Positions 1-64,000 of a stretch of 64,000 nucleotides of DNA are shown here, piece by piece. Numbering within the stretch: the first letter of the stretch is position 1; the number at the start of each line of letters is the position of its first letter. The DNA comes from a virus (lineage: Duplodnaviria > Heunggongvirae > Uroviricota > Caudoviricetes). The stretch is taken from the IMG/VR virus record IMGVR_UViG_2703718775_000013. One strand, written 5' to 3'. The position numbers and the translations under genes are program-made. The notes below the pieces were generated by a model. The model saw only the letters and a list, made by a program, of their open reading frames with translations. It was not told where the DNA came from and ran no database searches.

Positions 1-1059
1 CAAAGCCTTCAGTGAGCGAGAAATCTCGGCAATTTCCAGCGTTCGGTTATCTTGCAGCTCGGGGACGCGCATAAGTTGCAGGTAGTCGATCATAATCATG
101 CTCAAACCACCATTTTCTTTATAAACACGACGAGCGCGGGAACGAAGCTCTGTAGGTGTTAGGGCGCTTGAGTCATCAATAAAAATATTCTGCTTGTCCA
201 ACAGAATCCCCATTGCGCCAGAAACCCGCGCCCAATCCTCGTCGTTAAGTTGCCCTGTTCGAATACGAGTCTGATCAACGCGTGCAAGAGAAGCCAGTGA
301 GCGCATCATCAGTTGGTGGCTCGGCATCTCAAGGCTAAAAACCAATACGGGCTTATCGTTACGGACTGCGGCATTTTCGACGAGATTCATCGCAAACGTA
401 GTCTTCCCCATCGATGGGCGGGCGGCGACAATAATGAGATCGGACGCCTGAAGTCCTGCCGTCTTCTTATTGAGATCGGTAAATCCGGTATCAAGCCCCG
501 TTACACCATCATGCGGTCGCTGAAACAACTCTTCTATGCGAGATACCGTTGCATCGAGAATGCTGGCGATATCTTTTGGACCACTACCGCTCTTTTGTCG
601 TTTTTCAGCTATTTCAAAAACGCGGCGCTCGGCCATATCCAGCAATTCATTGCTGCCCCTGCCATCCTGCGCATATCCAGCTTCAGCTATTTCATTTGCG
701 ACGGAAATCATTTCACGAACAACCGCGCGTTCACGAACGATATCCGCATAAGCACAAATATTTGCCGCGCTGGGCGTGTTCTTTGACATCTCCGCAAGGT
801 ACGCAAAACCACCGGCGCGTTCTAATTTACCGTTCTGTTCAAGTGCTTCAGCAAGTGTTATCAAATCAATCGGTTTGCCATGACTTAATAACCTCTCCAT
901 CTCACTGAAAATTTCACGATGAGCACTGGTATAAAAATCATCAGCAACTATACGATCTGCAACTTCATCCCAGCGGCAGTTATCAAGCATTAAGCCACCA
1001 AGTACAGCTTGTTCTGCACTAAGGGAATTTGGCATGGATTCAAGAGGGGATGCAGACAT
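1..1059 (-). CDS. ban: DnaB-family replicative helicase, P1 Ban-like (3' end outside window)
   Basis: Minus-strand translation from ATG at 1059 (GGAG about 7 nt upstream) gives MSASPLESMPNSLSAEQAVLGGLMLDN...ARPSMGKTTFAMNLVENAA...IDYLQLM, collinear with DnaB N-terminal domain and Walker A; reading frame continues past position 1. Confidence 0.85.
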   Translation of the reverse strand, partial: MSASPLESMPNSLSAEQAVLGGLMLDNCRWDEVADRIVADDFYTSAHREIFSEMERLLSHGKPIDLITLAEALEQNGKLERAGGFAYLAEMSKNTPSAANICAYADIVRERAVVREMISVANEIAEAGYAQDGRGSNELLDMAERRVFEIAEKRQKSGSGPKDIASILDATVSRIEELFQRPHDGVTGLDTGFTDLNKKTAGLQASDLIIVAARPSMGKTTFAMNLVENAAVRNDKPVLVFSLEMPSHQLMMRSLASLARVDQTRIRTGQLNDEDWARVSGAMGILLDKQNIFIDDSSALTPTELRSRARRVYKENGGLSMIMIDYLQLMRVPELQDNRTLEIAEISRSLKAL

Positions 1060-1339
1060 TAGCACTCCACCCAGGCGTGCTGAATGTCAGATATAATCGG
1101 CATACTCAAATCACTCCTAACGATATGAGTCATCACCAGAAAATCAGGATTAATGCGCCGGACTCTTCCCGGCTGTCACACCGAATCGCCAGGATGGTGA
1201 ATCCGCAGTCCGACGCTATGAACGGGGCTTGCACATTCCGGCTACCTGGTTTGTTGCCTGAGCTAGGGGAAAGGTTACCCCTTTAACGTCACCAGACCGC
1301 TAACGACGCATGTGCCAGACGCCGTGTTACAACCAAATA

Positions 1340-1415
1340 TGGTGGCCCCTACCGGACTTGAACCGGTGACCGTGCGATTATGAGTCGCCAGCTCTAACCA
1401 CTGAGCTAAAGGGCC
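1340..1415 (-). tRNA. tRNA with CAU anticodon (Met or lysidine-Ile type)
   Basis: Reverse complement GGCCCTTTAGCTCAGTGGTTAGAGC...CTCATAA...GGTTCAAGTCCGGTAGGGGCCACCA folds as cloverleaf with 7-bp acceptor stem, T-loop GGTTCAAGTCC, anticodon loop CTCATAA, encoded CCA. Confidence 0.8.
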
Positions 1416-1442
1416 GGATTACTGCCAATTTTGCTTACGCTT

Positions 1443-2270
1443 TTATTTCACCGGAACAAACGGAACAGCGGTATTACTGGTCATATACTGCGGTAATGTA
1501 CCGTTCCATTTGTTGATCGCTTCCAAGTCCATAACACCGGGGTTCTGGCGCAGAGCTTCACCACGTAAACGAATGGCATCAGCTTCGGCCTGGGCTTTTG
1601 TGCGAATAGCATCAGCCTGTCCGGCAGCTTCCGCGCGCAGCATGTTGGCCTCTGCTTCACGTTGTTTGACCTCTTGCTCGCGTTGCAGGGTTTTTTGGTT
1701 TGCCGTGACTTTGGCGTTAATACTGTCAATAACTGTTGGCGGGTATTCTGGCTTACCTACATAAGAGAGGCTCATCACCTGAATGCCGATTGGCGTCATT
1801 TCTTCCTGAATGTCTTTAAGGGCTGCATCAAGCAATTCAGATTTGCCACCGTCGATAAATTTGTCGGTGGTCATTTTGCTGGCTAATCGGTTCAGAGCAT
1901 CTGCAACCTTCTGGCGTAGATCGGTATCAGTAATATCATCTACACCTTTGCGATAGGTCTGAAATACCGTTGTGACTTTTGCTGGATCAACCTTGTAGGC
2001 TACGCCGATGTGGTAACCAATGGTTGTTCCGTCGCTCATCTGGAAGCTGAACGGCTCATCGTATGTCTTCATTTGCTTAAAGGTCGGGAAGATATAAACT
2101 TCAGTATTCAAGCCTGTCCAGTAGCGACCAACGCCAACTACTTCACCGATACCTTTATCATCCCCCAGCTTATTTACTTTGATCCCTACGTTACCTGGCT
2201 CTACCCGATCGCATCCGGTCAGACATAAAGAACCCAAAATAATCGCTGCACTAATCAACGTTTTTTTCAT
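1443..2270 (-). CDS. SPFH/band-7 (prohibitin-like) domain lipoprotein
   Basis: 275-aa ORF; N-terminus MKKTLISAAIILGSLCLTGC has a lipobox (LTGC); C-terminal Ala/Glu/Arg-rich coiled region typical of SPFH proteins. Confidence 0.7.
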   Translation of the reverse strand: MKKTLISAAIILGSLCLTGCDRVEPGNVGIKVNKLGDDKGIGEVVGVGRYWTGLNTEVYIFPTFKQMKTYDEPFSFQMSDGTTIGYHIGVAYKVDPAKVTTVFQTYRKGVDDITDTDLRQKVADALNRLASKMTTDKFIDGGKSELLDAALKDIQEEMTPIGIQVMSLSYVGKPEYPPTVIDSINAKVTANQKTLQREQEVKQREAEANMLRAEAAGQADAIRTKAQAEADAIRLRGEALRQNPGVMDLEAINKWNGTLPQYMTSNTAVPFVPVK

Positions 2271-2487
2271 TAATTAATTTCCTGGTTTTTTCACGAAAAA
2301 AGACTACTGCGAAAGCCGGGTAAATGAGCGCGAGAAGGACTCCCAACAATACAAGTATTGTGCTGTTAGATGAGATCATATTTGGCAAAAGCCAAACATA
2401 CAGAACCAGTGACACAATCAAACAGAGGACGGCATAAATATATAACCGCACCCATAGCGTTCGACATTTGTTCGGATTGTTCTGCAT
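2251..2487 (-). CDS. small membrane protein (two predicted TM helices)
   Basis: 78-aa ORF overlapping the start of the lipoprotein gene by 20 nt (coupled); hydrophobic segments LYIYAVLCLIVSLVLYVWLL and TILVLLGVLLALIYPAFAVVFF. Confidence 0.55.
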   Translation of the reverse strand: MQNNPNKCRTLWVRLYIYAVLCLIVSLVLYVWLLPNMISSNSTILVLLGVLLALIYPAFAVVFFREKTRKLINEKNVD

Positions 2488-2645
2488 CCTCTCACTCCAT
2501 TATTTAACGAATAAAAAAGCTGCGGTGCCGGGTTCCTCCCGGTGTCCTTTGGCTGGTTATCCACCGTGGACGTGGAAACAAGGAGAAATAATGGACAGAT
2601 ATAACCATTTCCCCGCGTGCGCTTAGCCGCATTCACCGCAACGGA

Positions 2646-2705
2646 AAGAGCATTCTTGGTGGACCTGTAGATTGGGATATGAACCCGTTACAGGAGAATG
2701 CTCTT
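2646..2705. repeat. stem-loop element A (10-bp stem AAGAGCATTC/GAATGCTCTT, conserved loop core GTAGATTGGGATATGAACCCGTTAC)
   Basis: Inverted repeat read directly; loop core shared with element B, right arm shared with element C. Confidence 0.6.
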
Positions 2706-2903
2706 ACCTGTTACGTGCTCCGTTTCGTGGAGCTAACGGCGGGTGATCAGACCGCACCAGACTGGACTTATTTCAGCGTTATGCTCATGCCAGAGAATCA
2801 AACTGTGATGGTCGGTGCTGAACTCCGACACAGGGTTGTAGCAAGCCCCGCAAAGCGCGCACTACTGTAGTTGCGGCACATCAGCCTGTGCATTCACCAC
2901 AAT

Positions 2904-2985
2904 GTTGAGAACACTGGTTGTCACGCAGCAACGCAACATTTATTCGTAGATTGGGATATGACCCCGTTACGCCAGTGTTCTCAAC
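2904..2985. repeat. stem-loop element B (14-bp perfect stem GTTGAGAACACTGG/CCAGTGTTCTCAAC, same conserved loop core)
   Basis: Perfect inverted repeat; loop contains GTAGATTGGGATATGACCCCGTTAC, one substitution relative to element A; stem sequence entirely different from A yet still complementary. Confidence 0.6.
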
Positions 2986-3297
2986 GTTGTAGTTGTTATG
3001 CGTATTCTCTTACTAACCGCACACCAATACATTTCCCATCACGTTCATTTGTCTCGAAACGTGAATACTTAAGTTCGCCGTTAATAATCGCTGTTACAAC
3101 CCGTATCCCGTTAAACGCCCACATATTTCGCTCCATTTACACACATTACCAGTCGCCGGTTACGGTTCCGGCCAGGCCTCTTCCTCAACGGGGTGTTCTC
3201 CATACGGACTACCGTTTATTGGTCGTTCCTGCGGTTTATGTTGTGAAGCCAGATGCTTATCTTCTGGTTGCTTCTAAGATCTGCACTTCATCACAAC

Positions 3298-3352
3298 GGT
3301 AAGAGCACTCGATGCATTTAAGCCAGGCCCCATAAGGGAGAATGCTCTTACC
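3298..3352. repeat. stem-loop element C (13-bp stem GGTAAGAGCACTC/GAGAATGCTCTTACC, different loop)
   Basis: Right arm GAGAATGCTCTTACCTGTTA is identical to the right arm of element A (2694-2716); lies 9 nt from the 3' end of tRNA-Thr. Confidence 0.55.
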
Positions 3353-3360
3353 TGTTATGT

Positions 3361-3437
3361 TGGTGCCGATTAACGGGATCGAACCGCTGACCATTCGCTT
3401 ACAAAGCGACTGCTCTACCAACTGAGCTAAATCGGCA
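3361..3437 (-). tRNA. tRNA-Thr (anticodon UGU)
   Basis: Reverse complement TGCCGATTTAGCTCAGTTGGTAGAGCAGTCGCTTTGTAAGCGAATGGTCAGCGGTTCGATCCCGTTAATCGGCACCA; acceptor stem, T-loop GGTTCGATCC, anticodon loop TTTGTAA, encoded CCA. Confidence 0.75.
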
Positions 3438-3440
3438 ATG

Positions 3441-3527
3441 TGGTGGGGAGTGATGGAGTCGAACCACCCGAGTCGCAATGACAGTAGATTTACAGTCTAC
3501 CCCGCTACCCCTACGGACTAACTCCCC
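3441..3527 (-). tRNA. tRNA-Tyr (anticodon GUA), class II with long variable arm
   Basis: Reverse complement GGGGAGTTAGTCCGTAGGGGTAGCGGGGTAGACTGTAAATCTACTGTCATTGCGACTCGGGTGGTTCGACTCCATCACTCCCCACCA; anticodon stem GTAGA/TCTAC with loop CTGTAAA, long variable arm resembling E. coli tRNA-Tyr, 7-bp acceptor stem, CCA. Confidence 0.75.
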
Positions 3528-3532
3528 TAAAG

Positions 3533-3607
3533 TGGCGATGGTGGGTGGATTCGAACTACCGACCAGTTGGTTAACAGCCAACTGCTCTACCGCTGAGCTA
3601 CACCATC
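3533..3607 (-). tRNA. tRNA-Asn (anticodon GUU)
   Basis: Reverse complement GATGGTGTAGCTCAGCGGTAGAGCAGTTGGCTGTTAACCAACTGGTCGGTAGTTCGAATCCACCCACCATCGCCA; anticodon stem GTTGG/CCAAC with loop CTGTTAA, T-loop GGTTCGAATCC. Confidence 0.85.
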
Positions 3608-4272
3608 ACTTGCCGGGTACGTCTCCGGCGAGGGCTTCCACCTCCGTATGCTTTTCGGCGCACCGCGCCCTGGCTGCAATTCGGTAACAGGGGATGCATA
3701 ACCCTGGCTTCCAGCGTGATTAGCGCCTTCAGCATGACGGGATATACCCGTAAATTCGTGGAACTGTACCCAAAGTGCTGTTAAGCACCGCTGTTACGCT
3801 GAAAAGAAAACGCAACAGGAAAGGACGCTGACCAACAGATGGCCCCTTCTCGTTCATCTGGTTAATCACACCAGCGCCCTTACCTGTTGTGCCTCCCCGT
3901 TCCCTAATACACAGACGGGGACACTCTGCGGTCGATTTTTTGACGGGGGACGACTCATACCCCATGGCATCTGGCTTCTTAGGCCGCTACCATCATCAGA
4001 TCATCGTTTGCATTTACTTTAATGGTCAGTTTCTAAACCGCCGCAAAGTCGCTAACCATGACGAAAACCCTGAAAAAAACGCCCACCCGAAGATGGGCAA
4101 ACTGGACGCTCGTAACGCACTTCGGCGTTGCCACTTAGGCGCATGGTCAACCTGGCAACTCGGTGGTTTGTCTGGGAGGACTAGGCCCAGCCATGCTTAC
4201 CGCCGCGCCTGTCGCGGCTAACAGCTAAATCGCTCTATAAATCACGATTCATTGAGGTAATATTACACTAAT

Positions 4273-4289
4273 AAATTTATTAGAGCAAT
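4273..4289. promoter_or_regulatory. C1 repressor operator-like site (perfect match to reverse complement of ATTGCTCTAATAAATTT)
   Basis: AAATTTATTAGAGCAAT read directly; sits at the head of the minus-strand leader/tRNA/ban operon, analogous to the P1 ban-operon operator. Confidence 0.7.
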
Positions 4290-7200
4290 ATACCCAAAAC
4301 GTCATGAGCTACACCTCGAGTGTCCCCCTTACAAGACACAGAACGTCTGGCAAAAAGAGGTTCCACTCTGAAGCCACTGTCATGATAAAGCTCTCTGATG
4401 TTTGGCGCGCCACTGTTAGTAATGAGAACCTTTGCACCTCGACGATGAGCATCCGTCAACAGAGACACCAGGCGTTTTTGCTCTTCAAACTTAAAGTCAT
4501 GACCGGAATAGTTCGTGAATCCCTCTGTATTTGGAAGCGGTTCATACGGCGGATCGCAAAAGATGACATCTCCTTCTCCGGCAGCTTCAATCACCGCTGC
4601 AAAATCACCGCATACAAACTCAGACCGCCCTTCCGCACCGAGGAAGGCTTCCATCTCCTGTAATGGGAAATACGGAGTTTTATACTTCCCATAACCGACA
4701 TTGAACTCACCGGCCTGGTTGTAACGCGTCAATCCGTTAAAACAATGTCGGTTCAGGAACAAAAACGCCGCTGCGCGATGTAAATCATCATAGACTTGTT
4801 TGTTAAACGCATTCCGTACTGCCAGGTATCCTTCCTGTGTGTTGTAGTCCTGGAAGAAACGATGTGCCAGAGTGATAAGTGAATGCGCCTCGCGTTGCAG
4901 AGTCTTGTAAAAGTTAATCAGGTCAGCATTCACATCATTTAGCAGATTTTCCTGGTATCCGGCATTCATGAAGACAGCTCCGCCACCAACGAAAGGTTCA
5001 ATCAGGCGCTTCCCTTCTGGCAAATAGCGAAAGATTTGTTCCAGAACACCAAATTTTCCACCAGCCCATTTGAATATGGACCGTTCGAATTCTGCCGCTG
5101 GTTTAACTTTTCGCTCTTTTGTTTCACTTCCTTCTTTCTGCCGACATACGGCCTTAGTAATCCGATCGCCAATCCAGCGCATTACTGGTATTGCCATACT
5201 ATTGCCGATCGCTTTGTAACGCGGTCCGTCAGCTGCAAGCATTGCGGCCTCTTCTTCGCTTAAATCTGGATAGTGATTGTGCAGATATGCCAGTTCATCT
5301 GAATTAACTTTTTTACGCTTTTCCGTAGGGATCAACGTATGCCAATCAGGAAAACCTTGCAGCCTTTCACATTCGACAGGGGTAAGACGGCGCATTCTAC
5401 CGTCGCCGAGCAATACAATTGGTGCTTCATGGTTACATGTCAAAGTTGGTGCCGAATTATCGGTTTTTATCTCAGCCCCTCCTTGCCCATGTGCCATGGC
5501 AATTATGTTTGTATCATCGCAAGTTCTGATAGCGATGTTTGAAGTATATCTGGTAGTTTCCTTCCCCTCGCCTCTGCTCGGCGCAATATTCCGGCGCACG
5601 CCTTCGAACTCAAAAAGTACCGTTGCGGGATCGAGATCTGTTCGAGCACTTGCGACAACAAACACGCGTCGGCGTCGTTGTGCCACTCCGAAGTATTGGG
5701 CATCAAGGATTCTCCAGGCCACTTTTCGCTGCGGTCCATAAATACAACCACACTGCGGCCACTTTGGAACATGGCAACCGGTTTTGCCATCCCACCGCCA
5801 GAACGCGTTGCTTTTTCCTGATTCAGGTCGATCACCTGGTTCAAATGGCACATCTTCTCCAGCCAATCCGGCAAGGAAACATCCGAAGGCGTTATCTGCC
5901 GATGACAAGACTCCTGGGACATTTTCCCAGACGATAACGGCTGGTTTGAGAAATGACTCAGCCCGTTTGTCGTCAATTGCATTTGCAAGCTCCACATACT
6001 TTAAAGTTAGCGCGCCACGCTCATCATCAAGCCCACCACGTAATCCCGCGATACTGAATGCCTGACAGTTATGGACCACCGCACCATTGAGGATATAGGA
6101 ATGATCACCTTCGACTTCTATGTTGTATACAGTATCTAGGCCTACCGATTTAAACTCTTTGACTGTTCGTAAAAGCATTCCATGAGCCAATCTTGATTTA
6201 CGTGACAATTTCTGCGGGCAGATTGTTACCTGATAATAATTCCGTTGATTTACCACGCGATCCTCGATCACTTTTTTGGGCTCAACTTCAATAAAGCTGA
6301 CCGAAGAAACATAACCACAAGTCTGTGACAACCCCGCAACGCCCCAAGCAAGCGCAGAACTAACACTATTAATTCTAAATCCCGCTTTACCACTTGGTGT
6401 CCCATCAGTATCAAGATAGCCTTGTAAAAACACATGACGCAATGGATGCGACATCACCCATGCAGGGATACGCTTAGCATGGCTTAACTCGCCAAAATGT
6501 TCATTAAGCCAATTGGCATAACACGTATCATTCAAGGTTACTTTGATGCTCCCTCGGATTTCGCTTGCCACGGAAAATATGTTTTCTGGTATGCGGCAAT
6601 GAAACTTTCTCAATTTCTGGCAATTTATGCCAAAAACAACCGCCTTCTTAGATTTACCTCTCCATCTCCTAATATATCCATCGCCAACATAAGCGCCCGC
6701 AAGATACATAGCCTGTTCTTCAGACAAGAACCGAGAACAAATATCTGGAAATGCAATATTGAAATTAGTTAGAGCGCACCATTGATATCCCGGCATATCA
6801 CATGCTGCTCGCCATTCCGGTTCAGACAACAACTCTCTCTTAAAATATGTGCCATTTTTCCGGGTGTTTTGGGCTTTCCACCGAACAGCCAGGAAGGGAT
6901 GGTCATTGGTTGTTCTTATACCTAAAGGCTGCCCAACGGCATTAAGTAACCCCGTATTAGCTATTTTTGAACCAACTCTTTTTACTTGTTGTAACCGCCC
7001 GAGATGACTGACTACGTAATCACCAGGGCAAACATTTTCTATTGGTTTATAGCCATTTTTACAAAGAACCATATGCCCCGCGGTAAAACATGGTGTTCCC
7101 CCGACGAGCACGTCAGGGGATTCGATTTCCCCAGCCAAGACTTTTTTGGCAAGTTTTTTCATGTCGCCAAGGTTGGCAACATGGGGCCAGCGGAGCGCAA

Positions 7201-7321
7201 GAACGGCCGATGGAAAAGGCTCGATTTCAGCAAACCACGCCGGACGCATACCCAACGGTTCCCAGGCAATACTCGCGGCTTCAATTCCACTGCAAACAGA
7301 TCCATAGCACAGCTCTTTCAC
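4280..7321 (-). CDS. dmt: bifunctional DNA methyltransferase: N-terminal C5-cytosine MTase (interrupted by an intein) fused to C-terminal Dam-like N6-adenine MTase
   Basis: 1013-aa ORF. C5-MTase motifs: GGTP|...|CQAFSIAG (split motif IV), VIVWENVPG (ENV), QRRRRVF, GNSM. C-terminal domain has FxGxG-like EPFVGGGAV and DPPY. Start ATG overlaps rdgC stop (ATGA). Confidence 0.85.
6068..7090 (-). other. intein with LAGLIDADG homing-endonuclease domain (residues 78-418 of Dmt precursor)
   Basis: Starts with Cys (CFTAGHMVL, block A), block [11 protein letters not shown], two LAGLIDADG-type motifs [11 protein letters not shown] and [11 protein letters not shown]-terminal [21 protein letters not shown] followed by +1 Cys; excision rejoins GGTP + CQAFSIAG. 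Confidence 0.8.
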
Positions 7322-8223
7322 TGCTTAGCCTCTCCGCCAAGGGCATTTACCAGAGCATCAACCAGGCACGAAATTTCACTGGTCAACAGGAAGAAATCTG
7401 CGTCCAGTCGCTGCGCAACATCTTCACTATCAATATCAGAGTTCTGCTCAAGCAATTCATCCGCAAATTTGACGCTGGTAAGGCTGAAGTTATGGTCCAG
7501 TGTAAATTTAATGCGGTTCTGCCAGTCGAGTGCCAACTTAGTGACGAGCTTGCCAGCTTCCAGGTGTGTGGAAATTTCATCGCTTCCCAAATCCTGCTTT
7601 TTCACTCGGGCAATACCGCCATCCTCAAGCACTGCCTTAAGTTCTGCCGCATCCCCCATTTGAAATCCCTGTGGAGCACTACCATCACGTACCCAGTCGG
7701 TCAGCGTTAATTCAATGGGATTTTCAACACTCAGGGAAACAGCAGGAAGAGAACCCAGAGACTTACGCATAAGCGCGAGCATATCCTCTGCCTGCCGCGC
7801 GCTGGCATTGATATAGATACGTTTAGTTGAACCGTCGTAGATCGCCTGGATAACAGAAAACTTTGAAAAAGCCCGTGGCAGAAGAGAATGCAGAACTTCG
7901 TCTTTCAGGGAGTCCTTCTCTGTTTTCTTCAGTTTACGCGCTTGTTCTTGCTCAAGTTTTTCAATTTTTTCTTGAATAGCTCGCTGGATAACCGGCGGGG
8001 GAAGAATTTTTGTTTCGCGCTTTGCTTCAACAAGGATAAAACCATTTCCATGCATAGCGATAACTTCAGAATTATCACCAAATGGCGATACAAAACCGAA
8101 CTTGGCCATATCCTGACTACCGCATGGCGTGAAAAGGATCATTTTCTTTTTATCTTCTAAGTCGGTCAGATCCGCCTCACGAGAAAGTTTATAAATAGTA
8201 ATGTTTTTCCAGTGCTTAAACAT
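7318..8223 (-). CDS. rdgC: recombination-associated protein RdgC homolog
   Basis: From ATG at 8223: [16 protein letters not shown]...[17 protein letters not shown]...[24 protein letters not shown]...[30 protein letters not shown], collinear with E. coli RdgC; upstream ORF stop overlaps its start. Confidence 0.8.
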
Positions 8224-8572
8224 GTTGTAACCCTTGAATATCAACCACAGAAAGCTCGTCTTTGTAGAAAAAGGCCAGGTTGTGGCACCCCCTCGTTTGA
8301 GCGTATGAGCTGGGACCAATTTCGTTCTTCCAGACAAATGGCTTCAAATCCGTACGGCGAAGCATAAAAACGCGATTTATTCCGCTCTGATTCCCAATGA
8401 GGCAAAAGCCTTCTTTCACCTTGATAGCCTGCAAGTTGTCGAGTTCACCGCTGGTTACACGGCTATCGAACTCTTTGCGGCTTATTAGCTCCATCTGCAT
8501 CTGACGACTCCAAACAAATGCCCATTGAAGGGCGATGGCTGAATGGTACCGAAAATACGACATAAAAAACAA
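8216..8572 (-). CDS. hypothetical protein (first gene of rdgC-dmt operon)
   Basis: 118-aa ORF, stop overlaps rdgC start (translational coupling); start may be ATG at 8572 or 8563. Confidence 0.5.
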
Positions 8573-8588
8573 TATTTATTAGAGCAAT
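8572..8588. promoter_or_regulatory. C1 operator-like site (16/17 match)
   Basis: ATATTTATTAGAGCAAT at the 5' end of the minus-strand operon and in the divergent intergenic region. Confidence 0.6.
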
Positions 8589-8669
8589 TTTGCGATAAGT
8601 AAACGCCATACAGACCACAAATAACCTAAGTTAAAATAACGAAAATCAGAGCAAATAATTGGTGATGGC

Positions 8670-8954
8670 GTGGCAAGCATTGCAACAAAAGACAGCATTT
8701 GTTCGGGGCACGGAGGATTCCCATCCAGGCCTCCTGTAGAGAGTGAACCACTACTTAAAGTCAACGGAGTCGAAGTGTTAGTTGATGGTAAGCAATATGC
8801 ACAGCATACCGATGGAAACAGTACGCACGGTGGGCAAGCTATATCAACCAGGGCATGGTTTACCGTCAATGGTAAAGGGATCGTATGCGTTGGTGACCCT
8901 GTTTCATGCGGATCTACCGTAGCGTCCGGAGACGGCCTGGTTCAGGTAAGTTAG
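8670..8954 (+). CDS. PAAR-like small protein (possible spike-tip protein)
   Basis: 94-aa ORF with Gly/Cys/His pattern CSGHGG...VNGVEVLVDG...THGG...CVGDPVSCGSTVASGDG reminiscent of PAAR-repeat proteins; assignment by motif only. Confidence 0.4.
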   Translation: MASIATKDSICSGHGGFPSRPPVESEPLLKVNGVEVLVDGKQYAQHTDGNSTHGGQAISTRAWFTVNGKGIVCVGDPVSCGSTVASGDGLVQVS

Positions 8955-8962
8955 GAGATATC

Positions 8963-9751
8963 ATGCTGGAAAAAGACTACCAGTTATCCGCATATAAAAA
9001 ATTGGCCGCCGCCGGTGGGATGAAAACACCTGGTGCCATAACATCGGCACGAAACAGTGCTAACACAGCAAAACTGCTTGCAGAAGAATTGACCGGATTA
9101 ATTCTGGATACAATTGTCTATCCCGACACTATTACCAGCTATGTTTCAACGATCAGAACAACCACAACCGGCTTAACGAACATTGGAGAACTGGCAACTA
9201 AGCACGCGGACCTGTTGGCTGGTTATGCAGATCTGTCAATGCTGCTTCAACTCGATATTGGTTGGGATGTTTACTGCCGTGCTAATGAGCGAGAAGTTTC
9301 AGAACTGCCGATCTCTATTGCCATTGGTGATGTGAATATTACTAAATCGCTTGAGGACGCTGTTAACGCGCTTAATACATCAAGTTTAGTCGCTGCAATG
9401 GGGGAGATTAACCAGGCCCTTAACACTGGCTCAGAAAGCTCGTCAGGCTCTGGTTCAGGCGGCGGCACTGCCACTCCCCCACCAGCACTAACAGAAGAGC
9501 AAATTGAATCTCTGAAAGTAGCAACTGAACAGTTTGGGGTTGTTTTCAACCAGACAACAGCACCCACAACTGCGTTACAACAGCAGTATGAACGAGCGAA
9601 TGAAAGCGCCAACGTAGCCATAACTGCTTATAACCATGCTATCGGTACCGCGCTTGCGGAAGCATCAGCAAATAAGGCCAGCACAGCCAGCGCAGTCGCC
9701 GCTTTGGTTCCTGATTCTGTTCTTGATGAATTAAACAAAGCGGCACGGTAA
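8963..9751 (+). CDS. hypothetical protein with Ser/Gly-rich linker
   Basis: ATG at 8963 preceded by AGGAGA; 262 aa (ORF track gives a longer 8906 start). Confidence 0.6.
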   Translation: MLEKDYQLSAYKKLAAAGGMKTPGAITSARNSANTAKLLAEELTGLILDTIVYPDTITSYVSTIRTTTTGLTNIGELATKHADLLAGYADLSMLLQLDIGWDVYCRANEREVSELPISIAIGDVNITKSLEDAVNALNTSSLVAAMGEINQALNTGSESSSGSGSGGGTATPPPALTEEQIESLKVATEQFGVVFNQTTAPTTALQQQYERANESANVAITAYNHAIGTALAEASANKASTASAVAALVPDSVLDELNKAAR

Positions 9752-9790
9752 CAAAGGACTTCATTGATAATTTTTCTTCAGGAGGAAGAC

Positions 9791-10213
9791 ATGTCATTCT
9801 TTTCTACGTTAAAAACAGCTTTGTCTTTGAAGGAGAAACTTGCTGCTACTGGTGTTCTTGTTCTGATTTGCGCACTTGTTGGTGCTGGGTTTGCATGGGA
9901 ACGTCATCAGCTAAAGCAAGCCATGGAGAAAATTGGCAGTCTTGATCAGGCTGTTAAGGAACGTGATAAGTCAATAATGGATCTTAACCAGACCATTGAG
10001 ACGATGAACAAAGCAGAGCAACATTTTCACAGCCAGGAAGTGAAAAATGAATCAGAACAAGCCAAATATGCTGACAGGCAAATGGAACGAAAAGCTGAAG
10101 TTCAGAAACAACTGGTTGCGGCGGGTAATGTTCGCCAGCGCATTCCTGCTGACACTCAGCGGTTGCTCCGGGAGTCGATCAGCGAATTTAACGCCGACGC
10201 CGACAAAGGTTAA
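9791..10213 (+). CDS. i-spanin (Rz-like)
   Basis: ATG at 9791 preceded by AGGAGG; N-terminal TM helix (ATGVLVLICALVGAGFAW) followed by coiled-coil-like charged region; overlaps an out-of-frame lipoprotein ORF. Confidence 0.65.
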   Translation: MSFFSTLKTALSLKEKLAATGVLVLICALVGAGFAWERHQLKQAMEKIGSLDQAVKERDKSIMDLNQTIETMNKAEQHFHSQEVKNESEQAKYADRQMERKAEVQKQLVAAGNVRQRIPADTQRLLRESISEFNADADKG

Positions 10214-10379
10214 CCACCCTGCCCCCAAAAGTGCGTTTATGTGCAGGATGCCAGAGTTTAGCAGTGAATATTTTGATGATCTGCCAGCGTATATCCTCGA
10301 TACAGAAACGATGCTGATGGGGATTAACAGGAAGAATCGCAACGTTAATGATTACAACCGCGCTATCAGCGGTAACTAA
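10068..10379 (+). CDS. o-spanin (Rz1-like outer-membrane lipoprotein), overlapped with i-spanin
   Basis: Alternate frame inside and beyond the i-spanin gene; signal peptide plus lipobox LLTLSGC, Pro-rich mature part (TPTPTKVNHPAPK). Start could also be ATG at 10128. Confidence 0.6.
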   Translation: MLTGKWNEKLKFRNNWLRRVMFASAFLLTLSGCSGSRSANLTPTPTKVNHPAPKSAFMCRMPEFSSEYFDDLPAYILDTETMLMGINRKNRNVNDYNRAISGN

Positions 10380-10390
10380 AAGGGATTTTT

Positions 10391-10783
10391 ATGTCTGATA
10401 AAGTAACAGTAAAGCAAACTATCAACAAAGCGACTTCAATTTACAAAATTGAGCACATCACTGTTGGCAAGCCAGGATCTGAACAATACCGTCATGCTTT
10501 CGAGCTTGCCGATCAGCTTGGTTTAAAACACCCGGATTGCATCGAGCATGTATTTCCGACCTATGCTGATGAGCAATGTACTCATGTTCTTACCGAAGAG
10601 GATTTTTTCAGCACTGAAGAACGAGAAGGCGTTGATCGCTGCATTGGTGTGATTTGCTCTTCAGTGAGTTATGAGTTATTCCCTAATGTCCATGAAAATG
10701 GTGGTATTGGATACCAATTCCTGTACGAAGGCGATGAGCTTAAATGTTATGAACATGGTCTTCTTATCGAAAGCGTAGAATAA
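10391..10783 (+). CDS. hypothetical protein
   Basis: 130-aa ORF with RBS-like spacing, followed by hairpin plus T-run. Confidence 0.6.
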   Translation: MSDKVTVKQTINKATSIYKIEHITVGKPGSEQYRHAFELADQLGLKHPDCIEHVFPTYADEQCTHVLTEEDFFSTEEREGVDRCIGVICSSVSYELFPNVHENGGIGYQFLYEGDELKCYEHGLLIESVE

Positions 10784-10825
10784 TACCCTTCCTTCCAACC
10801 GGCTATGTTGGCCGGTTTATTCAAC

Positions 10826-10905
10826 TTATCCACAGCATAGATCCAATAAACAGATCCTAAAGAGAACCCAGGAAGATCCAAAGAAGATCCCGGATCGCTG
10901 TAAGC
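10826..10905. promoter_or_regulatory. oriR-like origin core: DnaA box TTATCCACA (10826-10834) and cluster of five GATC sites
   Basis: Perfect DnaA box consensus and GATC-rich segment directly upstream of the iterons and repA, as in P1 oriR. Confidence 0.7.
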
Positions 10906-10936
10906 CGCGCCATTTCTGGCCTGAAATGGGATCAAC

Positions 10937-11058
10937 ATTGACTATACGCGATTTTATGTTGACTGTGCACGATTTATTGTTGACTGCACGCGATTTATTG
11001 TTGACTATATGCGACAGAAACATTGACTGTACGCGATTTTAGAGCCTGACTATTCACA
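10937..11058 (+). repeat. origin iterons (five to six direct repeats of about 21 bp, TTGACT(A/G)T(A/G)(C/T)(A/G)CGATTT)
   Basis: TTGACT motif recurs at 10938, 10959, 10980, 11001, 11023 (21-22 bp phasing) immediately upstream of repA. Confidence 0.85.
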
Positions 11059-11116
11059 GTTGTTGATAACTGCAATCCAGATGACGCCAGGCCGCGCCAC
11101 ATATGGAGAAACCACG

Positions 11117-12001
11117 ATGCTGGAAGAAAATAAAGGCTTCCTTAGCGTTGAAGAAGTTGCAGGAAATACAGGAGAAATCCACAGCCTGAAACCCAATAAC
11201 AATAGCACTATACAACCCATTGCTTTGTTGCGCTTAGGTGTGTTTGTGCCAACCTTAAAATCTACCAATGTGGCACTACGTCGCGGATCGTCAGTTACTA
11301 CAAACACAACGAACGCAACCGAAGAACTATCAAGCCTCAAAATTGTTGAGCAGGAAGGCTATGAGGGAATTGAAATTCATGGTCCACGCCTGGATATGGA
11401 TACTGATTTTAAGGTGTGGGTGGGCATAACCTCCGCGTTGTTTGACTACGCACCTGATGATGACGGCATAATCACCCTGCCATTCTCCGAGTTTGCCGAT
11501 CGATGCGGCTATCCACGTAAGCGCCTTTCAAAGGCGTTCCGTAAAAGTATTGATGACTCTCTGACACGCATTCAGCAGACAGTTGTCAAATTCCGCTTCC
11601 CGGCGGCAAAAGGTCATCTCAATAACATTAACGTCAACTTGTTGGCATATAGCAGCCTGAATACCGAGCTTGATGTTATCGAGATCCAGCCGCAGAAACA
11701 GCTATCTGAACTTTACTATGTTGACTATAAGCGAATCCTGAAGCTGAAGATGCTGGATAAGCTCGGGCGCAAAGAGACGGCCAAGGTACTGTATACATTC
11801 TTTGAGGCTCTACCCGCCAACCCGGCACCTGTCAGCATTGAGCGCCTTAGAGCAAGGCTTAATCTCAAATCATCCGTTAGCGTGCAAAATAGCGTTATCA
11901 GAAAAGCCATGAAAGATTTGGAAGCTATTGAATATCTTAAATTTTCAGAGATAAAAAACGGCAGGAAAATCGGCTTTCAGATCCATAAGCGCAATCCATA
12001 A
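11117..12001 (+). CDS. repA: plasmid replication initiator RepA (iteron-binding)
   Basis: ATG at 11117 with GGAG 9 nt upstream; protein contains LRLGVFVP...HGPRLDMDTDFKVWVGI segment as I recall for P1 RepA; flanked by iteron arrays on both sides. Confidence 0.8.
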   Translation: MLEENKGFLSVEEVAGNTGEIHSLKPNNNSTIQPIALLRLGVFVPTLKSTNVALRRGSSVTTNTTNATEELSSLKIVEQEGYEGIEIHGPRLDMDTDFKVWVGITSALFDYAPDDDGIITLPFSEFADRCGYPRKRLSKAFRKSIDDSLTRIQQTVVKFRFPAAKGHLNNINVNLLAYSSLNTELDVIEIQPQKQLSELYYVDYKRILKLKMLDKLGRKETAKVLYTFFEALPANPAPVSIERLRARLNLKSSVSVQNSVIRKAMKDLEAIEYLKFSEIKNGRKIGFQIHKRNP

Positions 12002-12003
12002 TA

Positions 12004-12259
12004 TTGACTATATGCGATAGCGAGAAGTTGACTATAGGCGACATTCGTTGACGCTGGTGGATTTTTGCTGGCGTCAATATTCTGCAAGTCGCTATTGAGA
12101 TGGCTTTTAGGGTCATTTCATCGCGTATAGTCAACGTTTCTCCCGACAATATCTTACATAGTCGATCTTTGGTGGAGTTAAATCGACTACAGTCAACTTT
12201 TGACTGTAGTCACATCGCGCATAGTCAACTATTCACATTAACTTTCGCGCATAGTCAAC
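12004..12259. repeat. incA-like control iterons (about nine copies in both orientations)
   Basis: TTGACTATATGCGA, TTGACTATAGGCGA and reverse-orientation CGCG(C/T)ATAGTCAA copies downstream of repA. Confidence 0.8.
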
Positions 12260-12293
12260 ATTTGCGCGGTTCTCATCAAGCAGTGGTATTGAT

Positions 12294-12629
12294 ATGCAAG
12301 AAGAGAAACAACACTACCTCTACGTTCTGGTGCCGGAGAACGGAGATACTTTTAAAATCGGCATTTCATGTGGTCCATTGGCACGGTTTAAAGGGCTACA
12401 AGTGAGTCCCGATTTTGCGCTTTCACGGGTCTATCGTGGTACGCGTTTGGCAATGGTTAATCTTGAGCGGGCTTTACACGCAACCTTTTTCCCCTGGAAT
12501 GCGCCGTGGGAGAAAAGCGCCGGTGGCGGGCATACTGAATGGTTTACACGAGAGTGTCTTGATAAGGTTTTGGCTCATATCGAATATCTAAATGATATGT
12601 GGGGAGGGATTCTCGAGCGCATTAAGTAG
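12294..12629 (+). CDS. GIY-YIG-like (T5orf172-type) domain protein
   Basis: 111 aa; N-terminal YLYVLVPENGDTFKIGIS followed by conserved R, H and EWF, the pattern of T5orf172/GIY-YIG-like domains; motif-level inference. Confidence 0.5.
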   Translation: MQEEKQHYLYVLVPENGDTFKIGISCGPLARFKGLQVSPDFALSRVYRGTRLAMVNLERALHATFFPWNAPWEKSAGGGHTEWFTRECLDKVLAHIEYLNDMWGGILERIK

Positions 12630-12698
12630 AATGATTTACTTCAGCGTCCAGTAGATGCTGCTCGCTCTTTCGAAAAAGAACTGGATGTTACTTCTATC

Positions 12699-13103
12699 GT
12701 GACTTTCAAAGATGACGCAGGAATGAGGGACGTGGCTTATGTCTCCATATCTGGCTATGAACCGGACGCGATCCGCGCTCAATGTGAATTGCTGAAAGCA
12801 ATGTTTATGCTTCGGACTAAATATCCCTGGGAGACAGGGCGGGTGTGCTTCCCTATGGAAGAGTTAACCGCCACCATTGATTCTCAGCTTTACCACGATA
12901 ATCCAGAGAAGTTTTTTAGCCTTTTAGCCGGTAATGGGCTTAACTGTGTGTCCGGGCTGGGGCGAAGTAGAATCCAACATGCCTCGCTCTTCGGTCCCTT
13001 CTTTTACGATCGACACGGGTACTTTGAGGCTGAACTTCCGGCGCTTACGCGTGCTATAGATACTATCGATTTCGAACGATTATTCGCTGCTCTTAGCAAA
13101 TAA
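12699..13103 (+). CDS. hypothetical protein
   Basis: 134-aa ORF followed by strong rho-independent terminator. Confidence 0.55.
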   Translation: MTFKDDAGMRDVAYVSISGYEPDAIRAQCELLKAMFMLRTKYPWETGRVCFPMEELTATIDSQLYHDNPEKFFSLLAGNGLNCVSGLGRSRIQHASLFGPFFYDRHGYFEAELPALTRAIDTIDFERLFAALSK

Positions 13104-13107
13104 CACT

Positions 13108-13132
13108 GATGCCCCTGAACGGGGCTTTTTTG
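13108..13132 (+). terminator. rho-independent terminator
   Basis: GCCCCTGAACGGGGC hairpin followed by TTTTTT. Confidence 0.75.
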
Positions 13133-13271
13133 TGCCTTTCTTGTAACTCTCAATCGTGCAAAATGAACAAAACATGCAGAGAATGCCATGTACAAGCATC
13201 TACGCATACATTATTATTTTATGCAGCATTTTTAATTAAATTCAAAAATACAGCATAAAGGATGACTTTCG

Positions 13272-14468
13272 ATGAGTGATTCCAGCCAGCTTCACAAGGT
13301 TGCTCAAAGAGCAAACAGAATGCTCAATGTTCTGACTGAACAAGTACAGTTGCAAAAGGATGAGCTACACGCGAACGAGTTTTACCAGGTCTATGCGAAA
13401 GCGGCACTGGCAAAATTGCCTCTACTGACTCGAGCGAACGTTGACTATGCCGTAAGTGAAATGGAAGAAAAGGGTTATGTTTTCGATAAACGCCCTGCTG
13501 GCTCTTCAATGAAATATGCGATGTCAATTCAGAACATCATTGACATATATGAACATCGCGGAGTGCCAAAATACCGGGATCGCTACAGCGAAGCGTATGT
13601 GATTTTCATCTCCAATCTTAAAGGCGGTGTGTCAAAAACTGTATCGACGGTTTCTCTGGCGCATGCAATGCGTGCTCACCCTCATCTTCTGATGGAAGAT
13701 TTAAGGATTCTGGTTATTGACCTTGATCCGCAATCTTCAGCAACGATGTTTTTAAGCCATAAACACTCTATTGGTATCGTAAACGCAACATCTGCACAGG
13801 CTATGTTGCAGAATGTAAGCCGTGAAGAGCTGTTAGAGGAGTTTATTGTTCCTTCTGTTGTACCTGGGGTTGACGTTATGCCTGCGTCGATTGACGATGC
13901 CTTTATTGCATCCGATTGGAGAGAGCTGTGCAATGAGCATCTACCGGGTCAGAACATCCATGCTGTCCTGAAAGAAAATGTGATTGATAAGCTGAAGAGC
14001 GATTATGACTTTATCCTCGTTGATAGTGGTCCTCACCTTGACGCCTTCCTGAAAAATGCTTTGGCCTCGGCCAATATACTGTTTACACCTCTGCCGCCAG
14101 CAACTGTCGATTTCCACTCATCGCTTAAATACGTTGCCCGCCTTCCTGAGTTGGTGAAACTCATTTCGGATGAAGGCTGCGAGTGCCAGCTTGCGACTAA
14201 CATTGGTTTTATGTCCAAGTTGAGTAACAAGGCAGATCATAAGTATTGCCATAGCCTGGCTAAAGAAGTGTTCGGTGGGGATATGCTCGATGTCGTCCTC
14301 CCTCGCCTTGACGGTTTTGAACGTTGCGGCGAGTCTTTTGACACTGTTATTTCAGCTAACCCGGCAACGTATGTTGGTAGTGCTGATGCATTGAAGAACG
14401 CGCGAATTGCCGCGGAAGATTTTGCTAAAGCAGTTTTTGACCGTATTGAATTTATCAGATCTAACTGA
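13272..14468 (+). CDS. parA: partition ATPase ParA (type Ia)
   Basis: 398 aa; deviant Walker A NLKGGVSKT, N-terminal DNA-binding extension; sequence and length as I recall for P1 ParA. Confidence 0.9.
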   Translation: MSDSSQLHKVAQRANRMLNVLTEQVQLQKDELHANEFYQVYAKAALAKLPLLTRANVDYAVSEMEEKGYVFDKRPAGSSMKYAMSIQNIIDIYEHRGVPKYRDRYSEAYVIFISNLKGGVSKTVSTVSLAHAMRAHPHLLMEDLRILVIDLDPQSSATMFLSHKHSIGIVNATSAQAMLQNVSREELLEEFIVPSVVPGVDVMPASIDDAFIASDWRELCNEHLPGQNIHAVLKENVIDKLKSDYDFILVDSGPHLDAFLKNALASANILFTPLPPATVDFHSSLKYVARLPELVKLISDEGCECQLATNIGFMSKLSNKADHKYCHSLAKEVFGGDMLDVVLPRLDGFERCGESFDTVISANPATYVGSADALKNARIAAEDFAKAVFDRIEFIRSN

Positions 14469-14484
14469 GGAGTAAGAAACCCCC

Positions 14485-15486
14485 ATGTCAAAGAAAAACA
14501 GACCAACAATTGGGCGAACCCTTAATCCTTCAATATTAAGCGGATTTGATAGTTCTTCAGCCTCTGGCGATCGAGTCGAGCAGGTATTCAAGTTATCAAC
14601 TGGTCGCCAGGCCACATTTATTGAAGAGGTAATACCTCCGAACCAGGTAGAAAGCGATACCTTTGTTGATCAGCATAACAACGGGCGTGACCAGGCATCT
14701 CTTACGCCAAAATCATTAAAAAGTATCCGAAGCACTATTAAGCATCAGCAATTTTACCCTGCAATAGGTGTTAGACGGGGTACAGGGAAAATTGAAATTT
14801 TGGATGGTTCCCGGCGTCGAGCTTCTGCCATCTTAGAGAACGTAGGGTTGCGGGTTTTAGTCACGGACCAGGAGATCAGCGTTCAGGAAGCGCAAAATTT
14901 AGCGAAAGACGTTCAGACAGCATTGCAGCACAGCATTCGAGAAATAGGTCTGCGTTTGATGCGAATGAAAAATGATGGGATGAGTCAGAAGGATATTGCA
15001 GCCAAAGAAGGGCTGTCTCAGGCTAAGGTCACGCGTGCTCTCCAGGCAGCGAGTGCTCCGGAAGAATTAGTCGCCCTTTTCCCTGTGCAGTCGGAATTAA
15101 CCTTTTCGGACTACAAAACGCTTTGTGCTGTTGGCGACGAAATGGGGAACAAGAATTTAGAGTTTGATCAGCTTATTCAAAACATATCCCCGGAAATAAA
15201 CGACATCTTATCCATTGAAGAAATGGCCGAAGATGAAGTTAAAAATAAAATCCTGCGCTTGATAACAAAGGAAGCCTCACTACTCACGGATAAAGGTTCT
15301 AAAGATAAGTCCGTAGTTACTGAATTATGGAAATTTGAGGACAAGGATCGCTTTGCAAGGAAGCGCGTGAAAGGCCGTGCATTTTCTTATGAGTTTAATC
15401 GACTTTCAAAAGAGCTACAGGAAGAACTCGACAGGATGATTGGGCATATCCTTAGAAAGAGCCTCGATAAAAAGCCGAAGCCTTAA
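14485..15486 (+). CDS. parB: partition protein ParB (centromere-binding)
   Basis: 333 aa; immediately downstream of parA and upstream of parS. Confidence 0.9.
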   Translation: MSKKNRPTIGRTLNPSILSGFDSSSASGDRVEQVFKLSTGRQATFIEEVIPPNQVESDTFVDQHNNGRDQASLTPKSLKSIRSTIKHQQFYPAIGVRRGTGKIEILDGSRRRASAILENVGLRVLVTDQEISVQEAQNLAKDVQTALQHSIREIGLRLMRMKNDGMSQKDIAAKEGLSQAKVTRALQAASAPEELVALFPVQSELTFSDYKTLCAVGDEMGNKNLEFDQLIQNISPEINDILSIEEMAEDEVKNKILRLITKEASLLTDKGSKDKSVVTELWKFEDKDRFARKRVKGRAFSYEFNRLSKELQEELDRMIGHILRKSLDKKPKP

Positions 15487-15487
15487 A

Positions 15488-15575
15488 CTTTCGCCATTCA
15501 AATTTCACTATTAACCTACTGTTTTTAAAGTAAATCCATCTAAAATTTCAAGGTGAAATCGCCACGATTTCACCT
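15488..15575. promoter_or_regulatory. parS centromere (box A ATTTCAC and box B TCGCCA motifs flanking an AT-rich IHF-like site)
   Basis: TCGCCA at 15491, ATTTCAC at 15503, then GTGAAATCGCCACGATTTCAC at 15552-15572; architecture matches P1 parS. Confidence 0.8.
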
Positions 15576-15710
15576 TGGATTTTACCTTCCTCCCCTACTC
15601 CCGAAAAAATAAAAAAATTGCTTGTCACGAGAAAGTCAACAAGTGACTTTCAATAAAATCTCTTCCGAAAAGGGATTCACACAAGTGCCTTGTGTTTAAG
15701 GAAGAGTAAA

Positions 15711-17417
15711 TTGAGTAACTTACGCGAATACCAGAATCGTATTGCAGATATCGCAAAACGCTCTAAAGCTGTGCTTGGCTGGGCAAGCACTGCGCAGTTC
15801 GGTACTGATAACCAATTCATTAAAGATGATGCCGCGCGTGCCGCATCTATCCTTGAAGCTGCACGTAAAGACCCGGTTTTTGCGGGTATCTCTGATAATG
15901 CCACCGCTCAAATCGCTACAGCGTGGGCAAGTGCACTGGCTGACTACGCCGCAGCACATAAATCTATGCCGCGTCCGGAAATTCTGGCCTCCTGCCACCA
16001 GACGCTGGAAAACTGCCTGATTGAGTCCACCCGCAATAGCATGGATGCCACTAATAAAGCGATGCTGGAATCCGTCGCAGCAGAGATGATGAGCGTTTCT
16101 GACGGTGTTATGCGTCTGCCTTTATTCCTCGCGATGATCCTGCCTGTTCAGTTGGGGGCAGCTACCGCTGATGCGTGTACCTTCATTCCGGTTACGCGTG
16201 ACCAGTCCGACATCTATGAAGTCTTTAACGTGGCAGGTTCCTCTTTTGGTTCTTATGCTGCTGGTGATGTTCTGGACATGCAATCCGTTGGTGTGTACAG
16301 CCAGTTACGTCGCCGCTATGTGCTGGTGGCAAGCTCCGATGGCACCAGCAAAACCGCAACCTTCAAGATGGAAGACTTCGAAGGCCAGAATGTACCAATC
16401 CGAAAAGGTCGCACTAACATCTACGTTAACCGTATTAAGTCTGTTGTTGATAACGGTTCCGGCAGCCTACTTCACTCGTTTACTAATGCTGCTGGTGAGC
16501 AAATCACTGTTACCTGCTCTCTGAACTACAACATTGGTCAGATTGCCCTGTCGTTCTCCAAAGCGCCGGATAAAGGCACTGAGATCGCAATTGAGACGGA
16601 AATCAATATTGAAGCCGCACCTGAGCTGATCCCGCTGATCAACCACGAAATGAAGAAATACACCCTGTTCCCAAGTCAGTTCGTTATCGCGGCTGAGCAC
16701 ACGGTACAGGCGGCGTATGAAGCACAGCGTGAATTTGGTCTGGACCTGGGTTCCCTACAGTTCCGCACCCTGAAGGAATACCTGTCTCATGAACAGGATA
16801 TGCTGCGTCTTCGCATCATGATCTGGCGTACTCTTGCGACCGACACCTTTGACATCGCTCTGCCGGTTAACCAGTCCTTTAATGTATGGGCAACCATCAT
16901 TCGTGGCAAATTCCAGACTGTATATCGCGACATTATTGAGCGCGTTAAATCTTCTGGTGCGATGGGGATGTTTGCTGGTGCTGATGCAGCATCTTTCTTC
17001 AAACAGTTGCCGAAGGATTTCTTCCAGCCAGCCGAAGACTATATCCAGACTCCGTATGTTCACTACATCGGTACCCTGTTCGGTAACGTGAAAGTGTACG
17101 AAGTACCTGCTGGTATTTGTAAGAACTTAACGACAGAGAACATTCAGTTCAGCTCGATGGATGTGCTGTGCTACGTCCGTGATGAAAATCCGGGTAAAGC
17201 AGGCTTCGTGACTGGTGATGCTGTCCCGGCTATCCCGTTCCAGCATCCGACCACTCCGGCGCTGGTCAACCGTACCACACTGTGGGGTTCGGCTATCAAC
17301 GATATGCACCCACGCAACGGCGCTGATTACTTCACTCGTGTAACGCTGACAATGGCCAAAAAAGGCGGGCTTAACTTCATAAGCGGCGACACGATTGATG
17401 CCGGTGACTCTGAGTAA
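15711..17417 (+). CDS. major capsid protein candidate (P1 gp23-like, about 62 kDa precursor)
   Basis: Probable TTG start at 15711 with AAGGAAG SD (ORF track ATG at 15690 lacks SD); size and position after parS fit recalled P1 gene 23; no homology search done. Confidence 0.5.
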   Translation: MSNLREYQNRIADIAKRSKAVLGWASTAQFGTDNQFIKDDAARAASILEAARKDPVFAGISDNATAQIATAWASALADYAAAHKSMPRPEILASCHQTLENCLIESTRNSMDATNKAMLESVAAEMMSVSDGVMRLPLFLAMILPVQLGAATADACTFIPVTRDQSDIYEVFNVAGSSFGSYAAGDVLDMQSVGVYSQLRRRYVLVASSDGTSKTATFKMEDFEGQNVPIRKGRTNIYVNRIKSVVDNGSGSLLHSFTNAAGEQITVTCSLNYNIGQIALSFSKAPDKGTEIAIETEINIEAAPELIPLINHEMKKYTLFPSQFVIAAEHTVQAAYEAQREFGLDLGSLQFRTLKEYLSHEQDMLRLRIMIWRTLATDTFDIALPVNQSFNVWATIIRGKFQTVYRDIIERVKSSGAMGMFAGADAASFFKQLPKDFFQPAEDYIQTPYVHYIGTLFGNVKVYEVPAGICKNLTTENIQFSSMDVLCYVRDENPGKAGFVTGDAVPAIPFQHPTTPALVNRTTLWGSAINDMHPRNGADYFTRVTLTMAKKGGLNFISGDTIDAGDSE

Positions 17418-17477
17418 TCAGGGGAAGTTCTCCGTTTAACATAGCGCCCCCGTGCGGGGCGCATAACAGGGAAAGTT

Positions 17478-19067
17478 ATGTCTCAATATTCAATTCAACA
17501 GTCATTAGGTAATGCATCCGGCGTCGCGGTTAGCCCGATCAATGCCGATGCGACGTTATCTACCGGTGTTGCATTAAATAGCAGCTTGTGGGCTGGTATT
17601 GGCGTATTTGCGCGTGGCAAGCCGTTTACTGTTCTTGCGGTTACTGAGTCCAATTACAAAGATGTTCTCGGCGAACCGCTGAAGCCGTCTTCCGGCTCAC
17701 AGTTCGAACCAATTCGCCATGTATACGAAGCTATTCAGCAAACGTCAGGTTATGTTGTTCGTGCTGTTCCGGATGATGCGAAGTTCCCGATTATTATGTT
17801 CGATGAATCAGGCGAACCGGCTTACAGTGCGTTGCCATACGGTTCTGAAATTGAACTTGATAGTGGCGAAGCCTTTGCTATCTACGTTGATGATGGTGAT
17901 CCGTGTATTTCACCTACCCGTGAGTTAACCATCGAAACGGCAACAGCGGACAGCGCGGGTAATGAACGCTTCCTCTTAAAACTGACCCAGACGACTTCGC
18001 TCGGCGTGGTAACGACCCTGGAGACACACACTGTGTCTTTGGCGGAAGAAGCGAAAGATGACATGGGCCGCTTGTGTTATCTGCCTACGGCTCTGGAAGC
18101 CCGTTCTAAATATCTGCGCGCGGTTGTTAATGAAGAGCTGATTTCGACGGCGAAAGTAACAAATAAAAAATCGCTGGCGTTCACTGGTGGTACCAACGGT
18201 GATCAGTCGAAAATCTCAACCGCTGCGTACCTGCGTGCGGTTAAGGTGCTGAACAATGCGCCGTACATGTACACCGCTGTTCTCGGCCTGGGTTGCTATG
18301 ACAATGCGGCGATCACCGCGTTAGGTAATATCTGTTCTGATCGCCTGATTGATGGCTTCTTTGATGTCAAACCGACATTGACGTATACGGAAGCGCTCTC
18401 TGCTGTTGAAGATACCGGTTTACTTGGTACCGATTATGTAAGCTGTGCTGTCTATCACTACCCGTTCTCCTGCAAAGACAAATGGACCCAATCCCGTGTG
18501 GTCTTTGGTCTGTCTGGCGTGGCGTATGCGGCGAAAGCTCGTGGCGTCAAGAAAAACTCTGATGTCGGCGGTTGGCATTACTCACCGGCTGGTGAAGAAC
18601 GTGCCGTCATTGCTCGTGCGTCAATTCAACCGCTGTATCCGGAAGATACCCCGGACGAAGAAGCAATGGTCAAGGGCCGTCTCAATAAAGTATCTGTTGG
18701 CACCTCTGGCCAGATGATCATCGACGATGCTTTAACTTGCTGCACGCAGGATAACTATCTGCACTTCCAGCACGTCCCATCCCTGATGAATGCAATCAGC
18801 CGTTTCTTTGTCCAGTTAGCCCGACAGATGAAGCATAGCCCGGACGGTATTACTGCGGCTGGCCTGACTAAAGGGATGACCAAACTTTTAGATCGCTTTG
18901 TCGCCTCCGGCGCTCTGGTGGCTCCTCGTGATCCTGATGCTGACGGTACAGAACCGTATGTGCTGAAAGTTACGCAGGCGGAATTCGATAAATGGGAAGT
19001 AGTCTGGGCCTGCTGCCCGACTGGCGTAGCCCGTCGTATCCAGGGCGTACCGCTGCTTATTAAGTAA
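17478..19067 (+). CDS. tail sheath protein candidate (P1 gp22-like, about 57 kDa)
   Basis: 529-aa ORF in late structural operon; size and synteny argument only. Confidence 0.45.
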   Translation: MSQYSIQQSLGNASGVAVSPINADATLSTGVALNSSLWAGIGVFARGKPFTVLAVTESNYKDVLGEPLKPSSGSQFEPIRHVYEAIQQTSGYVVRAVPDDAKFPIIMFDESGEPAYSALPYGSEIELDSGEAFAIYVDDGDPCISPTRELTIETATADSAGNERFLLKLTQTTSLGVVTTLETHTVSLAEEAKDDMGRLCYLPTALEARSKYLRAVVNEELISTAKVTNKKSLAFTGGTNGDQSKISTAAYLRAVKVLNNAPYMYTAVLGLGCYDNAAITALGNICSDRLIDGFFDVKPTLTYTEALSAVEDTGLLGTDYVSCAVYHYPFSCKDKWTQSRVVFGLSGVAYAAKARGVKKNSDVGGWHYSPAGEERAVIARASIQPLYPEDTPDEEAMVKGRLNKVSVGTSGQMIIDDALTCCTQDNYLHFQHVPSLMNAISRFFVQLARQMKHSPDGITAAGLTKGMTKLLDRFVASGALVAPRDPDADGTEPYVLKVTQAEFDKWEVVWACCPTGVARRIQGVPLLIK

Positions 19068-19076
19068 GGGAATACA

Positions 19077-19892
19077 ATGAGCAAAAACTTTTTTCAATCC
19101 GGGGCATTTTTGGGGAATGGACTGTCTCGTTTCGCTTTGAACTCTGATCCTGTGCAGCTGATGGAGTCTGCCCGAGCAAGCGCCGAACAGCCAACAGATC
19201 CGGTTATTAATAATAATCCGGAACCGGCGGCACAGACTAACGATAACGTTCCATCTGCCCCGGCTCCTGAGCAAATCCTGGAAGGGAAAGACGGTAAAGA
19301 ATGGACCGTCGAACAGGCGCACCAGATGATTCTGGAAGCTGCAAATAGAAGTGCTATGCAGAATGCGTTGAGTGATGCGGCCGACGCCGTTTTCGCCTGG
19401 GCTGATAGCGGTGATCTGACTTTCGACTCCCTTGATGGTTTCGTTCAGGCTATCGCTGGTATCTCTGATGACGACGACTCCGAAGTTACAGAAGAACAGG
19501 ACGATGCCTATAACGAAGCATGGGCAAATGTTGCTGACTTCCTCGCAGCATGCGGTGTAGATGATGACCTGATCGAAGCACTGGCTGACGATGAAGACGA
19601 CGACGCAGCTGCTGATGTTGGTGCCTCTATCGCTGGTTTAGATAGCGACGACCGTGACGAACTGGAAGCGGCGTTTGTTGTTGCTGGCACTTCTGATGAA
19701 ATGCTGACTGAAGCATTTAAGAAGGTTGTTCGTAACGGTGAGATCAAACTCATCCGTAAACGCCTGCGTAAAAAACGTCTGACTGCGGCTCAAAAATCGG
19801 CGCTGAAAAAAGCGCGTCGAAAAGCCCAGACGGGTGCGGCAAAACTTGCCCGCAAAAAGTCAATGAAACTGCGCCGTAAGCGCCTTGGCTAA
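19077..19892 (+). CDS. bipartite protein: highly acidic N-terminal/central region and strongly basic Lys/Arg-rich C-terminal tail
   Basis: 271 aa; DDDDSEVTEEQDD... and ADDEDDDAAAD acidic runs, C-terminus KKRLTAAQKSALKKARRKAQTGAAKLARKKSMKLRRKRLG. Confidence 0.6.
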   Translation: MSKNFFQSGAFLGNGLSRFALNSDPVQLMESARASAEQPTDPVINNNPEPAAQTNDNVPSAPAPEQILEGKDGKEWTVEQAHQMILEAANRSAMQNALSDAADAVFAWADSGDLTFDSLDGFVQAIAGISDDDDSEVTEEQDDAYNEAWANVADFLAACGVDDDLIEALADDEDDDAAADVGASIAGLDSDDRDELEAAFVVAGTSDEMLTEAFKKVVRNGEIKLIRKRLRKKRLTAAQKSALKKARRKAQTGAAKLARKKSMKLRRKRLG

Positions 19893-19927
19893 AGGAGGAG
19901 GCCGGAGAACTCCGGCCTTTAACTTGA

Positions 19928-20509
19928 ATGGCACCTATACCTTATGGGGTTTACAGCCAGGCTGACGGTGTATCGCCATTTCTGAAAGTTACTTTAACGA
20001 ACTCTCAGTACCAGGTTACCGGATATATCAGCCAGGGGGCAGCAATGAACATGGCCCAGAATTGGGAAGCGCCGTTTACCGGTATGTCCATGGGGTCTGT
20101 TGCTGGTGCCTTCAGTGGTTTTGCGCAGGTTGGTACTGAAACAACGTCGGTGGCCCGTTGGAACAGCTTAATGGTTTGGGAGGGGGGAACACCGCCAACT
20201 TTCACGCTGCCAGTAACTTTCATCGCTTTGTTTGATCCATTCACGGAGGTTTCAGGAGCTATCGCCGCATTGTCAGCGATGATTAGCCCGGAACTTAAAG
20301 ATGCCAGTATTGGTGGTCGAATCCCGGAGCGTGTGACGCTAAACATTGGTCGCCAGATCAACATCATTGATGTCGCTATCCAGGACATAAGTTTCGATCT
20401 CGATGCGCCCAGGGACAGCAATGGGCATTTCCTGAAAAACACCGTCAACCTCCAGTTGACCGGTTCTTCGATATATAACAGCTCCGATATTGTTCGGGCG
20501 TTCCAGTAA
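19928..20509 (+). CDS. tail tube protein candidate (P1 gp21-like, about 21 kDa)
   Basis: 193-aa ORF following sheath candidate; size and synteny only. Confidence 0.4.
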   Translation: MAPIPYGVYSQADGVSPFLKVTLTNSQYQVTGYISQGAAMNMAQNWEAPFTGMSMGSVAGAFSGFAQVGTETTSVARWNSLMVWEGGTPPTFTLPVTFIALFDPFTEVSGAIAALSAMISPELKDASIGGRIPERVTLNIGRQINIIDVAIQDISFDLDAPRDSNGHFLKNTVNLQLTGSSIYNSSDIVRAFQ

Positions 20510-20520
20510 AAGGATTTTAT

Positions 20521-21030
20521 ATGGGGCACAATAACACTAACGGAAACCGTAAATTTATTAAGGGCCGCTATACTGCCAACGCGGCCAAAGGCGAACGACT
20601 GGTATCTTCTGAATTCCAGCTCACTGTTGCAGGCCATGAAGATATCAGCGTACTGGTTCGCACGTCGCAAATTCCTGAAATGACCCGCGAGGATGTGGAG
20701 GACTATGGTCCGAATGGTGTGAAGTTCAACCAGCACGGTCCAATTCGAAACTCTGGGGAAATCCAGGTCCAGTGCGTGGAGACTATCGAAGGCGATATTC
20801 TTCAGTTCATTAAAGATCGCATTGCGGCGAAGGACTATGTTGATATCACGATGGCTGCTACCCCTGAATCCAAATCTTCCGGGGTTAACGCTGTGACAAA
20901 AGCTGCTACAACAATTGAAATGTTGGACTGCAAAATCTACAGTGATGCAATCGACTTTAGTACCGAAGATGTGACTGCCGCTGTGCGCCCGTCACTTCGT
21001 ATCGTCTACAACTGGATTGAGTGGGATTAA
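20521..21030 (+). CDS. hypothetical virion-associated protein
   Basis: 169-aa ORF, last gene before terminator at 21050. Confidence 0.5.
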   Translation: MGHNNTNGNRKFIKGRYTANAAKGERLVSSEFQLTVAGHEDISVLVRTSQIPEMTREDVEDYGPNGVKFNQHGPIRNSGEIQVQCVETIEGDILQFIKDRIAAKDYVDITMAATPESKSSGVNAVTKAATTIEMLDCKIYSDAIDFSTEDVTAAVRPSLRIVYNWIEWD

Positions 21031-21049
21031 TAGTAATCCCTTGTATTTT

Positions 21050-21073
21050 AAAGCTCCTTCGGGAGCTTTTTTT
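21050..21073 (+). terminator. rho-independent terminator
   Basis: AAGCTCCTTCGGGAGCTT hairpin followed by TTTTTTT. Confidence 0.75.
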
Positions 21074-21114
21074 GTGCTTAAATTATGCTGGTATAGCGAA
21101 ATTTTGAGCATATT

Positions 21115-21411
21115 ATGGAAATTGATTTTTCATACTCTCCTGAAACGATAGAACGAAGCTTCGAAATAATTGGATGCAAAACTATTTCAGAGGAGCATTA
21201 TTGGATTCTCTATGATGCCAATACATGGTTATGTGCCTTAGCAGAATGTCGGTCATCGTTATGTGCAGGGGAGGGAGGACTTCGACATAAGGTGCTGGCT
21301 ACACTTGAAGTGAACACGTTACGATATTGGTGTGTCGAAATACTTAGGAATAACAAAGAATTACATTTATTATTGCTGAATAAATGTGCACCTCTGCGCA
21401 GAAAAGCATAA
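21115..21411 (+). CDS. small Cys-rich hypothetical protein
   Basis: 98-aa ORF in AT-rich DNA, followed by hairpin plus T-run at 21539-21579. Confidence 0.4.
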   Translation: MEIDFSYSPETIERSFEIIGCKTISEEHYWILYDANTWLCALAECRSSLCAGEGGLRHKVLATLEVNTLRYWCVEILRNNKELHLLLLNKCAPLRRKA

Positions 21412-21577
21412 GAAAACCCAACAGCCATACTGGAATTATCAGAAGAATATGTGCGGAAAGTTATAGCTAGCTATTGAAAAGCTAAAGTAGATCGGTTAGA
21501 TTTGCCTTACTCATCTACCATGTGTAGAAAGAGCGATCGAACCCGATACATAGCAATATGTGTCGGGTTCAGCTTTT

Positions 21578-22042
21578 TTATGTCCCAAGCGCTCTTTTTC
21601 TGCTTTGTTTGAGTGTTCTGATTTTACTGTTATAGGTTACAACATAGGCTGTTTTAAGAAGCCAATAGTCTCTACGTGCGGATAGCACAACAACGTAGTT
21701 TTCACACTCGTTCCAGATTACCCATTCTTCAGTTGGTCCTCGTCTTTCAGACCAACATGATATATCGGAATGGTTATAATTCCTTATCATATGCGCGATC
21801 CAGCGGATCCGCTTACACCGTTCAAGATCAGGTATTCGTTCTTCTTCTATTTTTCCCTCTGATACTAAATGCCAAAATCCGAACTCTTTCCCATCATATT
21901 CCGGTGAATAACGTAATCGAACAGGGAGACCCTTAAACGTTATATTAGAGATTAAAATATCTTCTCTAACAACATCATATACATCGTCTATATACTCTTG
22001 CCAACTTCCATTGAAGTACAATAAATCTGGCATTTGAAGCAT
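21578..22042 (-). CDS. hypothetical protein, translationally coupled partner of upstream DUF3800-like gene
   Basis: ATG at 22042 overlaps upstream stop (TGATG); ORF track alternative start 22057; AT-rich codon usage. Confidence 0.55.
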   Translation of the reverse strand: MLQMPDLLYFNGSWQEYIDDVYDVVREDILISNITFKGLPVRLRYSPEYDGKEFGFWHLVSEGKIEEERIPDLERCKRIRWIAHMIRNYNHSDISCWSERRGPTEEWVIWNECENYVVVLSARRDYWLLKTAYVVTYNSKIRTLKQSRKRALGT

Positions 22043-22746
22043 CAGCGAGCCTCCCACACGAAAATATTAAATTTACTTTCTGTTGGAAGAGTGCTTTTTA
22101 GTAACTCCCTGTTTGTATGTGATTTTATCCTGTTTATGACTTGGATTTTTCCCGCGTTGCTATTCATTCCTCGATGAACGTAGCCTAACGCACCAATGAA
22201 AAGATCCGTTAGCTGCAATTGTTGCACTTCATGAGATCGTATATGTTGAATTCTGTTTATCGACTCATGATTGTAATCATAGCGATCATTGTGAAGAACT
22301 CCTCTTAATTTCTCAATTTTTTCAATACCTAAAGTATCTTTTATATCTAGGTAGATATTGTATGTGTTGTTACTTTCTATTATGTTTTTTAAGACATAAA
22401 AAAACATCTTATAATAGAAAGTATTATGATCTTGATGGAATCGAGCATGGTCCAGTTGCTCTTTATCAGGAACAACAACACCTCTAAAGCGCAATGCTGG
22501 GTTGCTGAAGAAGTAATCTACGACCTCTAAGTAAAATTCAACTTTGGACGCAGATACTTTAGTCCACTTGATTTCGAAATCAGGTTTTAAATTGTGTTTT
22601 AATTTTAATCCCTTGATGTCTCTAGCAATTTTTTTTGTGATAGTGCCAGGACACCAAAGCGCACCCAATACCATGACTTTATTATGATCATTTAGTAGGT
22701 GACAGGATTCATCGCAGAATACATTAAATGTTCTTCGGTTCAACAT
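22042..22746 (-). CDS. DUF3800-like hypothetical protein
   Basis: 234 aa; N-terminal FNVFCDESCHLL and C-terminal QLQLTDLFIGALGYV resemble my recollection of DUF3800 family conserved blocks; GGAG SD 6 nt before ATG; low GC. Confidence 0.55.
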   Translation of the reverse strand: MLNRRTFNVFCDESCHLLNDHNKVMVLGALWCPGTITKKIARDIKGLKLKHNLKPDFEIKWTKVSASKVEFYLEVVDYFFSNPALRFRGVVVPDKEQLDHARFHQDHNTFYYKMFFYVLKNIIESNNTYNIYLDIKDTLGIEKIEKLRGVLHNDRYDYNHESINRIQHIRSHEVQQLQLTDLFIGALGYVHRGMNSNAGKIQVINRIKSHTNRELLKSTLPTESKFNIFVWEAR

Positions 22747-22894
22747 GTTAACTCCACTTATTGTTAGGTAGAATTGTCCGTTAGTTGTTTATTAATTGCA
22801 ATAATTGGACGTTCTGATTTGCTAACTACGTCATCTTACCAGGACGCCTATGAGTTTTCCTCATGGCAAACTAGAGGTGTTGAAAGTATGCATG

Positions 22895-22910
22895 GTTATA
22901 ATTAGAGCAA
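22895..22910. promoter_or_regulatory. C1 operator-like site (core ATTAGAGCAAT)
   Basis: Core 11/11 match, flank diverged; lies between repL stop and the AT-rich cassette, overlapping a candidate -10 (TAATTAT) on the minus strand. Confidence 0.45.
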
Positions 22911-22914
22911 TCTA

Positions 22915-23760
22915 TCACCCTCTGAATCCTACCGGTATACCCCATTGTTCGTTATCTTTATTTTTGGCTAATACCGCATTAAGAGCTTCGTTTACCGTCA
23001 TGCAATGCGGTAGATTATCGAAGTTTGATATCCAGCCAATATCAGGAGAACGCTTGTTCTTCAGGTAAGCATATTTCCGCGCTGCCGCCTCTACTTTCTG
23101 CTTGAACTCATGTTTTTGAGCGCGTTTTTTGGATAACCGCAGATTGTCAGCCTTTGCTTTTGCTTCAGCGATCCATGAAGTCAGTTTTTTGAGGCTGGTC
23201 GTTCCGGCACCGTCGGAAACTGATCTTTTTGTTTTTTTAACTTGTGACTTCTTATTCTTTATTGCCACGTCATCCTGACAGGGGGAGGGGGTATCATTTT
23301 GACATGGGGGTGTGGATAAAAAATTAAATAAAGCCAATGTCTTAGCGAGAACAGTTTTAACCTTGGTTGCGGCTGAAGAGATCTTTAATTTGCTTTCAAT
23401 CAGCGCATTTTTGGCTTGTTGTGCGAAGGCCAAAAAGGATGGTGTAAACCGGTACAGGTTAGCGCGACGTTCACGGTGATCGCCGATAACAATCTCTACA
23501 GACAGAATTCCTTTGTTTACAGCTTCACGGAATGCACGAACGACGGTTGATTGGCTATAACCAGTTTCTGCCGCGATCAGGCGGTGAGGCTTGTGAATGA
23601 AGTATTCACTGGTTGTTGCCGCGAGATTTGCACATTGCGACAGGATATGCCCGGCGCTACGGGATAGACCGGAGTGTGTTACAAAGCAGGCCAATTCATA
23701 GCCAGAAAAAGTAAAATCGCTCATCGTTATACAGCTCAGGAAAGTGACTTTAGCCAGCAT
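22915..23760 (-). CDS. repL: lytic replication protein RepL
   Basis: 281-aa ORF immediately downstream of kilA on same strand; size and position match recalled P1 kilA-repL operon. Confidence 0.75.
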   Translation of the reverse strand: MLAKVTFLSCITMSDFTFSGYELACFVTHSGLSRSAGHILSQCANLAATTSEYFIHKPHRLIAAETGYSQSTVVRAFREAVNKGILSVEIVIGDHRERRANLYRFTPSFLAFAQQAKNALIESKLKISSAATKVKTVLAKTLALFNFLSTPPCQNDTPSPCQDDVAIKNKKSQVKKTKRSVSDGAGTTSLKKLTSWIAEAKAKADNLRLSKKRAQKHEFKQKVEAAARKYAYLKNKRSPDIGWISNFDNLPHCMTVNEALNAVLAKNKDNEQWGIPVGFRG

Positions 23761-23789
23761 TACAATGCTGGTGGTTCTTACTACGTCTG

Positions 23790-24590
23790 TTAGCGCGTAG
23801 CCGCGACAGGTACCAGCACACCAGCATCAAGCAATCGCTTCATCAGCCACTGCTGACCTTTGCCGGTTATACGAGTCGTGAAAGAAATCCTGCTTCCATT
23901 GCTTGTATCGATCACGGTTTCTTTAAGGGTGAAATACCCACGGGATATGTATTCTTGTTTGGGGACGTTCCTGCGTTCACCGGTTGCGATCAGAATTCCG
24001 TTATCACGCAACCAGGTGAAGAGATAGTTTTGGCCCAGGCCGAGCACTTTGGCATAGTTGCCGATTAGAACCCCGCTGGCGGTAGCAACGCGTTCGGCGA
24101 ATTCGACTTTAGGTGCATCCATCAGCATTTTTTGCTCCAGCCGTTGCTTTTGCTCTGCCAGGTCGGCAGCCAAACGGAGAGCTTCTGGGAGACTCTGCGG
24201 AATAGCAGGTTGTAATCTTCCAGCTCGATAGTCGATAAATGTCTGGTTTACCTTCAGCCGAAACGCAGGAGAAATCCAACCAGCGTACTCCACTGCGAGC
24301 AATTCATGGGCAAAAGTGCCGCCGCCACGGCCTTCGAACGAAACTATGCAATTCTGCATAGTTTCTTTTTCAAGCTCTTCGATGAGCTGTTTAGCTGACA
24401 GCGTTCTTAGCCATTGAGCTGGCGCTTTATGGGCACCGAGTCCGCTCGCTCTGTGTAGAGCATTAAGGTTGTAACGGCCAGCGCGGTCGGTCGTAATTTC
24501 AACACCACAAATAACGGGCAGAGTGGTTGAAGGATCGACATTTTGATGAAGGTTTGATATATTCATATCCGCATTGAATGTTTGTTGCAT
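23790..24590 (-). CDS. kilA: KilA (KilA-N domain plus C-terminal ANT/KilAC domain)
   Basis: 266 aa; C-terminal half (LPEALRLAADLAEQKQRLEQ...NYAKVLGLGQN...GKGQQWL) is paralogous to C-terminus of the adjacent Ant protein; C1 operator upstream. Confidence 0.8.
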   Translation of the reverse strand: MQQTFNADMNISNLHQNVDPSTTLPVICGVEITTDRAGRYNLNALHRASGLGAHKAPAQWLRTLSAKQLIEELEKETMQNCIVSFEGRGGGTFAHELLAVEYAGWISPAFRLKVNQTFIDYRAGRLQPAIPQSLPEALRLAADLAEQKQRLEQKMLMDAPKVEFAERVATASGVLIGNYAKVLGLGQNYLFTWLRDNGILIATGERRNVPKQEYISRGYFTLKETVIDTSNGSRISFTTRITGKGQQWLMKRLLDAGVLVPVAATR

Positions 24591-24659
24591 TTTTTCTCCA
24601 AATTTGCATCAACCTTCAATCACCAGCTCGAAATGGTGATTCTTTGCACTTAGAAAACG

Positions 24660-24676
24660 AAATTTATTAGAGCAAA
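24660..24676. promoter_or_regulatory. C1 operator-like site upstream of kilA-repL (16/17 match)
   Basis: AAATTTATTAGAGCAAA about 70 bp upstream of kilA start. Confidence 0.65.
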
Positions 24677-24754
24677 TTTTTCTGACTCGATCCAGATCGG
24701 GTTGGACGATCTGCTCAGAAACCTGCCAGTTTGCTGGCAGGTTTTTTTCTTTTG

Positions 24755-25801
24755 TTAACCTATTGCTACTGGTTTTAACAAACCAGCATCAAGTAGCTTG
24801 CGAGTTAACCACTGCTGGCCTTTACCCGTTAATTGGGGCGTCAGCCGTATCTGGTAGCCATTTTCATCATCCAGCACCACTTCTTTCACCGTGAAATACC
24901 CGGCGTTAATGTACTGCTGGCGCGGTACGTTTTTGCGCGCACCAAAAGCCATGAGAATGCCGTTCTGGCGCAACCATGAGAAAAGGGCGTTTTGCTTAAG
25001 TCCAACGACCTTTGCAAAGTTCCCGATCAGGATTCCATTAGCCGCTGATACCCGGTCGGCAAAATCGACTTTAGGGGCTGCGGCCACCAGCTGTTGTTCC
25101 AACTGCATTTTCTGTTCTGCCAACTCGGCAGCCAGGCGTAGAGCTTCTGGTAATGTTTGGGGGATCGATGGGGTAGGGGAGTTTGCCTGCTGCAATTCTT
25201 CCAGTTTGTCGATCAGCGAACGGCGGACCGCTTTCGATTCGCGAGCAGCAACGCGCAGGGCTTGTTTGTATGTCATTACTATAACTACCTGATCCGCTCC
25301 ACCTTTTTTCTTATCCATAGGGGTTACGAAGATTTCGTAACCCTCCCCATCAAGCTCATCCTTAACTCTGGCAATGAAATCATTGTTGCGAACTGGTTTT
25401 TCGCTACATAATTTCCGTGCCTCATTGACCATCTTTAACAGTGTCAGGCTGTCGATTGTGTCTCCGGTGTTGGGGATAATATTCACGGCTGGTGCTGGCG
25501 TAGCTGACGTAACAGGTGCTGGTTTTTCAACATTCAAATTATTACCGGTCATTCTATGTGCCTCCTTTCTCATTTCTGCTGCCACTGTTGCGTAACGTAG
25601 ACGTCCTTGTTCAATCAAATAATCCCTGATCTCGGCTATCAGTAGCCTGTTGATCACAGCCTTATCTGTTCGGGTATAAAAACGCCTGGTTATCATGAAA
25701 TAGTTAGCAATTGCGCCGGGGATCTCCCGTGTCGGCATACAGGCAGTATGCAGGGCGATCGCTTCGGCTATGTCATTACGGGTGACGAGAGGTTTTTTCA
25801 T
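24755..25801 (-). CDS. ant: antirepressor Ant (ANT/KilAC C-terminal domain)
   Basis: 348 aa; C-terminal domain shared with KilA; start overlaps icd stop (ATGA). Confidence 0.75.
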   Translation of the reverse strand: MKKPLVTRNDIAEAIALHTACMPTREIPGAIANYFMITRRFYTRTDKAVINRLLIAEIRDYLIEQGRLRYATVAAEMRKEAHRMTGNNLNVEKPAPVTSATPAPAVNIIPNTGDTIDSLTLLKMVNEARKLCSEKPVRNNDFIARVKDELDGEGYEIFVTPMDKKKGGADQVVIVMTYKQALRVAARESKAVRRSLIDKLEELQQANSPTPSIPQTLPEALRLAAELAEQKMQLEQQLVAAAPKVDFADRVSAANGILIGNFAKVVGLKQNALFSWLRQNGILMAFGARKNVPRQQYINAGYFTVKEVVLDDENGYQIRLTPQLTGKGQQWLTRKLLDAGLLKPVAIG

Positions 25802-26019
25802 AAACCCCCCTGAACGTCGGCAGAGAAGGGGAGGCTCCAGTAACTAAGTGAATTGCGCGAGTTAGTTGAAAAACGGGCAGTAAAAATGCAGGGGCCATCA
25901 GGCAATTGAGAGCGTGCTTCGTCTTCTGTTGCAGCGATAACGAAGTGATAGTGGTGTTTTTTACAGGAATAGAAACGCCAGATGAATTCTTGGCGTGCGC
26001 AAGGATTGGCATTAACCAT
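25798..26019 (-). CDS. icd: Icd-like small protein, translationally coupled to ant
   Basis: 73-aa ORF ending in ATGA overlap with ant start; matches recalled P1 immI layout c4-icd-ant. Confidence 0.55.
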   Translation of the reverse strand: MVNANPCARQEFIWRFYSCKKHHYHFVIAATEDEARSQLPDGPCIFTARFSTNSRNSLSYWSLPFSADVQGGL

Positions 26020-26039
26020 AGTTACGGCCTCGTAAGTTG

Positions 26040-26300
26040 ATAAACAACCTGCGACCCGCTGCTAAACAGGTGGCAGGACGTGACGGGGTTAGCAGACTGG
26101 CACTTACGAAACCAGCAGGCCGAAGCCTCCCCATCACGCCCCACCATAATTCGGGCGTAACGTGGTTTACGGACACAAAAATACCGCAATATCGGAAATC
26201 TGCGGTTGTCCGCGTAAGTATTCAGGCTGCTAAACCCGGTCGCAGAATTTGCTACGACGGCGGAACTATAAGCCTGAACGATTAAAAGGTCAATATGATG
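26040..26300 (-). ncRNA. c4-like antisense RNA region of immI (boundaries approximate)
   Basis: Leader between the operator and icd contains CTGCTAAAC twice (26059, 26226) and the complementary GTTAGCAG (26089) on the same transcript, the kind of antisense/target pairs described for P1 c4. Confidence 0.3.
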
Positions 26301-26331
26301 CGAAAAGATAGCATTCGCGACTTAAAAATAC

Positions 26332-26348
26332 AAATTTATTAGAGCATT
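26332..26348. promoter_or_regulatory. C1 operator-like site at immI promoter (16/17 match)
   Basis: AAATTTATTAGAGCATT at the upstream end of the minus-strand immI leader. Confidence 0.65.
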
Positions 26349-26444
26349 GCTTGTTTAATAAATGCACAATTGGATCTAATAACCTCTTTTTTTTAAAGGC
26401 GAAAATATGTACCCTAAATGAGTTATAAGGCAGGTGAGGTTATA

Positions 26445-26576
26445 ATGAGAAAACTATTACTACCGTTATTATTTATGGCCGGGACTGTTAATGCAGCATC
26501 AAGCGTGAAGGAGATTTGTACCGATTATACGAAATACCTTGGGCACGTTTACGCCTTTGCGATCAATGACTATTAA
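26445..26576 (+). CDS. small secreted peptide precursor (43 aa, signal peptide, about 23-aa mature product)
   Basis: ATG at 26445 with GGTGAGG SD; MRKLLLPLLFMAGTVNA-ASSVKEICTDYTKYLGHVYAFAINDY; not in ORF track (below 60 aa). Confidence 0.45.
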   Translation: MRKLLLPLLFMAGTVNAASSVKEICTDYTKYLGHVYAFAINDY

Positions 26577-26597
26577 TCCATGCGTAGGAGTGGATTT

Positions 26598-26915
26598 ATG
26601 CTGATTCGTTTGTTTTTAGTGCTTTCCTTTTTAACATTTAATGTTTTTGCTGATGAAGTTGACTTTTCGAAGGTAGATTGCAATTCAGTGGAAACAAGAA
26701 AAGCTCTTATTGAAGAATATAACGAAATATTATCGTTATATGGAATAACAGTGGTTGATTCTTATAATCAAAAAACTATTCAGAAAGGAATAAATAAACT
26801 GGTTTGTTATGGGATTTACCAATATTCAGATGGCTCTTCGGAGTATGTTATTTATAAAGCATACCCAAATAGTCTTGGTGAATTGATTAGTGAGTTTAAA
26901 CCGATTAATGAGTGA
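26598..26915 (+). CDS. secreted hypothetical protein (signal peptide, two Cys)
   Basis: ATG at 26598 with AGGAG SD; MLIRLFLVLSFLTFNVFA-DEV...; GC about 30 percent. Confidence 0.6.
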   Translation: MLIRLFLVLSFLTFNVFADEVDFSKVDCNSVETRKALIEEYNEILSLYGITVVDSYNQKTIQKGINKLVCYGIYQYSDGSSEYVIYKAYPNSLGELISEFKPINE

Positions 26916-26922
26916 ATGGAAA

Positions 26923-27702
26923 ATGAAATTATTTAATGTAATAACATTTTGTTGTGCTATTTTTGCTGGAAGCGCGATAGCTGATAATAAATTGCCAGAT
27001 TGGCTTTCTACTTCAAAAAAAGATTATGATTTAGTAAGGGTGTTCTATTTGTCTGGATTTGCCTCGAAAGCAATGAATAATCAATTTGGTTATCATTTTC
27101 CATCTGAGTTGGTTAATGATTTTAAAGATAATGAATTTGCCGCTCAGGAAAAATGGAATAAAATTTCAATTGTATATGGTGAAATAAAATCCATAAGAAT
27201 GGTGAATAATGAACCAATTGTAGAGTTATTTACTCCAGGGGAAAATGCAACGCCACTAAATTATATCAAATTGAAAGTGTTGGATTCAAAACAAAACTCT
27301 CTGTTAAAACTAAAAAAAGGGGATGATATATATGCAGTGTGCTCCGGTGCTAATTTTAGTTTAGTGCCAATTCTGAGCAACTGCACTCCAGCAACTGACG
27401 TCATTGATGCTGCACTCTCTTTTTCTGGTGAATATATGTTCCCTGCTTTTGATTCTTTTTCACCTACTAAGCAAAACGTCAAATATATATTCACAAATCA
27501 AGATCCTGTTCAGATGATGAATTTTATAGGGTACCTATCCTTAGTCGATACAACGAAGGATAAGAATAAAATGGATATGGTTCGTAAGTGTACGCCTTGG
27601 AAGCCGGAATGTTCACAACAATTCGTTGATGTAATGGAAGGATTTGATAACATCATGTATAAATATGAGAGGGAATTTAAAAATTACATAGAATTAAAAT
27701 AG
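26923..27702 (+). CDS. secreted hypothetical protein (signal peptide), candidate superinfection-exclusion-type function
   Basis: MKLFNVITFCCAIFAGSAIA-DNK...; 259 aa; AT-rich; followed by terminator. Confidence 0.6.
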   Translation: MKLFNVITFCCAIFAGSAIADNKLPDWLSTSKKDYDLVRVFYLSGFASKAMNNQFGYHFPSELVNDFKDNEFAAQEKWNKISIVYGEIKSIRMVNNEPIVELFTPGENATPLNYIKLKVLDSKQNSLLKLKKGDDIYAVCSGANFSLVPILSNCTPATDVIDAALSFSGEYMFPAFDSFSPTKQNVKYIFTNQDPVQMMNFIGYLSLVDTTKDKNKMDMVRKCTPWKPECSQQFVDVMEGFDNIMYKYEREFKNYIELK

Positions 27703-27735
27703 TATTTGAAATGATAGTCAATTTAAGTTTTAACA

Positions 27736-27766
27736 AAACGCCCATTAAAGGGCGTTTTATTGTTTT
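27736..27766 (+). terminator. rho-independent terminator
   Basis: AAACGCCCATTAAAGGGCGTTT hairpin then T-rich tract. Confidence 0.7.
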
Positions 27767-27887
27767 ACTCAAAACAATCTGATTATGTGATAACCATATC
27801 ATATTCCTCATTCCACCTACACTGATTACCCCCCAGACAACAACATTCCTACTCAATGAACAAATGACTACTCGTAGAATCGGTTAA

Positions 27888-28478
<591 letters not shown>

Positions 28479-28488
28479 GGGGGCTGAT

Positions 28489-29100
28489 ATGGGGCTTAAT
28501 GTTGCTTCAGTAAAGTCTTATGTATCTTCGGCATTAACGACGACATTATTTGGCTCCGGCGTTGGTGAGCGGGAAGTTGGTAAGCTGACGTCAATCATCA
28601 TGAACAAAATGCTGTTCGCGCAAGGATGGCAGTTCTCTGTCGAAGTTGATGGTCTGGAGGGGGCAGACTTCTTTGCCAAAGACATTACCTACCACGATTA
28701 CAGCATCGAATATGAAACGATTAAAATAGGCGGAGGGAATATCCTTCAGCCAACGGAGCGTTCGCCTGGGCAGATAACAATGATGGTCAGGGATACCGTT
28801 GATGGCCTCGTTTTGGACTGGTTTAAGACGGCAAAAGGTCGGGTGATCAATCCGGACGGTACCGGGAATATACCGTCTAAATATTTGCTCAATGTGCGTA
28901 TTTATCGGTTGCTGTCCTCCGGTTTAACCAAACTGGAAAATGAGATGACGGTATTCCCGGTCACTACCGGCGATGTCACCTATGCGCGGGATCAGGTTAC
29001 GGAATTTAAGTCATTCCCAATGACCTTCGCATTGCACAGCACGTTTAACCAATCCTCAAGTTCTTTAGCTTCCCTTCTGGGCTTTAGTTTTTCTCTTTGA
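28489..29100 (+). CDS. virion morphogenesis protein (function unassigned)
   Basis: 203-aa ORF, tightly packed in the same operon. Confidence 0.6.
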   Translation: MGLNVASVKSYVSSALTTTLFGSGVGEREVGKLTSIIMNKMLFAQGWQFSVEVDGLEGADFFAKDITYHDYSIEYETIKIGGGNILQPTERSPGQITMMVRDTVDGLVLDWFKTAKGRVINPDGTGNIPSKYLLNVRIYRLLSSGLTKLENEMTVFPVTTGDVTYARDQVTEFKSFPMTFALHSTFNQSSSSLASLLGFSFSL

Positions 29101-29114
29101 ATTAAGGAGCAAGG

Positions 29115-29996
29115 ATGCTTTTACCTCTTTTCCCGCTACCATCGCGGCCAACTGAATTGATCCAGTTCCGTCAGCCAAATATTGCTGATGCGATGCGTTT
29201 CAACTCGATAACACCGGAGGAACAAGAACAACAGACAACGGCGTATTTAAAAGCCTTGCTGGCTGAACCCGCGAAATATGATCCCCTGACATGGACGGCG
29301 CAGGACCGGATTACCGCGTTATGGTGGATATTTACTGGCTCCCGTGAAACACCGGTCGAGACATTCACCTACACCTGTAAACATTGCGGTAAAGAGCATT
29401 ATTACGATTGCGATATGAATGCTCTGGCTGAAGATATCCAGGTCCTGGAAGTGGAACCGTTCATTGACGATATTGAGGTGTCTGTAGAGGGCGTGCCTTA
29501 TCAATGGCGTATCGTGCCGCTTGATGGTTGGGCAATGGAAATGCTGGAGATGCGCCGTGCAGCATTGCCACCTGAAGACGACGCGGAATTCAAAGAAGCG
29601 ATCGTTGATTTGCGTTTTTGGGAATTCGCTTATCAGTGTGAACTTTATAACGATGTTAGCGGTACTCGTGAAGAGCAGGCTGAGCGTCGTTATGAAACGA
29701 TCAAACGGATGGCCATTGATACTGAATTTATGAAGCTGGCGGCACACATCCGACTGGCTCATGAAAAGCTCGAACATGGTTTACCGTGCTACATCGATAA
29801 AGGCGAAATGCGTCTTCGTCTCCCGCCGCACAAATGCCCAAACCAGGATAAAAAGGAGTCCACAGAGGGTGCGTATACCCGTCTGTGGGTGCCCTTTCGG
29901 GCTACCGACTTCATTCCACAGGTGGGGATTGAAAAGCTATCAGACCTTAGTGTCCAACCTGGTTTTGTATGGGGGTATACCGATTCAGGACGCTGA
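29115..29996 (+). CDS. virion morphogenesis protein (function unassigned)
   Basis: 293-aa ORF upstream of sit. Confidence 0.6.
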   Translation: MLLPLFPLPSRPTELIQFRQPNIADAMRFNSITPEEQEQQTTAYLKALLAEPAKYDPLTWTAQDRITALWWIFTGSRETPVETFTYTCKHCGKEHYYDCDMNALAEDIQVLEVEPFIDDIEVSVEGVPYQWRIVPLDGWAMEMLEMRRAALPPEDDAEFKEAIVDLRFWEFAYQCELYNDVSGTREEQAERRYETIKRMAIDTEFMKLAAHIRLAHEKLEHGLPCYIDKGEMRLRLPPHKCPNQDKKESTEGAYTRLWVPFRATDFIPQVGIEKLSDLSVQPGFVWGYTDSGR

Positions 29997-30077
29997 AAGG
30001 CTCACTGAATCCTATGCGTTTTTCCTGTTGGAGAAACTGGAAGAAAAACTTAAACCGAAGCGGTAGGCGATAAGATC

Positions 30078-33000
30078 ATGGAAAGAAAAAACGCCAACAT
30101 TGACGATGTGATAAGGACGGTTGAAACCGCCAGCGCAAAAGAGCTGGAAGAGCTTGCAGGTATTCGGGAAGCTGTTGAAGATTTGAAAGGGGGGCGAGTT
30201 GCTACTGTTGATCCTGTCTCTCGCAGCGTGTCGGCATTAAATCGCACAATCGAAAATTCCCGGCCTGACTTTGTGGCCAAAGCGCCATCCGTAGACCCTA
30301 TTGTTGACGCAATGAAACGGCTTAATTTAGGGGACGTTTCTCGTGTAGTTCAGGAAGATGTTGCTCAACAGGAACAGCGGGCCAAATCAACCACACAAAA
30401 GGGTAAAAAACGACGCAGGAAGGCTATACCAGAGGATGTAAAGGCACAACGGACCGAAGCAGCCGAACACGCTCGCGAAATGTTCGGTCAAAAAGGCGGT
30501 GCGCAAAAAAGCCAAAACCAACGCGATGCGCGTGGTCGTTTTATTGGAAAGTCAGGGAGTAAGGCCGCAGCGGAAGATGCCCGTGCTGAACGAGCAGAAA
30601 AGGCCAGGCGAAAAGAGGATGATGAGCGTCTAAATGCTGAATCAGGTTTATTAAAAAAACTGTCAAAAGTAGCTGAAGGCATAGGTAACCCTTCAGAGAC
30701 TCGTGCCGTCGATGCGTTAGGTTACGCCGTTGCTGGTCCATTGTGGGCAGCAGGGAAGGAGCTTGGCGGGATATCAAAAGAAGTTGGTGGATCGCTTAAT
30801 GGTGCCAGAAAGTCTATTGCCGATGTGATTCGTGGCAATGACGATAACAGCCGTAGAAAAGGTTTTTTTAGGCGTAAATCGCAAAATAGTGCCGATGTCG
30901 TTCAGGTTAACACCCAAAAACGGACGGTTCAGGAACTTCAGGAGCAGACCAGCGAAATTAAAGAGGGCAATGACAAGATTCTCCGTGCCCTTGATCAGAT
31001 AGCCAAAAACACCGGTAAAAAGAAGGGCGGCTTGCTGTCCAAACTATTTAGCCTGTTAGGGAAGGGGGCCGGTGGCGTCGCGTCGTTGTTAATGGGGCGT
31101 GGCATGCTGAAAAAAGCTGGAGCACTCGCTTTTGGCGCTCTGGGGGCAAAGAAACTTGTAGGAATGCTACGCGGTGGTGGCAAGAAGACTCTCGCTCATG
31201 AAGGCGGAGATTTGGCTGCCCGGGCAGCAGGTAAACTTGGATTAAAGGCAGTTGGTAAAGGGGCGTTACGCGCAATTCCCCTAGTCGGCACAGTGGCTGG
31301 AGGTATTTATGGTGCGGTAACCGGTTGGAATGATACAGAAGCGCAACGTCGAGCGTTTGGGCTTAAATCAGGACAAGATCCATCATTCCAGCAAAAAGCC
31401 GCTTATACGTTAGCTAATGTTCTTGATATGGGGGGACTGGTATCTGGTATTAGCAGCGCCATTGGTGAGGTTCTCAAATCACTTGGATTTGAGGATATCG
31501 GCAATATGTTGCAATCATTTTCGACGGAAAGTATTGCCCAGGCCATTGATAGTGGGATTACCAACTTAGAAACATATATTTCTAACCTTGGCGACACCAT
31601 TTCTACCAAGTTCGATGATTACACAGCAAAGATTGGTGATGCTGTTTCAGCATGGTTTAGCGATACATCTAATAAGCTGCTTGAAAAGCTGGATGCCATC
31701 AAAGACTTCTTTACTGTCGATAACCTGAAACAGGTTTTCAGTGATGCAATTGATAGTGCAATTGATTTCATTAAGAACCCAGGGAAACACATTAAAGAGG
31801 CGGCTGGTAATATTTGGGATGGGGTTAAAAATTTACCCGGTAAAGCATTAGATGCAGCGGTTGATGCCGTTAAAAATACCCCTGCGGCAATGATTGTATC
31901 AAAAATACCCAATCCGATCGGCGAGGCTAATGCGAAAGAAATCACTCCAGAGTTAAAAGCTCCGGTTAATAGCCACCAGGAGACATCTGATTCTAAAACT
32001 GAATCCGATGCCAAACAGACTAATATTGTTACCCGCGTGATAAATGCGGCACTGGACACGGCGAAAGATAGCAATAAAACAGTTAAAGAAACTGCTAATC
32101 AGATTATCAATGCAAATGCCGTAGAAACGGGCAATAGCGCGTTGCAGAAAATTGATAAAGCTATTGGTCAAAATAGCTCGTCATCATCGTCGCTTAATAC
32201 CACTGGCACTAGGAATGACATTCAGAAAGCTGCGGATACCTACAACAATGGCAACTTGGATGTAAAAGTCGGAAGTCTTGGCGCTGAAGGTAAGGCAAAT
32301 CTCGATAAGTTGGCTCCGTATTTTGCTGAACTAGAGAATAAATATAGCCTTCCTGAAGGTACTCTTTACGCGATCGCTGCAACTGAATCTGGTGGTGATC
32401 CTAACGCAAAATCTACGCTTACAAGATCACCAAATGGAAAGCTAAGTGGTGGCGCTCTCGGAATGTTCCAGTTTACGAGCGTTGCTCGTGAGGAAACTGG
32501 ATTATCCCGGGAAGATTCTTTTAATCCGGAAAAATCGGCAGAAGCTGCGGCTCTTCTCATGAGCAAGTATCTGAAGCAAGCCAATGGAGACTTAAACGAG
32601 GCCATCACTGCATATAACGCTGGGTTTGGCACTATTAATAAGTGGAAAAAAGGCACAGGTGACTTATCGAAAGAAAACCGTGAGTACGCGATCAAGGTCA
32701 ATACTCATCGTGCTCGCTATTTAGGTGGTGAAATCTATACACCTGGGGCAGGAGCACAGGGTGGGGCGCAATTTGGAGTGAGGGGACCACTGCCTGATAA
32801 CGCCGTTATCGATCAGTCTACTGGTCTGGCGTTTACCCCTGGTGATAGCCCGTTTGAGAAAGGCGGTCTGGTAGACAAAATCGGCAATGCTGTTGGCGTT
32901 AACGATCTGGTCAACAAATTCATGAATGGCCGGGGGATGCGTCGGGAAGTCGTCCAGGGAACCCTCGAAGAACGTGCACGAGGAAGGGGAACCGCAACGG

Positions 33001-33500
33001 CAGCTGGCAATGTGTATGTTGATACACCTATGCCAGTTGAAGAGGCACGTCCGGTGGCCAACAACTCAAGTTACTTTGACCAGCTCGGCGCACAAATGGG
33101 GATTGATGGACTGTATGACAAACTCATTAATGCCCGGGGAATGCGCTCAAATAATTCTCCTCAACCAGACTCCACGCCCCAGGTGACGACTGCCGCCAAC
33201 GATTTGCAGCAACCAACCGGTCGTATGCAGATAGACGGGCAGGTTATTAGTGACCTTGGCGGTTCTGGTGCCAAGCCGACAATGCAGTTGGCTGATAATA
33301 CCGTTTCACTTGATGGTGAAACGAAGCGGCTGTTTGCGCAGATGACCTCATTGCTTGCCAGGATTGAAGAGCACACCAAAGACTCGGCGAAAGGCCAGGG
33401 AACTGTCGTAAAGGTCAGCACGCCTCAACCGGGCGTTATGCGCACGGTGCCACTGTCAATTGATGATCCGTTGATGAATGACTACGCGAGAGTTGATTGA
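30078..33500 (+). CDS. sit: tape-measure-like protein with lytic transglycosylase (SLT) domain, P1 Sit-like
   Basis: 1140 aa; coiled/Gly-rich N-terminal part; SLT motif region ATESGGDPNA...GGALGMFQFT...AYNAGFG. Confidence 0.85.
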   Translation: MERKNANIDDVIRTVETASAKELEELAGIREAVEDLKGGRVATVDPVSRSVSALNRTIENSRPDFVAKAPSVDPIVDAMKRLNLGDVSRVVQEDVAQQEQRAKSTTQKGKKRRRKAIPEDVKAQRTEAAEHAREMFGQKGGAQKSQNQRDARGRFIGKSGSKAAAEDARAERAEKARRKEDDERLNAESGLLKKLSKVAEGIGNPSETRAVDALGYAVAGPLWAAGKELGGISKEVGGSLNGARKSIADVIRGNDDNSRRKGFFRRKSQNSADVVQVNTQKRTVQELQEQTSEIKEGNDKILRALDQIAKNTGKKKGGLLSKLFSLLGKGAGGVASLLMGRGMLKKAGALAFGALGAKKLVGMLRGGGKKTLAHEGGDLAARAAGKLGLKAVGKGALRAIPLVGTVAGGIYGAVTGWNDTEAQRRAFGLKSGQDPSFQQKAAYTLANVLDMGGLVSGISSAIGEVLKSLGFEDIGNMLQSFSTESIAQAIDSGITNLETYISNLGDTISTKFDDYTAKIGDAVSAWFSDTSNKLLEKLDAIKDFFTVDNLKQVFSDAIDSAIDFIKNPGKHIKEAAGNIWDGVKNLPGKALDAAVDAVKNTPAAMIVSKIPNPIGEANAKEITPELKAPVNSHQETSDSKTESDAKQTNIVTRVINAALDTAKDSNKTVKETANQIINANAVETGNSALQKIDKAIGQNSSSSSSLNTTGTRNDIQKAADTYNNGNLDVKVGSLGAEGKANLDKLAPYFAELENKYSLPEGTLYAIAATESGGDPNAKSTLTRSPNGKLSGGALGMFQFTSVAREETGLSREDSFNPEKSAEAAALLMSKYLKQANGDLNEAITAYNAGFGTINKWKKGTGDLSKENREYAIKVNTHRARYLGGEIYTPGAGAQGGAQFGVRGPLPDNAVIDQSTGLAFTPGDSPFEKGGLVDKIGNAVGVNDLVNKFMNGRGMRREVVQGTLEERARGRGTATAAGNVYVDTPMPVEEARPVANNSSYFDQLGAQMGIDGLYDKLINARGMRSNNSPQPDSTPQVTTAANDLQQPTGRMQIDGQVISDLGGSGAKPTMQLADNTVSLDGETKRLFAQMTSLLARIEEHTKDSAKGQGTVVKVSTPQPGVMRTVPLSIDDPLMNDYARVD

Positions 33501-33856
33501 TGGCCAACAATAACGAAATTGATCCTTTACTGACGCTGGAGTTATCCGGCGTAAAAACGTATGAGTCCCAGGAGGAGGCCTGGGGCGCTCGTTTATATGA
33601 GTGGCTAAACACTTATCAGGGTGAGGTATACGGAGATCCGTCATGGGGCAATGTTTTACCGCAGTTTAAACACGAACCGACCAACTTGTCGCATGTTCAA
33701 ATTGCGGTTGAGGCAATGCTGTTGCAAAAACTGACGGTAGATTTACCTGACATACCGATTTCTGGCTTGTCAGTAGCCGAGGGAGATGCTTTTGATAAGT
33801 TGAAAATATCCATTCGTATCAGGGATATAACTATCACACAGGACGTGGTGCTATGA
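33497..33856 (+). CDS. baseplate/tail assembly protein (small)
   Basis: 119-aa ORF with ATGA overlap to sit stop. Confidence 0.6.
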   Translation: MMANNNEIDPLLTLELSGVKTYESQEEAWGARLYEWLNTYQGEVYGDPSWGNVLPQFKHEPTNLSHVQIAVEAMLLQKLTVDLPDIPISGLSVAEGDAFDKLKISIRIRDITITQDVVL

Positions 33857-35286
33857 GTAAAACAACACCGACTAAAGACAGTATTCGTGCAGAGTTTGAA
33901 GAGCTTGTCGAGAAAGATTCATTCTGGTCGAAGTTTGTCGGCTCTCAATTTGTCTCGATGCTGACATTGTTTATTACCCAGATTGTCTACAGGTGCTTTC
34001 AGTATGCCGATGCGGCGCTGGCTGAAGGCTTTATATCGACCGCGACGCGGCGTTCCTCTATCCTGGCAGCGGCAGAAACGAATAGTTACGTTGGTACCAA
34101 GCCAACACCGTCATCGGGGATGATTGAGATCACCGCCACAAGTGAAGATGCCCCAGCGGTAATCCCCAAAAACATGCCTTTAATATCTGACGACCAGTAC
34201 CCTTACATGACTATGGATGTATGCAGGTTGGTTGACGGCACCGGTACGGTAGAAGTGGCACAGTTGGAAATCCAGGAGGTGACATATACCGTTACGGCAG
34301 CCAAAGAATTTCTGGAAGTCGTGTTATCAAAGGCTCTCACTGCTGTCTGCTATAAGCTGGAAGTATTCGTGACGACCGATGGTAAGACCACGCAGTGGTC
34401 TTCCAGCACTATGTTCCGGTTAGCCGGTAGTAAAAGCCAGGTCTACGTTGAGTTTTATAAGCCATCCGAGCAGTTGGGGGTTCGATTCGGTGATGGGCTA
34501 ATTGGGCAAATACCGCCAGAAGGCTCGACCATTACGCTTAAGGTATGGTGCACCAACGGCGATATAACCCTGGTTGCTGGCCAAAACCTGACGCCTGTCG
34601 ATTCTGCGGCTAATTTAGCTAATTTGATTTCAGTTAAGACAACGACACCTATAACCGCAGGTACCGATGCCGAAACAACGGAGATCACACGTAACCGTGC
34701 ACAATATTACCTTGCCTATGATGATCAGGTCGTATGGGGCGGGGACTATACGTATTTTCTGGTGCGTAACATCCCGGGACTGTCATGGGTAAAGGCATGG
34801 GGCGAAGGCCAGCAAGAGAAATTAGATGGTGCTTATAATGTTCGGAATATCAATAAGATATTTATTTCAGGGTGGCATCCAAATAAAAGCCAGTCAGAGC
34901 TTGAAGAAATGATCCTGGCTGCCTTTAAGAAGGTGCCGAATGAGTTGAACAAGAAATTCTCGTATAAAGAGGTCAGAAAACTACCATTTAAGATAACCAT
35001 CACCGGACGGATATCGGCAAGCCTGACCATTGAGAATGTGACCGATGAGCTGAAGTCGGCACTGGAAACAAAATTTGGGCGCGACTCAACTTTCTTTGAT
35101 CCGAACCGCGTCGGGAAGTACATCCTGATTAAGAAAAAAGACGTTTGGGCGTTTATCGAAACGCTGGGTTATTTCCGCGACTTTTATCTGGAATTTGTCG
35201 AGTGGAATGAGTCCAACGGCTTTTACGATTTCGTTTATCTGGATACAGAAAACTCCACCTTTAATATTTCGTATGAGGAGGAGTGA
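33853..35286 (+). CDS. baseplate protein candidate
   Basis: 477-aa ORF, overlapping start/stop with neighbours. Confidence 0.55.
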   Translation: MSKTTPTKDSIRAEFEELVEKDSFWSKFVGSQFVSMLTLFITQIVYRCFQYADAALAEGFISTATRRSSILAAAETNSYVGTKPTPSSGMIEITATSEDAPAVIPKNMPLISDDQYPYMTMDVCRLVDGTGTVEVAQLEIQEVTYTVTAAKEFLEVVLSKALTAVCYKLEVFVTTDGKTTQWSSSTMFRLAGSKSQVYVEFYKPSEQLGVRFGDGLIGQIPPEGSTITLKVWCTNGDITLVAGQNLTPVDSAANLANLISVKTTTPITAGTDAETTEITRNRAQYYLAYDDQVVWGGDYTYFLVRNIPGLSWVKAWGEGQQEKLDGAYNVRNINKIFISGWHPNKSQSELEEMILAAFKKVPNELNKKFSYKEVRKLPFKITITGRISASLTIENVTDELKSALETKFGRDSTFFDPNRVGKYILIKKKDVWAFIETLGYFRDFYLEFVEWNESNGFYDFVYLDTENSTFNISYEEE

Positions 35287-36122
35287 TGCAGCGTTCCTGG
35301 TTTAATAACCGGCTTACATCAGCTAAGCAAAAGTCATTGCTCTATAAATCATTGGCTGATTTGGTTCAGTCAATGATGGACACCTTTGTTGACCCATGGT
35401 TGGAGCGAATTACCAACCGGAAGTCTATTTTCTCCATGAGCAAGGAGGATCTGGAGACCAGGACAAATGAACTTGGCCAGTTCTTTACTATCAGAACCTC
35501 GGACTCATCTTCCGTTCCGATGTTGTTACAACAGCGGCTTGATGAGATCCACTTTAAGGGAACAGAACGTCCTATAAACCAGACAATTTACCGCGAATTT
35601 AACGGTATTTCTGTTTTATGGGATCCGATATATGCACCGGTGGACCTTGAGCGTCATCCCTATGGCACGGTTCTAATACCAGAAAGCACACTGGAGACTA
35701 CCGGCGGCACATTCGGCGAGATGTTTCTGACTTCCAGAGGGATGATCAGTATTCCCATAAACGACCTGGCCCGGACAATGGGTATTACTGGCACGATAGA
35801 TCAGTCCGCAATTACAGAAGAAATTCTCAGAAAGTTTAATCAGTTCGTAAAGCCTCTACTGCCACTGCATATAGTGTTTGATGGGCTTACGCTCTATTTG
35901 TCGGTTGTTGTAAATGAACAGGCCGACATGATCACTTTGAACGAGATTTCTGATACCGAAAAAGCATTCTGCTGGTTTGAAACTTCGGATACAACTTCGC
36001 TTACTGGAGTTACGTCGATTAGCGCCCCGATCACCGCAACGCCTGGTGGCACTATTGTGAAAGCGACACCTACGTTTGATCGCACCCGCGCAGATGATTT
36101 GTTGCTGGATAGCGACGCCTGA
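35283..36122 (+). CDS. baseplate/tail protein candidate
   Basis: 279-aa ORF coupled to upstream gene. Confidence 0.55.
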   Translation: MMQRSWFNNRLTSAKQKSLLYKSLADLVQSMMDTFVDPWLERITNRKSIFSMSKEDLETRTNELGQFFTIRTSDSSSVPMLLQQRLDEIHFKGTERPINQTIYREFNGISVLWDPIYAPVDLERHPYGTVLIPESTLETTGGTFGEMFLTSRGMISIPINDLARTMGITGTIDQSAITEEILRKFNQFVKPLLPLHIVFDGLTLYLSVVVNEQADMITLNEISDTEKAFCWFETSDTTSLTGVTSISAPITATPGGTIVKATPTFDRTRADDLLLDSDA

Positions 36123-36200
36123 CAATCACCCCGTCCGCAGGGCGGGGTGACAAGTTACTTCTCTTACAATGAGGCTTCACAACAGTGATTAGGGAAAATC

Positions 36201-36635
36201 ATGTCTGACGTCTCAACAAACCTCTATAAGAGTCAGTTGTTGGACTATTACTATCAGCGGCGCGCTGAATCGTCCATTAACAAAGGCTCTCGATTTTTAA
36301 TCAGCAAGGCCGTTTTCGGTACCAGTTCTCTGGTTACTAAGAAAGGAGATGGCACTTATGAGATTGGAGAACTGCCAAAGGCTTTCGATCTGGCAGAACT
36401 GACCAGCCAATTTTGTACCATCAACCTCGTGCCAACCTACTCAGGTGGGATAATTACTGTCCGAATGGACCTTGATCAAAGCCAGTTGCAGGAAGGGAAA
36501 AACTACCCATTCAACACTCTGGTTGTTCTGGATAACGAGAACAAGCCAATCGCCATTATTTGTGTCCAGGAAGACTCGCTGTATGTGGGCAAAACATATA
36601 CCGCAGTTATGGCCATAAACACGACTACAGCATAA
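36201..36635 (+). CDS. tail fibre-associated structural protein (R-like position)
   Basis: 144-aa ORF directly upstream of tail-fibre gene. Confidence 0.5.
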
Positions 36636-36646
36636 GGATATGCTTG

Positions 36647-39496
36647 ATGAATGACGTTACAGTTGTTACATCGGTTACTTACCCATCACCCGAGTCGTTG
36701 GCTCTGGTTGCTGATGTGCAATACCACGAACCATATCTGTCAGCCGCGCTAAACCGAAAATTCAGGGGGATTGTTGACCCGGGATTTTATGCCGGTTTCT
36801 TACCTAAGCCTGGCGGTGGGATGAACCTGTTAATCACCTCTGTGGATGGTGATAAAACTGCTGGCGCAGCGTCAGTGGATATTGGTGAATTCTACCAGGT
36901 AACTATTCAGCATCGTAAGGATATTTCTCTTGCACTTAGCGCAGGTAAGAAATATGCAATTGTGCTGAAGGGAAGATACCTCCTTGGAGAGGATACCTAT
37001 CAGGTTAATACCGCGTCACATATTCATGCGGCTGAATTTGTTACCAGAACCTATACCGATTCATATCAGTTAGGAGATGGGGAGCTGCTTGTTTGTACGG
37101 TGAATATCCCTGCTGGAGTATCAGCCATTACCCAGGAGATGATTGATACATCCGAGCGTATTAACCGCACGATCGGCATTGATATTTCAGACTCTGTAAC
37201 CAGTACCAGAAGTGATGTTGCTGCAAGTTCGCTGGCAGTTAAAAAAGCCTACGATCTGGCGAAAAGTAAGTATACGGCGCAGGATGCAAGCACAACGCAA
37301 AAGGGATTAGTTCAGCTCAGTAGCGAAACTAACAGCGACAGCGAAACAATGGCGGCTACCCCTAAAGCCGTTAAGTCTGTAAAAGATCTTGCTGATACCA
37401 AAGCGCCAATAGAAAGCCCGAGTCTGACAGGAACGCCAACCGCGCCGACGGCAGCACAAGGTACAAATAGCACGCAGATCGCAAATACAGCCTTTGTTAA
37501 GGCAGCTATAACGGCACTTATCAACGGTGCACCTGGCACACTGGATACGCTTAAAGAAATAGCTGCTGCGATCAATAACGACCCGAATTTCAGCACAACT
37601 ATCAACAATGCTCTGGCTCTTAAAGCTCCTTTAGCAAGTCCTGCATTAACGGGAATACCTACTGCGCCTACCGCTGCACAGGGTACGAATAACACGCAGA
37701 TTGCTACGACCGCTTATGTAAGAGCTGCCATATCCGCATTGGTTGGTTCATCACCAGAAGCTCTTGATACCCTGAATGAGCTTGCCGCAGCACTTGGCAA
37801 TGACCCGAACTTTGCGACAACAATGACAAATGCGCTGGCAGGCAAACAGCCTCTGGATGCAACTTTAACCGCTCTCGCTGCCCTTGCGACTGGTGCAAAC
37901 AAACTGCCTTATTTCACTGGTAAGGATACGGTAGCTCAGACTGATTTAACGTCAGTCGGTCGCGATATTCTGGCTAAAACAAGCACACAGGCCGTTATCC
38001 AATACCTTGGTTTAAGAGAACTCGGTACCAGCGGTGAAAAGATCCCCCTGTTGAGCACGGCTAACACATGGAGTGCGCGCCAGAGTTTCAACGGCGGGAT
38101 CACCGGGGCGCTGACAGGGAACGCCGACACCGCGACGAAATTAAAAACAGCCATAAACATTAATGGCGTCAGGTTCGATGGTTCGGCTGACATTAATATC
38201 AATACTCTGGTATCTCGCGGTCGCGTAACGGCCCTAGAGGCGAATGCACAGGGAACATCCGGGATTCAGCTGTATGAGGCATACAACAATGGCTACCCTT
38301 CCACCTATGGCAATGTGCTTCACCTTAAAGGTGCCACCGCTGCTGGCGAAGGTGAGTTATTCATTGGCTGGAGTGGCACGAGCGGTGACCATGCGCCCGT
38401 ACATATCCGTTCGCGGCGTGATACTGATTCTGCCAACTGGTCTGAATGGGCGCAGGTCTATACGTCAAAAGATTCAATTCCCGGCGTCAATGCCAAAGGG
38501 GATCAGGACACCTCTGGTAATGCGGCTACAGCGACCAAGTTGCAGACAGCATGTACTATCAATGGCGTCTCGTTTGATGGTTCTACTGATATCACTTTAA
38601 CCGCTGCGCATGTTGCTGCTTTTGCCAGAAGAGCAACGGATACGTATGCCGATGCGGATGGGGGCGTTCCCTGGAATGCCGAATCAGGCGCTTACAATGT
38701 CATTCGCTCTGCCGACAGCTATATTCTGGTTAACTTCTATACCGGAGTCGGAAGTTGCCCGACCTTGCAGATGAAGGCGAATTACAGAAATGGTGGTCTG
38801 TTCTACCGTTCTTCAAGAGACGGTTATGGTTTTGAGGAAGACTGGGCAGAAGTTTATACCTCGAAAAATCTTCCACCAGAAAGCTACCCAGTCGGCGCAC
38901 CAATCCCGTGGCCATCAGATACCGTTCCGTCTGGTTATGCCCTGATGCAGGGGCAGACTTTTGACAAATCTGCATACCCGAAACTTGCAGTCGCTTATCC
39001 GTCAGGCGTTATTCCTGATATGCGTGGCTGGACGATTAAGGGCAAGCCCGGCAGTGGTCGTGCCGTATTGTCTCAGGAACAGGACGGCATTAAATCGCAC
39101 ACCCACAGCGCCAGCGCATCCAGTACGGATTTGGGGACGAAAACCACATCGTCGTTTGATTACGGTACTAAAACGACCAGTTCATTTGATTACGGCACAA
39201 AAACTACGAATAGCGCTGGAAATCATTCACACAATATACCTGTTGGTCACACTGGCGCGGGGAATGGTGTATCAGCCGGTTTTAACGCTGCGTTAGGTAC
39301 TGGTACCACGTCGAGCGCAGGCGAGCATGCTCACAATGTATATATCGGTGCCCATAACCACACTATCGGCATTGGTGCTCATGCCCATTCTGTCATTATT
39401 GGTCCCCACGGACACACCATCACCGTTAACGCTACGGGTAACGAAGAAAACACCGTAAAAAACATCGCATTTAACTATATTGTGAGGCTTGCATAA
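36647..39496 (+). CDS. S: tail fibre protein (S-like) with internal tandem fibre repeats and His-rich C-terminal tip
   Basis: ATG at 36647; repeats ...[29 protein letters not shown]... duplicated; C-terminus has triple [10 protein letters not shown] and HxH motifs ([33 protein letters not shown]). Confidence 0.8.
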
Positions 39497-40074
39497 TGAC
39501 ATTCAGAATGAGTGAACACTCACGGACCATAAAAATTTATAATCTACTGACCGGAACCAATGAGTTTATTGGTGAAGGTGATGCATACATTCCACCTCAT
39601 ACAGGTCTGCCTGCAAACAGTACCGATATTGCCCCGCCAGATATTCCGGCTGGCTTCGTGGCCGTTTTCAACAGTGATGAGGCATCGTGGCATCTCGTTG
39701 AAGACCATCGGGGTAAAACGGTTTATGACGTGGCATCAGGGGACTCGTTATTTATTTCTGAACTCGGTCCATTACCGGAAAATGTCACCTGGTTATCCCC
39801 GGAAGGGGAGTTTCAGAAGTGGAACGGCACAGCCTGGGTGAAAGATGCAGAAGCAGAAAAACTGTTCCGGATCCGGAAGGCGGAAGAAACAAAAAACAGC
39901 CTGATGCAGATGGCCAGTGAGCATATTGCGCCACTTCAGGATGCCGTAGATTTGGATATTGCGACGGAGGAAGAGGCATCGTTACTGACTGCATGGAAGA
40001 CATATCGGGTATTGTTGAATCGTGTTGATACAACAGTAGCATCGGATGTTGAGTGGCCAGTCGCCCCGCAATAA
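39496..40074 (+). CDS. U: tail fibre assembly chaperone (U/Tfa family)
   Basis: 192-aa ORF overlapping S stop; the ...[11 protein letters not shown]... segment resembles the conserved N-terminal part of Tfa/U proteins. Confidence 0.7.
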
Positions 40075-40117
40075 AAGGATAAAGCCATCGATAGAAATAT
40101 TGATGGCTTCATGTACT

Positions 40118-40621
40118 CTATTTATACAATACAACACCGCTCTTTTTTGTTATATATGTGCAGTTCGATGGTATATCTTTATTTATAAAAGACATTGCAC
40201 CTATTTTTACATTATCCCCAATTTTACGTGATAATCCAATGATGCAACAATTAGCTCCGATATCAACGTTATTACCAATTTTTACTCTTGAACCAGGCAT
40301 GTCACCATCTACCTGTCCAATGGTAGTATTCTGTCGCAAAACCAGATTTTCACCAGCATCAACAGCAAAATGAACAACAATTCCAGTATGATGGGGAATT
40401 GTTAAACCTTTTCCAATATTTGCGCCCAATCCAATTTCGCAACCAAATCTGTTAATTATATTATTGTTTAACTTTCTGGCTGCTTTCTTATGTAATTTAT
40501 TGCCATTAATATACATTTCATTAGCCAGTCTCCACCAGAAAAGGAAATTCCGATTGCGCTGCTTCTTCTCTCTTAATAGTCGCCAAACATCCATTTTTTC
40601 ACGCCTGATGATTTCAGCCAT
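40118..40621 (-). CDS. hexapeptide-repeat (left-handed beta-helix) acetyltransferase, WcaB/CysE-like
   Basis: Hexapeptide repeats (IGLGANIGKGLTI, VKIGNNVDIGANCCIIG, IGDNVKIGAMSFI); start chosen at ATG 40621 (ORF track gives 40690); very AT-rich context. Confidence 0.65.
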   Translation of the reverse strand: MAEIIRREKMDVWRLLREKKQRNRNFLFWWRLANEMYINGNKLHKKAARKLNNNIINRFGCEIGLGANIGKGLTIPHHTGIVVHFAVDAGENLVLRQNTTIGQVDGDMPGSRVKIGNNVDIGANCCIIGLSRKIGDNVKIGAMSFINKDIPSNCTYITKKSGVVLYK

Positions 40622-41180
40622 CCAATAGCTCAATAGAGCTTTTGAATTCCCGAAGATGACAAAGTGAATAGCTATTAAGTAACATAACATATTGCAACTG
40701 CCTATATTTTTTGGTTTCTATGGTTATATATTGACATTATAATTAAAACAATAATCATCAGTGTGTTACTGCGTTCCTGCTAAACTAAATCAACGCACAA
40801 TGTAAACACAAATGTTAATTTTAAGCTGAGCGCTAAAGGGATGTCAATATTGTATTGATAATGAGTTGCAAGATTGCCAACACTTTCTATATTTTTGGAT
40901 GCAATAATTTATATTTTATCTATTTAGTGTTTCTTTAGACTTATTAAGGATATCATTATTAATTTATGGCTTGCCATTTCTATACATATCTGTTAAAAAT
41001 TTTGACTTGTTTGTTGAAAATAGATTTAATTGATTGGTTTATTTTTTACATGACGCTCTTTAATATAACTTCAGGTATATATAAGCACAATGCATTATTT
41101 CCAGAGGAAATTAACAAAATTGTTAGCTCTTATTTGTTGAGCTTATAGATATTAATTAAGGCCCGATTCCGGGCCTTTCC

Positions 41181-41414
41181 TCATTCCGGCTTTTCGGGAA
41201 ACGTTACTGGAAGGATGGAGGTATCCGTGGATTCGACTTTCTGCGCATAGAGAATCCACTCGGTTAATTTTTGTTTACCCTGAACGGAAATAATGCCTAG
41301 CCGTAACTGTGAGTCCCAGAGCTGAGTTTTATCCCTGACGAGCTGTAGCAGGCTTTGCTTTTCTTTTTCCGCTTGTTGTCTTTGCATGACCGGTTGAGAA
41401 GTTACTTTGCATAC
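41181..41414 (-). CDS. small hypothetical protein
   Basis: About 78 aa from ATG 41414, divergent from lydA; longer ORF-track version would overlap lydA. Confidence 0.35.
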   Translation of the reverse strand, partial: VCKVTSQPVMQRQQAEKEKQSLLQLVRDKTQLWDSQLRLGIISVQGKQKLTEWILYAQKVESTDTSILPVTFPEKPE

Positions 41415-41445
41415 CATTACCTCCTGACAACGTAGGAGGGAACTT

Positions 41446-41775
41446 GTGCTTGACACACAGGAATTAGCTCCAGTTGCTATTGCGCTCCTGCTTTCAGTAA
41501 TTGGTGGGATAGGCACGTTCCTGATGGATGTCCGAGACGGTCGCCAGTCTGGCAATTTGTTGGGATTGGTTACGGAGATCTTTGTTGCAGTGACAGCTGG
41601 CGCGGTGGCGTACCTATTGGGGCAACACGAGGGCTGGGAGTTATCAATTACGTACTTAATGGTAACGATAGCCAGCAATAACGGTCATGAGGTGATTTCA
41701 GGGATGAAACGAGTGAATATCGATAGCATTCTGAATGTTCTTACAAGTTTGGTGAAAAAGGGAGGTGGGAAATGA
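41446..41775 (+). CDS. lydA: holin LydA-like
   Basis: 109 aa with hydrophobic TM segments, followed by overlapping lydB-like gene; layout of recalled P1 lydA-lydB. Confidence 0.65.
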   Translation: MLDTQELAPVAIALLLSVIGGIGTFLMDVRDGRQSGNLLGLVTEIFVAVTAGAVAYLLGQHEGWELSITYLMVTIASNNGHEVISGMKRVNIDSILNVLTSLVKKGGGK

Positions 41776-42215
41776 TTGGCTGGGGTGTATGCGCTCTTGC
41801 GTTAGCCTTAGCCGATCGCTATTTGCTAAAACGCAAGGACATCACGCATTTAGAACTTGGTGATGTGGAAATTAAACCGGGTTTCATCCGGGTGCCGTTC
41901 AAATACCGGTCTAAATTCCCGTTTTTGCGCGGCGCAACGGTCAGATATTGGATCCGCGATGTTCAGAAGCCAACGACAGTGATTGAAGGCGAACAACGTT
42001 GTCTGACGTCGGCTGAACAGGGCGAAAACAGTGAATGGTTGTACATACCCACTGAATATATGGGTAAAGGAGAACGGCTGTGGCATTTCAACGTCATGGT
42101 TACGCATGGCGACTCGTTCATTAACCCGTTGTATCGGATTTTCCCTGTTACTCAGCAAATCCGCAGAAGTTACGTAATAAATCTCGCACAGGATGTGTCA
42201 GATGACGAAAAATAA
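41772..42215 (+). CDS. lydB: antiholin LydB-like
   Basis: 147-aa ORF overlapping lydA stop by 4 nt. Confidence 0.6.
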   Translation: MIGWGVCALALALADRYLLKRKDITHLELGDVEIKPGFIRVPFKYRSKFPFLRGATVRYWIRDVQKPTTVIEGEQRCLTSAEQGENSEWLYIPTEYMGKGERLWHFNVMVTHGDSFINPLYRIFPVTQQIRRSYVINLAQDVSDDEK

Positions 42216-42804
42216 GTATGCAACGGTCGATTTTGACCAGGTTAATGAAAAGGGGCTGAAATCCCTTATCGCGGCGATCAATAAAACCGGTGTTACGGTA
42301 ATTGAGGTTGACTCCAGCAACCGCGCAACAACGAAAGATGGCGTTAAAGTTAAAACCGCAAAGCTGGTTCTTAACGACGGACAAATTCTTGCCATACAGG
42401 TAAACGATACTGGCGATATATCGTCTGTGAGGCTGAATGGAAAAGCTATTCCTAACGCTCAGTCGCCGGATATCAAGACGCTTGGTACCGTCATGGGGCA
42501 AGCGGCCCGCAAAAACTCCGCAAAATTCCAGAAATCACTGATCGCCAAAGCGAAACGTGTTGCCAATCCGGTAGACAAGAAACCGGCAGTAAAATCCAAC
42601 TTTCAGCGCCTGCAAGAGGCAAAACAGCGGAATGCTCAGGTGGTTGCCGCTTATAAATCAGCGCAGAACTCGGTGTCTTTCAATCAACAGCAGATCACTG
42701 ATTTGCGGGCGAAGCTGGATAAGGAGACAGGCCGACTCAATAACGAAAAGGCCCGAAATGGCGAACTCAAACGCCGTCTTAAGCAACTGAAAGCAGGAAA
42801 TTAA
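42202..42804 (+). CDS. hdf: Hdf (homolog of DarA fragment)
   Basis: Shares a segment with the downstream DarA ORF (KNSAKFQ motif and flanking residues) and sits directly upstream of darA. Confidence 0.65.
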   Translation: MTKNKYATVDFDQVNEKGLKSLIAAINKTGVTVIEVDSSNRATTKDGVKVKTAKLVLNDGQILAIQVNDTGDISSVRLNGKAIPNAQSPDIKTLGTVMGQAARKNSAKFQKSLIAKAKRVANPVDKKPAVKSNFQRLQEAKQRNAQVVAAYKSAQNSVSFNQQQITDLRAKLDKETGRLNNEKARNGELKRRLKQLKAGN

Positions 42805-42805
42805 C

Positions 42806-44725
42806 ATGGAACAGTTCAATATCAATAAAGGGGTGACGATCAAGCCTGGGCTTGACGTGCTTCCCCCGCCAGTGACTGATGATGAATATCGCGCATTAAT
42901 GGCCGGTGAGGACCGCTATCTGATGACGGAATCCAACACCCTGGAGGAAATCGAGGCTACGTTCTTCTATGACACGCCGATCCACTGGTGTGCTACGGAT
43001 TTACTGGAGGCGATTAGTTCTACTCGTTTGCAGCTACACCGGACCATGCAGGCATTTGTCCGGGCATTGAACCAGAAGCTGAATGGTACCGGAATCTCTG
43101 CGGGGAGTGATAAAACGGGGGACGTGGCCCAGAACGGTGCACGCGCGATCGGCGGGGCTGAAATTGGCCGGGCACGTAACGTTAACGGGCTGCCGGTCCT
43201 GCCAGCCATTATTCCGCTCAGTGATGGTCAGACTATCAGCATTCTGTTTCATAGCCCGACAGCGGAAAACCGGATCACCAATAGCGATACGCTGATTGCT
43301 TTCCAGTTCTTACTGAATAAAAAAGACGTTACTCATACCGTTGCTCCGATGAGTGGACGTGATATGACGCTGGCGCAGGTCACCATGAAACTTGCCAACC
43401 TTGCAGAGAAAAACTCGGCAAAATTCCAGCGTGCGCAGAAGAAGAAAAAAGCCCTGGTTGATGAAATAACCCAACTACAGGCTGACAGTGACCAGAAAGA
43501 GGATGCCATGAGCGACCTCGCGGATCAGGTGGCAGCGGTAGAAGGGCAGAAGGTAGATCTGGAGCAGAAAATTAACGCTGTTGCATCGGAAGCGGATTCT
43601 CTTTATGAAGAGAATGAGCGTTTGCAGACGGAGATTGATCAGCTCAATCGAACTGGTGGGCGCGAAACCATTGCTCCTGCGGGGATGACTGGTAGACACT
43701 CTCGCGCGATGACGGATCGCCTTGCAAGTATCAAAAATCGTATGCATATGAACGGGGAAGTGACGCTCAGTAATGGTGCATCAATGAAGCAATTCATTGA
43801 GGACGGTGAAGGGTATATCCAGTTAACCGATTCGGATGGCAGCGTGTACATGATCAAGGCTAAATCCATACAGGGTGTGGACATGGCAGATGCGATCGGC
43901 AAGCTGTTTAAAGCCTATAAAGCGGGTAATGTATCGGAATATCTGGTCCAACCAGAAGAACATAAACCGGAAAACGTCGAACCTGAACCAGCGGAGGATA
44001 CCGGTAGCTCTTCGCCTGAACCAGAAGTCTCTGTAGGTGCATATCGATATGCCCTGCAAATGCGTCCGGCGGCCCCTGGCGCAATACCTGAAGGTAATAA
44101 AGCGATTCTGCCGCGCCCTGATGAAGGTGACCCGTATTATGAATATGCACGCTACGGCATTGCTACTTACGATACCCCGCTTTCTGATCAGCAAATGAGT
44201 GAGTACGACCTGAAGTTATTGCCTCGCGAGGATTCTTTCGACTTCCTGGCGAAGACACTTACTAATGGTCCGTTTGGCAAATATGCACAAAAAGCTCTGG
44301 AGCTGGCCACCAGCTCACCAGACGAGTTCCGCGTAATGCTGAAGACTCAGTTTCAAAAAACTTTCCCCAATATTGCGTTTCCGGGGGGCGCTGGCACCGA
44401 GAAAATGGTGCAGAGCATGATCAATGCATTGCAGGCCGAAGTCGGTGAGATTACTCAGCCAGAACCGGCCCCGGCACAGCCTGATGAAACGGTTAGCGAA
44501 GCAGATGCAGAGGCTAATAAAGCCATTGAATATCTCAATAACGTGATGGATATGCAAAGCACTGACATGGCGGAGATCCGTAACGCCCGGGGCAATGTCC
44601 GGGAAGCGATTGCAGCCCTTCAGGCTGCCGGACGTTTTGAGGAAAACGAAGAGCTGGTTAACGGTGCTGCTCGCCACCTGGCTGATCTGCTGGTAGCAAT
44701 CCAGAAAGCGGGGGTAGCGGCATGA
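42806..44725 (+). CDS. darA: antirestriction head protein DarA
   Basis: 639-aa ORF in hdf-darA-ddrA order; size matches recalled P1 DarA. Confidence 0.75.
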   Translation: MEQFNINKGVTIKPGLDVLPPPVTDDEYRALMAGEDRYLMTESNTLEEIEATFFYDTPIHWCATDLLEAISSTRLQLHRTMQAFVRALNQKLNGTGISAGSDKTGDVAQNGARAIGGAEIGRARNVNGLPVLPAIIPLSDGQTISILFHSPTAENRITNSDTLIAFQFLLNKKDVTHTVAPMSGRDMTLAQVTMKLANLAEKNSAKFQRAQKKKKALVDEITQLQADSDQKEDAMSDLADQVAAVEGQKVDLEQKINAVASEADSLYEENERLQTEIDQLNRTGGRETIAPAGMTGRHSRAMTDRLASIKNRMHMNGEVTLSNGASMKQFIEDGEGYIQLTDSDGSVYMIKAKSIQGVDMADAIGKLFKAYKAGNVSEYLVQPEEHKPENVEPEPAEDTGSSSPEPEVSVGAYRYALQMRPAAPGAIPEGNKAILPRPDEGDPYYEYARYGIATYDTPLSDQQMSEYDLKLLPREDSFDFLAKTLTNGPFGKYAQKALELATSSPDEFRVMLKTQFQKTFPNIAFPGGAGTEKMVQSMINALQAEVGEITQPEPAPAQPDETVSEADAEANKAIEYLNNVMDMQSTDMAEIRNARGNVREAIAALQAAGRFEENEELVNGAARHLADLLVAIQKAGVAA

Positions 44726-45087
44726 CACTATCAGCTATTGAGTTAATGGACCTCAGCGATAAGTTGGATGCTCTGATGTCCAAAGCGGCTACCGCGAGTG
44801 GCATGGAGTTGCTGGATATCAGCGATGAAATTGACCAGATCATGCAACAGATGGGGTACGGCGCGTCCGGCGGCAGTAGTGGCGAGGAAAAACAACCTTC
44901 GGTACATGATGGTGTGCCAAAACTGGTTGCTGATTTCCTGGCTGATAAATTCGTCGATCAGAGCACTGATGCATTTATCGGTACGTTACAGGACTTGAGT
45001 CAATATGTTGGCACATACATCGACCTGGACCAGGTTAAACAGCACACGGCGGCATGGATAGCCGCCAACATTAAAGAGGCAGCGTGA
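44722..45087 (+). CDS. ddrA: DdrA-like protein
   Basis: 121-aa ORF overlapping darA stop; synteny-based. Confidence 0.55.
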   Translation: MTLSAIELMDLSDKLDALMSKAATASGMELLDISDEIDQIMQQMGYGASGGSSGEEKQPSVHDGVPKLVADFLADKFVDQSTDAFIGTLQDLSQYVGTYIDLDQVKQHTAAWIAANIKEAA

Positions 45088-45089
45088 CA

Positions 45090-46425
45090 TCCTCCACGCC
45101 CCGAAGGGCGTGGATTCCTGCTACGTTCAGGCTGTCGCCTGAATCATTTTGGTGGGTTCCTGCTTCAACGGGCGGCCTGACTGCACCATCCCTCCACAGG
45201 CAAGTACGGCGTGCCCCGCCGCTAAAATGTTACGAGCGCCGTTTACATCGGCGTTCGCTGTATATCCACATACCTGGCATCTGAATTTACTTTGTGACAG
45301 GCGATTTTCTTTCGCTGTATGACCACAGCACGCGCAACGCTGGCTTGTGTACGCTGGCGGAACAGCAAGCACCTGACCGCCACGCCAGAGCTGCTTGTAC
45401 TCAAGCTGGCGGCGCATTTCATACCAGCCCTGATCCAGTATCGAACGGTTTAAACCTGATTTTGCCCGGACATTGCGACCCGGATGACTTATCGTTCCCG
45501 CCGCTGACTTTGACATGTATTTAACCTTCAAATCCTCAATGACAATCATTGCGTGGTTTTTGCTGACGGTCGTTGTGACTTTGTGAAGGTAGTCCCTGCG
45601 GATATTTGCGATACGGGAATGCAGTCGCTGTATTTTGCGTTTCTGCTTCTGCCAGTTGTTGCTGAATTTGACCTTGCGGCTTAACTGTCGCTGAAGTCTC
45701 GCCAGCTTCTTCTGGTTTTTCTGAAAACTATTTACAGGTTCAAAGACTGTGCCATCTGACAGCGTGGCGAGTTTAGCCACGCCAGCATCCAGTCCGACCA
45801 TTGATGCTGAAGGGTGAACAGGAGTGGATACCTCTCTTTCTGTCTGAATACTGATGTACCACTTACCGCAGGACTGGCTGACAGTAACATTTTTCACAAT
45901 ACCCGTGACCTGACGGCTATTCCGGTAGCGCATCCAGCCAAGTTTCGGCAGAAAAATACGGCTGTTTTCCTGATCGAGCTTAACACCCTGCGGGTAGCGG
46001 AATGCATCATTCTGTCCCCGCTTTTTGAATCGGGGAAAAGCTGCCCGATTCTGGAAGAAGTTTTTGTAAGCCCGCTCAAGGTCTTTCAGTGACTGTTGCA
46101 ATGGCTGTGAGGGAGAATCTTTAAGCCATTCGGTTTCAGTGTCTTTTTTCCACTCAACCAACCAGGAAGCCATTTTCGTGTAAGGGATGTATTTTTTACC
46201 GGCCTCATGATTCTCATTCTGAAGCGCCAGAGCACGGTTGAAAACGAAACGACAAGCTCCGGCAAAGCGCCTCATTTGACGCTCCTGTTGACCATCTGGT
46301 TTTAACCGGAATTTGAATGACACCTGTTGTTTCATGTCACTATTTTAAGCAAAAATAGCCGGGAGGAAAACTGTGCCTTATATCCCCACTATGAGGAGCG
46401 TAGGGGGCGGCACATTGGATAAGGC
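45090..46425 (-). mobile_element. IS200/IS605-family insertion sequence, tnpB-only (IS1341-like), inserted between ddrA and ddrB
   Basis: Single TnpB gene, subterminal hairpin CCACGCCCCGAAGGGCGTGG at 45096-45115 just past tnpB 3' end, TTAC (reverse complement of GTAA at 46426-46429) abutting the proposed left end; no tnpA. Boundaries approximate. Confidence 0.6.
45127..46335 (-). CDS. tnpB: TnpB (OrfB) RuvC-like RNA-guided nuclease of IS200/IS605 family
   Basis: 402 aa; C-terminal zinc ribbon [11 protein letters not shown]...[18 protein letters not shown]; typical OrfB_IS605 architecture. Confidence 0.85.
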
Positions 46426-46434
46426 GTAACAGGG

Positions 46435-49422
46435 ATGAGCTTAAGCGATCAGGTGGTAATGGCCACCAGCATAGAAACGCTGATCGAGCTGCTAAAGAAC
46501 CTGCCCGATTATGGGCGGGTTTCGTATGTGGTGACAGCGAAGGGAGACGAGGTAAAAACAGCGTTTGATATCGTCGATGCCTCAGCTATTTTGGTATCCA
46601 ATACTCTGGATGGGAAAATTAATCCTGACTATCCCCAGGAACTTCAGCCGCGCGACCGGACCCGCGCATCCAGCCTTCTTCAGGTTAACCAGATATCCAA
46701 AGATTTGCGGCCTGCTCAGCTTACCGATTCCGGATTATCCAGCCATGGCGCACCGATAATTGGTGAGGACAATGCAGTTGAGTCAGGTAATGGACGTACC
46801 ATGGGGATCATTAAAGCCTATCAGGACGGTAATGCGGATCGGTATCGGGAGTACCTGATTGAACATGCGACCGAATTCGGCATACGTACTGAAAAGGTTG
46901 AATCAATGACGGCTCCGGTACTGGTGCGCCGCCGGTTAACGAAGGTTGACCGCGTTCAGTTTGCCAAGGACTCAAATATTTCTGATCTTCAGGAAATGGC
47001 AGCCAGTGAAAAGGCTTTTGTTGATGCCGACAGCATAACACCGGCGATGATGGCGCTGTTTAATCCGTCAGAAAGCGGAGATCTGCTTAGCCGCAGTAAT
47101 GACGCGTTTATTCGCGGATTTATGACGCAAGTTGGTGCCACACAGGCGGCTGGCCTTGTAACTGAAGATGGGCGACCAACACGGCAACTTGTAGACCGTA
47201 TACAAAACGCGATCTTTGCCAAGGCATATAAGGATGCGCGCCTGGTAAGGATGGTTGCAGAAGAACCTGATCCGGATATGCGTAATGTTCTGACGGCGCT
47301 TAATGCGGCAGCCAATGATTTTGTCCAGATGCAGGCTTTATCAGGAGAAGCGCACAAGCAGGCTGTGACAACTATTGTTGATGGCATTGAGACAGCGGAT
47401 AGCCTCGATAAAAAGGCGCTGGCGGCATTGAAAGATGCGGTAGACCTGGTAAGGCAATCGAAGGAGTCAGGCCAGCATATTACCGATGTTATTGCTCAGG
47501 GGGATATGTTCAGCGAAATGGCCCCGGAAGTGAAAGCACTCGCGTTGTTCATCGTCGCGAATAACCGTAGCGCGAAGCGTATGGCCACCGCCTTTAAGTT
47601 GATGGCTCAACGTATCAATGATGAGTTACAGCACCAGGGCCAGGCGCTGGGGGATATGTTTGGCGGCGGCGATGTGTCGTTACAGGATATCCTTCGCCAG
47701 GTATCTCAGGAACTGGAAAACGAAGGTATGCAAGGGATATCCGGCGGTCTTTTCGAGTCAGCTTCCGGCGGTAGTTACAACGGTGTTGCTCCATATACCA
47801 GTTTGCTATTACATCGAGCATCCGGCATCAAAGACATTATTCATCTGATCAGGCTGCTTTCCCGTAAAGATCCCCAGGATGAACAGCTTGTACAAGTGCT
47901 TGCGCATTTTGTTCGAATGCCTGTTGCCGACGTGAAAAAATGGTGCCGATTATTCGGTATCAGCAATTCGTTACTTCGCGGCTTGTTAAATCACGCATCC
48001 TCCCTTGGGCGCGATGGCTTTGACGAGATAGCGCAGGCGATAAAAAACGGAGATATGCCACCAGCTATTGACTGGTTTTCCATTCGCCCAACCAGGGTGA
48101 AAGCATTCCTTAGCGCGGCGCATTCGGCATCACCATTGGCAGAAATGGTTCAGAGGTTGTCGCTCATATTCACAGACCATACCGCGTTGGGTGATCTGAC
48201 TCTGGACGAGATGAAAGAAGCCTCCATTCAGTGGGCCGATCAACAAAATGAGGTTAACTCAGACTTCTTGCCAGCATTCAGGAAGGCCGTTAGTAAAGCG
48301 GATGATGCCCGTGGAATTCTGAAGGCATTTAAGGCATTGCAAAGTCGTGTTAATAAACATGTCGGTGATATCGATGGGGTAACGGCGGAAGGCCGGGATA
48401 TCCTTAAAGAGCACGGCATAACGCCAGAGTTTATTGATGAGATCAGGACTGATATGCAGCGTGAGGTCGTATCGTCCCTGCAAATCGTAGCCAGAGCGTT
48501 GGCGGATGCTAATCCGAAGAGTGCGGCCATTGTTAACCGGGTTATTGGTGATATTGAAGCATCGGAGGGCATGGGGGCGCTGAAACTCTTCCTTTCGCGA
48601 GCGTTTAATCCTAACGGCAATATTCTCCCTGGCATTATTGGTGAGGCTAAAAAGTATGTCAGTGAAGAAGAACTTGAGCAGCTTGACCAACTACTTAAGC
48701 GATTCTCATATAACCCGCAGACACGCTGGCAAATGAATCAGCGAAGTATGGGTTCGGTCCACGAGAAAGTGTTATCTGCCATGAACAGTGCGATCGCAAA
48801 CTCATCCGTATCTGAAGAAAAAGCTCTTGAGTGGGCCGACTCTTTTATCACAGAAGAAGTGGAAGAAGCCCGCGCTGGACAGAATGGTGGGATAGACCTG
48901 CGCAAGGAACTTGCTGATATTTATCGCCTGACCGGCGGGAAAATATCGACCTTATCAAAGGTAGTTCACCACCAGGGAAGGGCATATGCAAATCTAAATG
49001 GTGTTGTTGCTGTCAATTTGAACGATAAAAATGCAAGTGCACTGTGGCACGAGCTGGGTCATCATCTTGAGTACAGTAACCCTGGTTTGTTAGAGAAAGC
49101 CCGGTCATTCCTGAAGGCCAATGTTGAAGGGGATAAGCCATCTTTCGTTAATATCGGTGGGCGTGGCAAGCCTGAATGGTGCTTCAGATCTCGATTGAGT
49201 AATATTTATATGGCGAAGGTATACCCGCCAGCCTCAGTAAGTAACACCGGGAAAATTCGGCAGAAATCACCGACTATTTCCAAAACGTCAGCAACGGAAG
49301 TATTCTCTATGGCTCTTCAGTTGTATCATGACAAAGAGGCCGCTGCCGCATCACTGATGAATGGTGACGGATTGCTGGAACTGTTATTAGGTGTGGCAAA
49401 GGAGCTAAATAATGCAGATTAA
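46435..49422 (+). CDS. ddrB: DdrB-like large antirestriction-associated head protein
   Basis: 995-aa ORF continuing the dar operon after the IS insertion; synteny and size. Confidence 0.6.
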   Translation: MSLSDQVVMATSIETLIELLKNLPDYGRVSYVVTAKGDEVKTAFDIVDASAILVSNTLDGKINPDYPQELQPRDRTRASSLLQVNQISKDLRPAQLTDSGLSSHGAPIIGEDNAVESGNGRTMGIIKAYQDGNADRYREYLIEHATEFGIRTEKVESMTAPVLVRRRLTKVDRVQFAKDSNISDLQEMAASEKAFVDADSITPAMMALFNPSESGDLLSRSNDAFIRGFMTQVGATQAAGLVTEDGRPTRQLVDRIQNAIFAKAYKDARLVRMVAEEPDPDMRNVLTALNAAANDFVQMQALSGEAHKQAVTTIVDGIETADSLDKKALAALKDAVDLVRQSKESGQHITDVIAQGDMFSEMAPEVKALALFIVANNRSAKRMATAFKLMAQRINDELQHQGQALGDMFGGGDVSLQDILRQVSQELENEGMQGISGGLFESASGGSYNGVAPYTSLLLHRASGIKDIIHLIRLLSRKDPQDEQLVQVLAHFVRMPVADVKKWCRLFGISNSLLRGLLNHASSLGRDGFDEIAQAIKNGDMPPAIDWFSIRPTRVKAFLSAAHSASPLAEMVQRLSLIFTDHTALGDLTLDEMKEASIQWADQQNEVNSDFLPAFRKAVSKADDARGILKAFKALQSRVNKHVGDIDGVTAEGRDILKEHGITPEFIDEIRTDMQREVVSSLQIVARALADANPKSAAIVNRVIGDIEASEGMGALKLFLSRAFNPNGNILPGIIGEAKKYVSEEELEQLDQLLKRFSYNPQTRWQMNQRSMGSVHEKVLSAMNSAIANSSVSEEKALEWADSFITEEVEEARAGQNGGIDLRKELADIYRLTGGKISTLSKVVHHQGRAYANLNGVVAVNLNDKNASALWHELGHHLEYSNPGLLEKARSFLKANVEGDKPSFVNIGGRGKPEWCFRSRLSNIYMAKVYPPASVSNTGKIRQKSPTISKTSATEVFSMALQLYHDKEAAAASLMNGDGLLELLLGVAKELNNAD

Positions 49423-49732
49423 AATCGCAGCGCCATTAGGCGGAGATGCCATTATCGAATTTGATGATAATGAAGAAGTTTCCGGGCGTTTAAGCATTAT
49501 CTCCGGTGACATTACCGAGGACATGATCGCTGAAGCCATAGCTGGGGCAAATCCCAATAGCTATATGGGATTCGTTAACACCCTTGATGCTCCCGCAAGT
49601 GATGTTCTCCGAACGCTGCATCTTTACGCTGGCTGGTTTGTTGATTGGCCAGCAGTAGATGGTGGCGATGAGGATGATGATGACGATGAAGAGGTTTTTA
49701 GTGATGAAACAGTAAACCAACTCTTGTATTGA
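49412..49732 (+). CDS. small acidic protein
   Basis: 106 aa, overlaps ddrB end; C-terminal DGGDEDDDDDEE. Confidence 0.5.
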   Translation: MQIKIAAPLGGDAIIEFDDNEEVSGRLSIISGDITEDMIAEAIAGANPNSYMGFVNTLDAPASDVLRTLHLYAGWFVDWPAVDGGDEDDDDDEEVFSDETVNQLLY

Positions 49733-49935
49733 CAGGAATTGGCATAGAATTGATTGTTCAAATTTCATCCATCACATAGACGACTTCATGTTATTTGCCT
49801 GATAATTATGGCCTTAATAACCCATGTATATCTTTTGGGTTATATTCTTATCTTTAACAAGGTTATAAGAGCGACAATGATAAATTTATCACTATCGCTC
49901 TTATAACTCTTTGTTAGCTATAGCTTTAAACAAAT

Positions 49936-50223
49936 TTAGTTTTGAGGCAATGCAACAAAAGTCAGCTCTTGATCTTTGATTAATGCTTTTGTTTGTTTGG
50001 ATGTAATTCCCACTTTAGTTTTTACATCATTGTGGAGCTTCTTATACGCTTTTATTTCATCTGCTGTATATCGGAAGCCATTTGCACTGTTACTGGACAG
50101 TTGAAGTGCGATTACGTCATCACTGACACCCGCATCGCTTAGCTTAGCTATGCGGGTAATAGTGTGGCCTGCGCGAGTGTTTGGGGTGGATATTTTGTCT
50201 AAGAAATTGTTCAGTTTTTCCAT
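49936..50223 (-). CDS. small hypothetical protein (possible HTH)
   Basis: 95-aa ORF in AT-rich DNA with its own AT-rich upstream region. Confidence 0.45.
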   Translation of the reverse strand: MEKLNNFLDKISTPNTRAGHTITRIAKLSDAGVSDDVIALQLSSNSANGFRYTADEIKAYKKLHNDVKTKVGITSKQTKALIKDQELTFVALPQN

Positions 50224-50441
50224 TGTTTACAACCTCTTACTTGAGTTTATTGCCAGTAGAATTGCCACTATTCTTTTGCCTCAACGAATCACAATGTACT
50301 GGAATAAGAAACTATGAGCAATACTTACGCTTTGCGAATACAGAAGATGAATAATCAACTTATTACTAAAATGTTAATAATATTATTCTGTTACATAGTG
50401 TTCGCTATAACAATCGGGAGTTGAATGCTAATTCAATAAAT

Positions 50442-50468
50442 AAAGAACCCGCCAATTGGCGGGTTCTT
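50442..50468 (-). terminator. rho-independent terminator (bidirectional hairpin)
   Basis: AAAGAACCCGCCAATTGGCGGGTTCTTTTT, T/A runs on both sides, directly after stop of the 262-aa gene. Confidence 0.7.
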
Positions 50469-50469
50469 T

Positions 50470-51258
50470 TTAATCACTTTCCACTTCTCCCGTGGTGTTT
50501 TCTTGCAGTTCTGTTAATGCAGCACGACATAGGTTCCGGGCATTGGCTATAGCCACACTTTTGACTTCATCCGTCATCGTGCAGGTAATGTACTGATCTA
50601 GTTCTTCATCGCGGATGATGCTTTTGCCAATCAGAAACTGTATTTGCCAGAGCAGATCGGCATCCATAATCAGAATTTCTGCCGGGCCTTCAGGGCCAGC
50701 CGGGAAGGAAACATAAGACTGTTTGCCCAGGCCGACAACTCGACAACTTGCTTCAAGAATTGCGCGCTTGAGGTCTGACTTTATAACGGAAACAGGTTGA
50801 TTTTCACCAGTGATTACGCCGTTGACATGGAAAGGCATGTAGCTTGAAATTCGCTCTACTTTCCATACGCCAGCAAGCGATCCTTCATGCAGCACAATGG
50901 GGGTAACCGCGAGTTTCATCTCACCATATAACTGCTGGCAGATAGCTGGATTGCTGAATACATCCAAAGGTTCACACTCAAACAGCGGCGCAATCTGCAT
51001 GAGGTCCATCATGGTCATCCCTGGGGTACGAGCAGTAATGAATCTGCGCATACCAGTATCCATTGCGCTCCAGATTGCTACACCATGCTTTTTGCTCACT
51101 TCTTCAGTAAAGCCAAGGTGGCACATGATGGTTTTTTCGATAGCCAGATCAGAGATAGAAACCGTTTCGCCTGGCACTCCATCATTATTGACGGTCACTT
51201 CGACACTCTGGCCATTACGTAGGCGGTATTGAATGGTTTTAGTATTTTGTGCTGTCAT
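50470..51258 (-). CDS. hypothetical protein
   Basis: 262-aa ORF downstream of ssb on same strand. Confidence 0.6.
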   Translation of the reverse strand: MTAQNTKTIQYRLRNGQSVEVTVNNDGVPGETVSISDLAIEKTIMCHLGFTEEVSKKHGVAIWSAMDTGMRRFITARTPGMTMMDLMQIAPLFECEPLDVFSNPAICQQLYGEMKLAVTPIVLHEGSLAGVWKVERISSYMPFHVNGVITGENQPVSVIKSDLKRAILEASCRVVGLGKQSYVSFPAGPEGPAEILIMDADLLWQIQFLIGKSIIRDEELDQYITCTMTDEVKSVAIANARNLCRAALTELQENTTGEVESD

Positions 51259-51455
51259 AGTCTTTTCTCTGCTTAAAAACTGATGTATTGCGCCTTCAGG
51301 TTGGTTAGGAATGTTTTCCCACCAGCGAAAGCAATATCTCGGGGTGTTCTATTCGTTAAAAGCGCGTGCCATTGCCAACTTTGGCGTTTTTGAGCGAGTT
51401 CGTGCTTTTGTCGGCGTCTGGACCACCGCTTTTTTTTCAGTCGTTTTTTACACAT

Positions 51456-51944
51456 TCAAAACGGAATATCGTCGTCAAAGTCCATTGGAGGTTCGTTATT
51501 AGCGTTGCTCTGAGGTTTACCGCCACCACTGTATTGCTGGTGGTTTTGAGGTTGGTTTGATTGCCCCCAGCCATTTGTGGACTGTGAATCGTCGCGACGA
51601 GCGCCGATCATTTGCATGGTGCCGCCCTGGCTGACGATAATTTCCGTCGTGTAACGTTCTACACCGGCGTCATCTGTCCACTTACGGGTTTTAAGTTTCC
51701 CTTCGATGTAGACCTGAGAACCTTTTCGTAAATACTCACTCGCAATTTCAGCAAGTTTTCCGAACAAAACGACTTTATGCCATTCTGTTTGCTCTTTCTG
51801 TTGGCCCGTTTGCTTGTCGCGCCATGATTCATTCGTTGCGATGCTGAGTCTTCCGACCGCGCCGCCATTTGGTATATACCTGATCTCCGGGTCTTGCCCC
51901 AGGGTGCCAATCAGGATGACTTTGTTTACACCGCGTTGTGCCAC
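51456..51944 (-). CDS. ssb: single-stranded DNA-binding protein
   Basis: [30 protein letters not shown]...[33 protein letters not shown]...[11 protein letters not shown], collinear with E. coli SSB including acidic tail. Confidence 0.95.
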
Positions 51945-51964
51945 TTATCTTACCTAATAAAATA

Positions 51965-51980
51965 AAATAATTAGAGCAAC
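51965..51980. promoter_or_regulatory. C1 operator-like site upstream of ssb (core ATTAGAGCAA)
   Basis: AAAATAATTAGAGCAAC about 25 bp upstream of ssb start. Confidence 0.45.
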
Positions 51981-52113
51981 AATGTATATCTTTGAAACGT
52001 AGCTAACAAGTGATTTGCATTATCCTGTGCCTTCTAAAGGGATCGAGTCAGTCGGTATTGGCTGTGAATGGGTGTTTGTCCTGGAGCGTAAAAAATTCGC
52101 TTATGAGGTCTTT

Positions 52114-52671
52114 ATGAAGGGAAAAACAGCCGCAGGAGGCGGTGCAATTTGCGCTATCGCGGTGATGATTACCATCGTGATGGGTAATGGCAATGTGCGA
52201 ACCAACCAGGCGGGGCTTGAGCTGATTGGTAACGCTGAAGGTTGCCGACGTGATCCATACATGTGCCCGGCGGGGGTATGGACTGACGGGATCGGTAATA
52301 CACACGGGGTAACGCCGGGTGTGCGAAAAACCGACCAGCAAATCGCCGCTGATTGGGAAAAGAATATCCTGATCGCTGAACGCTGTATTAATCAGCACTT
52401 TCGGGGCAAAGACATGCCCGATAATGCCTTCAGTGCAATGACAAGCGCGGCATTCAATATGGGATGCAATAGCTTACGGACCTACTACAGCAAAGCGCGA
52501 GGCATGCGAGTCGAAACGTCCATCCACAAGTGGGCGCAGAAAGGGGAATGGGTGAATATGTGTAACCATCTCCCTGATTTTGTGAACAGTAACGGCGTGC
52601 CCCTGCGAGGTTTAAAGATTCGCCGTGAAAAAGAACGCCAGCTTTGCCTGACGGGGCTGATCAATGAATAA
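52114..52671 (+). CDS. lyz: SAR endolysin (T4-lysozyme family), P1 Lyz-like
   Basis: From ATG 52114: MKGKTAAGGGAICAIAVMITIVMG (Gly/Ala-rich signal-anchor-release segment) then glycosidase core; 185 aa. Confidence 0.85.
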   Translation: MKGKTAAGGGAICAIAVMITIVMGNGNVRTNQAGLELIGNAEGCRRDPYMCPAGVWTDGIGNTHGVTPGVRKTDQQIAADWEKNILIAERCINQHFRGKDMPDNAFSAMTSAAFNMGCNSLRTYYSKARGMRVETSIHKWAQKGEWVNMCNHLPDFVNSNGVPLRGLKIRREKERQLCLTGLINE

Positions 52672-52918
52672 ACTCCGGCAGCTCCGCCGACTTTCGACAA
52701 TGAAGTTATCGCTGGCGGCGATAGTTTTCGACTCGATTTTCATGGCGGTATATGTGCTCAATGAGACGTGGCCACTGGAACCGCTATTATATGCCGGGCT
52801 TCGGCTGTGCCTGACATTTTTGAGCATGGCTGCAAGATTGATGCAGCAGAAAGAAACCGCTTCAGATTGCCCACGTCGCGCGGTGCGCAAATATATGGCA
52901 CGCAGACGAAGGCGATAA
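52664..52918 (+). CDS. small membrane protein downstream of lyz (possible lysis accessory)
   Basis: 84-aa ORF overlapping lyz stop, TM segment, Arg-rich C-terminus; followed by terminator. Confidence 0.45.
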   Translation: MNKLRQLRRLSTMKLSLAAIVFDSIFMAVYVLNETWPLEPLLYAGLRLCLTFLSMAARLMQQKETASDCPRRAVRKYMARRRRR

Positions 52919-52930
52919 TAGTTAACGATA

Positions 52931-52957
52931 ACCCCGGCAGCCGCCGGGGTTATTTTT
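52931..52957. terminator. rho-independent terminator between convergent lyz and pro operons
   Basis: ACCCCGGCAGCCGCCGGGGT hairpin followed by TTATTTTT. Confidence 0.75.
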
Positions 52958-52962
52958 GATGG

Positions 52963-55693
<2,731 letters not shown>

Positions 55694-55759
55694 TTAATTA
55701 GAATAATTCGCATCGTGTTTGAACGGAATTTAACACTAGTCACTTGTTAAGGATTACCA

Positions 55760-58700
55760 ATGAACAAGCTATCTATGGGGGTGTTTCGCTGTTCAAGTGT
55801 CAGCGAAATATTGAAATACATTAGGGCAATAACATCTCACCGAGCGCCGATTAAATACGGCGTGGAAAAGGTGGAAGGCAAAAGCTATGACCGACTGCGC
55901 CGGGAGGCGAATCAGAAGGCGATAGATTTGCTTAATTCACTGGTGGACGGCGCGACACTGACAGATGAACAGCGCCAGATCCTGGCTGGGTACACCGGTG
56001 AAGGCGGCATTGGCGGGTCCGTCTCCGAATATTACACACCAAAGCCGATCGCTGAAGGTGTCTGGGAGATCATGAAGCTCTACGGCGCGGACGTAGGTAA
56101 CACTCTGGAACCATCGGCGGGCACCGGCGTTTTTAATGAGACAAAACCGGTTGGTACGGTGATGACTGCGACTGAGATCAGCAGTGTTTCCGGTCGTATA
56201 AACCAGTTGTTACACCCGGAAGACAGCGTACAGATTTCCCCGTTCGAACAGCTGGCTATAAGCACACCTAACGATTCATTCGACCATGTTGTGGGTAACG
56301 TTCCGTTCGGCGGTCGTGATAACACACGCAACATCGATAAGCCTTACGCAGAAGAAACGGACATGGGTTCTTACTTCATGCTCCGCATGCTGGACAAGAT
56401 AAAGCCAGGCGGATTCATGTGCGTGATTGTGCCGCCGTCCATTGTTTCAGGTTCAAACATGAAGCGGTTACGCCTGCGCCTATCACGGAAAGCAGAATTT
56501 CTTGGTGCCCACCGCTTGCCTACCGGTACTTTTGACGCAAACGGGACCAGTACGGTCGTAGATGTGGTGCTGATGCGCAAACATCCGGCAGAGATGGCTG
56601 AGAAAATCCCCCTGGTGGATGAAAGCACTCTTGAATCAGCAAATGTGCTTTGGCCAACGTTTATTTCTGGCAAGTGGTTTGAAAAGGATGGCCGCCGGTT
56701 TGTTCATGGCACCCAAGAAAAGGGCTTCCGGGGGCGTATTGAGGTTCGTGCCGACGGTCAGATTGATAACCAGGCTCTTAAAGCGAAGCTGATTCATCGT
56801 TTCGAAAGCCGTATCGACTGGTCTTTGCTCGATATGGCTGAACCGTCACCGACCGCAGACGTTGTTGGTGAAGGGGAAATGCGCCTGATTAATGGCGTAT
56901 GGCAAAAATATGCTGGTGGTCGCTGGATTGAAGCTGATGCCGGGAAGGAACTTAAGATCGATGCTGCCAGTTATGGCGCGGATAGCTGGGAGGCTCTTCA
57001 GCGTAACCTGACTACAACAGAAGGCCGTCTCGGCATGACATTTACCCAGATGGCAAATGTCCGCGATAAGTACACCACATCAATCAGCGACGATATGGTG
57101 CAGCTGGTGGACTGGATTAACAGCCAGCCTGAAAAATACCGTGAACGCTTGTATCGCGGGGCGATGATTGGCCGGATGTTAATTGAATATCAGGACATGA
57201 AGGCCGCCGGGCATAGTGCTGAACAAATCGAACAGCAGCGCCTTTCTCTGGTATCCCGTTTGCAGGCAGAGATTGACCGTTTTGGTAACCCCGGTCGCGG
57301 TCCGATAGCGAAATTATCGGGGAGCGGTGCGCGCGCCTGGTTTGCTTTCCGTGGTGCAATTAAGCTGGATGGCACTATTTCTGACGAGCTGACAGGAAAA
57401 CTGGTTACGCATGATTCCAGCGCCAGTTATGACTCCACCAGCTATCAGGACACCCTGCGTTATCTCTACAGTGATCTCACTCGCGATCCAATCCAGCTCG
57501 ATGATTTCCGCCTTGCGTTTACCGGCGAACTGCCAGCCAGTGATGATGAGTTGCTTAATTTATTGGCCAGCACCCCTGGCATTGCGGTTTCACCGTATGG
57601 CGGGATTGTTCCGTTCGCCCGCGCCACCAGCGGCGACATTAACGAGATAGTGGCTCCAAAACAGGAATTCCTCGCCACGCTCCCCGACGGTCCAGTAAAG
57701 AACAACGTCCTTAATCAGCTGGCAGCGATCGAAGAGAAGCGCATCAAGACGCCAGCAGAGAATATCCGCTTTAAGCTCAATAGCCGTTGGTTCGACCGCT
57801 CCGTCATTCTGGAGTTTTTGCAGGAAAACGGCTATCCGGATCTGCGCTATGTGCAGTCAGTGCAGCTGGAAGGCGACGAAATGGTTTCTGACACCTATCA
57901 CGGTGGTGATGGTCTGTTCGTCGGGCACCGATACGGTGTCGTCCAGCGCAAGGATAAAGAAACAGGCGAGATCCGCTACGAGTGGGACCGTAAATCAGGT
58001 GAAAACGCGACCGGGTTCCCGGCACAACTGGAAAAGTATCTCAATGGTGCGCGTATCGGTGGCAAAGATAGCGCGACGGCGAACGGCTACCGCGAGCAGA
58101 TGGCACTGCTTGAGGACCAGTTCAATAAGTGGATCAAGACGCACGATCGCTACGATGAGCTGGTTGCCAAATACAACGATGTGTTCAATAGCAATATCCC
58201 GTATGAACACTCTGGCGATCCGCTTGGGTTGAAGGGATTAAGCGGTAAGCGCCAGCCATTTGATTACCAGAATAGCGAGGTGCGCCGACTGTCCGAAGAT
58301 GGGCGCGGCATCCTGGGCTTCGGCACCGGGCTGGGTAAAACCACGACCGCGCTGGCGCTTGAGGCGTTCAACTATGAGAACGGTCGCTCCACCCGTACTG
58401 CTTATGTAGTGCCTAAAGCAGTGCTGGAAAACTGGTATTACGAAGCAAAAGAGTTCCTGAGTGAAGAGGCATTCAGTAACTACCTGTTCGTCGGTCTTGA
58501 TGTGCTGATGGATGGCGATCAGATTCGCCAGGTGCCGGTGCTCGATGAGAACGGTAAACCTGTTCTTGGTACTGATGGCACTCCAGTTATGCGCGATGCT
58601 CTTAAGCTGGCAGATGAAGCCACTATCACGGCGCGGATGAACGCGATCCCGCACTCAAATTACCGTGCAGTCGTGTTTACCAAAGAACAATACGCCCGCA

Positions 58701-61700
58701 TTCCGCTACGTGATGACACCGTAGATGAGCATGCACAAGACATGCTTTATGACTTCGTTGCCGCCGGGCGCGTAGCCAGCGCAATGGATTCCGACTCCCA
58801 TCGTAAAGAGGCGGCGCGTCGCTGGGTATTGTCGGAGTATTCAGATACCGGTACCGAAAAAGCAGAGAAGTATCCGTACTTTGAGGATATGGGCTTCGAT
58901 AGTGTGATCGCCGACGAAGGTCACAACTACCGCAATAGCTATAAAAATGGTCGCGAAGCGTCACAACTGGCCTATCTGCCCACCAGCGCGGTGGCGCAAT
59001 CGGCGCGGGATATGGCAATCAAAAACGCGTACCTGATGAAAAAGAATGGCGGGCGCGGGCCGGTTCTCCTGACTGCAACGCCAGTCGTTAACACCCCGAT
59101 CGATGCATACAACATGCTTTCTCATGTTCTGCCGAAGGAATACTGGCAGAAGATGGGGATCTACGGTCCTGATGACTTCGTTAAATTCTTCGGCAAGACC
59201 AGGCTGGAAACGGTACAGAAAATCAGCGGTGAAGTTGAAGAAAAAATGGCGCTGGTGGGCTTTGAAAACCTTGATGCGCTGCGCGGTATATTCCATCGCT
59301 GGGTAACGCTTAAAACGGCGGAAGACGTTAAGGATACCGTGGAGATCCCGGAGCTGGACGAACACCAGCAGGATGCACCACTTACTGAAGAACAACTGGC
59401 GGCGTATGAAGAATTGCGTCAGCAGGCGGAAGCGGCGGCCAAAGCCAACAATGGCGTAACGACCTCGGTCAATGAAGACGGCGTGATTGAGCACGAGAAA
59501 GCCCGTCCGATCTTCTCAATAATCAGGGATATGGACCGCGTATGTACTGACATGGACCTGTACTATCGCCGGATCACCTATCGTTTCCTGCCGGAGTACG
59601 CAGATGCGGTGCAGCAGCTGGCGGACAGTTTGCCTAAACAAGCCACCAGCGAAGACGACGACAGTGATGATTCAATCACGCAGCAATCGCAATACTCCCT
59701 GATAGATAAGGGCGAGTTTATTCAGTTGCAGGTTCCGGAAGCGTTCGAGCAGGAAGTGAATAAGCGCCTGGCCAGGTTTGGCATTGACGAACAGACCGTA
59801 ACTCACCCCGTTACGCCCAAATACGCGAAGCTGATTGCCACGCTGAAGGAGTTTTTCCCGGAAGGTAAGCAAATCATCTTCACCGATGAAAAAACGCAGC
59901 ACCAGAAGCTCAAGCGCATTATCTGCAATGCTCTTAACCTTGAACCTTCAAAGGTGGGGATACTGAATGCTCAGACGGTTGCCGAGGCAGGTAAAACCGG
60001 TAAGAAACTGAAAGCGGTTAAACCGCCGAAAGAGCTACCGGATGAACCAACAGATGCACAGATAGCGAAATACAACGAGCAAATGGCTCTGTATGACGCC
60101 TATATCGCGCAGCAAAATGAAATGTCGCTGGGCGGGCTGGAAAAGATTGCTGCCGACTTCCAGGAGGGCCGGACTCCGATCATCATCTGCAACAAAAAGG
60201 CAGAGGTGGGTATCAACCTGCATCGAGGAACGACTGACATCCATCATCTGACGTTGCCATGGACACCAGCCAGTATCGCACAGCGTAACGGTCGCGGTGC
60301 CCGAGTTGGTTCCAACCGTGCAAGCGTTCGCGTTCACTACTACTGCGGCAAGGGTTCTTTCGATGAATACCGACTGAAGACGCTGAAGCGTAAAGCAGGC
60401 TGGATCTCCGATATCCTCCGTTCAGATAAGTCAGAAATGGAGAACGCCGACGCCAACGATATGATCGAAATGCAGATGTATACCGCTAAGGATGATGGCG
60501 AACGTCTGGCAATGATGCAGGTTCAAATGGATAAGGCGAAAGCCGCGCAACGCGCTCGCCAGAAAGAACAGGCTACTATCGACCTTCAGAACTACATCAA
60601 GGCGCAGCACGCAGCTGGTGAGGATGTGGAGGTGCTTACCGCTGAATTAGAGCGAAGAAAAGCGGAACTCGAAAAGACCACCGCCGACGTCGCCAAATTC
60701 AAACAGGCGGTAATGGCCAAAGCAGCTGATAACGCAGACTGGAAAGCCCGCTGGGGTAGCGTCCATCACACAGACCGTACGTTGTTAGCACAGTATCGCG
60801 CGTCGTTGAAAAGCGCCATTCAGCGCAAGGCTAATATCTCTCAAGCCATCTCCCGCTATGAGAAATTATTGAACCGTACTCAGAAGGCCGCGACGGATAT
60901 CAAACGCCTTCGCCCGCTGGTGGAGGATGCAATAAATAAAGGCATTCTGGATGTTGATCCTGACCTGGTTAACCATGCGAGTGAGTTCCTTATTATCGGC
61001 GATCGCTCATGGCGTGTAGGCCAATACTACGATTGTGCCGGTGATATCGTTCGCATTAAGTCGCTGGACTTCGACAGCCAGCGCGCAGACGTGGAGATTA
61101 TCTTTACCTTCAAAGGTACCAAATCGGGTAACTGGGATGTGAAGACGCTGGATAAACAGGTTGATGTAACTCCCGATGAAGATGCTGTTATGCAGAAAAT
61201 CAGTGGTGGCGTCTCCATCGCCGGGATTAACGACATCATTTCCTGTGACGATTTCTACCGTTTCCAGCAGCGCGGCATGATCAAAATCACTGACTCATAC
61301 GGCGTTCAGACTACAGAGTCAGGCTATAGCATTGATTTTGTTGGTACCTATACGGACCCACTGAAGCATGCGGTTTACCCGGATCGCCGTGACGGCGCGC
61401 TGAAGTCGTCAATTGCAAAATGGGTGCTTGGTATGATGTCTGAAGGGAATAACCGCCAGGTCCGTTTGGCAGAAGTATTCCTGACTGAACTGTTTGGCTC
61501 CAATTATGGCGATGTAATCGCGTCATATGGAGATACGCTATCCCCTGAAGCAATTCAGGAGAAAATAGCGGATGCGATCGCCAGAATGCCGGAGAAAACA
61601 AGCCAGGGGGCTACTCGTAACGGGGATTCTGAACTTGAGGTCACCAATGCCATTTTCGGTACCCATGAGTTCCGGGCGTCAGATTATGAGATCACCACAG

Positions 61701-62527
61701 CACAGTTTGGCACCATTGGCATTTACAGCAATAAAGCCGAGATCAAGCAGGCAATGGACGCAGCAAGCGCGCGTATCGCAGCAGAACGGGAAGCCAATCT
61801 GAATCATGCAGTCGCCGCACTGACTCAATCGTGGGTAACAGCAATCAGGGAGGCCGCCACCACAGGGAAAATCACACCTGCAATTGCGGATGTCGTAAAC
61901 GACGGCTCTAAATTTATGGATGCCTATCAAATGGATGCGGTGAAGTTGCCATCAGCCTATGGTCAACTCAGCTATCGCATGACCTACAACCTGGTATCAA
62001 TGTTTTCCGACCTTGCCATCCTTGGGCTGGTGGATCTTAACGAGGTTACGCCGGAATTGCTCAGCATGCGCAAGAATCATGTGGAGATATTGCAGAGAAT
62101 TAACACGGTTCTTGCCGGGCGCACCGATGAAGAGAAACAGGCCGACGCTGATCGGATAAACCTGGCCCTTGGCAACATCACGGAGGAAGAAATTGCCGCC
62201 AGAAACGAGAAACAAGAAGAGTTATCATCAATACAGGGTGATGCCACCAGCATAGCTCAGTCTCTTGGTCTGAATTATCGCGTATCCACCGCCGACCTGA
62301 AGATGATGTACGCACCAAAATTCGCCGCTGGCGAGGTATTTGGGCTTCAGGAAGCCTCAGGCATGAAAGGCGTTCTTTTCCGTGCGAAAGACGCAATCAA
62401 GGCGAAATTCGGCGCTCGCTGGCTGCCAGCGAAGGCGAAGAACAGCGATTTCCCGGGTAACTGGTGGATTATCGAGACAAAACACAACGTGGCGGACGTT
62501 CTGGCCGTCATCCAACAATACGCATAA
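55760..62527 (+). CDS. darB: giant antirestriction protein DarB (N-terminal methyltransferase-like region, central helicase domain)
   Basis: 2255-aa ORF; helicase motifs GFGTGLGKTTTALA (Walker A) and ADEGHNYRN (DEAH-like); N-terminal GNVPFGG methyltransferase-like motif; length matches recalled P1 DarB. Confidence 0.85.
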   Translation: MNKLSMGVFRCSSVSEILKYIRAITSHRAPIKYGVEKVEGKSYDRLRREANQKAIDLLNSLVDGATLTDEQRQILAGYTGEGGIGGSVSEYYTPKPIAEGVWEIMKLYGADVGNTLEPSAGTGVFNETKPVGTVMTATEISSVSGRINQLLHPEDSVQISPFEQLAISTPNDSFDHVVGNVPFGGRDNTRNIDKPYAEETDMGSYFMLRMLDKIKPGGFMCVIVPPSIVSGSNMKRLRLRLSRKAEFLGAHRLPTGTFDANGTSTVVDVVLMRKHPAEMAEKIPLVDESTLESANVLWPTFISGKWFEKDGRRFVHGTQEKGFRGRIEVRADGQIDNQALKAKLIHRFESRIDWSLLDMAEPSPTADVVGEGEMRLINGVWQKYAGGRWIEADAGKELKIDAASYGADSWEALQRNLTTTEGRLGMTFTQMANVRDKYTTSISDDMVQLVDWINSQPEKYRERLYRGAMIGRMLIEYQDMKAAGHSAEQIEQQRLSLVSRLQAEIDRFGNPGRGPIAKLSGSGARAWFAFRGAIKLDGTISDELTGKLVTHDSSASYDSTSYQDTLRYLYSDLTRDPIQLDDFRLAFTGELPASDDELLNLLASTPGIAVSPYGGIVPFARATSGDINEIVAPKQEFLATLPDGPVKNNVLNQLAAIEEKRIKTPAENIRFKLNSRWFDRSVILEFLQENGYPDLRYVQSVQLEGDEMVSDTYHGGDGLFVGHRYGVVQRKDKETGEIRYEWDRKSGENATGFPAQLEKYLNGARIGGKDSATANGYREQMALLEDQFNKWIKTHDRYDELVAKYNDVFNSNIPYEHSGDPLGLKGLSGKRQPFDYQNSEVRRLSEDGRGILGFGTGLGKTTTALALEAFNYENGRSTRTAYVVPKAVLENWYYEAKEFLSEEAFSNYLFVGLDVLMDGDQIRQVPVLDENGKPVLGTDGTPVMRDALKLADEATITARMNAIPHSNYRAVVFTKEQYARIPLRDDTVDEHAQDMLYDFVAAGRVASAMDSDSHRKEAARRWVLSEYSDTGTEKAEKYPYFEDMGFDSVIADEGHNYRNSYKNGREASQLAYLPTSAVAQSARDMAIKNAYLMKKNGGRGPVLLTATPVVNTPIDAYNMLSHVLPKEYWQKMGIYGPDDFVKFFGKTRLETVQKISGEVEEKMALVGFENLDALRGIFHRWVTLKTAEDVKDTVEIPELDEHQQDAPLTEEQLAAYEELRQQAEAAAKANNGVTTSVNEDGVIEHEKARPIFSIIRDMDRVCTDMDLYYRRITYRFLPEYADAVQQLADSLPKQATSEDDDSDDSITQQSQYSLIDKGEFIQLQVPEAFEQEVNKRLARFGIDEQTVTHPVTPKYAKLIATLKEFFPEGKQIIFTDEKTQHQKLKRIICNALNLEPSKVGILNAQTVAEAGKTGKKLKAVKPPKELPDEPTDAQIAKYNEQMALYDAYIAQQNEMSLGGLEKIAADFQEGRTPIIICNKKAEVGINLHRGTTDIHHLTLPWTPASIAQRNGRGARVGSNRASVRVHYYCGKGSFDEYRLKTLKRKAGWISDILRSDKSEMENADANDMIEMQMYTAKDDGERLAMMQVQMDKAKAAQRARQKEQATIDLQNYIKAQHAAGEDVEVLTAELERRKAELEKTTADVAKFKQAVMAKAADNADWKARWGSVHHTDRTLLAQYRASLKSAIQRKANISQAISRYEKLLNRTQKAATDIKRLRPLVEDAINKGILDVDPDLVNHASEFLIIGDRSWRVGQYYDCAGDIVRIKSLDFDSQRADVEIIFTFKGTKSGNWDVKTLDKQVDVTPDEDAVMQKISGGVSIAGINDIISCDDFYRFQQRGMIKITDSYGVQTTESGYSIDFVGTYTDPLKHAVYPDRRDGALKSSIAKWVLGMMSEGNNRQVRLAEVFLTELFGSNYGDVIASYGDTLSPEAIQEKIADAIARMPEKTSQGATRNGDSELEVTNAIFGTHEFRASDYEITTAQFGTIGIYSNKAEIKQAMDAASARIAAEREANLNHAVAALTQSWVTAIREAATTGKITPAIADVVNDGSKFMDAYQMDAVKLPSAYGQLSYRMTYNLVSMFSDLAILGLVDLNEVTPELLSMRKNHVEILQRINTVLAGRTDEEKQADADRINLALGNITEEEIAARNEKQEELSSIQGDATSIAQSLGLNYRVSTADLKMMYAPKFAAGEVFGLQEASGMKGVLFRAKDAIKAKFGARWLPAKAKNSDFPGNWWIIETKHNVADVLAVIQQYA

Positions 62528-62560
62528 CAGGAGCGCCCGGTTCGCCGGGCGTCGCATAAT

Positions 62561-63001
62561 ATGGCCACACTATCTGATACAATAAAACCGAATAAAACAT
62601 ATCTTGAGGCGGTACTGCGTACGGCGTTGTTAGGAAAGACAGAAGACGAATACGTTGATTTCTTCCTGTCAGGGCTACGTGGGCGATTACTGAAAAATCC
62701 CCGCCTGTACCGCAGCTATGGCCCATACTGGCCGGAAATTAAAAAATTATTACTGGAGCGCGGTTATGGTAATTTCGGTCGTCTCGTTGACCGTGACGTT
62801 CGCAAAATTTACCGTTATGACCGCCCGGCGCTAACACTCATAGCCGCGACGCTCTACAGCCAGGAGCGTTTTGATAATGGTCAGATATACTCAGCCTGGC
62901 ATTTACTGCCAGTGCCTGAAGAAGTTGACGACCAGGACTATGAGTTTGAGTCTTACGATTTGGAAGTTGAAGCCTTGGCACAGGCTGGAGAGAAAACTTG
63001 A
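62561..63001 (+). CDS. hypothetical protein
   Basis: 146-aa ORF immediately after darB, coupled to next ORF (ATGA overlap). Confidence 0.55.
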   Translation: MATLSDTIKPNKTYLEAVLRTALLGKTEDEYVDFFLSGLRGRLLKNPRLYRSYGPYWPEIKKLLLERGYGNFGRLVDRDVRKIYRYDRPALTLIAATLYSQERFDNGQIYSAWHLLPVPEEVDDQDYEFESYDLEVEALAQAGEKT

Positions 63002-63246
63002 AAAAGCGATACTACACAGTAAAGCATGGGACGCTACGAGCATTACAAGAGTTTGCTGACAAGCATAACGTTGAGGTGCGCAGGGAAGGGGGAAGTAAAG
63101 CTCTGCGCATGTACCGTCCGGACGGGAAATGGCGGACGGTCGTCGATTTCAAAACTAACAGCGTTCCCCAGGGCGTCCGCGACCGGGCATTCGAAGAATG
63201 GGAACAGATCATCATAGATAACGCATTGCTCCTGAATGCGGATTGA
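62998..63246 (+). CDS. hypothetical protein
   Basis: 82-aa ORF coupled to upstream gene. Confidence 0.5.
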   Translation: MKKRYYTVKHGTLRALQEFADKHNVEVRREGGSKALRMYRPDGKWRTVVDFKTNSVPQGVRDRAFEEWEQIIIDNALLLNAD

Positions 63247-63297
63247 TTTATATATCGGGCAGTTGTAGCTGCCCGTTAAATTTTTGCCGCTCTTCAA

Positions 63298-63888
63298 TTA
63301 CACTATATCTTTTACTATAGAATTAGCATCCTCCAGTACGCCAATTTCTTCGATGCGTTTTTTTATTATTAATCGATTTGAAGCAATGATTGTGGACCAT
63401 CTTGTTTCCCAAGCTCTATAAGCATGCCACGAATAACCTAATCTCATTTCTTTGCTCATGTTGGACATTGAGTATTCAACGGCGTCTAAATATTCATTTT
63501 CATACTTAGTTCCACCAATTTCTAAAAGGCTGCCGAAATATATAAGCCATTTTGCAAGCTGCTCGTATTGCTCCCAAGCACCACTCTCTCTTGTTAAATC
63601 TCTTTTTTGTTTTATTATTCTCTTGAAAAAATCAACTACTTGTCCGTCATTCCAGTCGAAACCCTCAGATATAATCGAGGAGGTTATTTGATAGAATGAA
63701 TCTTCTAATCTAAGGTATTCATCCTTATAGTTGAAAGTGCCTGATAAAACTCTTTTTATACTTTGTCTGGCTCTTGCTATGACGCCTTCAATTAACATTA
63801 TGTTAATGCTCAATCTCTTAAAGAAAGAGTCTATTTCGGTGTTGTCAATTACTCGTATTCCAAAACAATAAAAATAATAATCCTTCAT
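63298..63888 (-). CDS. AT-rich hypothetical protein preceded by C1 operator-like site
   Basis: 196-aa ORF, GC clearly lower than backbone; operator-like sequence 30 bp upstream. Confidence 0.55.
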   Translation of the reverse strand: MKDYYFYCFGIRVIDNTEIDSFFKRLSINIMLIEGVIARARQSIKRVLSGTFNYKDEYLRLEDSFYQITSSIISEGFDWNDGQVVDFFKRIIKQKRDLTRESGAWEQYEQLAKWLIYFGSLLEIGGTKYENEYLDAVEYSMSNMSKEMRLGYSWHAYRAWETRWSTIIASNRLIIKKRIEEIGVLEDANSIVKDIV

Positions 63889-63917
63889 ATCTTGACTTAC
63901 TTCACTGCGAGAGATGA

Positions 63918-63934
63918 AAAATATATTAGAGCAC
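63918..63934. promoter_or_regulatory. C1 operator-like site (about 14-15/17 match)
   Basis: AAATATATTAGAGCACA upstream of minus-strand gene 63298-63888. Confidence 0.4.
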
Positions 63935-64000
63935 AGAGCGTTACCTTTCGAGAATATTTTGTAATCATTTATGGTAATGACTCCAACTTATTGATAGTGT

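Follow-up and report, generated by a model that had tools for sequence, protein, structure and literature searches.

Why should a phage-plasmid carry, between a small reading frame and the gene of a DNA methyltransferase, a homologue of RdgC, and what could such a protein contribute once lytic replication begins? The question was raised by a first-pass annotation of a 64,000-nucleotide stretch of DNA from a virus of the Caudoviricetes (IMG/VR record IMGVR_UViG_2703718775_000013; the whole stretch is referred to below as the window), which regarded the arrangement as unusual and suggested that the protein could modulate host recombination. With respect to the locus the answer is simple: it is the uhr-hrdC-dmt early operon of phage P1 under the operator Odmt/Op68, and as such it is already known. 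With respect to the protein, we consider it probable that this C1-repressed early operon of a P1-like phage-plasmid supplies, in the form of HrdC, an RdgC-like antagonist of RecA.

The operon and its control region

The gene identities, the overlaps between the genes, and the operator and promoter of the locus (Table 1) are those annotated for P1. The 2004 annotation of the P1 genome (GenBank AF234172 / NC_005856) lists uhr ('unknown protein function'; 65233..65517), hrdC ("RdgC family"; 65510..66415), dmt (a bifunctional methyltransferase; 66412..68676), the sigma-70 promoter Pdmt and a 'monovalent C1-controlled operator Odmt; corresponds to former Op68'. Gene order, the lengths of uhr and hrdC, the 8-nt and 4-nt overlaps and the operator are all the same in P1 as in the window, and the first two proteins are nearly so, with 298 of 301 residues of HrdC and 98.9% of those of Uhr being identical. 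At the DNA level, a 1.9-kb stretch of the locus is 98.1-98.3% identical to several P1 records, 96.6% identical to P7 and 99.9% identical to Escherichia phage vB_EcoM-Ro157c2YLVW (Ro157c2YLVW in the following), and over 4.5 kb the identity to E. coli plasmids, among them pO111_2 (NC_013370.1) of the O111:H- strain 11128, is 100%. The operon is carried here by a P1-like E. coli plasmid of a common type. Further landmarks of P1, namely the C4 antisense RNA and tRNA genes, are also present in the window.

Table 1. Genes and control elements of the uhr-hrdC-dmt locus, in window coordinates
Feature	Position	Strand	Description
uhr	8500..8216	minus	ATG / TAA, 94 aa
hrdC	8223..7318	minus	ATG / TGA, 301 aa, without internal stops
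dmt	7321..4280	minus	GTG / TAA, 1013 aa
dmt intein	7090..6068	minus	341 aa, residues 78-418 of Dmt; precise presence/absence relative to P1 Dmt
C1 operator Odmt (former Op68)	8588..8572	minus	monovalent; ATTGCTCTAATAAATAT, 16/17 matches to the consensus ATTGCTCTAATAAATTT
Promoter Pdmt	8543..8572	minus	placed by alignment to the P1 annotation
C1 operator Obanab (former Op72ab)	4262..4289		bivalent; two overlapping inverted matches with 0 and 2 mismatches

As the first-pass annotation had described, hrdC is embedded between the small reading frame and dmt with overlapping codons on both sides: the stop codon of uhr and the start codon of hrdC share 8 nt (ATGTTTAA), and the stop codon of hrdC and the start codon of dmt share 4 nt (GTGA). 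A Shine-Dalgarno-like motif is found 7 nt 5' of every start codon, reading GGAG before the ATG of uhr, AAGGG before the ATG of hrdC and GGAGAGG before the GTG of dmt, and translation of the three genes would presumably be coupled through the overlaps. The start of hrdC is placed at ATG 8223 because the P1 annotation and the onset of homology agree on it, alignments to both Pfam and E. coli RdgC beginning at residues 4-5 of the protein so started. A longer form of 339 aa, initiated at a TTG (7318..8337), was dropped, the frame being merely open upstream and the P1 annotation using ATG 8223. Two antisense ORFs on the plus strand (7004..7663 and 7090..7710) proved to be without support.

The operon is headed by a near-perfect C1 operator, again as first noted, and the interval originally singled out (7318-8588) extends exactly from the hrdC stop codon to the outer end of this operator. 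Its asymmetric 17-bp sequence is base-for-base that of the P1 operator at 65145..65161 of AF234172. Sites resembling the operator with at most three mismatches number eight in the 64-kb window, compared with a mean of 0.32 in shuffled sequences (two at most, with none of the 100 shuffles reaching eight), which argues that the match at Odmt is not due to chance. Pdmt, by comparison, matches the sigma-70 consensus poorly, too weakly to be picked up by a generic sigma-70 scan, and its position was therefore transferred from the P1 annotation (AF234172). Its -35 hexamer, TTGTTT (8572..8567), has one base in common with the operator and is separated by an 18-nt spacer from the -10 hexamer, TACCAT (8548..8543); an alignment of the control regions showed the operator and both hexamers to be unchanged relative to P1. 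Control of the P1 dam methylase by Op68 was reportedly the subject of a 1989 paper by Citron, Velleman and Schuster in J Biol Chem. At the opposite end of the operon, Obanab overlaps the stop codon of dmt and heads the next (ban) operon, where the P1 annotation likewise places it. No c1 gene was found within the 64-kb window; pO111_2, a complete plasmid with an identical copy of the operon, encodes a 'phage repressor protein C1'.

HrdC and the proteins encoded beside it

That the protein belongs to the RdgC family at all was the premise on which the first-pass annotation depended, and a profile search bore it out. HrdC scores 325.1 bits with the Pfam profile PF04381 (RdgC; cut-off 25, E = 5.4e-97) and matches it practically from end to end, since the alignment spans residues 5-298 of HrdC and positions 3-298 of the 298 in the profile. 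Comparisons over the whole length with the two RdgC proteins whose toroidal-dimer structures have been solved, those of E. coli (2OWL) and of Pseudomonas aeruginosa (2OWY), gave E values of 1.6e-111 and 2.4e-64, respectively, and 61.5% of the 296 positions aligned with the E. coli protein are identical. The residues that were shown by mutagenesis of RdgC to function in its fingertip, gate and horseshoe (Briggs et al.; PMC2965237) are conserved throughout, with all 10 of the mutation-tested E. coli residues being identical in HrdC: R97, K98, K100 and K101 of the fingertip, R118 and F120 of the gate, and Q212, E218, H222 and K227 of the horseshoe, the latter two elements forming the dimer interface. 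Judged by its sequence, HrdC is a full-length member of the RdgC family and what may be called a true, orthologue-like copy of RdgC. Because identity is high and the functional residues are completely conserved, an RdgC-like activity is the best inference for HrdC.

Much less can be said of Uhr. It has no match in Pfam, and in PHROG it matches only its own family, which is labelled 'nucleoside triphosphate pyrophosphohydrolase', a label for which support was not found. Relatives detected in a word-indexed collection of 5.8e9 proteins and by exhaustive phmmer search of 1.84e9 representatives were limited to close P1-like ones, with 65-69% identity or more, and to fragments. The AlphaFold2 model, built from a four-sequence alignment, is poor (pLDDT 58, falling below 50 in the C-terminal half), and Foldseek searches with it against PDB and BFVD returned nothing better than E = 0.015 or a TM of 0.5; matches to fragments of MTA/SAH nucleosidases (48 columns, TM 0.3) were rejected as noise. 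As far as these searches reach, Uhr is an orphan restricted to the P1 lineage.

Dmt combines, according to Pfam, a C5-cytosine DNA_methylase domain with an N6-adenine, Dam-type MethyltransfD12 domain. It had been described at the outset as containing an intein, and this too stands up to comparison with P1, whose reference Dmt (754 aa) has no intein and reads GTP-CQAFS where the insert is missing exactly. The insertion site, GGTP|C...VVHN|CQAFS, lies directly before the catalytic Cys of the PCQ motif of the C5-methyltransferase, so that this residue (C419) doubles as the +1 nucleophile of the intein. The insert contains the N-terminal C78, a block B motif (TNDH), two LAGLIDADG-type motifs and a C-terminal HN; the Pfam profile LAGLIDADG_3 is matched with 30.2 bits (cut-off 22.5), and Hint_2 and Intein_splicing are matched below their cut-offs (28.2 versus 28.4 bits and 18 versus 35.8 bits, respectively). 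By these motifs it can be taken for a real intein with a LAGLIDADG homing-endonuclease domain. The intein is a common polymorphism of the P1 lineage: it occurs in Ro157c2YLVW, in RCS47, in one P1 isolate (OP279344) and in 129 plasmid records, or ~22% of those carrying the operon, and in the three phages as well as in pO111_2 it belongs to the same operon. No relevant literature on inteins of P1-like dmt genes or of C5 methyltransferases from phages turned up in the corpus searched. A second difference concerns the variable region in the C5 half (about residues 583-643), which is shorter than, and unrelated in sequence to, that of P1 and of Ro157c2YLVW, whose Dmt of 1095 aa retains the long P1-type region; the short version, common to ~184 plasmids, may confer an altered cytosine target. 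Neither the intein nor the variable region bears on hrdC.

RdgC homologues and methyltransferase genes on mobile elements

Is it unusual, then, for RdgC to be encoded beside a methyltransferase on a phage-plasmid, as had been supposed? Here the original assessment has to be withdrawn. The arrangement is the canonical one of P1, P1-like genomes have uhr-hrdC-dmt at this locus too, and searches recovered the operon from 18 phage records and from 585 plasmid records, the latter mainly from Escherichia and Salmonella. Nor is RdgC on a mobile element unusual in itself, because tblastn detected homologues in 449 phage records out of 50,697, with Vibrio, Pseudomonas, Klebsiella and Escherichia among the genera represented, and homologues also occur in 1232 of the 72,556 plasmid records, some of which are conjugative plasmids from Pseudomonas, Citrobacter and Providencia.

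The pairing with a Dam-type methyltransferase gene is specific to one lineage, represented by P1, Cronobacter phage JK004 and phage D6. In JK004 the order is uhr, hrdC, an extra ORF of 191 aa and dmt, with Uhr being 63% identical; D6 has hrdC (51% identity at the protein level), orf64 and a Dam-type gene, whereas uhr is absent and the methylases are separate genes. In both phages the gene of a full-length RdgC homologue precedes that of a Dam-type methyltransferase, and codons overlap where hrdC meets its neighbours. None of five unrelated phages (AVIO78A, Kpn BU9, X29, CF24a and ICP1) has a methyltransferase gene beside its rdgC, the neighbours being small early genes or genes for SSB, replication functions or exonucleases, and the idea of a widespread RdgC-methyltransferase module was rejected on account of the missing linkage in these five.

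Might the linkage nevertheless reflect a partnership, in which a ring of HrdC aids Dmt on newly made DNA or shields hemi- or unmethylated P1 DNA? Such a role would explain why hrdC and dmt stay adjacent and coupled. It would be in keeping with the order, codon overlap included, that is shared by P1, JK004 and D6 and with its confinement to this lineage, and the GenBank note on P1 hrdC, in naming possible roles in replication, recombination 'or/and ...', leaves room for it. However, synteny inside a single phage lineage may be plain inheritance, strict adjacency is not kept where the 191-aa ORF of JK004 or the separate ORF of D6 intervenes, and the biochemistry of RdgC gives no pointer to methyltransferases. 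The order from hrdC to the methylase amounts to weak evidence of a functional link, inherited synteny being equally possible, and a partnership of HrdC with Dmt seems improbable. There is likewise only a slim chance that Uhr, HrdC and Dmt together make up a P1-lineage module in which the HrdC ring, perhaps along with Uhr, would steer DNA towards methylation or packaging, or protect it for either, and would not simply be a second host RdgC; what speaks for such a module is confined to the lineage-specific, codon-overlapping synteny of hrdC and the methylase from P1 to D6.

If no partnership is assumed, does HrdC matter to the phage-plasmid at all? In a genome-wide CRISPRi screen, uhr, hrdC and both dmt targets were non-essential for plaque formation by P1, suggesting that uhr and hrdC are dispensable in the laboratory (PMC10695390). 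Phages 673R5 and 813R1 have hrdC annotated as two ORFs ('RdgC1/RdgC2'), and a few plasmids match only residues 1-185 of HrdC; on the strength of these cases, its contribution may be small. Carried to its extreme, this line of thought would make hrdC a passenger, taken over from a host, all but neutral and without measurable contribution, with which the CRISPRi result as well as the split and partial copies would agree. That is hard to square, however, with the ~535 plasmid records that hold full-length HrdC at 95% protein identity or more, and with a 301-aa ORF whose complete RdgC domain has been kept out to D6, which points to purifying selection; we regard a mere passenger as very improbable. 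The split and partial copies fit dispensability, and the abundance of full-length plasmid copies speaks against it.

A course of events in the lytic phase and its known counterparts

How would the operon work if HrdC is, as we think, an RdgC-like antagonist of RecA? The regulatory logic is borrowed from P1. In the lysogenic (plasmid) state, C1 bound to the single operator Odmt would occlude Pdmt and keep the operon silent, silencing being expected from the base that Odmt and the -35 hexamer have in common. Inactivation of C1, upon induction or infection, would release one mRNA for the three genes, with translation coupled through ATGTTTAA and GTGA. In line with such control, hrdC and dmt are reported in a 2025 preprint to be induced during lytic development of P1vir, and to be induced less strongly when hfq is mutated (bioRxiv 10.64898/2025.12.28.696737). 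HrdC would most likely form a ring-shaped dimer around DNA, loaded through its basic finger and without sequence preference, and by competing with RecA it could reduce the assembly of RecA filaments, strand exchange and SOS signalling while P1 DNA is being replicated. Once its intein has been excised, Dmt would methylate GATC sites and a cytosine target.

The part assigned to HrdC follows what has been reported for RdgC, which binds DNA non-specifically, inhibits strand exchange by RecA and counteracts the RecFOR-dependent loading of RecA (PMC2965237; PMC11077077). Experiments on HrdC itself were not found in the literature, and what it does biochemically, as well as whatever bearing it has on recombination, we infer from the likeness to RdgC. 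That it modulates recombination during lytic growth, as the first-pass annotation proposed, is plausible, and the same speculation is already contained in the P1 annotation.

The discovery value of all this is small, given that gene, family, operon and operator are all in the P1 annotation and that the locus recurs in hundreds of plasmids. Several P1 proteins, among them Ref, HumD, Hot, Ssb and Ban, are homologous to proteins of the host's DNA metabolism or modulate these. A restraint of RecA by HrdC during lytic replication, if true, would be a modest addition to this picture.

Two known systems invite comparison. RexA of the temperate phage lambda, which acts in phage exclusion and in the lysis-lysogeny switch, is structurally related to RdgC and binds DNA non-specifically (PMC11077077). 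Could HrdC, by analogy, serve host interaction or exclusion, or counter a defence that depends on RecA or DNA damage? The RdgC fold and the DNA binding of RexA would lend themselves to such a view, and the frequency of RdgC homologues on phages and plasmids suggests some general benefit to mobile elements. Yet 61.5% identity to a housekeeping RdgC, with all functional residues kept, argues for the same rather than a diverged activity, and a C1-repressed operon would be off in the lysogen, precisely where exclusion would be needed, so that a RexA-like function must be considered highly unlikely. RexA, moreover, has no sequence similarity to HrdC and is expressed in the lysogen together with a partner, RexB. 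RdgC of E. coli, the model for the RecA antagonist that we favour, is the product of a chromosomal housekeeping gene, whereas hrdC resides on a phage-plasmid under C1 repression, and about 38% of the residues differ between the two proteins.

Split and partial hrdC entries and neighbouring frames

Several database entries represent hrdC, the gene of the RdgC-family protein HrdC, as less than one intact gene. It is annotated as split into RdgC1 and RdgC2 in two P1-like phages (ON470615.2 and ON470617.2), the match to HrdC is limited to residues 1-185 in some plasmids (NZ_CP030285.1, NZ_OY754417.1), and PHROGs 13439 and 21369 correspond to its two halves. What do these split and partial forms signify? 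They are consistent with hrdC being dispensable, or else with sequencing errors. In the window, the hrdC frame stays open for 38 more codons 5' of its ATG (7318..8337, minus strand), across the 3' end of uhr, and two single-member database proteins (P0010 and P0015) turn out to be Uhr N-termini frameshifted into this frame; these frameshifts are probably assembly errors rather than instances of programmed frameshifting.

Uhr is an orphan confined to P1-like elements. Exhaustive searches with it returned neither distant relatives nor a Pfam family nor a confident fold, and the RefSeq/PHROG name 'nucleoside triphosphate pyrophosphohydrolase' appears to lack support. On the other side of hrdC, two divergent relatives of P1, Cronobacter phage JK004 and phage D6, each carry an additional ORF; neither product matches Pfam, and that of D6 is annotated as 'cytosine methylase'.

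Features at and around the operon and in related phages
Feature	Sequence	Coordinates	Strand	Remark
tRNA cluster Asn-Tyr-Thr	window	3361..3607	-	
tRNA-Tyr(GTA)	window	3441..3527	-	within the Asn-Tyr-Thr cluster
Bivalent C1 operator (P1 Obanab / Op72ab)	window	4262..4289		at dmt 3' end
Dmt variable region, residues about 583-643	window	about 5392..5575	-	alignment with P1 and Ro157c2YLVW Dmt
LAGLIDADG intein in dmt, 341 aa	window	6068..7090	-	comparison with P1 Dmt
uhr	window	8216..8500	-	orphan gene
C1 operator site, 1 mismatch	window	24660..24676	-	operator scan
C4 antisense RNA with a1/b1 targets	window	26066..26271	-	
C1 operator site, 1 mismatch	window	26332..26348	-	operator scan
IS009	window	39839..40037	+	Rfam match
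Additional ORF, 191 aa	JK004 (L004)	5680..6255		between hrdC and Dam-type methyltransferase
Additional ORF, 226 aa	D6 (L003)	4875..5555		between hrdC and Dam-type methyltransferase

C1 operators

The final dmt codons and stop are overlapped by the bivalent C1 operator and the Pban promoters, so that the terminal part of one C1-controlled operon doubles as the control region for the operon that follows. Of the two further single-mismatch sites in the table, the second has as a close neighbour the C4 antisense RNA, together with the a1/b1 sequences that this RNA targets.

Dmt variants and the tRNA cluster compared with P1

The dmt intein sits directly ahead of the Cys that serves as catalytic residue in the PCQ motif of the C5-methyltransferase (GGTP|C...VVHN|CQAFS). 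It occurs in 129 of the 585 operon-bearing plasmid records and in phages Ro157c2YLVW, RCS47 and P1 isolate OP279344; no description of it was found in the searchable literature. Unlike the window, reference P1 and P7 have an intein-free dmt. In its C5-methyltransferase half, moreover, the window Dmt differs from that of both P1 and Ro157c2YLVW in having its variable region replaced by an unrelated sequence 82 aa shorter, a variant common to about 184 plasmid records. The variable region is presumably the target-recognition region of that half, and the variant may change the specificity of cytosine methylation. Reference P1 differs at the tRNA cluster as well, where it has only Asn and Thr, 2 nt apart, and lacks the tRNA-Tyr(GTA) that the window shares with Ro157c2YLVW.

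Follow-up and report, generated by a model that had tools for sequence, protein, structure and literature searches.

A block of spike-tip, tripod and predicted spanin genes in a P1-like phage-plasmid, apart from the baseplate operon and from the holin and endolysin loci

The stretch of DNA analyzed here (64 kb in its entirety, hereafter the window) raises the question of whether a small PAAR-like protein and an overlapped gene pair of the Rz/Rz1 type, which are encoded together but far from the genes for the baseplate, the holin and the endolysin, are indeed a tail spike tip and a pair of spanins. An earlier note on this DNA had described a 94-aa PAAR-like ORF, a 262-aa protein, an i-spanin, and a lipoprotein ORF that overlaps the i-spanin gene out of frame and extends past it; all four ORFs were found where the note placed them, and the description is accurate in every particular. 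The window belongs to a P1-like phage-plasmid. Escherichia phage vB_EcoM-Ro157c2YLVW matches positions 8400-10800 with 100% identity and P1 with 95.8%, the range across P1, P7, SJ46, RCS47 and other Punavirus records being 95.5-97.9%. The matching stretch of the P1 reference record carries upfC, upfB, ppfA, mlp and upfA, with the divergent uhr-hrdC-dmt operon on one side and the plasmid origin oriR/repA on the other, and the block in the window, upfC-upfB-ppfA-mlp(-upfA), is its equivalent. We read this block as encoding the spike tip (UpfC), the tripod protein (UpfB) and an overlapped two-component spanin (PpfA-Mlp), and assign to this reading as a whole a probability of about 0.85. Everything in the observation of the earlier note has already been published for phage P1.

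The surroundings of the block were mapped by tblastn with the P1 proteins (Table 1). On the minus strand, the window carries ban (partial), dmt, hrdC and uhr; after uhr, the order is upfC, upfB, ppfA, mlp, upfA, repA, parA, parB, and then genes 23, 22, 21, pmgG and bplB. Downstream of the tail-fibre genes R and S, the map shows lydA/lydB, lyz, pro, prt and darB. The last gene of the co-directional block, upfA, is syntenic in Cronobacter phage JK004 and was scored as non-essential in P1 by CRISPRi (PMC10695390).

Table 1. Coordinates of the block, of a neighbouring operator, and of the tail and lysis loci in the window
Feature	Position	Strand	Remarks
C1 repressor operator (= P1 Op68/Odmt)	8572..8588	-	transferred from P1 annotation (L001 2673-2689)
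upfC, 94 aa, PAAR / T4 gp5.4-type tip of central tail spike	8670..8954	+	GTG start
upfB, 262 aa	8963..9751	+	97% identical to P1 UpfB; phrog_1559 1.2e-137 (function unknown)
ppfA, 140 aa, predicted i-spanin (type II inner-membrane, helical periplasmic domain)	9791..10213	+	
mlp, 110 aa, predicted o-spanin (outer-membrane lipoprotein)	10047..10379	+	ATG start, +1 frame relative to ppfA
upfA, 130 aa, last gene of the co-directional block	10391..10783	+	97% identical to P1 UpfA; phrog_1453 (function unknown)
baseplate/tail operon, pmgC to gp16	27912-36119		tblastn map of P1 proteins
tail-fibre gene R	36201-36632		tblastn map of P1 proteins
tail-fibre gene S	from 36647		tblastn map of P1 proteins
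lydA (holin) and lydB (antiholin), second lysis locus	41446..42215	+	tblastn, 100% and 98% identical to P1 LydA/LydB
lyz (SAR endolysin), lydD and lydE, third lysis locus	52114..52983	+	tblastn, 99.5%, 100% and 89% identical to the P1 proteins

The two overlapping genes carry the features expected of a two-component spanin. For ppfA, the best start is the ATG at 9791, which follows an AGGAGG and is the same start as in Kongari et al., whereas the ORF finder had chosen a TTG at 9764 that gives 149 aa. The hydropathy of PpfA (Kyte-Doolittle, 19-residue mean) peaks at 2.35 over residues 17-35, with Lys8, Lys14 and Lys16 on the N-terminal side of the peak, and no second hydrophobic segment was found in the protein by the same measure; the single N-terminal transmembrane helix and the N-in/C-out orientation are those of an i-spanin. 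In a single-sequence AlphaFold2 model (mean pLDDT 81), PpfA forms a helix from residue 4 to 116 and, after a break at RIP, a second helix from 120 to 138, so that the periplasmic domain is predicted to be mostly alpha-helical or coiled-coil, as is typical of i-spanins; the low pTM of this model (0.39) is to be expected for an extended rod. PpfA matches phrog_89 (1.5e-25) as well as PHROGs 739 and 214, all of which are labelled 'Rz-like spanin'.

The mlp gene starts downstream of an AGGAAG, shares 167 nt with ppfA, and continues for 166 nt beyond the ppfA stop codon, which is the architecture of overlapped spanin genes. Its product has a 39-aa signal peptide that ends in the lipobox LSGC, with the lipobox cysteine at position 40, a serine at +2, a second cysteine at 66 and seven prolines, and the mature protein of 71 aa begins with a Pro-rich segment. 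Given the serine at +2, there is no inner-membrane retention signal; a lipobox cysteine, the lack of Asp at +2 and a short mature protein rich in proline together point to Mlp as a predicted o-spanin. Mlp matches phrog_30284 (2.2e-77) and phrog_456 (4e-5), both annotated as 'Rz-like spanin'. Furthermore, in a crude scan of all six frames of the 64-kb window for lipoprotein signals (start codon, basic N-region, hydrophobic core and lipobox), mlp was the sole hit.

These are the genes that have been listed as the spanins of P1. In Table S1 of Kongari et al. 2018, P1 (NC_005856) appears with the architecture 'ovl', the i-spanin gp064, the o-spanin gp063 and a family of its own name, 'P1', and Bednarek et al. 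2022 described the P1 spanin genes as partly overlapping and named the pair from predicted features (PMC9025707). Nothing of substance differs between the P1 pair and that of the window, in which the genes start and overlap in the same way and the lipobox is shared. PpfA has 99.3% identity to its counterpart in NC_005856 and 100% to those of several other P1-type records; for Mlp, a comparison of the 39-residue signal sequence with that of reference P1 shows two differences, Ser7Asn and Val32Ala. We note that Bednarek et al. 2022 (PMC9025707) label ppfA as the o-spanin and mlp as the i-spanin; the sequences show the opposite.

The relationship to the classical spanins of lambda and P2 appears to be one of function and design rather than of sequence family. 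In a BLASTP comparison, lambda Rz had no significant similarity to PpfA (E 0.26), and the match between Mlp and Rz1 (E 0.007) involves only the signal peptide, the lipobox and the Pro-rich start; PpfA and Mlp thus fall outside the lambda Rz/Rz1 sequence family. Under the curated cut-offs of NCBIfam, they do not belong to the P2 LysB/LysC family either, to which the similarity is weak only: the LysB model TIGR03495 matches PpfA with an E-value of 0.0013 but a score of 19 bits against a cut-off of 92.75, and NF038368 scores 14.3 bits against 27. Given this weak or insignificant similarity to the lambda and P2 proteins, PpfA-Mlp is predicted to be the functional equivalent of Rz/Rz1 in a sequence family of its own. 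Like PpfA and Mlp, the lambda Rz/Rz1 and P2 LysB/LysC pairs consist of a type II inner-membrane helical protein and a small Pro-rich outer-membrane lipoprotein, with the lipoprotein gene placed, in another reading frame, in the 3' part of the gene for its partner, and P2 has the same overlapped layout as ppfA/mlp. In contrast to both, ppfA and mlp lie outside a lysis cassette, 31 and 42 kb from the holin and the endolysin genes, Mlp combines a mature part of 71 aa with a 39-aa signal peptide, and the periplasmic part of PpfA is devoid of cysteine. Lambda Rz has two periplasmic cysteines.

Under this prediction, PpfA would be anchored in the inner membrane by its one N-terminal helix, with the long helix spanning the periplasm, and Mlp, after export, would receive its lipid on Cys40 and be directed to the outer membrane. 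The holin LydA would free the SAR endolysin Lyz, leading to degradation of the wall, after which the PpfA-Mlp complex would be expected to bring about fusion of the two membranes and so complete lysis. We infer the lipidation of Mlp, its interaction with PpfA, the membrane fusion and the timing of expression; the gene structure, the homology and the conservation of both overlapping frames are direct observations.

The distances to the other lysis genes agree with those given in the earlier note, which had put the holin about 31 kb and the endolysin about 42 kb away and had concluded that the lysis functions are split across three loci. The start of lydA is 31.1 kb from the end of mlp (with lydB at 41772), and the start of lyz is 41.7 kb from it (with lydD at 52664). 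The layout with three loci, evident from the map of the window, is known for P1, where the spanin operon is unlinked to both lyz-lydD-lydE and lydA-lydB (Bednarek et al. 2022; PMC9025707).

A late-promoter pattern, AAGTNA-N7-TANNNT, which was derived from the annotated LPlyz and LPdar, has 8 hits in the window compared to 1.85 expected, and P1-type late promoter hits are found before lydA (41399-41417) and before lyz (52008-52026). Before upfC, the strict pattern has no hit, the nearest being a one-mismatch site at 8628-8646, and a scan of positions 8200-11100 for generic sigma-70 promoters and terminators performed no better than on shuffled sequences. The divergent uhr-upfC intergenic region contains a C1 operator, ATATTTATTAGAGCAAT, to which the annotation ascribes control of the leftward dmt operon. 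The main text of a preprint on P1vir in a delta-hfq background holds nothing specific on these genes.

The genomic setting and the published knock-down data are relevant to an alternative, namely that PpfA and Mlp are envelope proteins unrelated to lysis, which would act, for example, as a lipoprotein system expressed by the prophage for superinfection exclusion or envelope remodelling or, together with the spike tip, as accessories of entry. In a CRISPRi study of P1, knock-down of ppfA gave a plating efficiency of 1.3 and that of mlp 0.24, and both genes were scored as non-essential for plaques, unlike Rz of lambda, which was scored as essential in the same study (PMC10695390). The position of the block beside the plasmid replicon and the lack of a strict late-promoter match before it are in line with such a role, as are the annotation of P1, in which only predicted sigma-70 promoters (P1ppfA and P2ppfA) are given, and the co-directional arrangement with genes for virion entry proteins. 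However, the two proteins have the anatomy of a complete two-component spanin, both match spanin PHROGs and show weak similarity to LysB/LysC, the window contains no other ORF with a lipoprotein signal, and the pair is recorded as the P1 spanins in the survey of Kongari et al. Moreover, ordinary assays hide spanin defects, which are masked by shear (PMC9025707). On balance, we consider a role of PpfA and Mlp outside lysis unlikely.

A related possibility is that the block of spike tip, tripod and spanin genes is regulated apart from the other late genes, and that PpfA-Mlp may not be needed for lysis, or may have a further function connected with crossing of the envelope at entry. The basis for this suggestion is that the block has no strict Lpa-type late promoter and is adjoined by the C1 operator and the plasmid replicon. 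We regard this combination of claims as doubtful and rather improbable; if true, the block would be an 'envelope-crossing' operon and not a stray piece of a lysis cassette. A predicted spanin pair that acts in lysis from a separate locus remains our preferred reading of ppfA and mlp.

For the first gene of the block, the assignment is supported by a solved structure. UpfC is identical in 93 of 94 residues to chain A ('UpfC') of PDB 9vyi, a P1 baseplate structure (E 1.7e-60), and the GTG start of upfC is also the start of the deposited chain. It further matches T4 gp5.4 (PDB 5iv5, E 8.6e-8; 5iv5 and 4ku0 at about 1e-7), the PAAR protein 4jiv_D (E 3.7e-4), and 9f4b_BA (E 4.8e-10), a 97-aa chain that its depositors named 'Phospholipase', as well as phrog_281 (2e-30). 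The Pfam model PAAR_motif (PF05488) scores 26.4 bits, 0.6 bit under the gathering cut-off of 27. This homology to family models and solved members places UpfC among the PAAR / gp5.4 proteins. The motifs GH(14), H46, THGG(52-55) and DPxSCG(76-81) are conserved with T4 gp5.4; of these, GH14, H46, T-H53-GG and S-C80-G are identical in T4 gp5.4 and 9f4b_BA and are also kept in JK004. Conserved His and Cys residues near the vertex of the PAAR cone reportedly form a metal site, and the pattern in UpfC is consistent with a predicted site of this kind.

The position of UpfC in the virion is established through the structure of the 99%-identical P1 protein: in the P1 cryo-EM model (2026), a UpfC monomer is the tip on the gp5 trimer (PMC12810830). 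The suggestion in the earlier note that the PAAR-like protein could be a spike tip encoded outside the baseplate operon is accordingly well supported, upfC being 19 kb from the pmgC-gp16 operon in the window. Spike gene 5 itself is absent from the window and lies beyond its left end; in the P1 isolate OP279344, it is located approximately 10 kb from upfB. Previously, Gonzales et al. 2022 had assigned UpfC to gp5.4 by HHpred, observed no plaque defect upon deletion of upfC, and did not detect the protein by mass spectrometry of virions (PMC9024508), which can be explained by its presence in a single copy per virion. UpfC is a PAAR / gp5.4-type cone, one copy of which would cap the trimeric gp5 tail spike. 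P1 UpfC, T4 gp5.4 and the T6SS PAAR-repeat proteins have the same size (94-97 aa) and the His/Cys pattern (GH, HT, THGG and SCG) that is also present in UpfC of the window, and sit as one cone at the end of a trimeric spike of beta-helical fold. Unlike in T4, upfC is not adjacent to the spike gene, from which (gene 5) it is approximately 10 kb away in P1. Moreover, the gp5 spike of P1 has no lysozyme domain, and the P1 tip additionally bears the UpfB tripod, a part to which no T4 counterpart is assigned in the cryo-EM paper.

It could also be proposed that UpfC is a T6SS-style PAAR 'moron' that serves the host and not the virion. PHROG 281 is indeed placed in the category 'moron, auxiliary metabolic gene and host takeover', NF033420, which models the PAAR domain of T6SS proteins, matches UpfC at 4.5e-9, and the protein is missing from the mass-spectrometry list of the virion; but with 36 bits the match to NF033420 stays far under the cut-off of 124, a component present once per virion is readily missed, and the solved P1 baseplate has UpfC on the gp5 spike. 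The cryo-EM model of this P1 protein, 99% identical to UpfC of the window, already refutes the proposal, which is very improbable in our estimate.

The second gene of the block, upfB, encodes the 262-aa protein that the earlier note had placed after the PAAR-like ORF. Its ATG at 8963 has a Shine-Dalgarno sequence, AGGAG, 5 nt upstream that overlaps the stop codon of upfC, whereas the longest ORF, from an ATG at 8906, has 281 aa and corresponds to the P1 RefSeq call. The OP279344 record, phage JK004 and the end-to-end match to PHROG 1559 all favour the 262-aa form, and the RefSeq start of P1 upfB is probably 19 codons too early. UpfB had no sequence match in Pfam, NCBIfam or PDB, and a single-sequence AlphaFold2 model reached a pLDDT of 38.8, too low for the predicted fold to be of use. 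In a scan of viral contigs, the relatives listed were all close, with at least 89% identity among the 80 that were kept. By cryo-EM of P1, three trimers of UpfB were described as forming a 'tripod' attached to the tip of the spike, an assignment made from medium-resolution density only, fitted with an AlphaFold3 trimer (PMC12810830). As reported, the three trimers would hang on the UpfC tip, and UpfC and UpfB together would form the membrane-piercing end of the contractile tail. Both upfB and upfC were non-essential for P1 plaques in the genome-wide CRISPRi study (PMC10695390).

The assignment of Mlp as the predicted o-spanin presupposes that the overlapping frame is a gene, and the conservation of the locus allows this to be assessed. 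Altogether 83 loci were compared, 80 from IMG/VR (among the matches listed) together with P1, P7 and JK004, and the whole 1.7-kb module is present in 79 of them. In the Cronobacter phage JK004, the module is syntenic with protein identities of 49-78%; PpfA is 59% identical, and the out-of-frame ORF with its lipobox is kept as an unannotated 110-aa ORF that has the corresponding position and frame, the lipobox LSAC and 65.5% identity to Mlp. Among the IMG/VR and reference loci, all 27 distinct variants of Mlp are intact and have LSGC with the cysteine at position 40. Given that Met28 is replaced by Val in some variants and that Met8 is absent in JK004, Met1 is the conserved start of Mlp.

The pattern of substitutions is informative for both frames. 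Downstream of the ppfA stop codon, mlp has 25 polymorphic sites among 56 DNA haplotypes, 17 of them at its third codon positions, and the changes comprise 23 synonymous and 8 non-synonymous ones; the mlp frame past the ppfA stop is under purifying selection. In the shared 167 nt, the changes are mostly synonymous for ppfA and are absorbed by the N-region of the Mlp signal peptide. These patterns in mlp and ppfA indicate that both frames are coding. For P1 Mlp, Table S1 of Kongari et al. 2018 carries the remark 'Too long signal sequence', with LipoP cleavage at 39 and no Prosite hit. The idea that mlp is a chance open frame in and after ppfA that is not translated, which could appeal to this unusually long signal peptide, to the missing PROSITE lipoprotein call and to several database records that leave mlp unannotated, is extremely improbable and is effectively refuted already by the conservation of the frame together with start codon and lipobox in JK004 and in all variants, by the substitution pattern past the ppfA stop, and by the AGGAAG ahead of the ATG.

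These results add little to what is known of P1, except that a reading made from the sequence alone correctly recognised the P1 spike tip and the displaced spanin pair; their practical value is in annotation. In the database records of vB_EcoM-Ro157c2YLVW, OP279344 and JK004, upfC and/or mlp are either unannotated or designated hypothetical.

Directly 3' of upfA, the plasmid maintenance genes of the window (11129-15459) are only distant relatives of those of P1, with identities of 41% for RepA, 58% for ParA and 43% for ParB, compared to 97% for the adjoining upfA. The window thus has a replaced replicon and partition module, while the upfC-upfA block has remained part of the conserved phage backbone.

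The Dmt methyltransferase is also altered, with a length of 1013 aa compared to 754 aa in reference P1. The protein contains an insert that starts with CFTAGH, ends with VVHN and is immediately followed by CQAFS, and therefore is located exactly within the catalytic motif GTP|CQAFS of the C5-methylase half. Given the matches to the Pfam families Hint_2 (28.2 bits, with a cut-off of 28.4) and LAGLIDADG_3, the insert resembles an intein that carries a homing endonuclease; a literature search found no description of it. The dmt gene of the P1 isolate OP279344 is the same as that of the window (3042 nt). In addition, a middle segment of P1 Dmt (approximately aa 243-376) is replaced in the window by a divergent, shorter segment.

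Coordinates of the Dmt features and of the ORF upstream of lydA
Feature	Position	Strand	Length	Location
dmt (Dmt methyltransferase ORF)	4280-7321	-	1013 aa	
dmt insert	6068-7090	-	341 aa	Dmt aa 78-418
ORF before lydA	40118-40690	-	190 aa	low-GC stretch

No counterparts of P1 lydC (a holin homologue) or of the P1 cin invertase were identified in the 64-kb window. The region between the tail-fibre/chaperone genes and the holin gene lydA (38600-41446) includes a low-GC stretch (0.39), and the ORF within this stretch may, from the look of its sequence, encode a hexapeptide-repeat acyltransferase.

Upstream of the upfC block (8573-8669), there is no strict match to the P1 late promoter pattern; the nearest late-promoter-like site preceding upfC is AAGTTAAAATAACGAAAAT (8628-8646), in which the -10 element starts with G rather than T, and a weak sigma-70-like site is present at 8631-8659. 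This lack of a strict match contrasts with the content of the block, which encodes virion and predicted lysis proteins. Bednarek et al. (2022; PMC9025707) denoted ppfA the o-spanin and mlp the i-spanin; these labels are reversed according to the sequences and to the table of Kongari.

Annotation of this block is incomplete in several records. Both upfC and mlp are missing from the annotation of OP279344, and the block is labelled hypothetical in the record that is identical to the window in this region (Escherichia phage vB_EcoM-Ro157c2YLVW). The record of Cronobacter phage JK004 (MZ188976) leaves the o-spanin gene (3760-4092) unannotated; the sole call at this position is gene_24 (44 aa), which spans the o-spanin 3' end. 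For upfB, the P1 RefSeq start is the upstream ATG (8906), which yields 281 aa and a 49-nt overlap with upfC, whereas support for the downstream ATG (8963; 262 aa) comes from the Shine-Dalgarno sequence, from JK004 and OP279344, and from the PHROG profile.

Follow-up and report, generated by a model that had tools for sequence, protein, structure and literature searches.

We identified positions 10826-12260 of the window (the whole stretch of phage DNA analyzed, 64 kb in length) as the plasmid-replication replicon of a P1-like phage-plasmid that belongs to the PlasmidFinder type "p0111", a reading to which we assign a probability of roughly 0.9. Sequence alignments support a modular exchange in which the replication-specificity determinant was replaced within a P1 backbone. 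Over positions 10780-12300, which include repA and its flanks, the window is 100% identical at the nucleotide level to plasmid pO111_2 (NC_013370.1) of E. coli O111:H- 11128. Plasmid pO111_2 corresponds to AP010962 (PMC9748602), and AP010962 is the reference of the p0111 rep type in PlasmidFinder (PMC11165635). The rep gene thus lies above the typing threshold of ~95% nucleotide identity to this reference, where the equation of AP010962 with NC_013370 is based on the plasmid name pO111_2 and on PMC9748602. Nucleotide identity to the phages SJ46, RCS47, JL22, vB_EcoM-Ro157c2YLVW and phi456 is 97.7-99.5%, and the replicon is embedded in the backbone of a P1-like phage-plasmid, with flanks that are 96-99% identical to P1. 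Nothing of substance differs between the window and the p0111 reference and phages; the T5orf172 gene downstream of the replicon is interrupted by a TAG codon in the window and also in pO111_2, whereas it forms a single ORF in SJ46.

The literature distinguishes two replicon types among P1-like phage-plasmids, IncY and p0111 (PMC9603915, PMC11165635, PMC10879196). Phage JL22 was described as having 'repA' (p0111)' in place of 'repA (IncY)', and among 55 P1-like elements p0111 was found in 24 and IncY in 31 (PMC9603915). Another collection of 119 P1-like phage-plasmids contained 63 of the p0111 type and 52 of the IncY type (PMC10879196). For Salmonella, 132 p0111 and 94 IncY elements were reported, and 17 switches were inferred on the tree (PMC11165635). 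The RepA proteins of SJ46 and RCS47 were found to be 42% identical to P1 RepA (PMC5241659). The replicon swap is genuine, yet it has been catalogued before as p0111, and both the IncY/p0111 dichotomy and the switches between the two types are published. A search for a description of the p0111 iterons in the searchable literature returned one incidental match only. The present analysis maps the origin and control iterons of p0111 at single-base level and adds the exact boundaries of the cassette (Table 1).

Table 1. Features of the p0111 replicon, the exchanged cassette and the adjoining partition region (positions in the window).
Feature	Position	Strand	Remarks
Hairpin ending the upstream gene upfA	10795-10811		
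Swapped cassette	~10817-13169	+	Relative to canonical P1; oriR, repA, incA-like array, T5orf172 gene and terminator
DnaA box TTATCCACA	10826-10834	+	Exact consensus match; left end of oriR; aligns with the annotated P1 DnaA site
GATC (Dam) cluster, five sites	10840, 10853, 10875, 10886, 10893 (10840-10896)		Aligns with the five annotated P1 oriR Dam sites
GC-rich spacer GCCGCGCCATTTCTGG	10904-10919		Between GATC cluster and iterons; shared with P1 and the 85% sister replicon (three-way alignment)
Sixth GATC	10930-10933		Beyond the five-site cluster
Five direct origin iterons (incC equivalent)	10936-11043	+	Cores at 10938, 10959, 10980, 11001, 11023; 25-28 bits each
DnaA-box-like sequence CTATTCACA	11050-11058	+	8/9 match; right end of origin; P1 also has boxes there
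DnaA-box-like sequence TTATCAACA	11061-11069	-	8/9 match; right end of origin
repA	11117-12001	+	294 aa; predicted iteron-binding initiator of the Rep_3 type (WH1+WH2); GGAG 7 nt upstream
Iteron-like site inside repA TTGACTATAAGCGA	11719-11739	+	1 mismatch, 16 bits
incA-like putative control array	12002-12260	both	Begins directly after the repA stop
Array copies, plus strand	12004, 12028 (strong), 12048 (weak)	+	
Array copies, minus strand, strong	12121-12134, 12183-12196, 12215-12228, 12245-12258	-	
Array copy, minus strand, weaker	12152-12165	-	
T5orf172/GIY-YIG-like gene	12294-13103	+	Pfam T5orf172; in cassette, absent from P1
Terminator-like hairpin GCCCCTGAACGGGGC, then T-run	13111-13135	+	Just inside the right junction
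parA	13272-14468	+	P1-type, not swapped; 397/398 aa identical to P1 ParA; Pfam HTH_54, AAA_31
parB	14485-15486	+	P1-type, not swapped; 332/333 aa identical to P1 ParB; Pfam ParB
parS centromere	15491-15573	+	P1-type; 78/83 nt identical to annotated P1 parS

Anatomy of the Origin

In the P1 genome used as comparator (NC_005856, locus L003), oriR, the DnaA site, five Dam sites, PrepA, Ppar, parA, parB and parS are annotated from experiments, as are incC iterons 14-10, repA and incA iterons 9-1. Element by element, the window is collinear with P1. Both have, in the same genomic slot, one or more DnaA boxes, five GATC sites, a GC spacer, five phased iterons, a Rep_3-type RepA of ~290 aa and an iteron array in two orientations that starts from the repA stop. 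P1 differs in having two tandem DnaA boxes at the left end, where the window has one perfect box, and nine incA iterons, where the window has seven to nine; furthermore, P1 is without the T5orf172 gene and the terminator before Ppar. A closer relative is found in a sister replicon on E. coli and E. marmotae plasmids of ~90 kb (locus L005, e.g., NZ_CP085065), the RepA of which is 85% identical (P0003). The sister replicon has the same oriR layout (DnaA box, five GATC sites, GC spacer, five iterons), an iteron core, TTGACTATGTGCGATTTAA, that is nearly the one of the window, and two to three plus-strand and four minus-strand downstream iterons, and no parAB follows downstream. These plasmids carry annotated tail and transglycosylase genes, and their backbone is unrelated, so that the replicon alone matches the P1-like phages.

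The first-pass annotation of this DNA had described a DnaA box, five GATC sites and five or six direct iterons of 21 bp in front of repA. The box is present as a perfect match to TTATCCACA, and the five GATC sites were found as a compact cluster, supplemented by a sixth site. Four of the five clustered sites are contained in AGATCC heptamers, and the density of 6 GATC per 100 bp is the maximum of the 64-kb window (mean 4.2 per kb). Five direct iterons are present with a spacing of 21/21/21/22 bp. A sixth iteron at position 11046 was considered and rejected; this candidate deviates from the iteron at four positions and runs into a DnaA-box-like sequence, and the origin iteron count is therefore five. 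Matches of 8/9 to the DnaA box are common across the window, and the pair at the right end of the origin is no more than expected by chance. Phased direct iterons that lie upstream of rep and adjoin DnaA box(es) and a GATC-rich region are the arrangement of the P1 family, and this is the arrangement found here.

The iteron core is TTGACTRTRYRCGAT, and the 12 clear copies give the consensus tgTTGACTaTacGCGATttta. When the 64 kb were searched with the pattern TTGACTRTRYRCGA, allowing up to two mismatches, 13 matches were obtained, all within 10938-12258. Shuffled sequences gave a mean of 4.2 matches per whole window, and 13 matches were reached in 0 of 100 shuffles. A weight-matrix scan of the 64-kb window gave no site above 11 bits outside the iteron region. 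The annotated 19-bp iterons of P1, GATGTGTGCTGGAGGGAAA, are unrelated to this sequence, in line with the initial remark that the iteron is unlike that of P1.

A consensus scan of the plus strand in and after the iterons found no repA promoter. The best candidate obtained by manual inspection matches at only ~8/12 positions; its -35 element would be TTGACT from one iteron and its -10 element GACTAT from the following iteron.

The Initiator and the Downstream Iteron Array

The repA ORF is located between two sets of iterons, as had been proposed. The encoded protein matches the Pfam domain Rep3_C with 27.3 bits, which is above the cut-off, and Rep3_N with 22.0 bits, just below the cut-off of 22.4; it also matches phrog_775, and the product is labelled RepB-family initiator in RefSeq. 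P1 RepA likewise matches Rep3_N and Rep3_C. The two RepA proteins show 41% identity along their full length (BLASTP, 2e-71), and the RepA of the window is thus a Rep_3 WH1/WH2 initiator homologous to P1 RepA from end to end, as in other replicons of the P1 family. Comparison of repA with its 85% relative gave a pN of 0.097, a pS of 0.77 and a pN/pS ratio of 0.13. These values indicate purifying selection on repA, the ORF of which is intact. In the iteron-like site inside repA, 17 nt (GTTGACTATAAGCGAAT) are unchanged in the sister replicon despite saturated synonymous sites.

Downstream of repA, seven clear and one to two weak iterons were counted. The earlier description of about nine downstream iterons in both orientations was right with respect to orientation and slightly generous with respect to number. 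A second iteron cluster of the incA type, downstream of rep and in two orientations, is a further property shared with the P1 family, and a role of this cluster in control is putative.

A Cassette Exchanged in a P1 Backbone

Compared with NC_005856, ~10817-13169 alone has been replaced and the flanks are 96-99% identical, which agrees with the modular exchange of the replication-specificity determinant suggested from the first inspection of the sequence. The concern raised with that suggestion, that iterons and RepA might be essentially those of P1, was checked by alignment and dispelled by the low RepA identity and the unrelated iterons. In blastn searches against the P1 locus, identity was 96% up to position 10920 and 98.8% from position 13170, and between these positions a single weak match of 59 bp (76%) within repA was found. 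The cassette displaces the oriR-repA-incA region of P1 together with ~170 bp of downstream spacer, and occupies the slot between upfA and the par promoter. P1-like genes flank it on the left (dmt, hrdC, upfB, ppfA and upfA) and on the right (parAB, gene 23 and gene 22). As the flanks are those of canonical P1, the data point to a cassette exchange in an otherwise P1 backbone in which the P1 parABS system was retained.

The end of the blastn alignment at 10920 was rejected as the left breakpoint, because the sister replicon shows that the half of oriR with the DnaA box, the GATC sites and the GC spacer travels with the replicon family. In the alignment with P1, identity is perfect through 10816 and then declines. 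This host-factor half of oriR is 87% identical to the sister replicon vs. 70.5% to P1, which indicates that the whole oriR is part of the swapped module and that the border is at ~10817. At the other end, ~150 PLSDB plasmids, many of which are IncY, match the window solely from 13170 onward, and the same right junction therefore divides IncY elements from p0111 elements that share the P1-type par region. Within the cassette, the T5orf172 gene is split by the in-frame TAG at 12627-12629 into ORFs of 111 aa and 123/134 aa, which lie in one frame and match positions 1-111 and 148-269 of phrog_2876.

The partition region had been described as P1-like, and this description holds to a high degree, since the parAB-parS DNA is 99.3% identical to that of canonical P1 (NC_005856/K02380). 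The parS boxes B1, A1, A2, A3, B2 and A4 are identical to those of P1, and two of the five differences from P1 parS lie within the IHF site. The region therefore has the P1-type ParB and the parS (box B TCGCCA, box A ATTTCAC/ATTTCAA) that define P1 incB. Identity of the window parA to P7 parA is only 64.6%. An exchange of replication and partition functions together is very improbable. It is suggested by the comparison with OP279344, relative to which the divergent block (10921-15533) takes in parAB, and by the statement that ParAB of RCS47 and SJ46 is 'identical to P7, distant from P1' (PMC5241659). However, OP279344 is labelled P1 while its rep-par region is of the P7 type (98.4% identity to AF503408), and the apparent par exchange is thus an artefact of the comparator; parAB of RCS47 and SJ46 shows 99.0-99.1% identity to the window. 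On these alignments, a joint rep-par exchange is refuted for canonical P1 and holds solely for the way in which the window differs from P7-type elements.

Distribution of the Replicon

The replicon is present with at least 95% identity in ~410 PLSDB plasmids. Among 5426 complete E. coli genomes, 415 carry it, with 410 of 418 places on plasmids and eight on chromosomes. The whole block from oriR to parS is retained in 382 PLSDB records, which have the linkage to the T5orf172 gene and the P1-type parABS in common. Most carrier plasmids (400/556) are non-mobilizable and mostly ~90-100 kb in size, which is typical of P1-like phage-plasmids. The other 156 of the 556 are predicted to be mobilizable or conjugative, and some carriers are multi-replicon cointegrates. 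The wide occurrence, the purifying selection on repA and the sister replicon, which preserves both origin layout and iteron core although its ~90-kb backbone is unrelated, are indirect indications of a working replicon.

We consider it highly unlikely that the cassette is decayed and that maintenance of the element depends on integration or on another replicon. The T5orf172 gene broken by a stop codon, the eight chromosomal copies in E. coli and the multi-replicon cointegrates among the carriers would fit such a decay. This is opposed by the intact repA under purifying selection, by the five origin iterons, which all score 25-28 bits, by the predominance of non-mobilizable carriers of phage-plasmid size and by the 382 records with the full oriR-to-parS block.

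Relationship to Other Initiator Families

RepFIB of the IncFIB replicon, found in F-type and Klebsiella plasmids, belongs to the same initiator family as the RepA of the window (44-49% full-length identity, ~47%), and the two replicons have the same general design. RepFIB differs in its longer Rep (~325-340 aa), its conjugative-plasmid setting and, where these were detected, other repeats; those downstream of the RepFIB gene in one IncFIA/IncFIB plasmid are CTSACTRYAKYTTATAT. A Rep protein of Proteus is 53% identical to RepA and is also associated with different repeats. The different repeats of RepFIB and of the Proteus Rep indicate that the replicon represents a distinct specificity within the family and is not IncFIB. 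In a search of 5.8 billion proteins, the only relatives with more than 53% identity to RepA were the p0111 cluster itself and the sister group at 85-94%. The same search, inspected for a donor of the cassette, gave no RepA between 53% and 85% identity.

Capture of an IncFIB (RepFIB) replicon from an F-type plasmid is an exceedingly unlikely origin of the cassette. RepFIB is slightly closer to RepA than P1 RepA is (~47% vs. 41%), and several phage records, among them MH422554 and MH445380, are annotated with 'RepFIB replication protein A'. Nevertheless, 47% is far outside the range of one replicon type, the repeats of the IncFIA/IncFIB plasmid differ, so that the RepFIB-type Rep and iterons that characterize IncFIB are lacking here, and the relatives above 53% are limited to the p0111 cluster and its sister group. 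That this is the classical IncY replicon of P1 and P7 has practically no probability: the architecture and genomic slot are the same and oriR can be aligned with P1 in its left part, but in place of a P1-type RepA with 19-bp GATGTGTGCTGGAGGGAAA iterons we found a RepA of 41% identity, no P1-type iterons, no iteron consensus shared with NC_005856 and a blastn match limited to the 59 bp mentioned above, and these alignments refute it.

Proposed Mechanism of Replication Control

By analogy with the P1 RepA/RepFIB family, the p0111 unit is very likely an iteron-controlled theta replicon for low-copy maintenance, which is the function that explains the observations best. RepA monomers would bind the five phased origin iterons and would open the origin in concert with host DnaA, located at the flanking box(es), and with the Dam-methylated GATC heptamer region. 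The downstream array in two orientations may titrate RepA and handcuff the origin, by which the copy number would be held down. When bound to the origin iterons, RepA probably represses its own promoter; as no promoter was found in the consensus scan, we infer this autoregulatory step.

Because RepA and all of its sites differ from those of P1, the initiator/iteron specificity underlying incC and incA is expected to be different, and the observation that RepA and all sites co-vary as one unit fits such a changed specificity. A p0111 element should be free of replication-control incompatibility with the IncY elements P1 and P7.

Coexistence of p0111 and IncY Elements

The replicon had initially been considered relevant to incompatibility and co-residence with P1. 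A change in specificity is supported by the alignments, yet the prospect of co-residence is weaker than was implied, with P1 par kept and few genomes carrying both replicons. Since the P1-type parS and ParB are retained, partition incompatibility (incB) with classical P1 should persist. Given this common centromere system, compatibility at the level of replication is no guarantee that a p0111 element can reside together with classical P1. Linkage of p0111 to the P1-type parABS is almost invariable, and the partition incompatibility may be reinforced by immunity or exclusion functions.

Among the 5426 complete E. coli genomes, p0111 repA was found in 415 and IncY repA in 359. A query in which both repA sequences were concatenated matched 772 genomes and 775 records, from which it follows by inclusion-exclusion that both replicons are present in 2 genomes, and in 0 single records. 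Under independence 27.5 genomes with both are expected, which corresponds to a 14-fold deficit (hypergeometric P ~8e-11), with lineage structure of the genome collection as a serious confounder that could also yield such a deficit. The deficit fits the tentative idea, which we consider possible rather than probable, that p0111 and IncY lineages still exclude each other in nature despite the swap of RepA and iterons. Such mutual exclusion would presumably involve P1-type immunity or exclusion functions tied to p0111.

The replicon type governs which plasmids and phage-plasmids share a cell, and the cargo of P1-like phage-plasmids is clinically relevant (CTX-M, SHV-2, mcr-1, cnf3). Recognizing the p0111 cassette thus benefits typing and surveillance, in which it is already routine. 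If the two lineages do exclude each other, escape from sibling P1-like elements would not be the force behind the repeated switches between IncY and p0111; one alternative would be escape from other plasmids, or from host or defence factors that act on RepA or the iterons.

Partition genes of the p0111-type phage-plasmid

The parAB region of the window, within positions 13100-15600, is 99.3% identical to that of canonical P1 (NC_005856/K02380) and 99.0-99.1% identical to parAB of the phages RCS47 and SJ46, which carry a near-identical replicon, and its identity with P7 parA is only 64.6%. In the passage of PMC5241659 that cites the RCS47 paper, ParA and ParB of RCS47 and SJ46 are said to be identical to those of P7 and distant from those of P1. 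The record OP279344.1 (locus L002), deposited as 'Escherichia phage P1 isolate del res del mod', is 98.4% identical to P7 in the rep-par region, with a ParA of 401 amino acids, a ParB of 321 amino acids and a P7-type parS. Despite the P1 label of this record, canonical P1 differs from it in the rep-par region, and par comparisons in which OP279344.1 stands in for P1 are misleading.

Additional features of the p0111 cassette

An iteron-like site lies inside repA (see table), and 17 nucleotides of it (GTTGACTATAAGCGAAT) are unchanged in the sister replicon with an 85% identical RepA, even though synonymous sites are saturated between the two genes (pS 0.77). Further 24-nucleotide runs are conserved to the same degree, and conservation therefore argues only weakly for this intragenic site. 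The inverted pair after repA could represent two degenerate facing iterons or a post-repA hairpin; its + half (TTGACGCTGGYGGATTT) is kept in the sister replicon.

Features of the p0111 cassette and related replicons
Feature	Location	Description
Iteron-like site TTGACTATAAGCGA	window 11719-11739	within repA coding sequence
Inverted pair TTGACGCTGG...CTGGCGTCAA	window 12046-12079	directly 3' of second + iteron
T5orf172/GIY-YIG-like gene	window 12294-13103	two small ORFs between control iterons and parA; phrog_2876
Sister replicon	L005 4700-6130	E. coli GCA_013513435; also NZ_CP085065 and relatives
Proteus mirabilis replicon	L007 4200-6500	RepA 53% identical

The two small ORFs are halves of one T5orf172/GIY-YIG-like gene (matching phrog_2876 positions 1-111 and 148-269), divided in the window by an in-frame TAG at 12627-12629. 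RefSeq annotates two CDS at this gene in pO111_2 (NC_013370.1), and SJ46 has one ORF. P1 lacks the gene, whereas the p0111 cassette carries it along. The replicon of pO111_2 is labeled 'IncHI1B' in PLSDB/MOB-suite; its Rep is of the p0111 type in an unrelated context, and the label is probably a typing-database artefact.

Related replicons and chromosomal copies

The origin region of the Proteus mirabilis replicon looks duplicated, with a DnaA box plus heptamer repeats present in two copies approximately 350 bp apart. Its control locus is much expanded relative to that of P1 or p0111: at least 11 units, each 43 bp in length, form a long array 3' of rep.

Among the E. coli complete genomes, eight p0111 and 11 IncY repA copies are chromosomal rather than plasmid-borne, which suggests that these are integrated P1-like elements.

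The sister replicon at L005 shares the oriR layout and the iteron core with p0111, in addition to the 85% RepA identity, and parAB is absent 3' of it. Its backbone of approximately 90 kb, with annotated phage tail and transglycosylase genes, is unlike that of the window, and L005-type plasmids may constitute a second phage-plasmid lineage with a p0111-family replicon.

Follow-up and report, generated by a model that had tools for sequence, protein, structure and literature searches.

The rlfA-rlfB gene pair of P1-like phage-plasmids is optional cargo that matches a candidate defence system

Introduction

What do rlfA and rlfB do for the phage-plasmids that carry them? Both genes have been on the map of phage P1 since 2004, and their name, "replication-linked function", is based on their position alone. 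We analyzed a copy of the two genes in a stretch of 64,000 nucleotides (the window) from the IMG/VR virus record IMGVR_UViG_2703718775_000013. An initial annotation of this DNA had singled out a low-GC pair of coupled genes, and proposed that they were either the poorly characterised, replication-linked genes that follow repL in P1, or a module of defence, anti-defence or toxin type that had been acquired.

Results

The two cassette genes are P1 rlfA and rlfB

The block bplB-pmgF-rlfB-rlfA-repL-kilA shares 97.4-98.9% DNA identity and conserved synteny with P1, P7 and JL22. P1 (NC_005856/AF234172) matches with 97.4% identity over 100% coverage and JL22 with 98.9%; the closest P1-like relatives of the window are JL22 and NZ_CP069679, not P1 itself. 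DNA identity and the AF234172 feature table together settle that the cassette genes are the rlfA and rlfB genes found after repL in P1. The neighbours, the one-base overlap of stop and start and the Orlf operator are all identical to those of P1 rlfA/rlfB (P7 rapA/rapB), and there is no substantive difference between the two copies.

Both ORFs of the coupled minus-strand pair are present with the expected lengths (Table 1). In the TGATG overlap, the TGA stop of rlfA and the ATG start of rlfB share one base, and GGGAGG lies 7 nt 5' of the ATG. The pair had been placed between the tail tube operon terminator and repL. It does lie there, with the qualification that another gene, pmgF, also lies between the terminator and rlfAB.

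Table 1. Features of the rlfAB locus, with positions counted along the window
Feature	Position	Strand	Description
bplB terminator	21050-21069		Left bound of the variable cargo slot
Variable low-GC cargo slot	21073..22900	.	From bplB terminator to operator core; here holds pmgF, rlfB and rlfA
pmgF	21115..21411	+	98-aa ORF in the same low-GC slot as rlfAB, on the opposite strand
14-bp hairpin between convergent pmgF and rlfB	21539..21570	.	Likely terminator; T-run on +, weaker on -
rlfB (P7 rapB)	21578..22042	-	154 aa from ATG; no Pfam family; weak RelE/colicin D-like fold
rlfA (P7 rapA)	22042..22746	-	234 aa; DUF3800; predicted RNase H2-like metal-dependent nuclease
GGGAGG Shine-Dalgarno of rlfB	22050..22055	-	Inside rlfA 3' end, read from the sequence; translational coupling
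PrlfA (TTGCAA / GACAAT)	22773..22801	-	Weak sigma-70 promoter predicted in P1 GenBank record AF234172
C1 operator Orlf (former Op55)	22895..22911	-	Perfect 11-nt core, degenerate 3' half

The pair occupies a variable cargo slot

The limits of the slot were taken from the break points of megablast matches in 680 P1-like plasmids, and the same slot has been published as variable region 5 (PMC9603915). Its 1.8 kb have a GC content of 0.37, whereas the window averages 0.475 (sd 0.039), and just 1.4% of equal-sized windows have GC this low. The cassette therefore does fall below the flanking backbone, as had been noticed at the outset. Likewise, GC3 is 0.31-0.34 in the cassette versus 0.43-0.51 in bplB, repL and kilA.

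At least 80% of the bplB-repL query is covered in 98 of the 680 PLSDB plasmids having the flanks. The rlfAB cassette alone matches 101 plasmids (~15% of P1-like plasmids) and is found in 121 of 5426 complete E. coli genomes. Where it is missing, the slot usually contains hok/mok (Hok/Gef), in some plasmids Ail/Lom, and otherwise uncharacterised ORFs. Because of the low GC, the ~15% presence and the replacement by other cargo, we consider rlfAB an acquired optional cassette, as the idea of an acquired module had suggested. Low GC and patchy presence also mean that these are not core genes with the composition of the backbone.

The slot itself was considered as a dedicated defence hotspot. This was rejected, given that the alternative cargo (Hok/Gef, Ail/Lom and other ORFs) had no PADLOC matches. 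We also ruled out pmgF as a third component: tblastn retrieved its homologues from P1-like loci only, it has no association with rlfAB outside P1-like elements, and it has no match in Pfam, NCBIfam or PADLOC.

The core of the C1 operator belongs to the backbone

The C1 operator of P1 is defined as a 17-bp asymmetric site, ATTGCTCTAATAAATTT. Its core, ATTGCTCTAAT, stands at 22901-22911 on the minus strand, 3 nt past the repL stop, and occurs in 3 copies in the window versus 0.04 expected. AF234172 labels this site in P1 'monovalent C1-controlled operator Orlf, former Op55', in agreement with the operator match reported initially. The full 17-mer, ATTGCTCTAATTATAAC, departs from the consensus at 5 positions, all in the 3' half, and so falls outside the set of matches with at most 3 mismatches.

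The junction between backbone and cassette lies inside Orlf: P1-like plasmids of the hok type retain ATTGCTCTAAT and then diverge at once (alignment A3). The core is thus a backbone element retained with unrelated cargo, and the cassette does not bring C1 control with it. The hok-type variant of the site reads ATTGCTCTAATCTGGAG.

A promoter overlapping the operator had been proposed as well. This part was not supported, as the consensus scan found no sigma-70-like match overlapping Orlf. PrlfA lies ~95 nt downstream of the operator, by our reading matches the consensus at 8 of 12 positions, and falls under the threshold of the scan. No terminator is predicted between repL and rlfA, and rlfAB and repL are transcribed together in P1vir infection (10.64898/2025.12.28.696737). 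We infer that read-through from the C1-repressed kilA-repL promoter is a plausible source of rlfAB expression on derepression, possibly along with the weak promoter of the pair itself; rlfAB would then be early lytic. The rlfA leader folds marginally better than shuffled sequences (z -2.0), and this folding is not conserved in other contexts.

RlfA is a DUF3800 protein with a predicted RNase H fold

The larger protein had been tentatively assigned to DUF3800. Residues 8-189 of RlfA match Pfam PF12686 with 53.1 bits (gathering cut-off 21, E 7.6e-14), which confirms the assignment. DUF3800 proteins are recognised by an N-terminal DE motif and a C-terminal QxxD motif (PMC7736814), and the corresponding D12-E13 (within CDESCH) and Q178-x-x-D181 are invariant across 74 RlfA homologues. 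Overall, RlfA has an invariant acidic tetrad and ~45 near-invariant positions.

The structure model of RlfA has an RNase H fold of type 2 (RNase HII/H2/HIII), in which D12/E13 sit where strand 1 ends, D134 follows strand 4 and the QxxD helix contributes D181; candidate catalytic equivalences were assigned from position in the secondary structure. From the model and the conserved residues, we infer that RlfA is probably an active Mg2+-dependent nuclease. RlfA resembles RNase HII and RNase H2A in this modelled fold but shares just 7-13% identity with them and has an additional C-terminal region. Sequence and profile searches against PDB chains gave no meaningful match, and neither the RNase H families of Pfam nor an RNase HII profile matched RlfA.

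DUF3800 proteins have been modelled as RNase H2-like and linked to type VII retrons, to Cas12a2/a3 and to ncRNA motifs (PMC7736814, PMC10910872, PMC13594972, PMC5737381). RlfA shares the Pfam domain, the DE/QxxD motifs and the RNase H2-like model with the DUF3800 protein of type VII retrons and the TPR-DUF3800 proteins of Cas12a2/a3. It differs from them in its partner, which is RlfB and not a reverse transcriptase with msDNA, Cas12 or a known ncRNA. The third acidic position is also different: RlfA has D there, and the tetrad reported for the retron VII proteins is DEED. The Rfam DUF3800 motifs and other RNA motifs had no match in window positions 20500-24000 at E values up to 10, nor any at the gathering score in eight related loci.

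RlfB may be a small RNase-like protein

The partner had been described as lacking recognisable motifs. This needs correction, because RlfB matches PADLOC model PDC-M04B (E 8e-52) and PHROG 16230. No Pfam match was obtained with the single sequence or with a 32-member alignment, and searches of NCBIfam and of PDB sequences and profiles gave none either. No HTH or RHH domain was found by Pfam in RlfA or RlfB. The name "oxidoreductase" that NCBI gives to RlfB homologues is without domain support, and both this label and the PHROG label "replication protein" look unfounded.

The RlfB model has structural neighbours in the RelE family, although the best Foldseek E value, 0.09, is not significant. 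Similarity to the BECR-type RNase toxins (RelE/ParE, colicin D, CdiA-CT) is weak and spans about half of RlfB, which stands outside their sequence families and has an extra N-terminal part of ~50 aa. Going by its structure model, RlfB may be a small RelE/colicin D-type protein that binds or cleaves RNA, in which H58, E66, R69, R75 and R78 are candidate active-site or binding residues. In two loci (L012 and L085) RlfA is damaged and RlfB intact, which hints that RlfB by itself may not kill the cell.

The pair matches PDC-M04 and recurs in restriction-modification operons

PADLOC identifies RlfA as PDC-M04A (E 2.2e-95) and RlfB as PDC-M04B (E 7.8e-52), and the two genes are adjacent, in the A-then-B order and with a 1-nt overlap. 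The profile searches proposed in the initial annotation thus yielded conserved domains (DUF3800 and PDC-M04), and the defence option among its suggestions now has a match to a candidate system, itself a prediction. PDC systems derive from guilt-by-embedding (10.1101/2024.01.29.577857), and PDC-M04 (Payne et al. 2024 preprint) is one such predicted system. In the literature searched, we found no experiment on defence, toxicity or nuclease activity of RlfA, RlfB or PDC-M04.

When RlfB was the bait in 80 genomes from many phyla, every locus that could be tested had RlfA directly upstream in the same orientation, and 75 loci had both genes full-length. With RlfA as bait in IMG/VR, a full adjacent RlfB was present in 69 of 77 loci. 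The RlfA stop overlaps the RlfB start, or is separated from it by at most 3 nt, in 66 of 77 related loci. Across many bacterial phyla, RlfA and RlfB thus stay strictly syntenic and translationally coupled.

Restriction-modification (R-M) genes flank both sides in 11 of the 40 loci with long flanks, so that about a quarter are nested in type I R-M operons. For instance, the gene order is hsdS-rlfA-rlfB-hsdR in Methylomonas, hsdMS-RT-rlfA-rlfB-hsdR-x-pAgo in Algoriphagus and hsdR-MazE/PIN-rlfA-rlfB-hsdM-hsdS in Anaerolineales. Elsewhere rlfAB adjoins the integrases of a prophage and of an integrative and conjugative element (ICE), or lies in a lambdoid nin-like region; the order RhuM-rlfAB-SymE occurs as well, also on a P4-like satellite. 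Beside Cas13a genes, an SNF2 helicase is followed by a DrmMI-like methyltransferase fused to RlfA and then by RlfB; this DISARM-type fusion is occasional and was seen in one lineage. Phage-plasmids, lambdoid prophages, P4-like satellites and ICEs all carry the pair as mobile cargo.

The P1 copy resembles PDC-M04 in that the A and B models match in order, and the type I R-M embedding is reproduced independently; it differs in being solo, on a phage-plasmid and behind a repressor operator. Nesting between hsd genes also recalls the PrrC-type abortive-infection nucleases, the cited paradigm. The proteins are unrelated to these, though, and rlfAB also occurs alone on mobile elements. There is no sign that an R-M complex controls RlfAB.

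Discussion

On balance, we lean towards reading P1 rlfAB as an optional and mobile module, acquired horizontally, whose two proteins would provide nuclease-based defence or abortive infection. RlfA and RlfB would form a complex in which one component senses an infection-specific nucleic acid, such as an RNA-DNA hybrid or a structured RNA. Nuclease activity would then be unleashed on the invader or on host RNA, and the effector would act alone or as a back-up to immunity based on DNA modification. The observation made in the initial annotation is confirmed and its interpretation supported. As a P1 feature rlfA-rlfB was already known, and the functional link is modestly new.

Some observations speak against defence. 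The similarity of RlfB to known folds is weak and comes with no profile match to Pfam or PDB, and the other cargo of the slot (Hok, Ail/Lom) is not specifically defensive. Moreover, expression only after C1 derepression would leave the lysogen unprotected, which is unusual for a prophage-borne defence.

The pair could instead be an addiction module in which RlfA restrains a RelE/colicin D-like RNase toxin, RlfB, and post-segregational killing stabilises the carrier (the P1 plasmid prophage, or elsewhere an R-M operon, prophage or ICE) without any anti-phage role. We consider this unlikely, even though a small, translationally coupled two-gene operon, the RelE-family neighbours of RlfB and the occupation of the slot in most P1-like plasmids by hok/mok, a classical post-segregational killer, would all fit. 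Neighbouring genes are also often of toxin-antitoxin type (MazE/PIN, SymE, YdaS/YdaT), and RlfB is broken beside an intact RlfA in ~9-10 cases against 2 for the reverse, an asymmetry that is small and ascertainment-biased. However, RlfA, with its 234 aa and invariant acidic tetrad, looks like an enzyme and not like a small DNA-binding antitoxin, and in some systems it is fused to a methyltransferase. P1 already has phd-doc, and the two loci with intact RlfB and damaged RlfA speak against strong RlfB toxicity.

Two further readings, both improbable in our view, start from the position of the genes in P1. According to one, suggested by the name, an RNase H2-like RlfA would process R-loops or RNA primers arising from transcription through oriL in repL and so improve lytic replication, with RlfB as an accessory. 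The RNase H-type fold, the co-directional location directly downstream of repL/oriL with no intervening predicted terminator, the joint transcription with repL and the C1 operator at the junction agree with such a role. Yet ~85% of P1-like plasmids keep repL without rlfAB, CRISPRi in P1 found both genes nonessential (PMC10695390), and the P1 lytic replicon is used in cloning vectors without rlfA, its fragment in P1-derived vectors stopping 4 nt before that gene (AF234172 annotation). Hence rlfAB are not needed for P1 lytic replication; in many phyla the pair also lies inside R-M operons and beside integrases with no repL nearby. According to the other, P1 would have co-opted a nuclease pair, made on C1 derepression, to degrade nucleic acids of the host or of competitors, such as retron msDNA, guide RNAs or other RNA-DNA hybrids. 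The operator at the start of the cassette, plausible read-through from the C1-controlled P53 promoter and the ties of DUF3800 domains to retron and CRISPR RNA biology would suit this kind of early-lytic offence or anti-defence. Against it, homologues reside mostly in chromosomal host defence operons, which is unexpected for anti-defence genes, the operator core is backbone, and experimental support is absent.

Within the preferred defence reading, a more specific and rather doubtful version is that RlfAB is an immune effector made of two nucleases and working by a new mechanism. In it, an RNase H2-like sensor of infection-specific RNA-DNA hybrids or structured RNA would license a colicin D/RelE-like RNase, in a C1-gated slot of P1. 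As the left junction of the slot lies inside the C1 operator, any cassette inserted there would, on this version, be gated by the lysis-lysogeny switch.

The evidence argues that rlfAB, named for its place beside repL, is optional acquired cargo identical to a candidate defence system spread over many phyla. DUF3800 is a large orphan family that recurs beside retrons, CRISPR effectors and unexplained structured RNAs, with links to type VII retrons, Cas12a2/a3 and eleven orphan ncRNA motifs. P1 and E. coli lend themselves to manipulation, so the pair offers a direct experimental route to DUF3800 function. If the two-nuclease reading were true, P1, which is fully tractable, would be a natural system for solving the function of this widespread family.

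The gene pair is the rlfA-rlfB pair of phage P1

The cassette corresponds to two genes already annotated in a classical phage, rlfA and rlfB, which the P1 record describes as "possibly associated with lytic replication". Over the 4.1 kb around the cassette, nucleotide identity is 97.4% to P1, 97.7% to P7 and 98.9% to the P1-like phage-plasmid JL22. The initial annotation had described a coupled, low-GC pair on the minus strand near a C1 operator-like site, and this description holds. The rlfA TGA stop and the rlfB ATG start have one base in common (TGATG), and the rlfB start is preceded by GGGAGG at 7 nt. The GC content of 21073-22900, which contains rlfA, rlfB and pmgF, is 0.37 versus a mean of 0.475 for the window, and only 1.4% of windows of this size fall so low. 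In the cassette, GC3 is 0.31-0.34 versus 0.43-0.51 in bplB, repL and kilA. The window has a second strongly AT-rich block (26300-28000, GC about 0.30), corresponding to the P1 simABC superimmunity region that adjoins Oc4/Op51, also a published variable low-GC region.

Coordinates of the cassette features and of the RlfA fusion genes
Feature	Sequence	Position	Strand	Description
C1 operator ATTGCTCTAATTATAAC	window	22895-22911	-	3 nt past the repL stop
rlfA	window	22042-22746	-	ORF, 234 aa
rlfB	window	21578-22042	-	ORF, 154 aa
14-bp hairpin	window	21539-21570		3' of rlfB
pmgF	window	21115-21411	opposite to rlfA/rlfB	
Methyltransferase-RlfA fusion	locus L074	4440-9953		
Methyltransferase-RlfA fusion	locus L184	3321-7988		
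Methyltransferase-RlfA fusion, probable	locus L055	6818-9952		

The pair is accessory in P1-like elements. At least 80% of the bplB-repL interval is covered in 98 out of the 680 PLSDB plasmids that match it. Searched on its own, the cassette matches 101 plasmids; of 5426 complete E. coli genomes, 121 have it, nearly always plasmid-borne. Most other P1-like elements have a Hok/Gef toxin gene at this site, SJ46-type elements encode an Ail/Lom outer-membrane protein there, and others carry unknown ORFs. The rlfA-rlfB-pmgF stretch has been recognised in published comparisons as low in GC and highly variable (PMC9603915; PMC6906374), and all three genes were nonessential in a genome-wide CRISPRi screen of P1 (PMC10695390). 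Family searches with PmgF gave no match; its N-terminal 64 residues share 41% identity with the beginning (L089, 1012-1197) of a 210-aa ORF of unrelated length that fills the slot in Salmonella phage SJ46.

The cassette boundary lies inside the operator

The operator core comprises the first 11 bases of ATTGCTCTAATTATAAC and occurs three times in the window versus 0.04 expected, while the 3' half of the site differs from the C1 consensus at five positions. The P1 record annotates it as "Orlf, former Op55". In Hok-type P1-like elements the sequence is conserved through the repL stop and the ATTGCTCTAAT core and differs from the next base onward (22895-22911 aligned with loci L088 and L090), which places the boundary between backbone and cassette inside the operator. 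The core is therefore part of the P1 backbone, not of the cassette. SJ46 has no operator at the corresponding junction. With up to three mismatches, the 17-nt C1 consensus has eight matches in the window (0.32 expected), at 4262-4289 (an overlapping divergent pair), 8572-8588, 24660-24676, 26332-26348 and elsewhere; Op53 upstream of kilA (24660-24676) and Op51 upstream of c4 are among them.

A promoter overlapping the operator had also been proposed, but a consensus scan found none there, and the sole promoter predicted for rlfA in the P1 record, PrlfA, lies about 95 nt downstream. No terminator-like site was found between repL and rlfA. Transcription of rlfAB in P1 may come from read-through of the C1-controlled kilA-repL promoter (Op53), from a weak PrlfA, or from both. 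Folding of the rlfA leader (22747-22914, minus strand) is slightly better than that of shuffled controls, by a marginal z of -2.0, and the rlfA Shine-Dalgarno sequence is paired within its last hairpin; the fold is not conserved in other contexts.

RlfA has a predicted RNase H2-like fold and RlfB is an orphan family

RlfA belongs to the DUF3800 family (Pfam E 7.6e-14). Among 74 homologues of many phyla, no substitution occurs at D12 and E13, where strand 1 ends, at D134, which follows strand 4, or at D181, the helical D of the QxxD motif; H16, K60, D137, S171, Q178 and K200 are equally invariant. DUF3800 was earlier modelled as RNase H2-like (PMC7736814, PMC10910872), and the invariant residues of RlfA agree with this model. 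D12, E13, D134 and D181 may be equivalent to the RNase H2 catalytic residues, and RlfA is a predicted nuclease. None of the known DUF3800-associated RNA motifs accompanies RlfA-type genes, either in 20500-24000 or in eight related loci.

RlfB has no relative in Pfam, NCBIfam or PDB sequences, and its best Foldseek match, HigB1, is not significant (E 0.09). Its family contains ~1768 cluster representatives, almost all of them unfused and 150-180 aa long, with H58 invariant and E66, R69, D72, R75 and R78 nearly so. A role as an RNase or in RNA binding is a reasonable guess. Many homologues are named "oxidoreductase" by NCBI (P0122, P0127, P0128, P0130, P0136; plasmid matches H63 and H72), and the label of PHROG 16230 is "replication protein". 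Neither name is backed by any domain or family search, so they look like propagated annotation artefacts.

Truncated or interrupted RlfB stands beside intact RlfA in about 9-10 loci, some on P1-like contigs (L002-L004 from Methylomonas, L096 from E. coli, L101/L103 and five other IMG/VR loci), versus two with damaged RlfA and intact RlfB (L012, L085). This asymmetry is suggestive at most, the counts being too small and too biased for a conclusion.

The pair is widespread outside P1

RlfA and RlfB match the PADLOC models PDC-M04A (2e-95) and PDC-M04B (8e-52). PDC systems are candidates put forward on the strength of genes that sit within BREX, DISARM or type I restriction-modification (R-M) operons; the literature searched contained no test of PDC-M04. 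When a single genome was scanned for each species, RlfB relatives occurred in 411 species from Proteobacteria, Planctomycetota, Chloroflexota, Cyanobacteria, Saccharibacteria, Bacteroidota and other phyla. The two genes are strictly coupled. Among the best 80 RlfB loci, RlfA immediately precedes RlfB in the same orientation wherever the contig extends far enough, and both genes are full-length in 75; stop and start overlap or lie at most 3 nt apart in 66 of 77 loci. With RlfA as bait on viral contigs, 69 of 77 loci had a complete adjoining RlfB.

The R-M embedding behind the PDC-M04 proposal was recovered independently here: among 40 loci whose flanks extend 4 kb or more in both directions, 11 have type I R-M genes on both sides. 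Gene orders include hsdS-rlfA-rlfB-hsdR (Methylomonas), hsdMS-RT-rlfA-rlfB-hsdR-x-pAgo (Algoriphagus) and hsdR-MazE/PIN-rlfA-rlfB-hsdM-hsdS (Anaerolineales). Mobile-element contexts are also found: the pair directly adjoins a lambdoid prophage integrase in Enterobacter and the integrase of an ICE at guaA in E. coli, and lies in a prophage nin-like region in Serratia. In Citrobacter werkmanii and also on a P4-like satellite (L179-L181), a RhuM-family gene precedes the pair and a gene for the toxin SymE follows it (RhuM-rlfA-rlfB-SymE). This satellite carries AlpA and a D5-type primase, suggesting a satellite cargo hotspot. RhuM corresponds to PDC-S05, reported as protective in a 2026 paper.

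One lineage has the RlfA domain as a C-terminal fusion to a DrmMI-like (Eco57I-family) methyltransferase of 1556-1838 aa, also described as type IIG. A SNF2 helicase matching the PADLOC DpdE/DrmD models precedes the fusion gene, and an intact RlfB follows it; L184 has two Cas13a genes nearby. The domain is a rare addition to such enzymes, since it is missing from the closest methyltransferase relatives.

Interpretation

With moderate confidence, we favor the best-supported reading, in which P1 carries rlfAB as optional cargo and the two proteins make up a mobile nuclease module serving defence or abortive infection. RlfA and RlfB would form a complex, and an infection trigger would activate the module. 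A toxin-antitoxin or addiction role, to which the Hok cargo of the same slot and the RelE-like structural neighbours point, seems unlikely given the enzyme-like conservation of RlfA.

The initial annotation had offered replication-linked P1 genes after repL or an acquired module, and both descriptions are supported: the genes are P1 rlfA-rlfB, and they are accessory. A genuine role in oriL replication, consistent with gene position and the RNase H fold, is improbable, as rlfAB is dispensable and distributed outside P1. The P1 lytic-replicon fragment of P1-derived cloning vectors stops 4 nt short of rlfA; with an optional cassette, a variable slot and nonessential genes, the "replication-linked" name is founded on position only. 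We likewise give little credence to an early-lytic offensive or anti-defence role: C1 gating is possible, but homologues are embedded in chromosomal R-M loci.

The feature itself is already known: the genes are annotated in P1, the region has been published as variable, RefSeq carries the label "DUF3800", and PADLOC has models for the pair. What this analysis adds is modest: it ties P1 rlfAB explicitly to PDC-M04, offers fold assignments, and describes the methyltransferase fusion and the junction inside the operator. P1 offers a direct experimental route to a widely distributed orphan protein family.

Follow-up and report, generated by a model that had tools for sequence, protein, structure and literature searches.

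The low-GC island at positions 26380-27770 of the window (the whole 64,000-nucleotide stretch analysed here, from a Caudoviricetes virus, IMG/VR record IMGVR_UViG_2703718775_000013) is an operon that has been described before, the "superimmunity" operon simA-simB-simC of phage P1, and has P1's own arrangement. When positions 26300-27800 were compared with phage records by megablast, they were 97.5% identical to P1 over 1501 of 1501 nucleotides; a three-way alignment is free of gaps between the window and P1 across the sim island, and collinearity with P1 extends, at 97.4% identity, through the surrounding 24 kb. The P1 record (NC_005856) annotates simA, simB, and simC (P1_gp041-043), PsimA, Oc4, c4, and pmgC in the order and on the strands seen in the window, with simABC divergent from c4, Oc4 (Op51) in between, and LPsit with the late tail operon pmgC-tub-pmgB-sit downstream. 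SimA, SimB, and SimC are 100%, 98.1%, and 96.5% identical to their P1 counterparts at the amino acid level over their full lengths, and none of the three frames contains a frameshift or premature stop relative to P1. At the level of DNA and reading frames, the defining features of the P1 operon were all found; genes, order, orientation, and neighbours are all shared. Taken as a whole, we consider the island, with a probability of about 0.9, to be the simABC operon of a P1-like phage-plasmid, in which SimC has an exclusion role and simA is a remnant. The sim operon has reportedly been part of the P1 genome annotation since 2004, and its main gene was characterised in 1989-1990.

A preliminary description of this DNA, made from its letters alone, had seen here a periplasm-targeted, exclusion-type module beside immI and had pointed to P1 Sim, rightly in both respects; the three consecutive plus-strand genes of 43, 105, and 259 amino acids that it placed divergent from the immI operator are indeed there. 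It erred in supposing that orientation and gene number differ from those of P1 sim, since P1 too has three genes that diverge from c4. On this supposition the island could have been a module separate from P1 sim and directed to the periplasm, providing a new exclusion, receptor-masking, or toxin/immunity function and merely lying near immI. Family searches taken by themselves would encourage such a reading: no Pfam, NCBIfam, PADLOC, or PDB-sequence family lends the proteins a name, and RefSeq PGAP labels them "hypothetical protein", so that without the DNA comparison the Sim proteins look uncharacterised. The PADLOC-DB 2.0 defence HMMs gave no family at E<=1 for SimA, SimB, SimC, or the two Ro157c2 proteins that occupy the same slot (described below), and NCBIfam and PDB-sequence searches with the Sim proteins returned nothing meaningful. 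The idea of a distinct module is, however, refuted by the 97.5% identity and full collinearity with P1 simABC and by the matching number, order, and orientation of the genes; these make the island P1 sim itself and leave the alternative scarcely credible.

The low GC content that had also been pointed out is borne out by measurement: positions 26380-27770 have 32.7% GC, falling locally to 29%, whereas the window has 47.4%. The complete island is present in 7 phage records and in 137 PLSDB plasmids (from Escherichia, Salmonella, and E. albertii), and simABC is one of eight variable, low-GC regions in a comparison of P1-like phage-plasmids (PMC9603915). On its left, the island is separated from c4-icd-ant by a C1 repressor operator on the minus strand (26332-26348, Op51, the Oc4 of P1), which reads AATGCTCTAATAAATTT and has one mismatch to the consensus; the window contains 8 such operator-like sites against 0.32 expected. 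Within immI on the minus strand, Rfam models recognise the C4 RNA (26066-26151) and the a1b1 targets of this RNA (26219-26271), with icd and ant1 beyond, and the c4 specificity of this adjacent immI region in the window differs from that of P1. On its right, the plus-strand operon ends, as the preliminary description proposed, at an intrinsic terminator-like hairpin and T-run (27735-27768), beyond which come the late promoter LPsit and then pmgC. The hairpin (27735-27758) has a 6-nt loop on a 9-bp stem, of which 5 pairs are GC, and is followed by ATTGTTTTAC. It folds as RNA at -17.1 kcal/mol (z -3.4) and is kept in P1 and in phage 813R1; as the terminator scan found 1 site against 0.7 expected, the support comes from position, conservation, and fold z-score. 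The PsimA promoter predicted in P1 was not recovered by a consensus promoter scan at its threshold, and that scan gave 8 promoter-like sites in all against 8.4 expected.

All three reading frames have an in-frame ATG or GTG upstream of the start adopted here, which would extend the products to 52, 111, and 264 or 270 amino acids. The plus-strand coordinates of the shorter forms are 26445-26576 for simA (43 amino acids; annotated in P1 from the ATG at 26418, 52 amino acids), 26598-26915 for simB (105 amino acids; in P1 from 26580, 111 amino acids), and 26923-27702 for simC, also called sim (259 amino acids; in P1 from 26908, 264 amino acids). The shorter starts are better supported by the sequence than those annotated in P1, because Shine-Dalgarno motifs precede them (GGTGAGG 5 nt before 26445 and AGGAG 7 nt before 26598), because all of the homologues found begin at a methionine matching the shorter forms, and because RefSeq PGAP calls the 105- and 259-amino acid forms. 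PGAP leaves simA uncalled; its absence from the list of open reading frames, which the preliminary description had remarked on, simply follows from a length below 60 amino acids.

Each product has the N-terminus of a predicted signal peptide, in agreement with what had been claimed. As judged with a simple sequence-feature script rather than a trained predictor, SimA, SimB, and SimC have a basic N-terminus and a 9-residue hydrophobic core with mean Kyte-Doolittle values of 2.66-2.77, followed by AXA-type cleavage motifs (VNA|AS, VFA|DE, and AIA|DN, respectively). The SimC signal peptide, with K2, a hydrophobic core at residues 6-14, and AIA|DN at 20/21, appears to be of the SPase-I type. A lipobox of the form [LVI][ASTVI][GAS]C, looked for by eye at the ends of the three signal peptides, is absent: Cys10 and Cys11 of SimC are preceded by ITF and TFC, and the signal peptides of SimA and SimB have no cysteine. 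Past residue 30, none of the three proteins has a transmembrane-like segment (mean hydropathy above 1.6 in 19-residue windows).

The smallest of the genes, simA, is by comparison of sequences a truncated 5' remnant of a gene for an exported protein of 179-215 amino acids. SimA matches phrog_3933 only within positions 1-41 of 213. In the equivalent slot, phage Ro157c2YLVW encodes a 215-amino acid exported protein whose first 36 residues are identical to SimA (93% identity over 41 amino acids), and two more distant P1-like plasmids, L005 and L007, carry a full-length simA of 179 amino acids that is 69% identical to SimA over 42 residues and is followed by simB-like and simC-like genes. At a third locus (L057) a full-length simA of 212/221 amino acids is followed directly by a simC-like gene without simB. 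DNA homology to the full-length genes runs past the simA stop to about 26590 (approximately codon 48), just before the start of simB, and where simA ends in TAA, the full-length genes have GAA or GAG; what was once Met46 of simA serves, in the same frame, as the start of the long simB ORF in the P1 annotation. SimA retains one of the two cysteines that are conserved in the full-length protein. The 215-amino acid protein has a borderline Pfam match to PTPlike_phytase, at 26.6 bits with a cut-off of 27, on which we place no weight.

The preliminary description had offered a peptide toxin/immunity pair as one possibility, and the mature product of about 23 amino acids could in principle be a functional secreted peptide of about 23-26 residues, for example in signalling, as a toxin, or together with SimB or SimC, rather than the product of a decayed gene. 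The window, P1, and all 9 P1-type islands sampled from IMG/VR (each with the truncated simA) have an undamaged ORF, a strong Shine-Dalgarno motif, and the signal peptide; simA in the window differs from that of P1 by two synonymous and no non-synonymous changes; and the P1 record labels both SimA and SimB "putative superimmunity accessory function". Yet these copies are too little diverged to reveal purifying selection, PGAP does not call the gene, half of the conserved cysteine pair is gone, and the mature part is merely the first 23-26 residues of a bigger domain, to which the homology is codon for codon at the N-terminus of proteins of 179-221 amino acids. Because homology to the full-length genes continues beyond the stop, the short product is most simply explained as that of a decapitated gene, and we regard a functional peptide as quite improbable. 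The simA remnant in P1 and in the window is thus probably non-functional, judging from its sequence, and its 43-amino acid product is probably not a peptide toxin; some residual role is nevertheless conceivable, given that every copy seen keeps the short ORF whole and that its ribosome-binding site is strong.

SimB is a second predicted exported protein, probably with an accessory role. It matches phrog_14329 (E 5.9e-70), has the features of an exported protein with two conserved cysteines, and differs from its P1 counterpart by 2 substitutions. Homologues with 59-61% identity occupy the equivalent position in L005 and L007, and simB is missing from the L057 locus, which retains its simC-like gene. 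No Pfam, NCBIfam, or PADLOC family matches SimB, and a word-indexed search found just 12 clusters of homologues. We also considered SimB as a paralogue of SimC, which was rejected (hhalign probability 0.2%).

Profile match and structural model together show the core of SimC as a predicted OB fold of the PF12869 "tRNA_anti-like" type. SimC, which differs from the P1 protein by 9 substitutions, can be divided into the signal peptide (1-20), a helical linker, the OB fold (approximately 60-156), and a helical C-terminal domain (157-259). Residues 62-154 match model positions 52-144 of 146 of PF12869 at 23.2 bits (gathering cut-off 23.5; E 5.5e-5), and five of the eight sequences in alignment A3, SimC included, match this family at E<=0.01, the best at E 1.1e-18; Pfam gives no other match to SimC at E<=1. 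The structural model of SimC, computed with an eight-sequence alignment (mean pLDDT 68; the other four models were poor), contains a five-stranded OB barrel that can be superposed on the solved structure of PF12869, and is closest in BFVD to phage proteins of the tRNA_anti-like kind, along with one entry annotated "Host cell surface-exposed lipoprotein". Single-sequence AlphaFold gave an unusable model of SimC (pLDDT 33). No relatives of the C-terminal helical domain were detectable. Cys140/154 and Cys223/230 are kept in those SimC relatives that reach these columns, and such conserved pairs fit disulfides in an oxidising periplasm. The family is small: among 1.84 billion representatives scanned exhaustively with HMMER, 14 matched at E<1e-3, and a word-indexed search found just 4 clusters. 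With so few homologues, the alignments of both SimC and SimB are shallow and a deep profile is impossible.

The PF12869 family is represented in the PDB by 3f1z, a putative nucleic-acid-binding lipoprotein of Klebsiella pneumoniae, the family name itself being a prediction. SimC differs from proteins of the 3f1z type in having an SPase-I-type signal peptide without a lipobox, and its N-terminal helical linker and helical C-terminal domain of about 100 residues have no counterpart there.

The sim genes of related elements diverge unevenly. Between the window and L005/L007, PmgC, Tub, and PmgB are 70-82% identical and SimB 59-61%, but SimC is only 39-47% identical. The contrast is sharper between L005 and L007 themselves, in which SimA is 98%, SimB 93.5%, PmgC, Tub, and PmgB 99%, and the N-terminus of Sit 96% identical, whereas SimC is 49% identical, with DNA homology lost from approximately codon 104 of simC to just beyond its stop. 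In these alignments, the pattern is that left when alleles of a specificity determinant are replaced. The position between Op51 and pmgC is itself, as far as gene content tells, a swap site for differing cassettes of exported or envelope proteins. P7 has in this slot a lipoprotein and a DUF5384 protein, a cassette that is found in 167 PLSDB records (P7 Upf50.5 matches TraT weakly, at 23.1 bits with a cut-off of 31), and the Ro157c2-type cassette consists of a full-length simA and a gene for a 158-amino acid exported protein, found whole in 81 records and in part in 308. All of the slot cassettes are lower in GC than their flanks (36-43% versus 48-49%).

A slot of this kind raises the alternative that the island is AT-rich cargo gained by horizontal transfer and, at prophage copy number, serves mainly some purpose other than exclusion of P1: it might confer another envelope benefit or be largely silent (for example, repressed by H-NS), with exclusion an effect of over-expression. 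The phenotype was reportedly described with multicopy clones, so the strength of Sim exclusion at prophage copy number is uncertain. Consistent with cargo are the GC content of 33% against 47% for the window, the consensus scan that gave no strong promoter match, the unrelated exported or envelope proteins that fill the slot in other P1-like elements (the weakly TraT-like lipoprotein and DUF5384 protein of P7 and the 158-amino acid exported protein), and the dispensability of simA, simB, and simC for plaque formation (PMC10695390). Against it, published work assigns exclusion to sim; the conservation of ORFs and cysteine pairs across SimC-like proteins that are 34-49% identical speaks for a selected function; and the swapping of simC alleles is what one would expect if simC determined specificity in conflict between phages. 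We therefore think it unlikely, though less so than a functional SimA peptide, that cargo of this sort is the better account, and retain the reading of the island as the P1 exclusion operon.

What Sim does has been described in P1. Kliem and Dreiseikelmann reportedly found in 1989 that adsorption is normal in the presence of Sim and that the block is bypassed by transfection, and Maillou and Dreiseikelmann are said to have shown in 1990 that processing of Sim depends on SecA. Two later papers name simC as the superinfection exclusion gene of P1 (PMC2409434; PMC9177967), another states that Sim may stop superinfecting phages from injecting their DNA into the cytoplasm (PMC8546580), and in a fourth Sim is counted among the proteins that prevent translocation of phage DNA (PMC9952470).

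Other phage-encoded proteins act at a similar step but differ from SimC in kind. Ltp of the Streptococcus thermophilus phage TP-J34 is a surface-exposed lipoprotein that blocks DNA injection. Like SimC, as the latter is portrayed in the P1 literature, it is exported and prophage-encoded and imposes an extracytoplasmic block to DNA entry after adsorption, and the BFVD entry named "Host cell surface-exposed lipoprotein" has an OB fold in common with the SimC model. Unlike Ltp, SimC is not a lipoprotein, and Pfam detected in it neither the Ltp repeat domain nor homology to Ltp; its host is Gram-negative, so that its site of action would be the periplasm. The phenotype class that the P1 literature gives for Sim is also shared with T4 Imm, P22 SieA, and HK97 gp15, with which adsorption is normal and DNA is kept from the cytoplasm (PMC9952470; PMC6832061). 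These three are integral inner-membrane proteins, whereas SimC has no hydrophobic segment past its signal peptide, and no homology to them was found.

By analogy with P1, SimC of the window would cross the inner membrane by means of a signal peptide that is then cleaved off, and periplasmic SimC would block superinfecting P1 after adsorption and before its DNA enters the cytoplasm. We infer that the OB fold, the C-terminal domain, or both may bind, in the periplasm, either the incoming DNA itself or some part of the machinery that injects it, and that the fast-diverging 3' two-thirds of simC may determine which phages are excluded; SimB would be an accessory partner that is sometimes absent, and simA in the window would be inert. 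A more specific proposal, which we offer tentatively and think possible rather than probable, is that SimC acts as a periplasmic OB-fold "gatekeeper" whose conserved N-terminal third docks it while the rapidly exchanged OB and C-terminal region recognises the injection apparatus or DNA of certain P1-like phages, with alleles of simC corresponding to exclusion groups.

The operon itself is a rediscovery, and the new details are refinements rather than evidence of a new kind of system: SimC appears to be an exported OB-fold protein, simA of P1 appears to be a gene fragment, and simC appears hypervariable in a swap-prone slot. These refinements offer handles on how a periplasmic protein stops the entry of myovirus DNA, and they bear on whether P1-like phage-plasmids that carry antibiotic resistance form exclusion groups. 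Were the gatekeeper proposal true, simC alleles (in classes of 96%, 83%, 47%, 39%, and 34% identity) would define exclusion groups among P1-like phage-plasmids, and such groups would reassort without being tied to the combinatorial c4 antisense immunity types. Exported OB-fold proteins of the PF12869 type in other prophages would then constitute an unrecognised class of injection blockers.

The c4 specificity of the window's immI, the c4-icd-ant operon that adjoins the superinfection-exclusion (sim) island, is different from both that of P1 and that of P7. The elements of this antisense system lie on the minus strand at 26031-26037, 26102-26108, and 26213-26219, with further elements at 26059-26066, 26089-26095, and 26227-26234. 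Both target sites in the window have the b element ACTTACG, and the C4 antisense RNA carries the complementary CGTAAGT, whereas the corresponding b element and C4 complement are GTTAGTG and CACTAAC in P1 and ATTGTG and CACAATC in P7. The a element is of the P7 type, and the window's Ant1 is 90.6% P1-like versus 99.7% P7-like. In a survey of 131 c4 loci, the majority taken from IMG/VR, we found 16 b'/a' combinations, with b sites of exact complementarity on both flanks in all but three loci (128/131), and the type carried by the window is the second most frequent (18 of the 131). The c4 type assorts freely with the cassette occupying the slot between the C1 operator Op51 and pmgC.

Within the island, the differences between the window and P1 are mostly concentrated in about 290 nt of simC (27012-27300), a stretch whose product comprises the SimC linker together with the N-terminal half of the OB fold, and phage vB_EcoM-813R1 has the same version of this stretch as the window. 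This clustering and the shared version suggest a recombination patch rather than divergence spread evenly. The annotation of vB_EcoM-813R1 divides simC into two CDS (3623-4401 of that locus), because a T-run in the gene (alignment column 1121) is 1 nt shorter than in the window and P1; the missing nucleotide is either a sequencing error or a genuine inactivation.

Full-length SimA corresponds to phrog_3933. The 215-aa homologue of phage vB_EcoM-Ro157c2YLVW (3646-4293 of its locus) has a borderline match to Pfam PTPlike_phytase over residues 24-109 (26.6 bits, cut-off 27), and this match is absent from the 179-aa homologue of the divergent plasmid L005. Ro157c2YLVW is also 100% identical to the window over 401 nt (3300-3700), and its two records are the only ones to cover at least 80% of that stretch, with reference P1 not among them. 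The stretch includes a minus-strand tRNA cluster, Asn(gtt)-Tyr(gta, 87 nt)-Thr(tgt), at 3361-3607; a tRNA-Met/Ile(cat) lies at 1340-1415. The window seems to carry one tRNA-Tyr more than P1.

In two divergent P1-like plasmids with full-length simA, L005 and L006, the sim operon is separated from the icd/c4 region by an inserted IS605-family OrfB/TnpB gene (Pfam OrfB_IS605 and Cas12f1-like_TNB; 2108-3238 in each locus). The immI arrangement of a third, L007, differs from that of P1: a gene with a Phage_pRha domain separates icd from ant, and a PrlF/YhaV toxin-antitoxin pair adjoins ant (regions 1-528 and 1664-2362).

In P7, the Op51-pmgC slot (4331-5395 of the P7 locus) holds genes for Upf50.5, a lipoprotein of the outer membrane, and for a protein with a DUF5384 match (E = 3e-43). 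Upf50.5 has a glycine-zipper match and a weak, sub-threshold match to TraT (23.1 bits against 31). Since TraT is a surface-exclusion lipoprotein, this similarity hints that the P7 cassette may likewise be related to the envelope or to exclusion.
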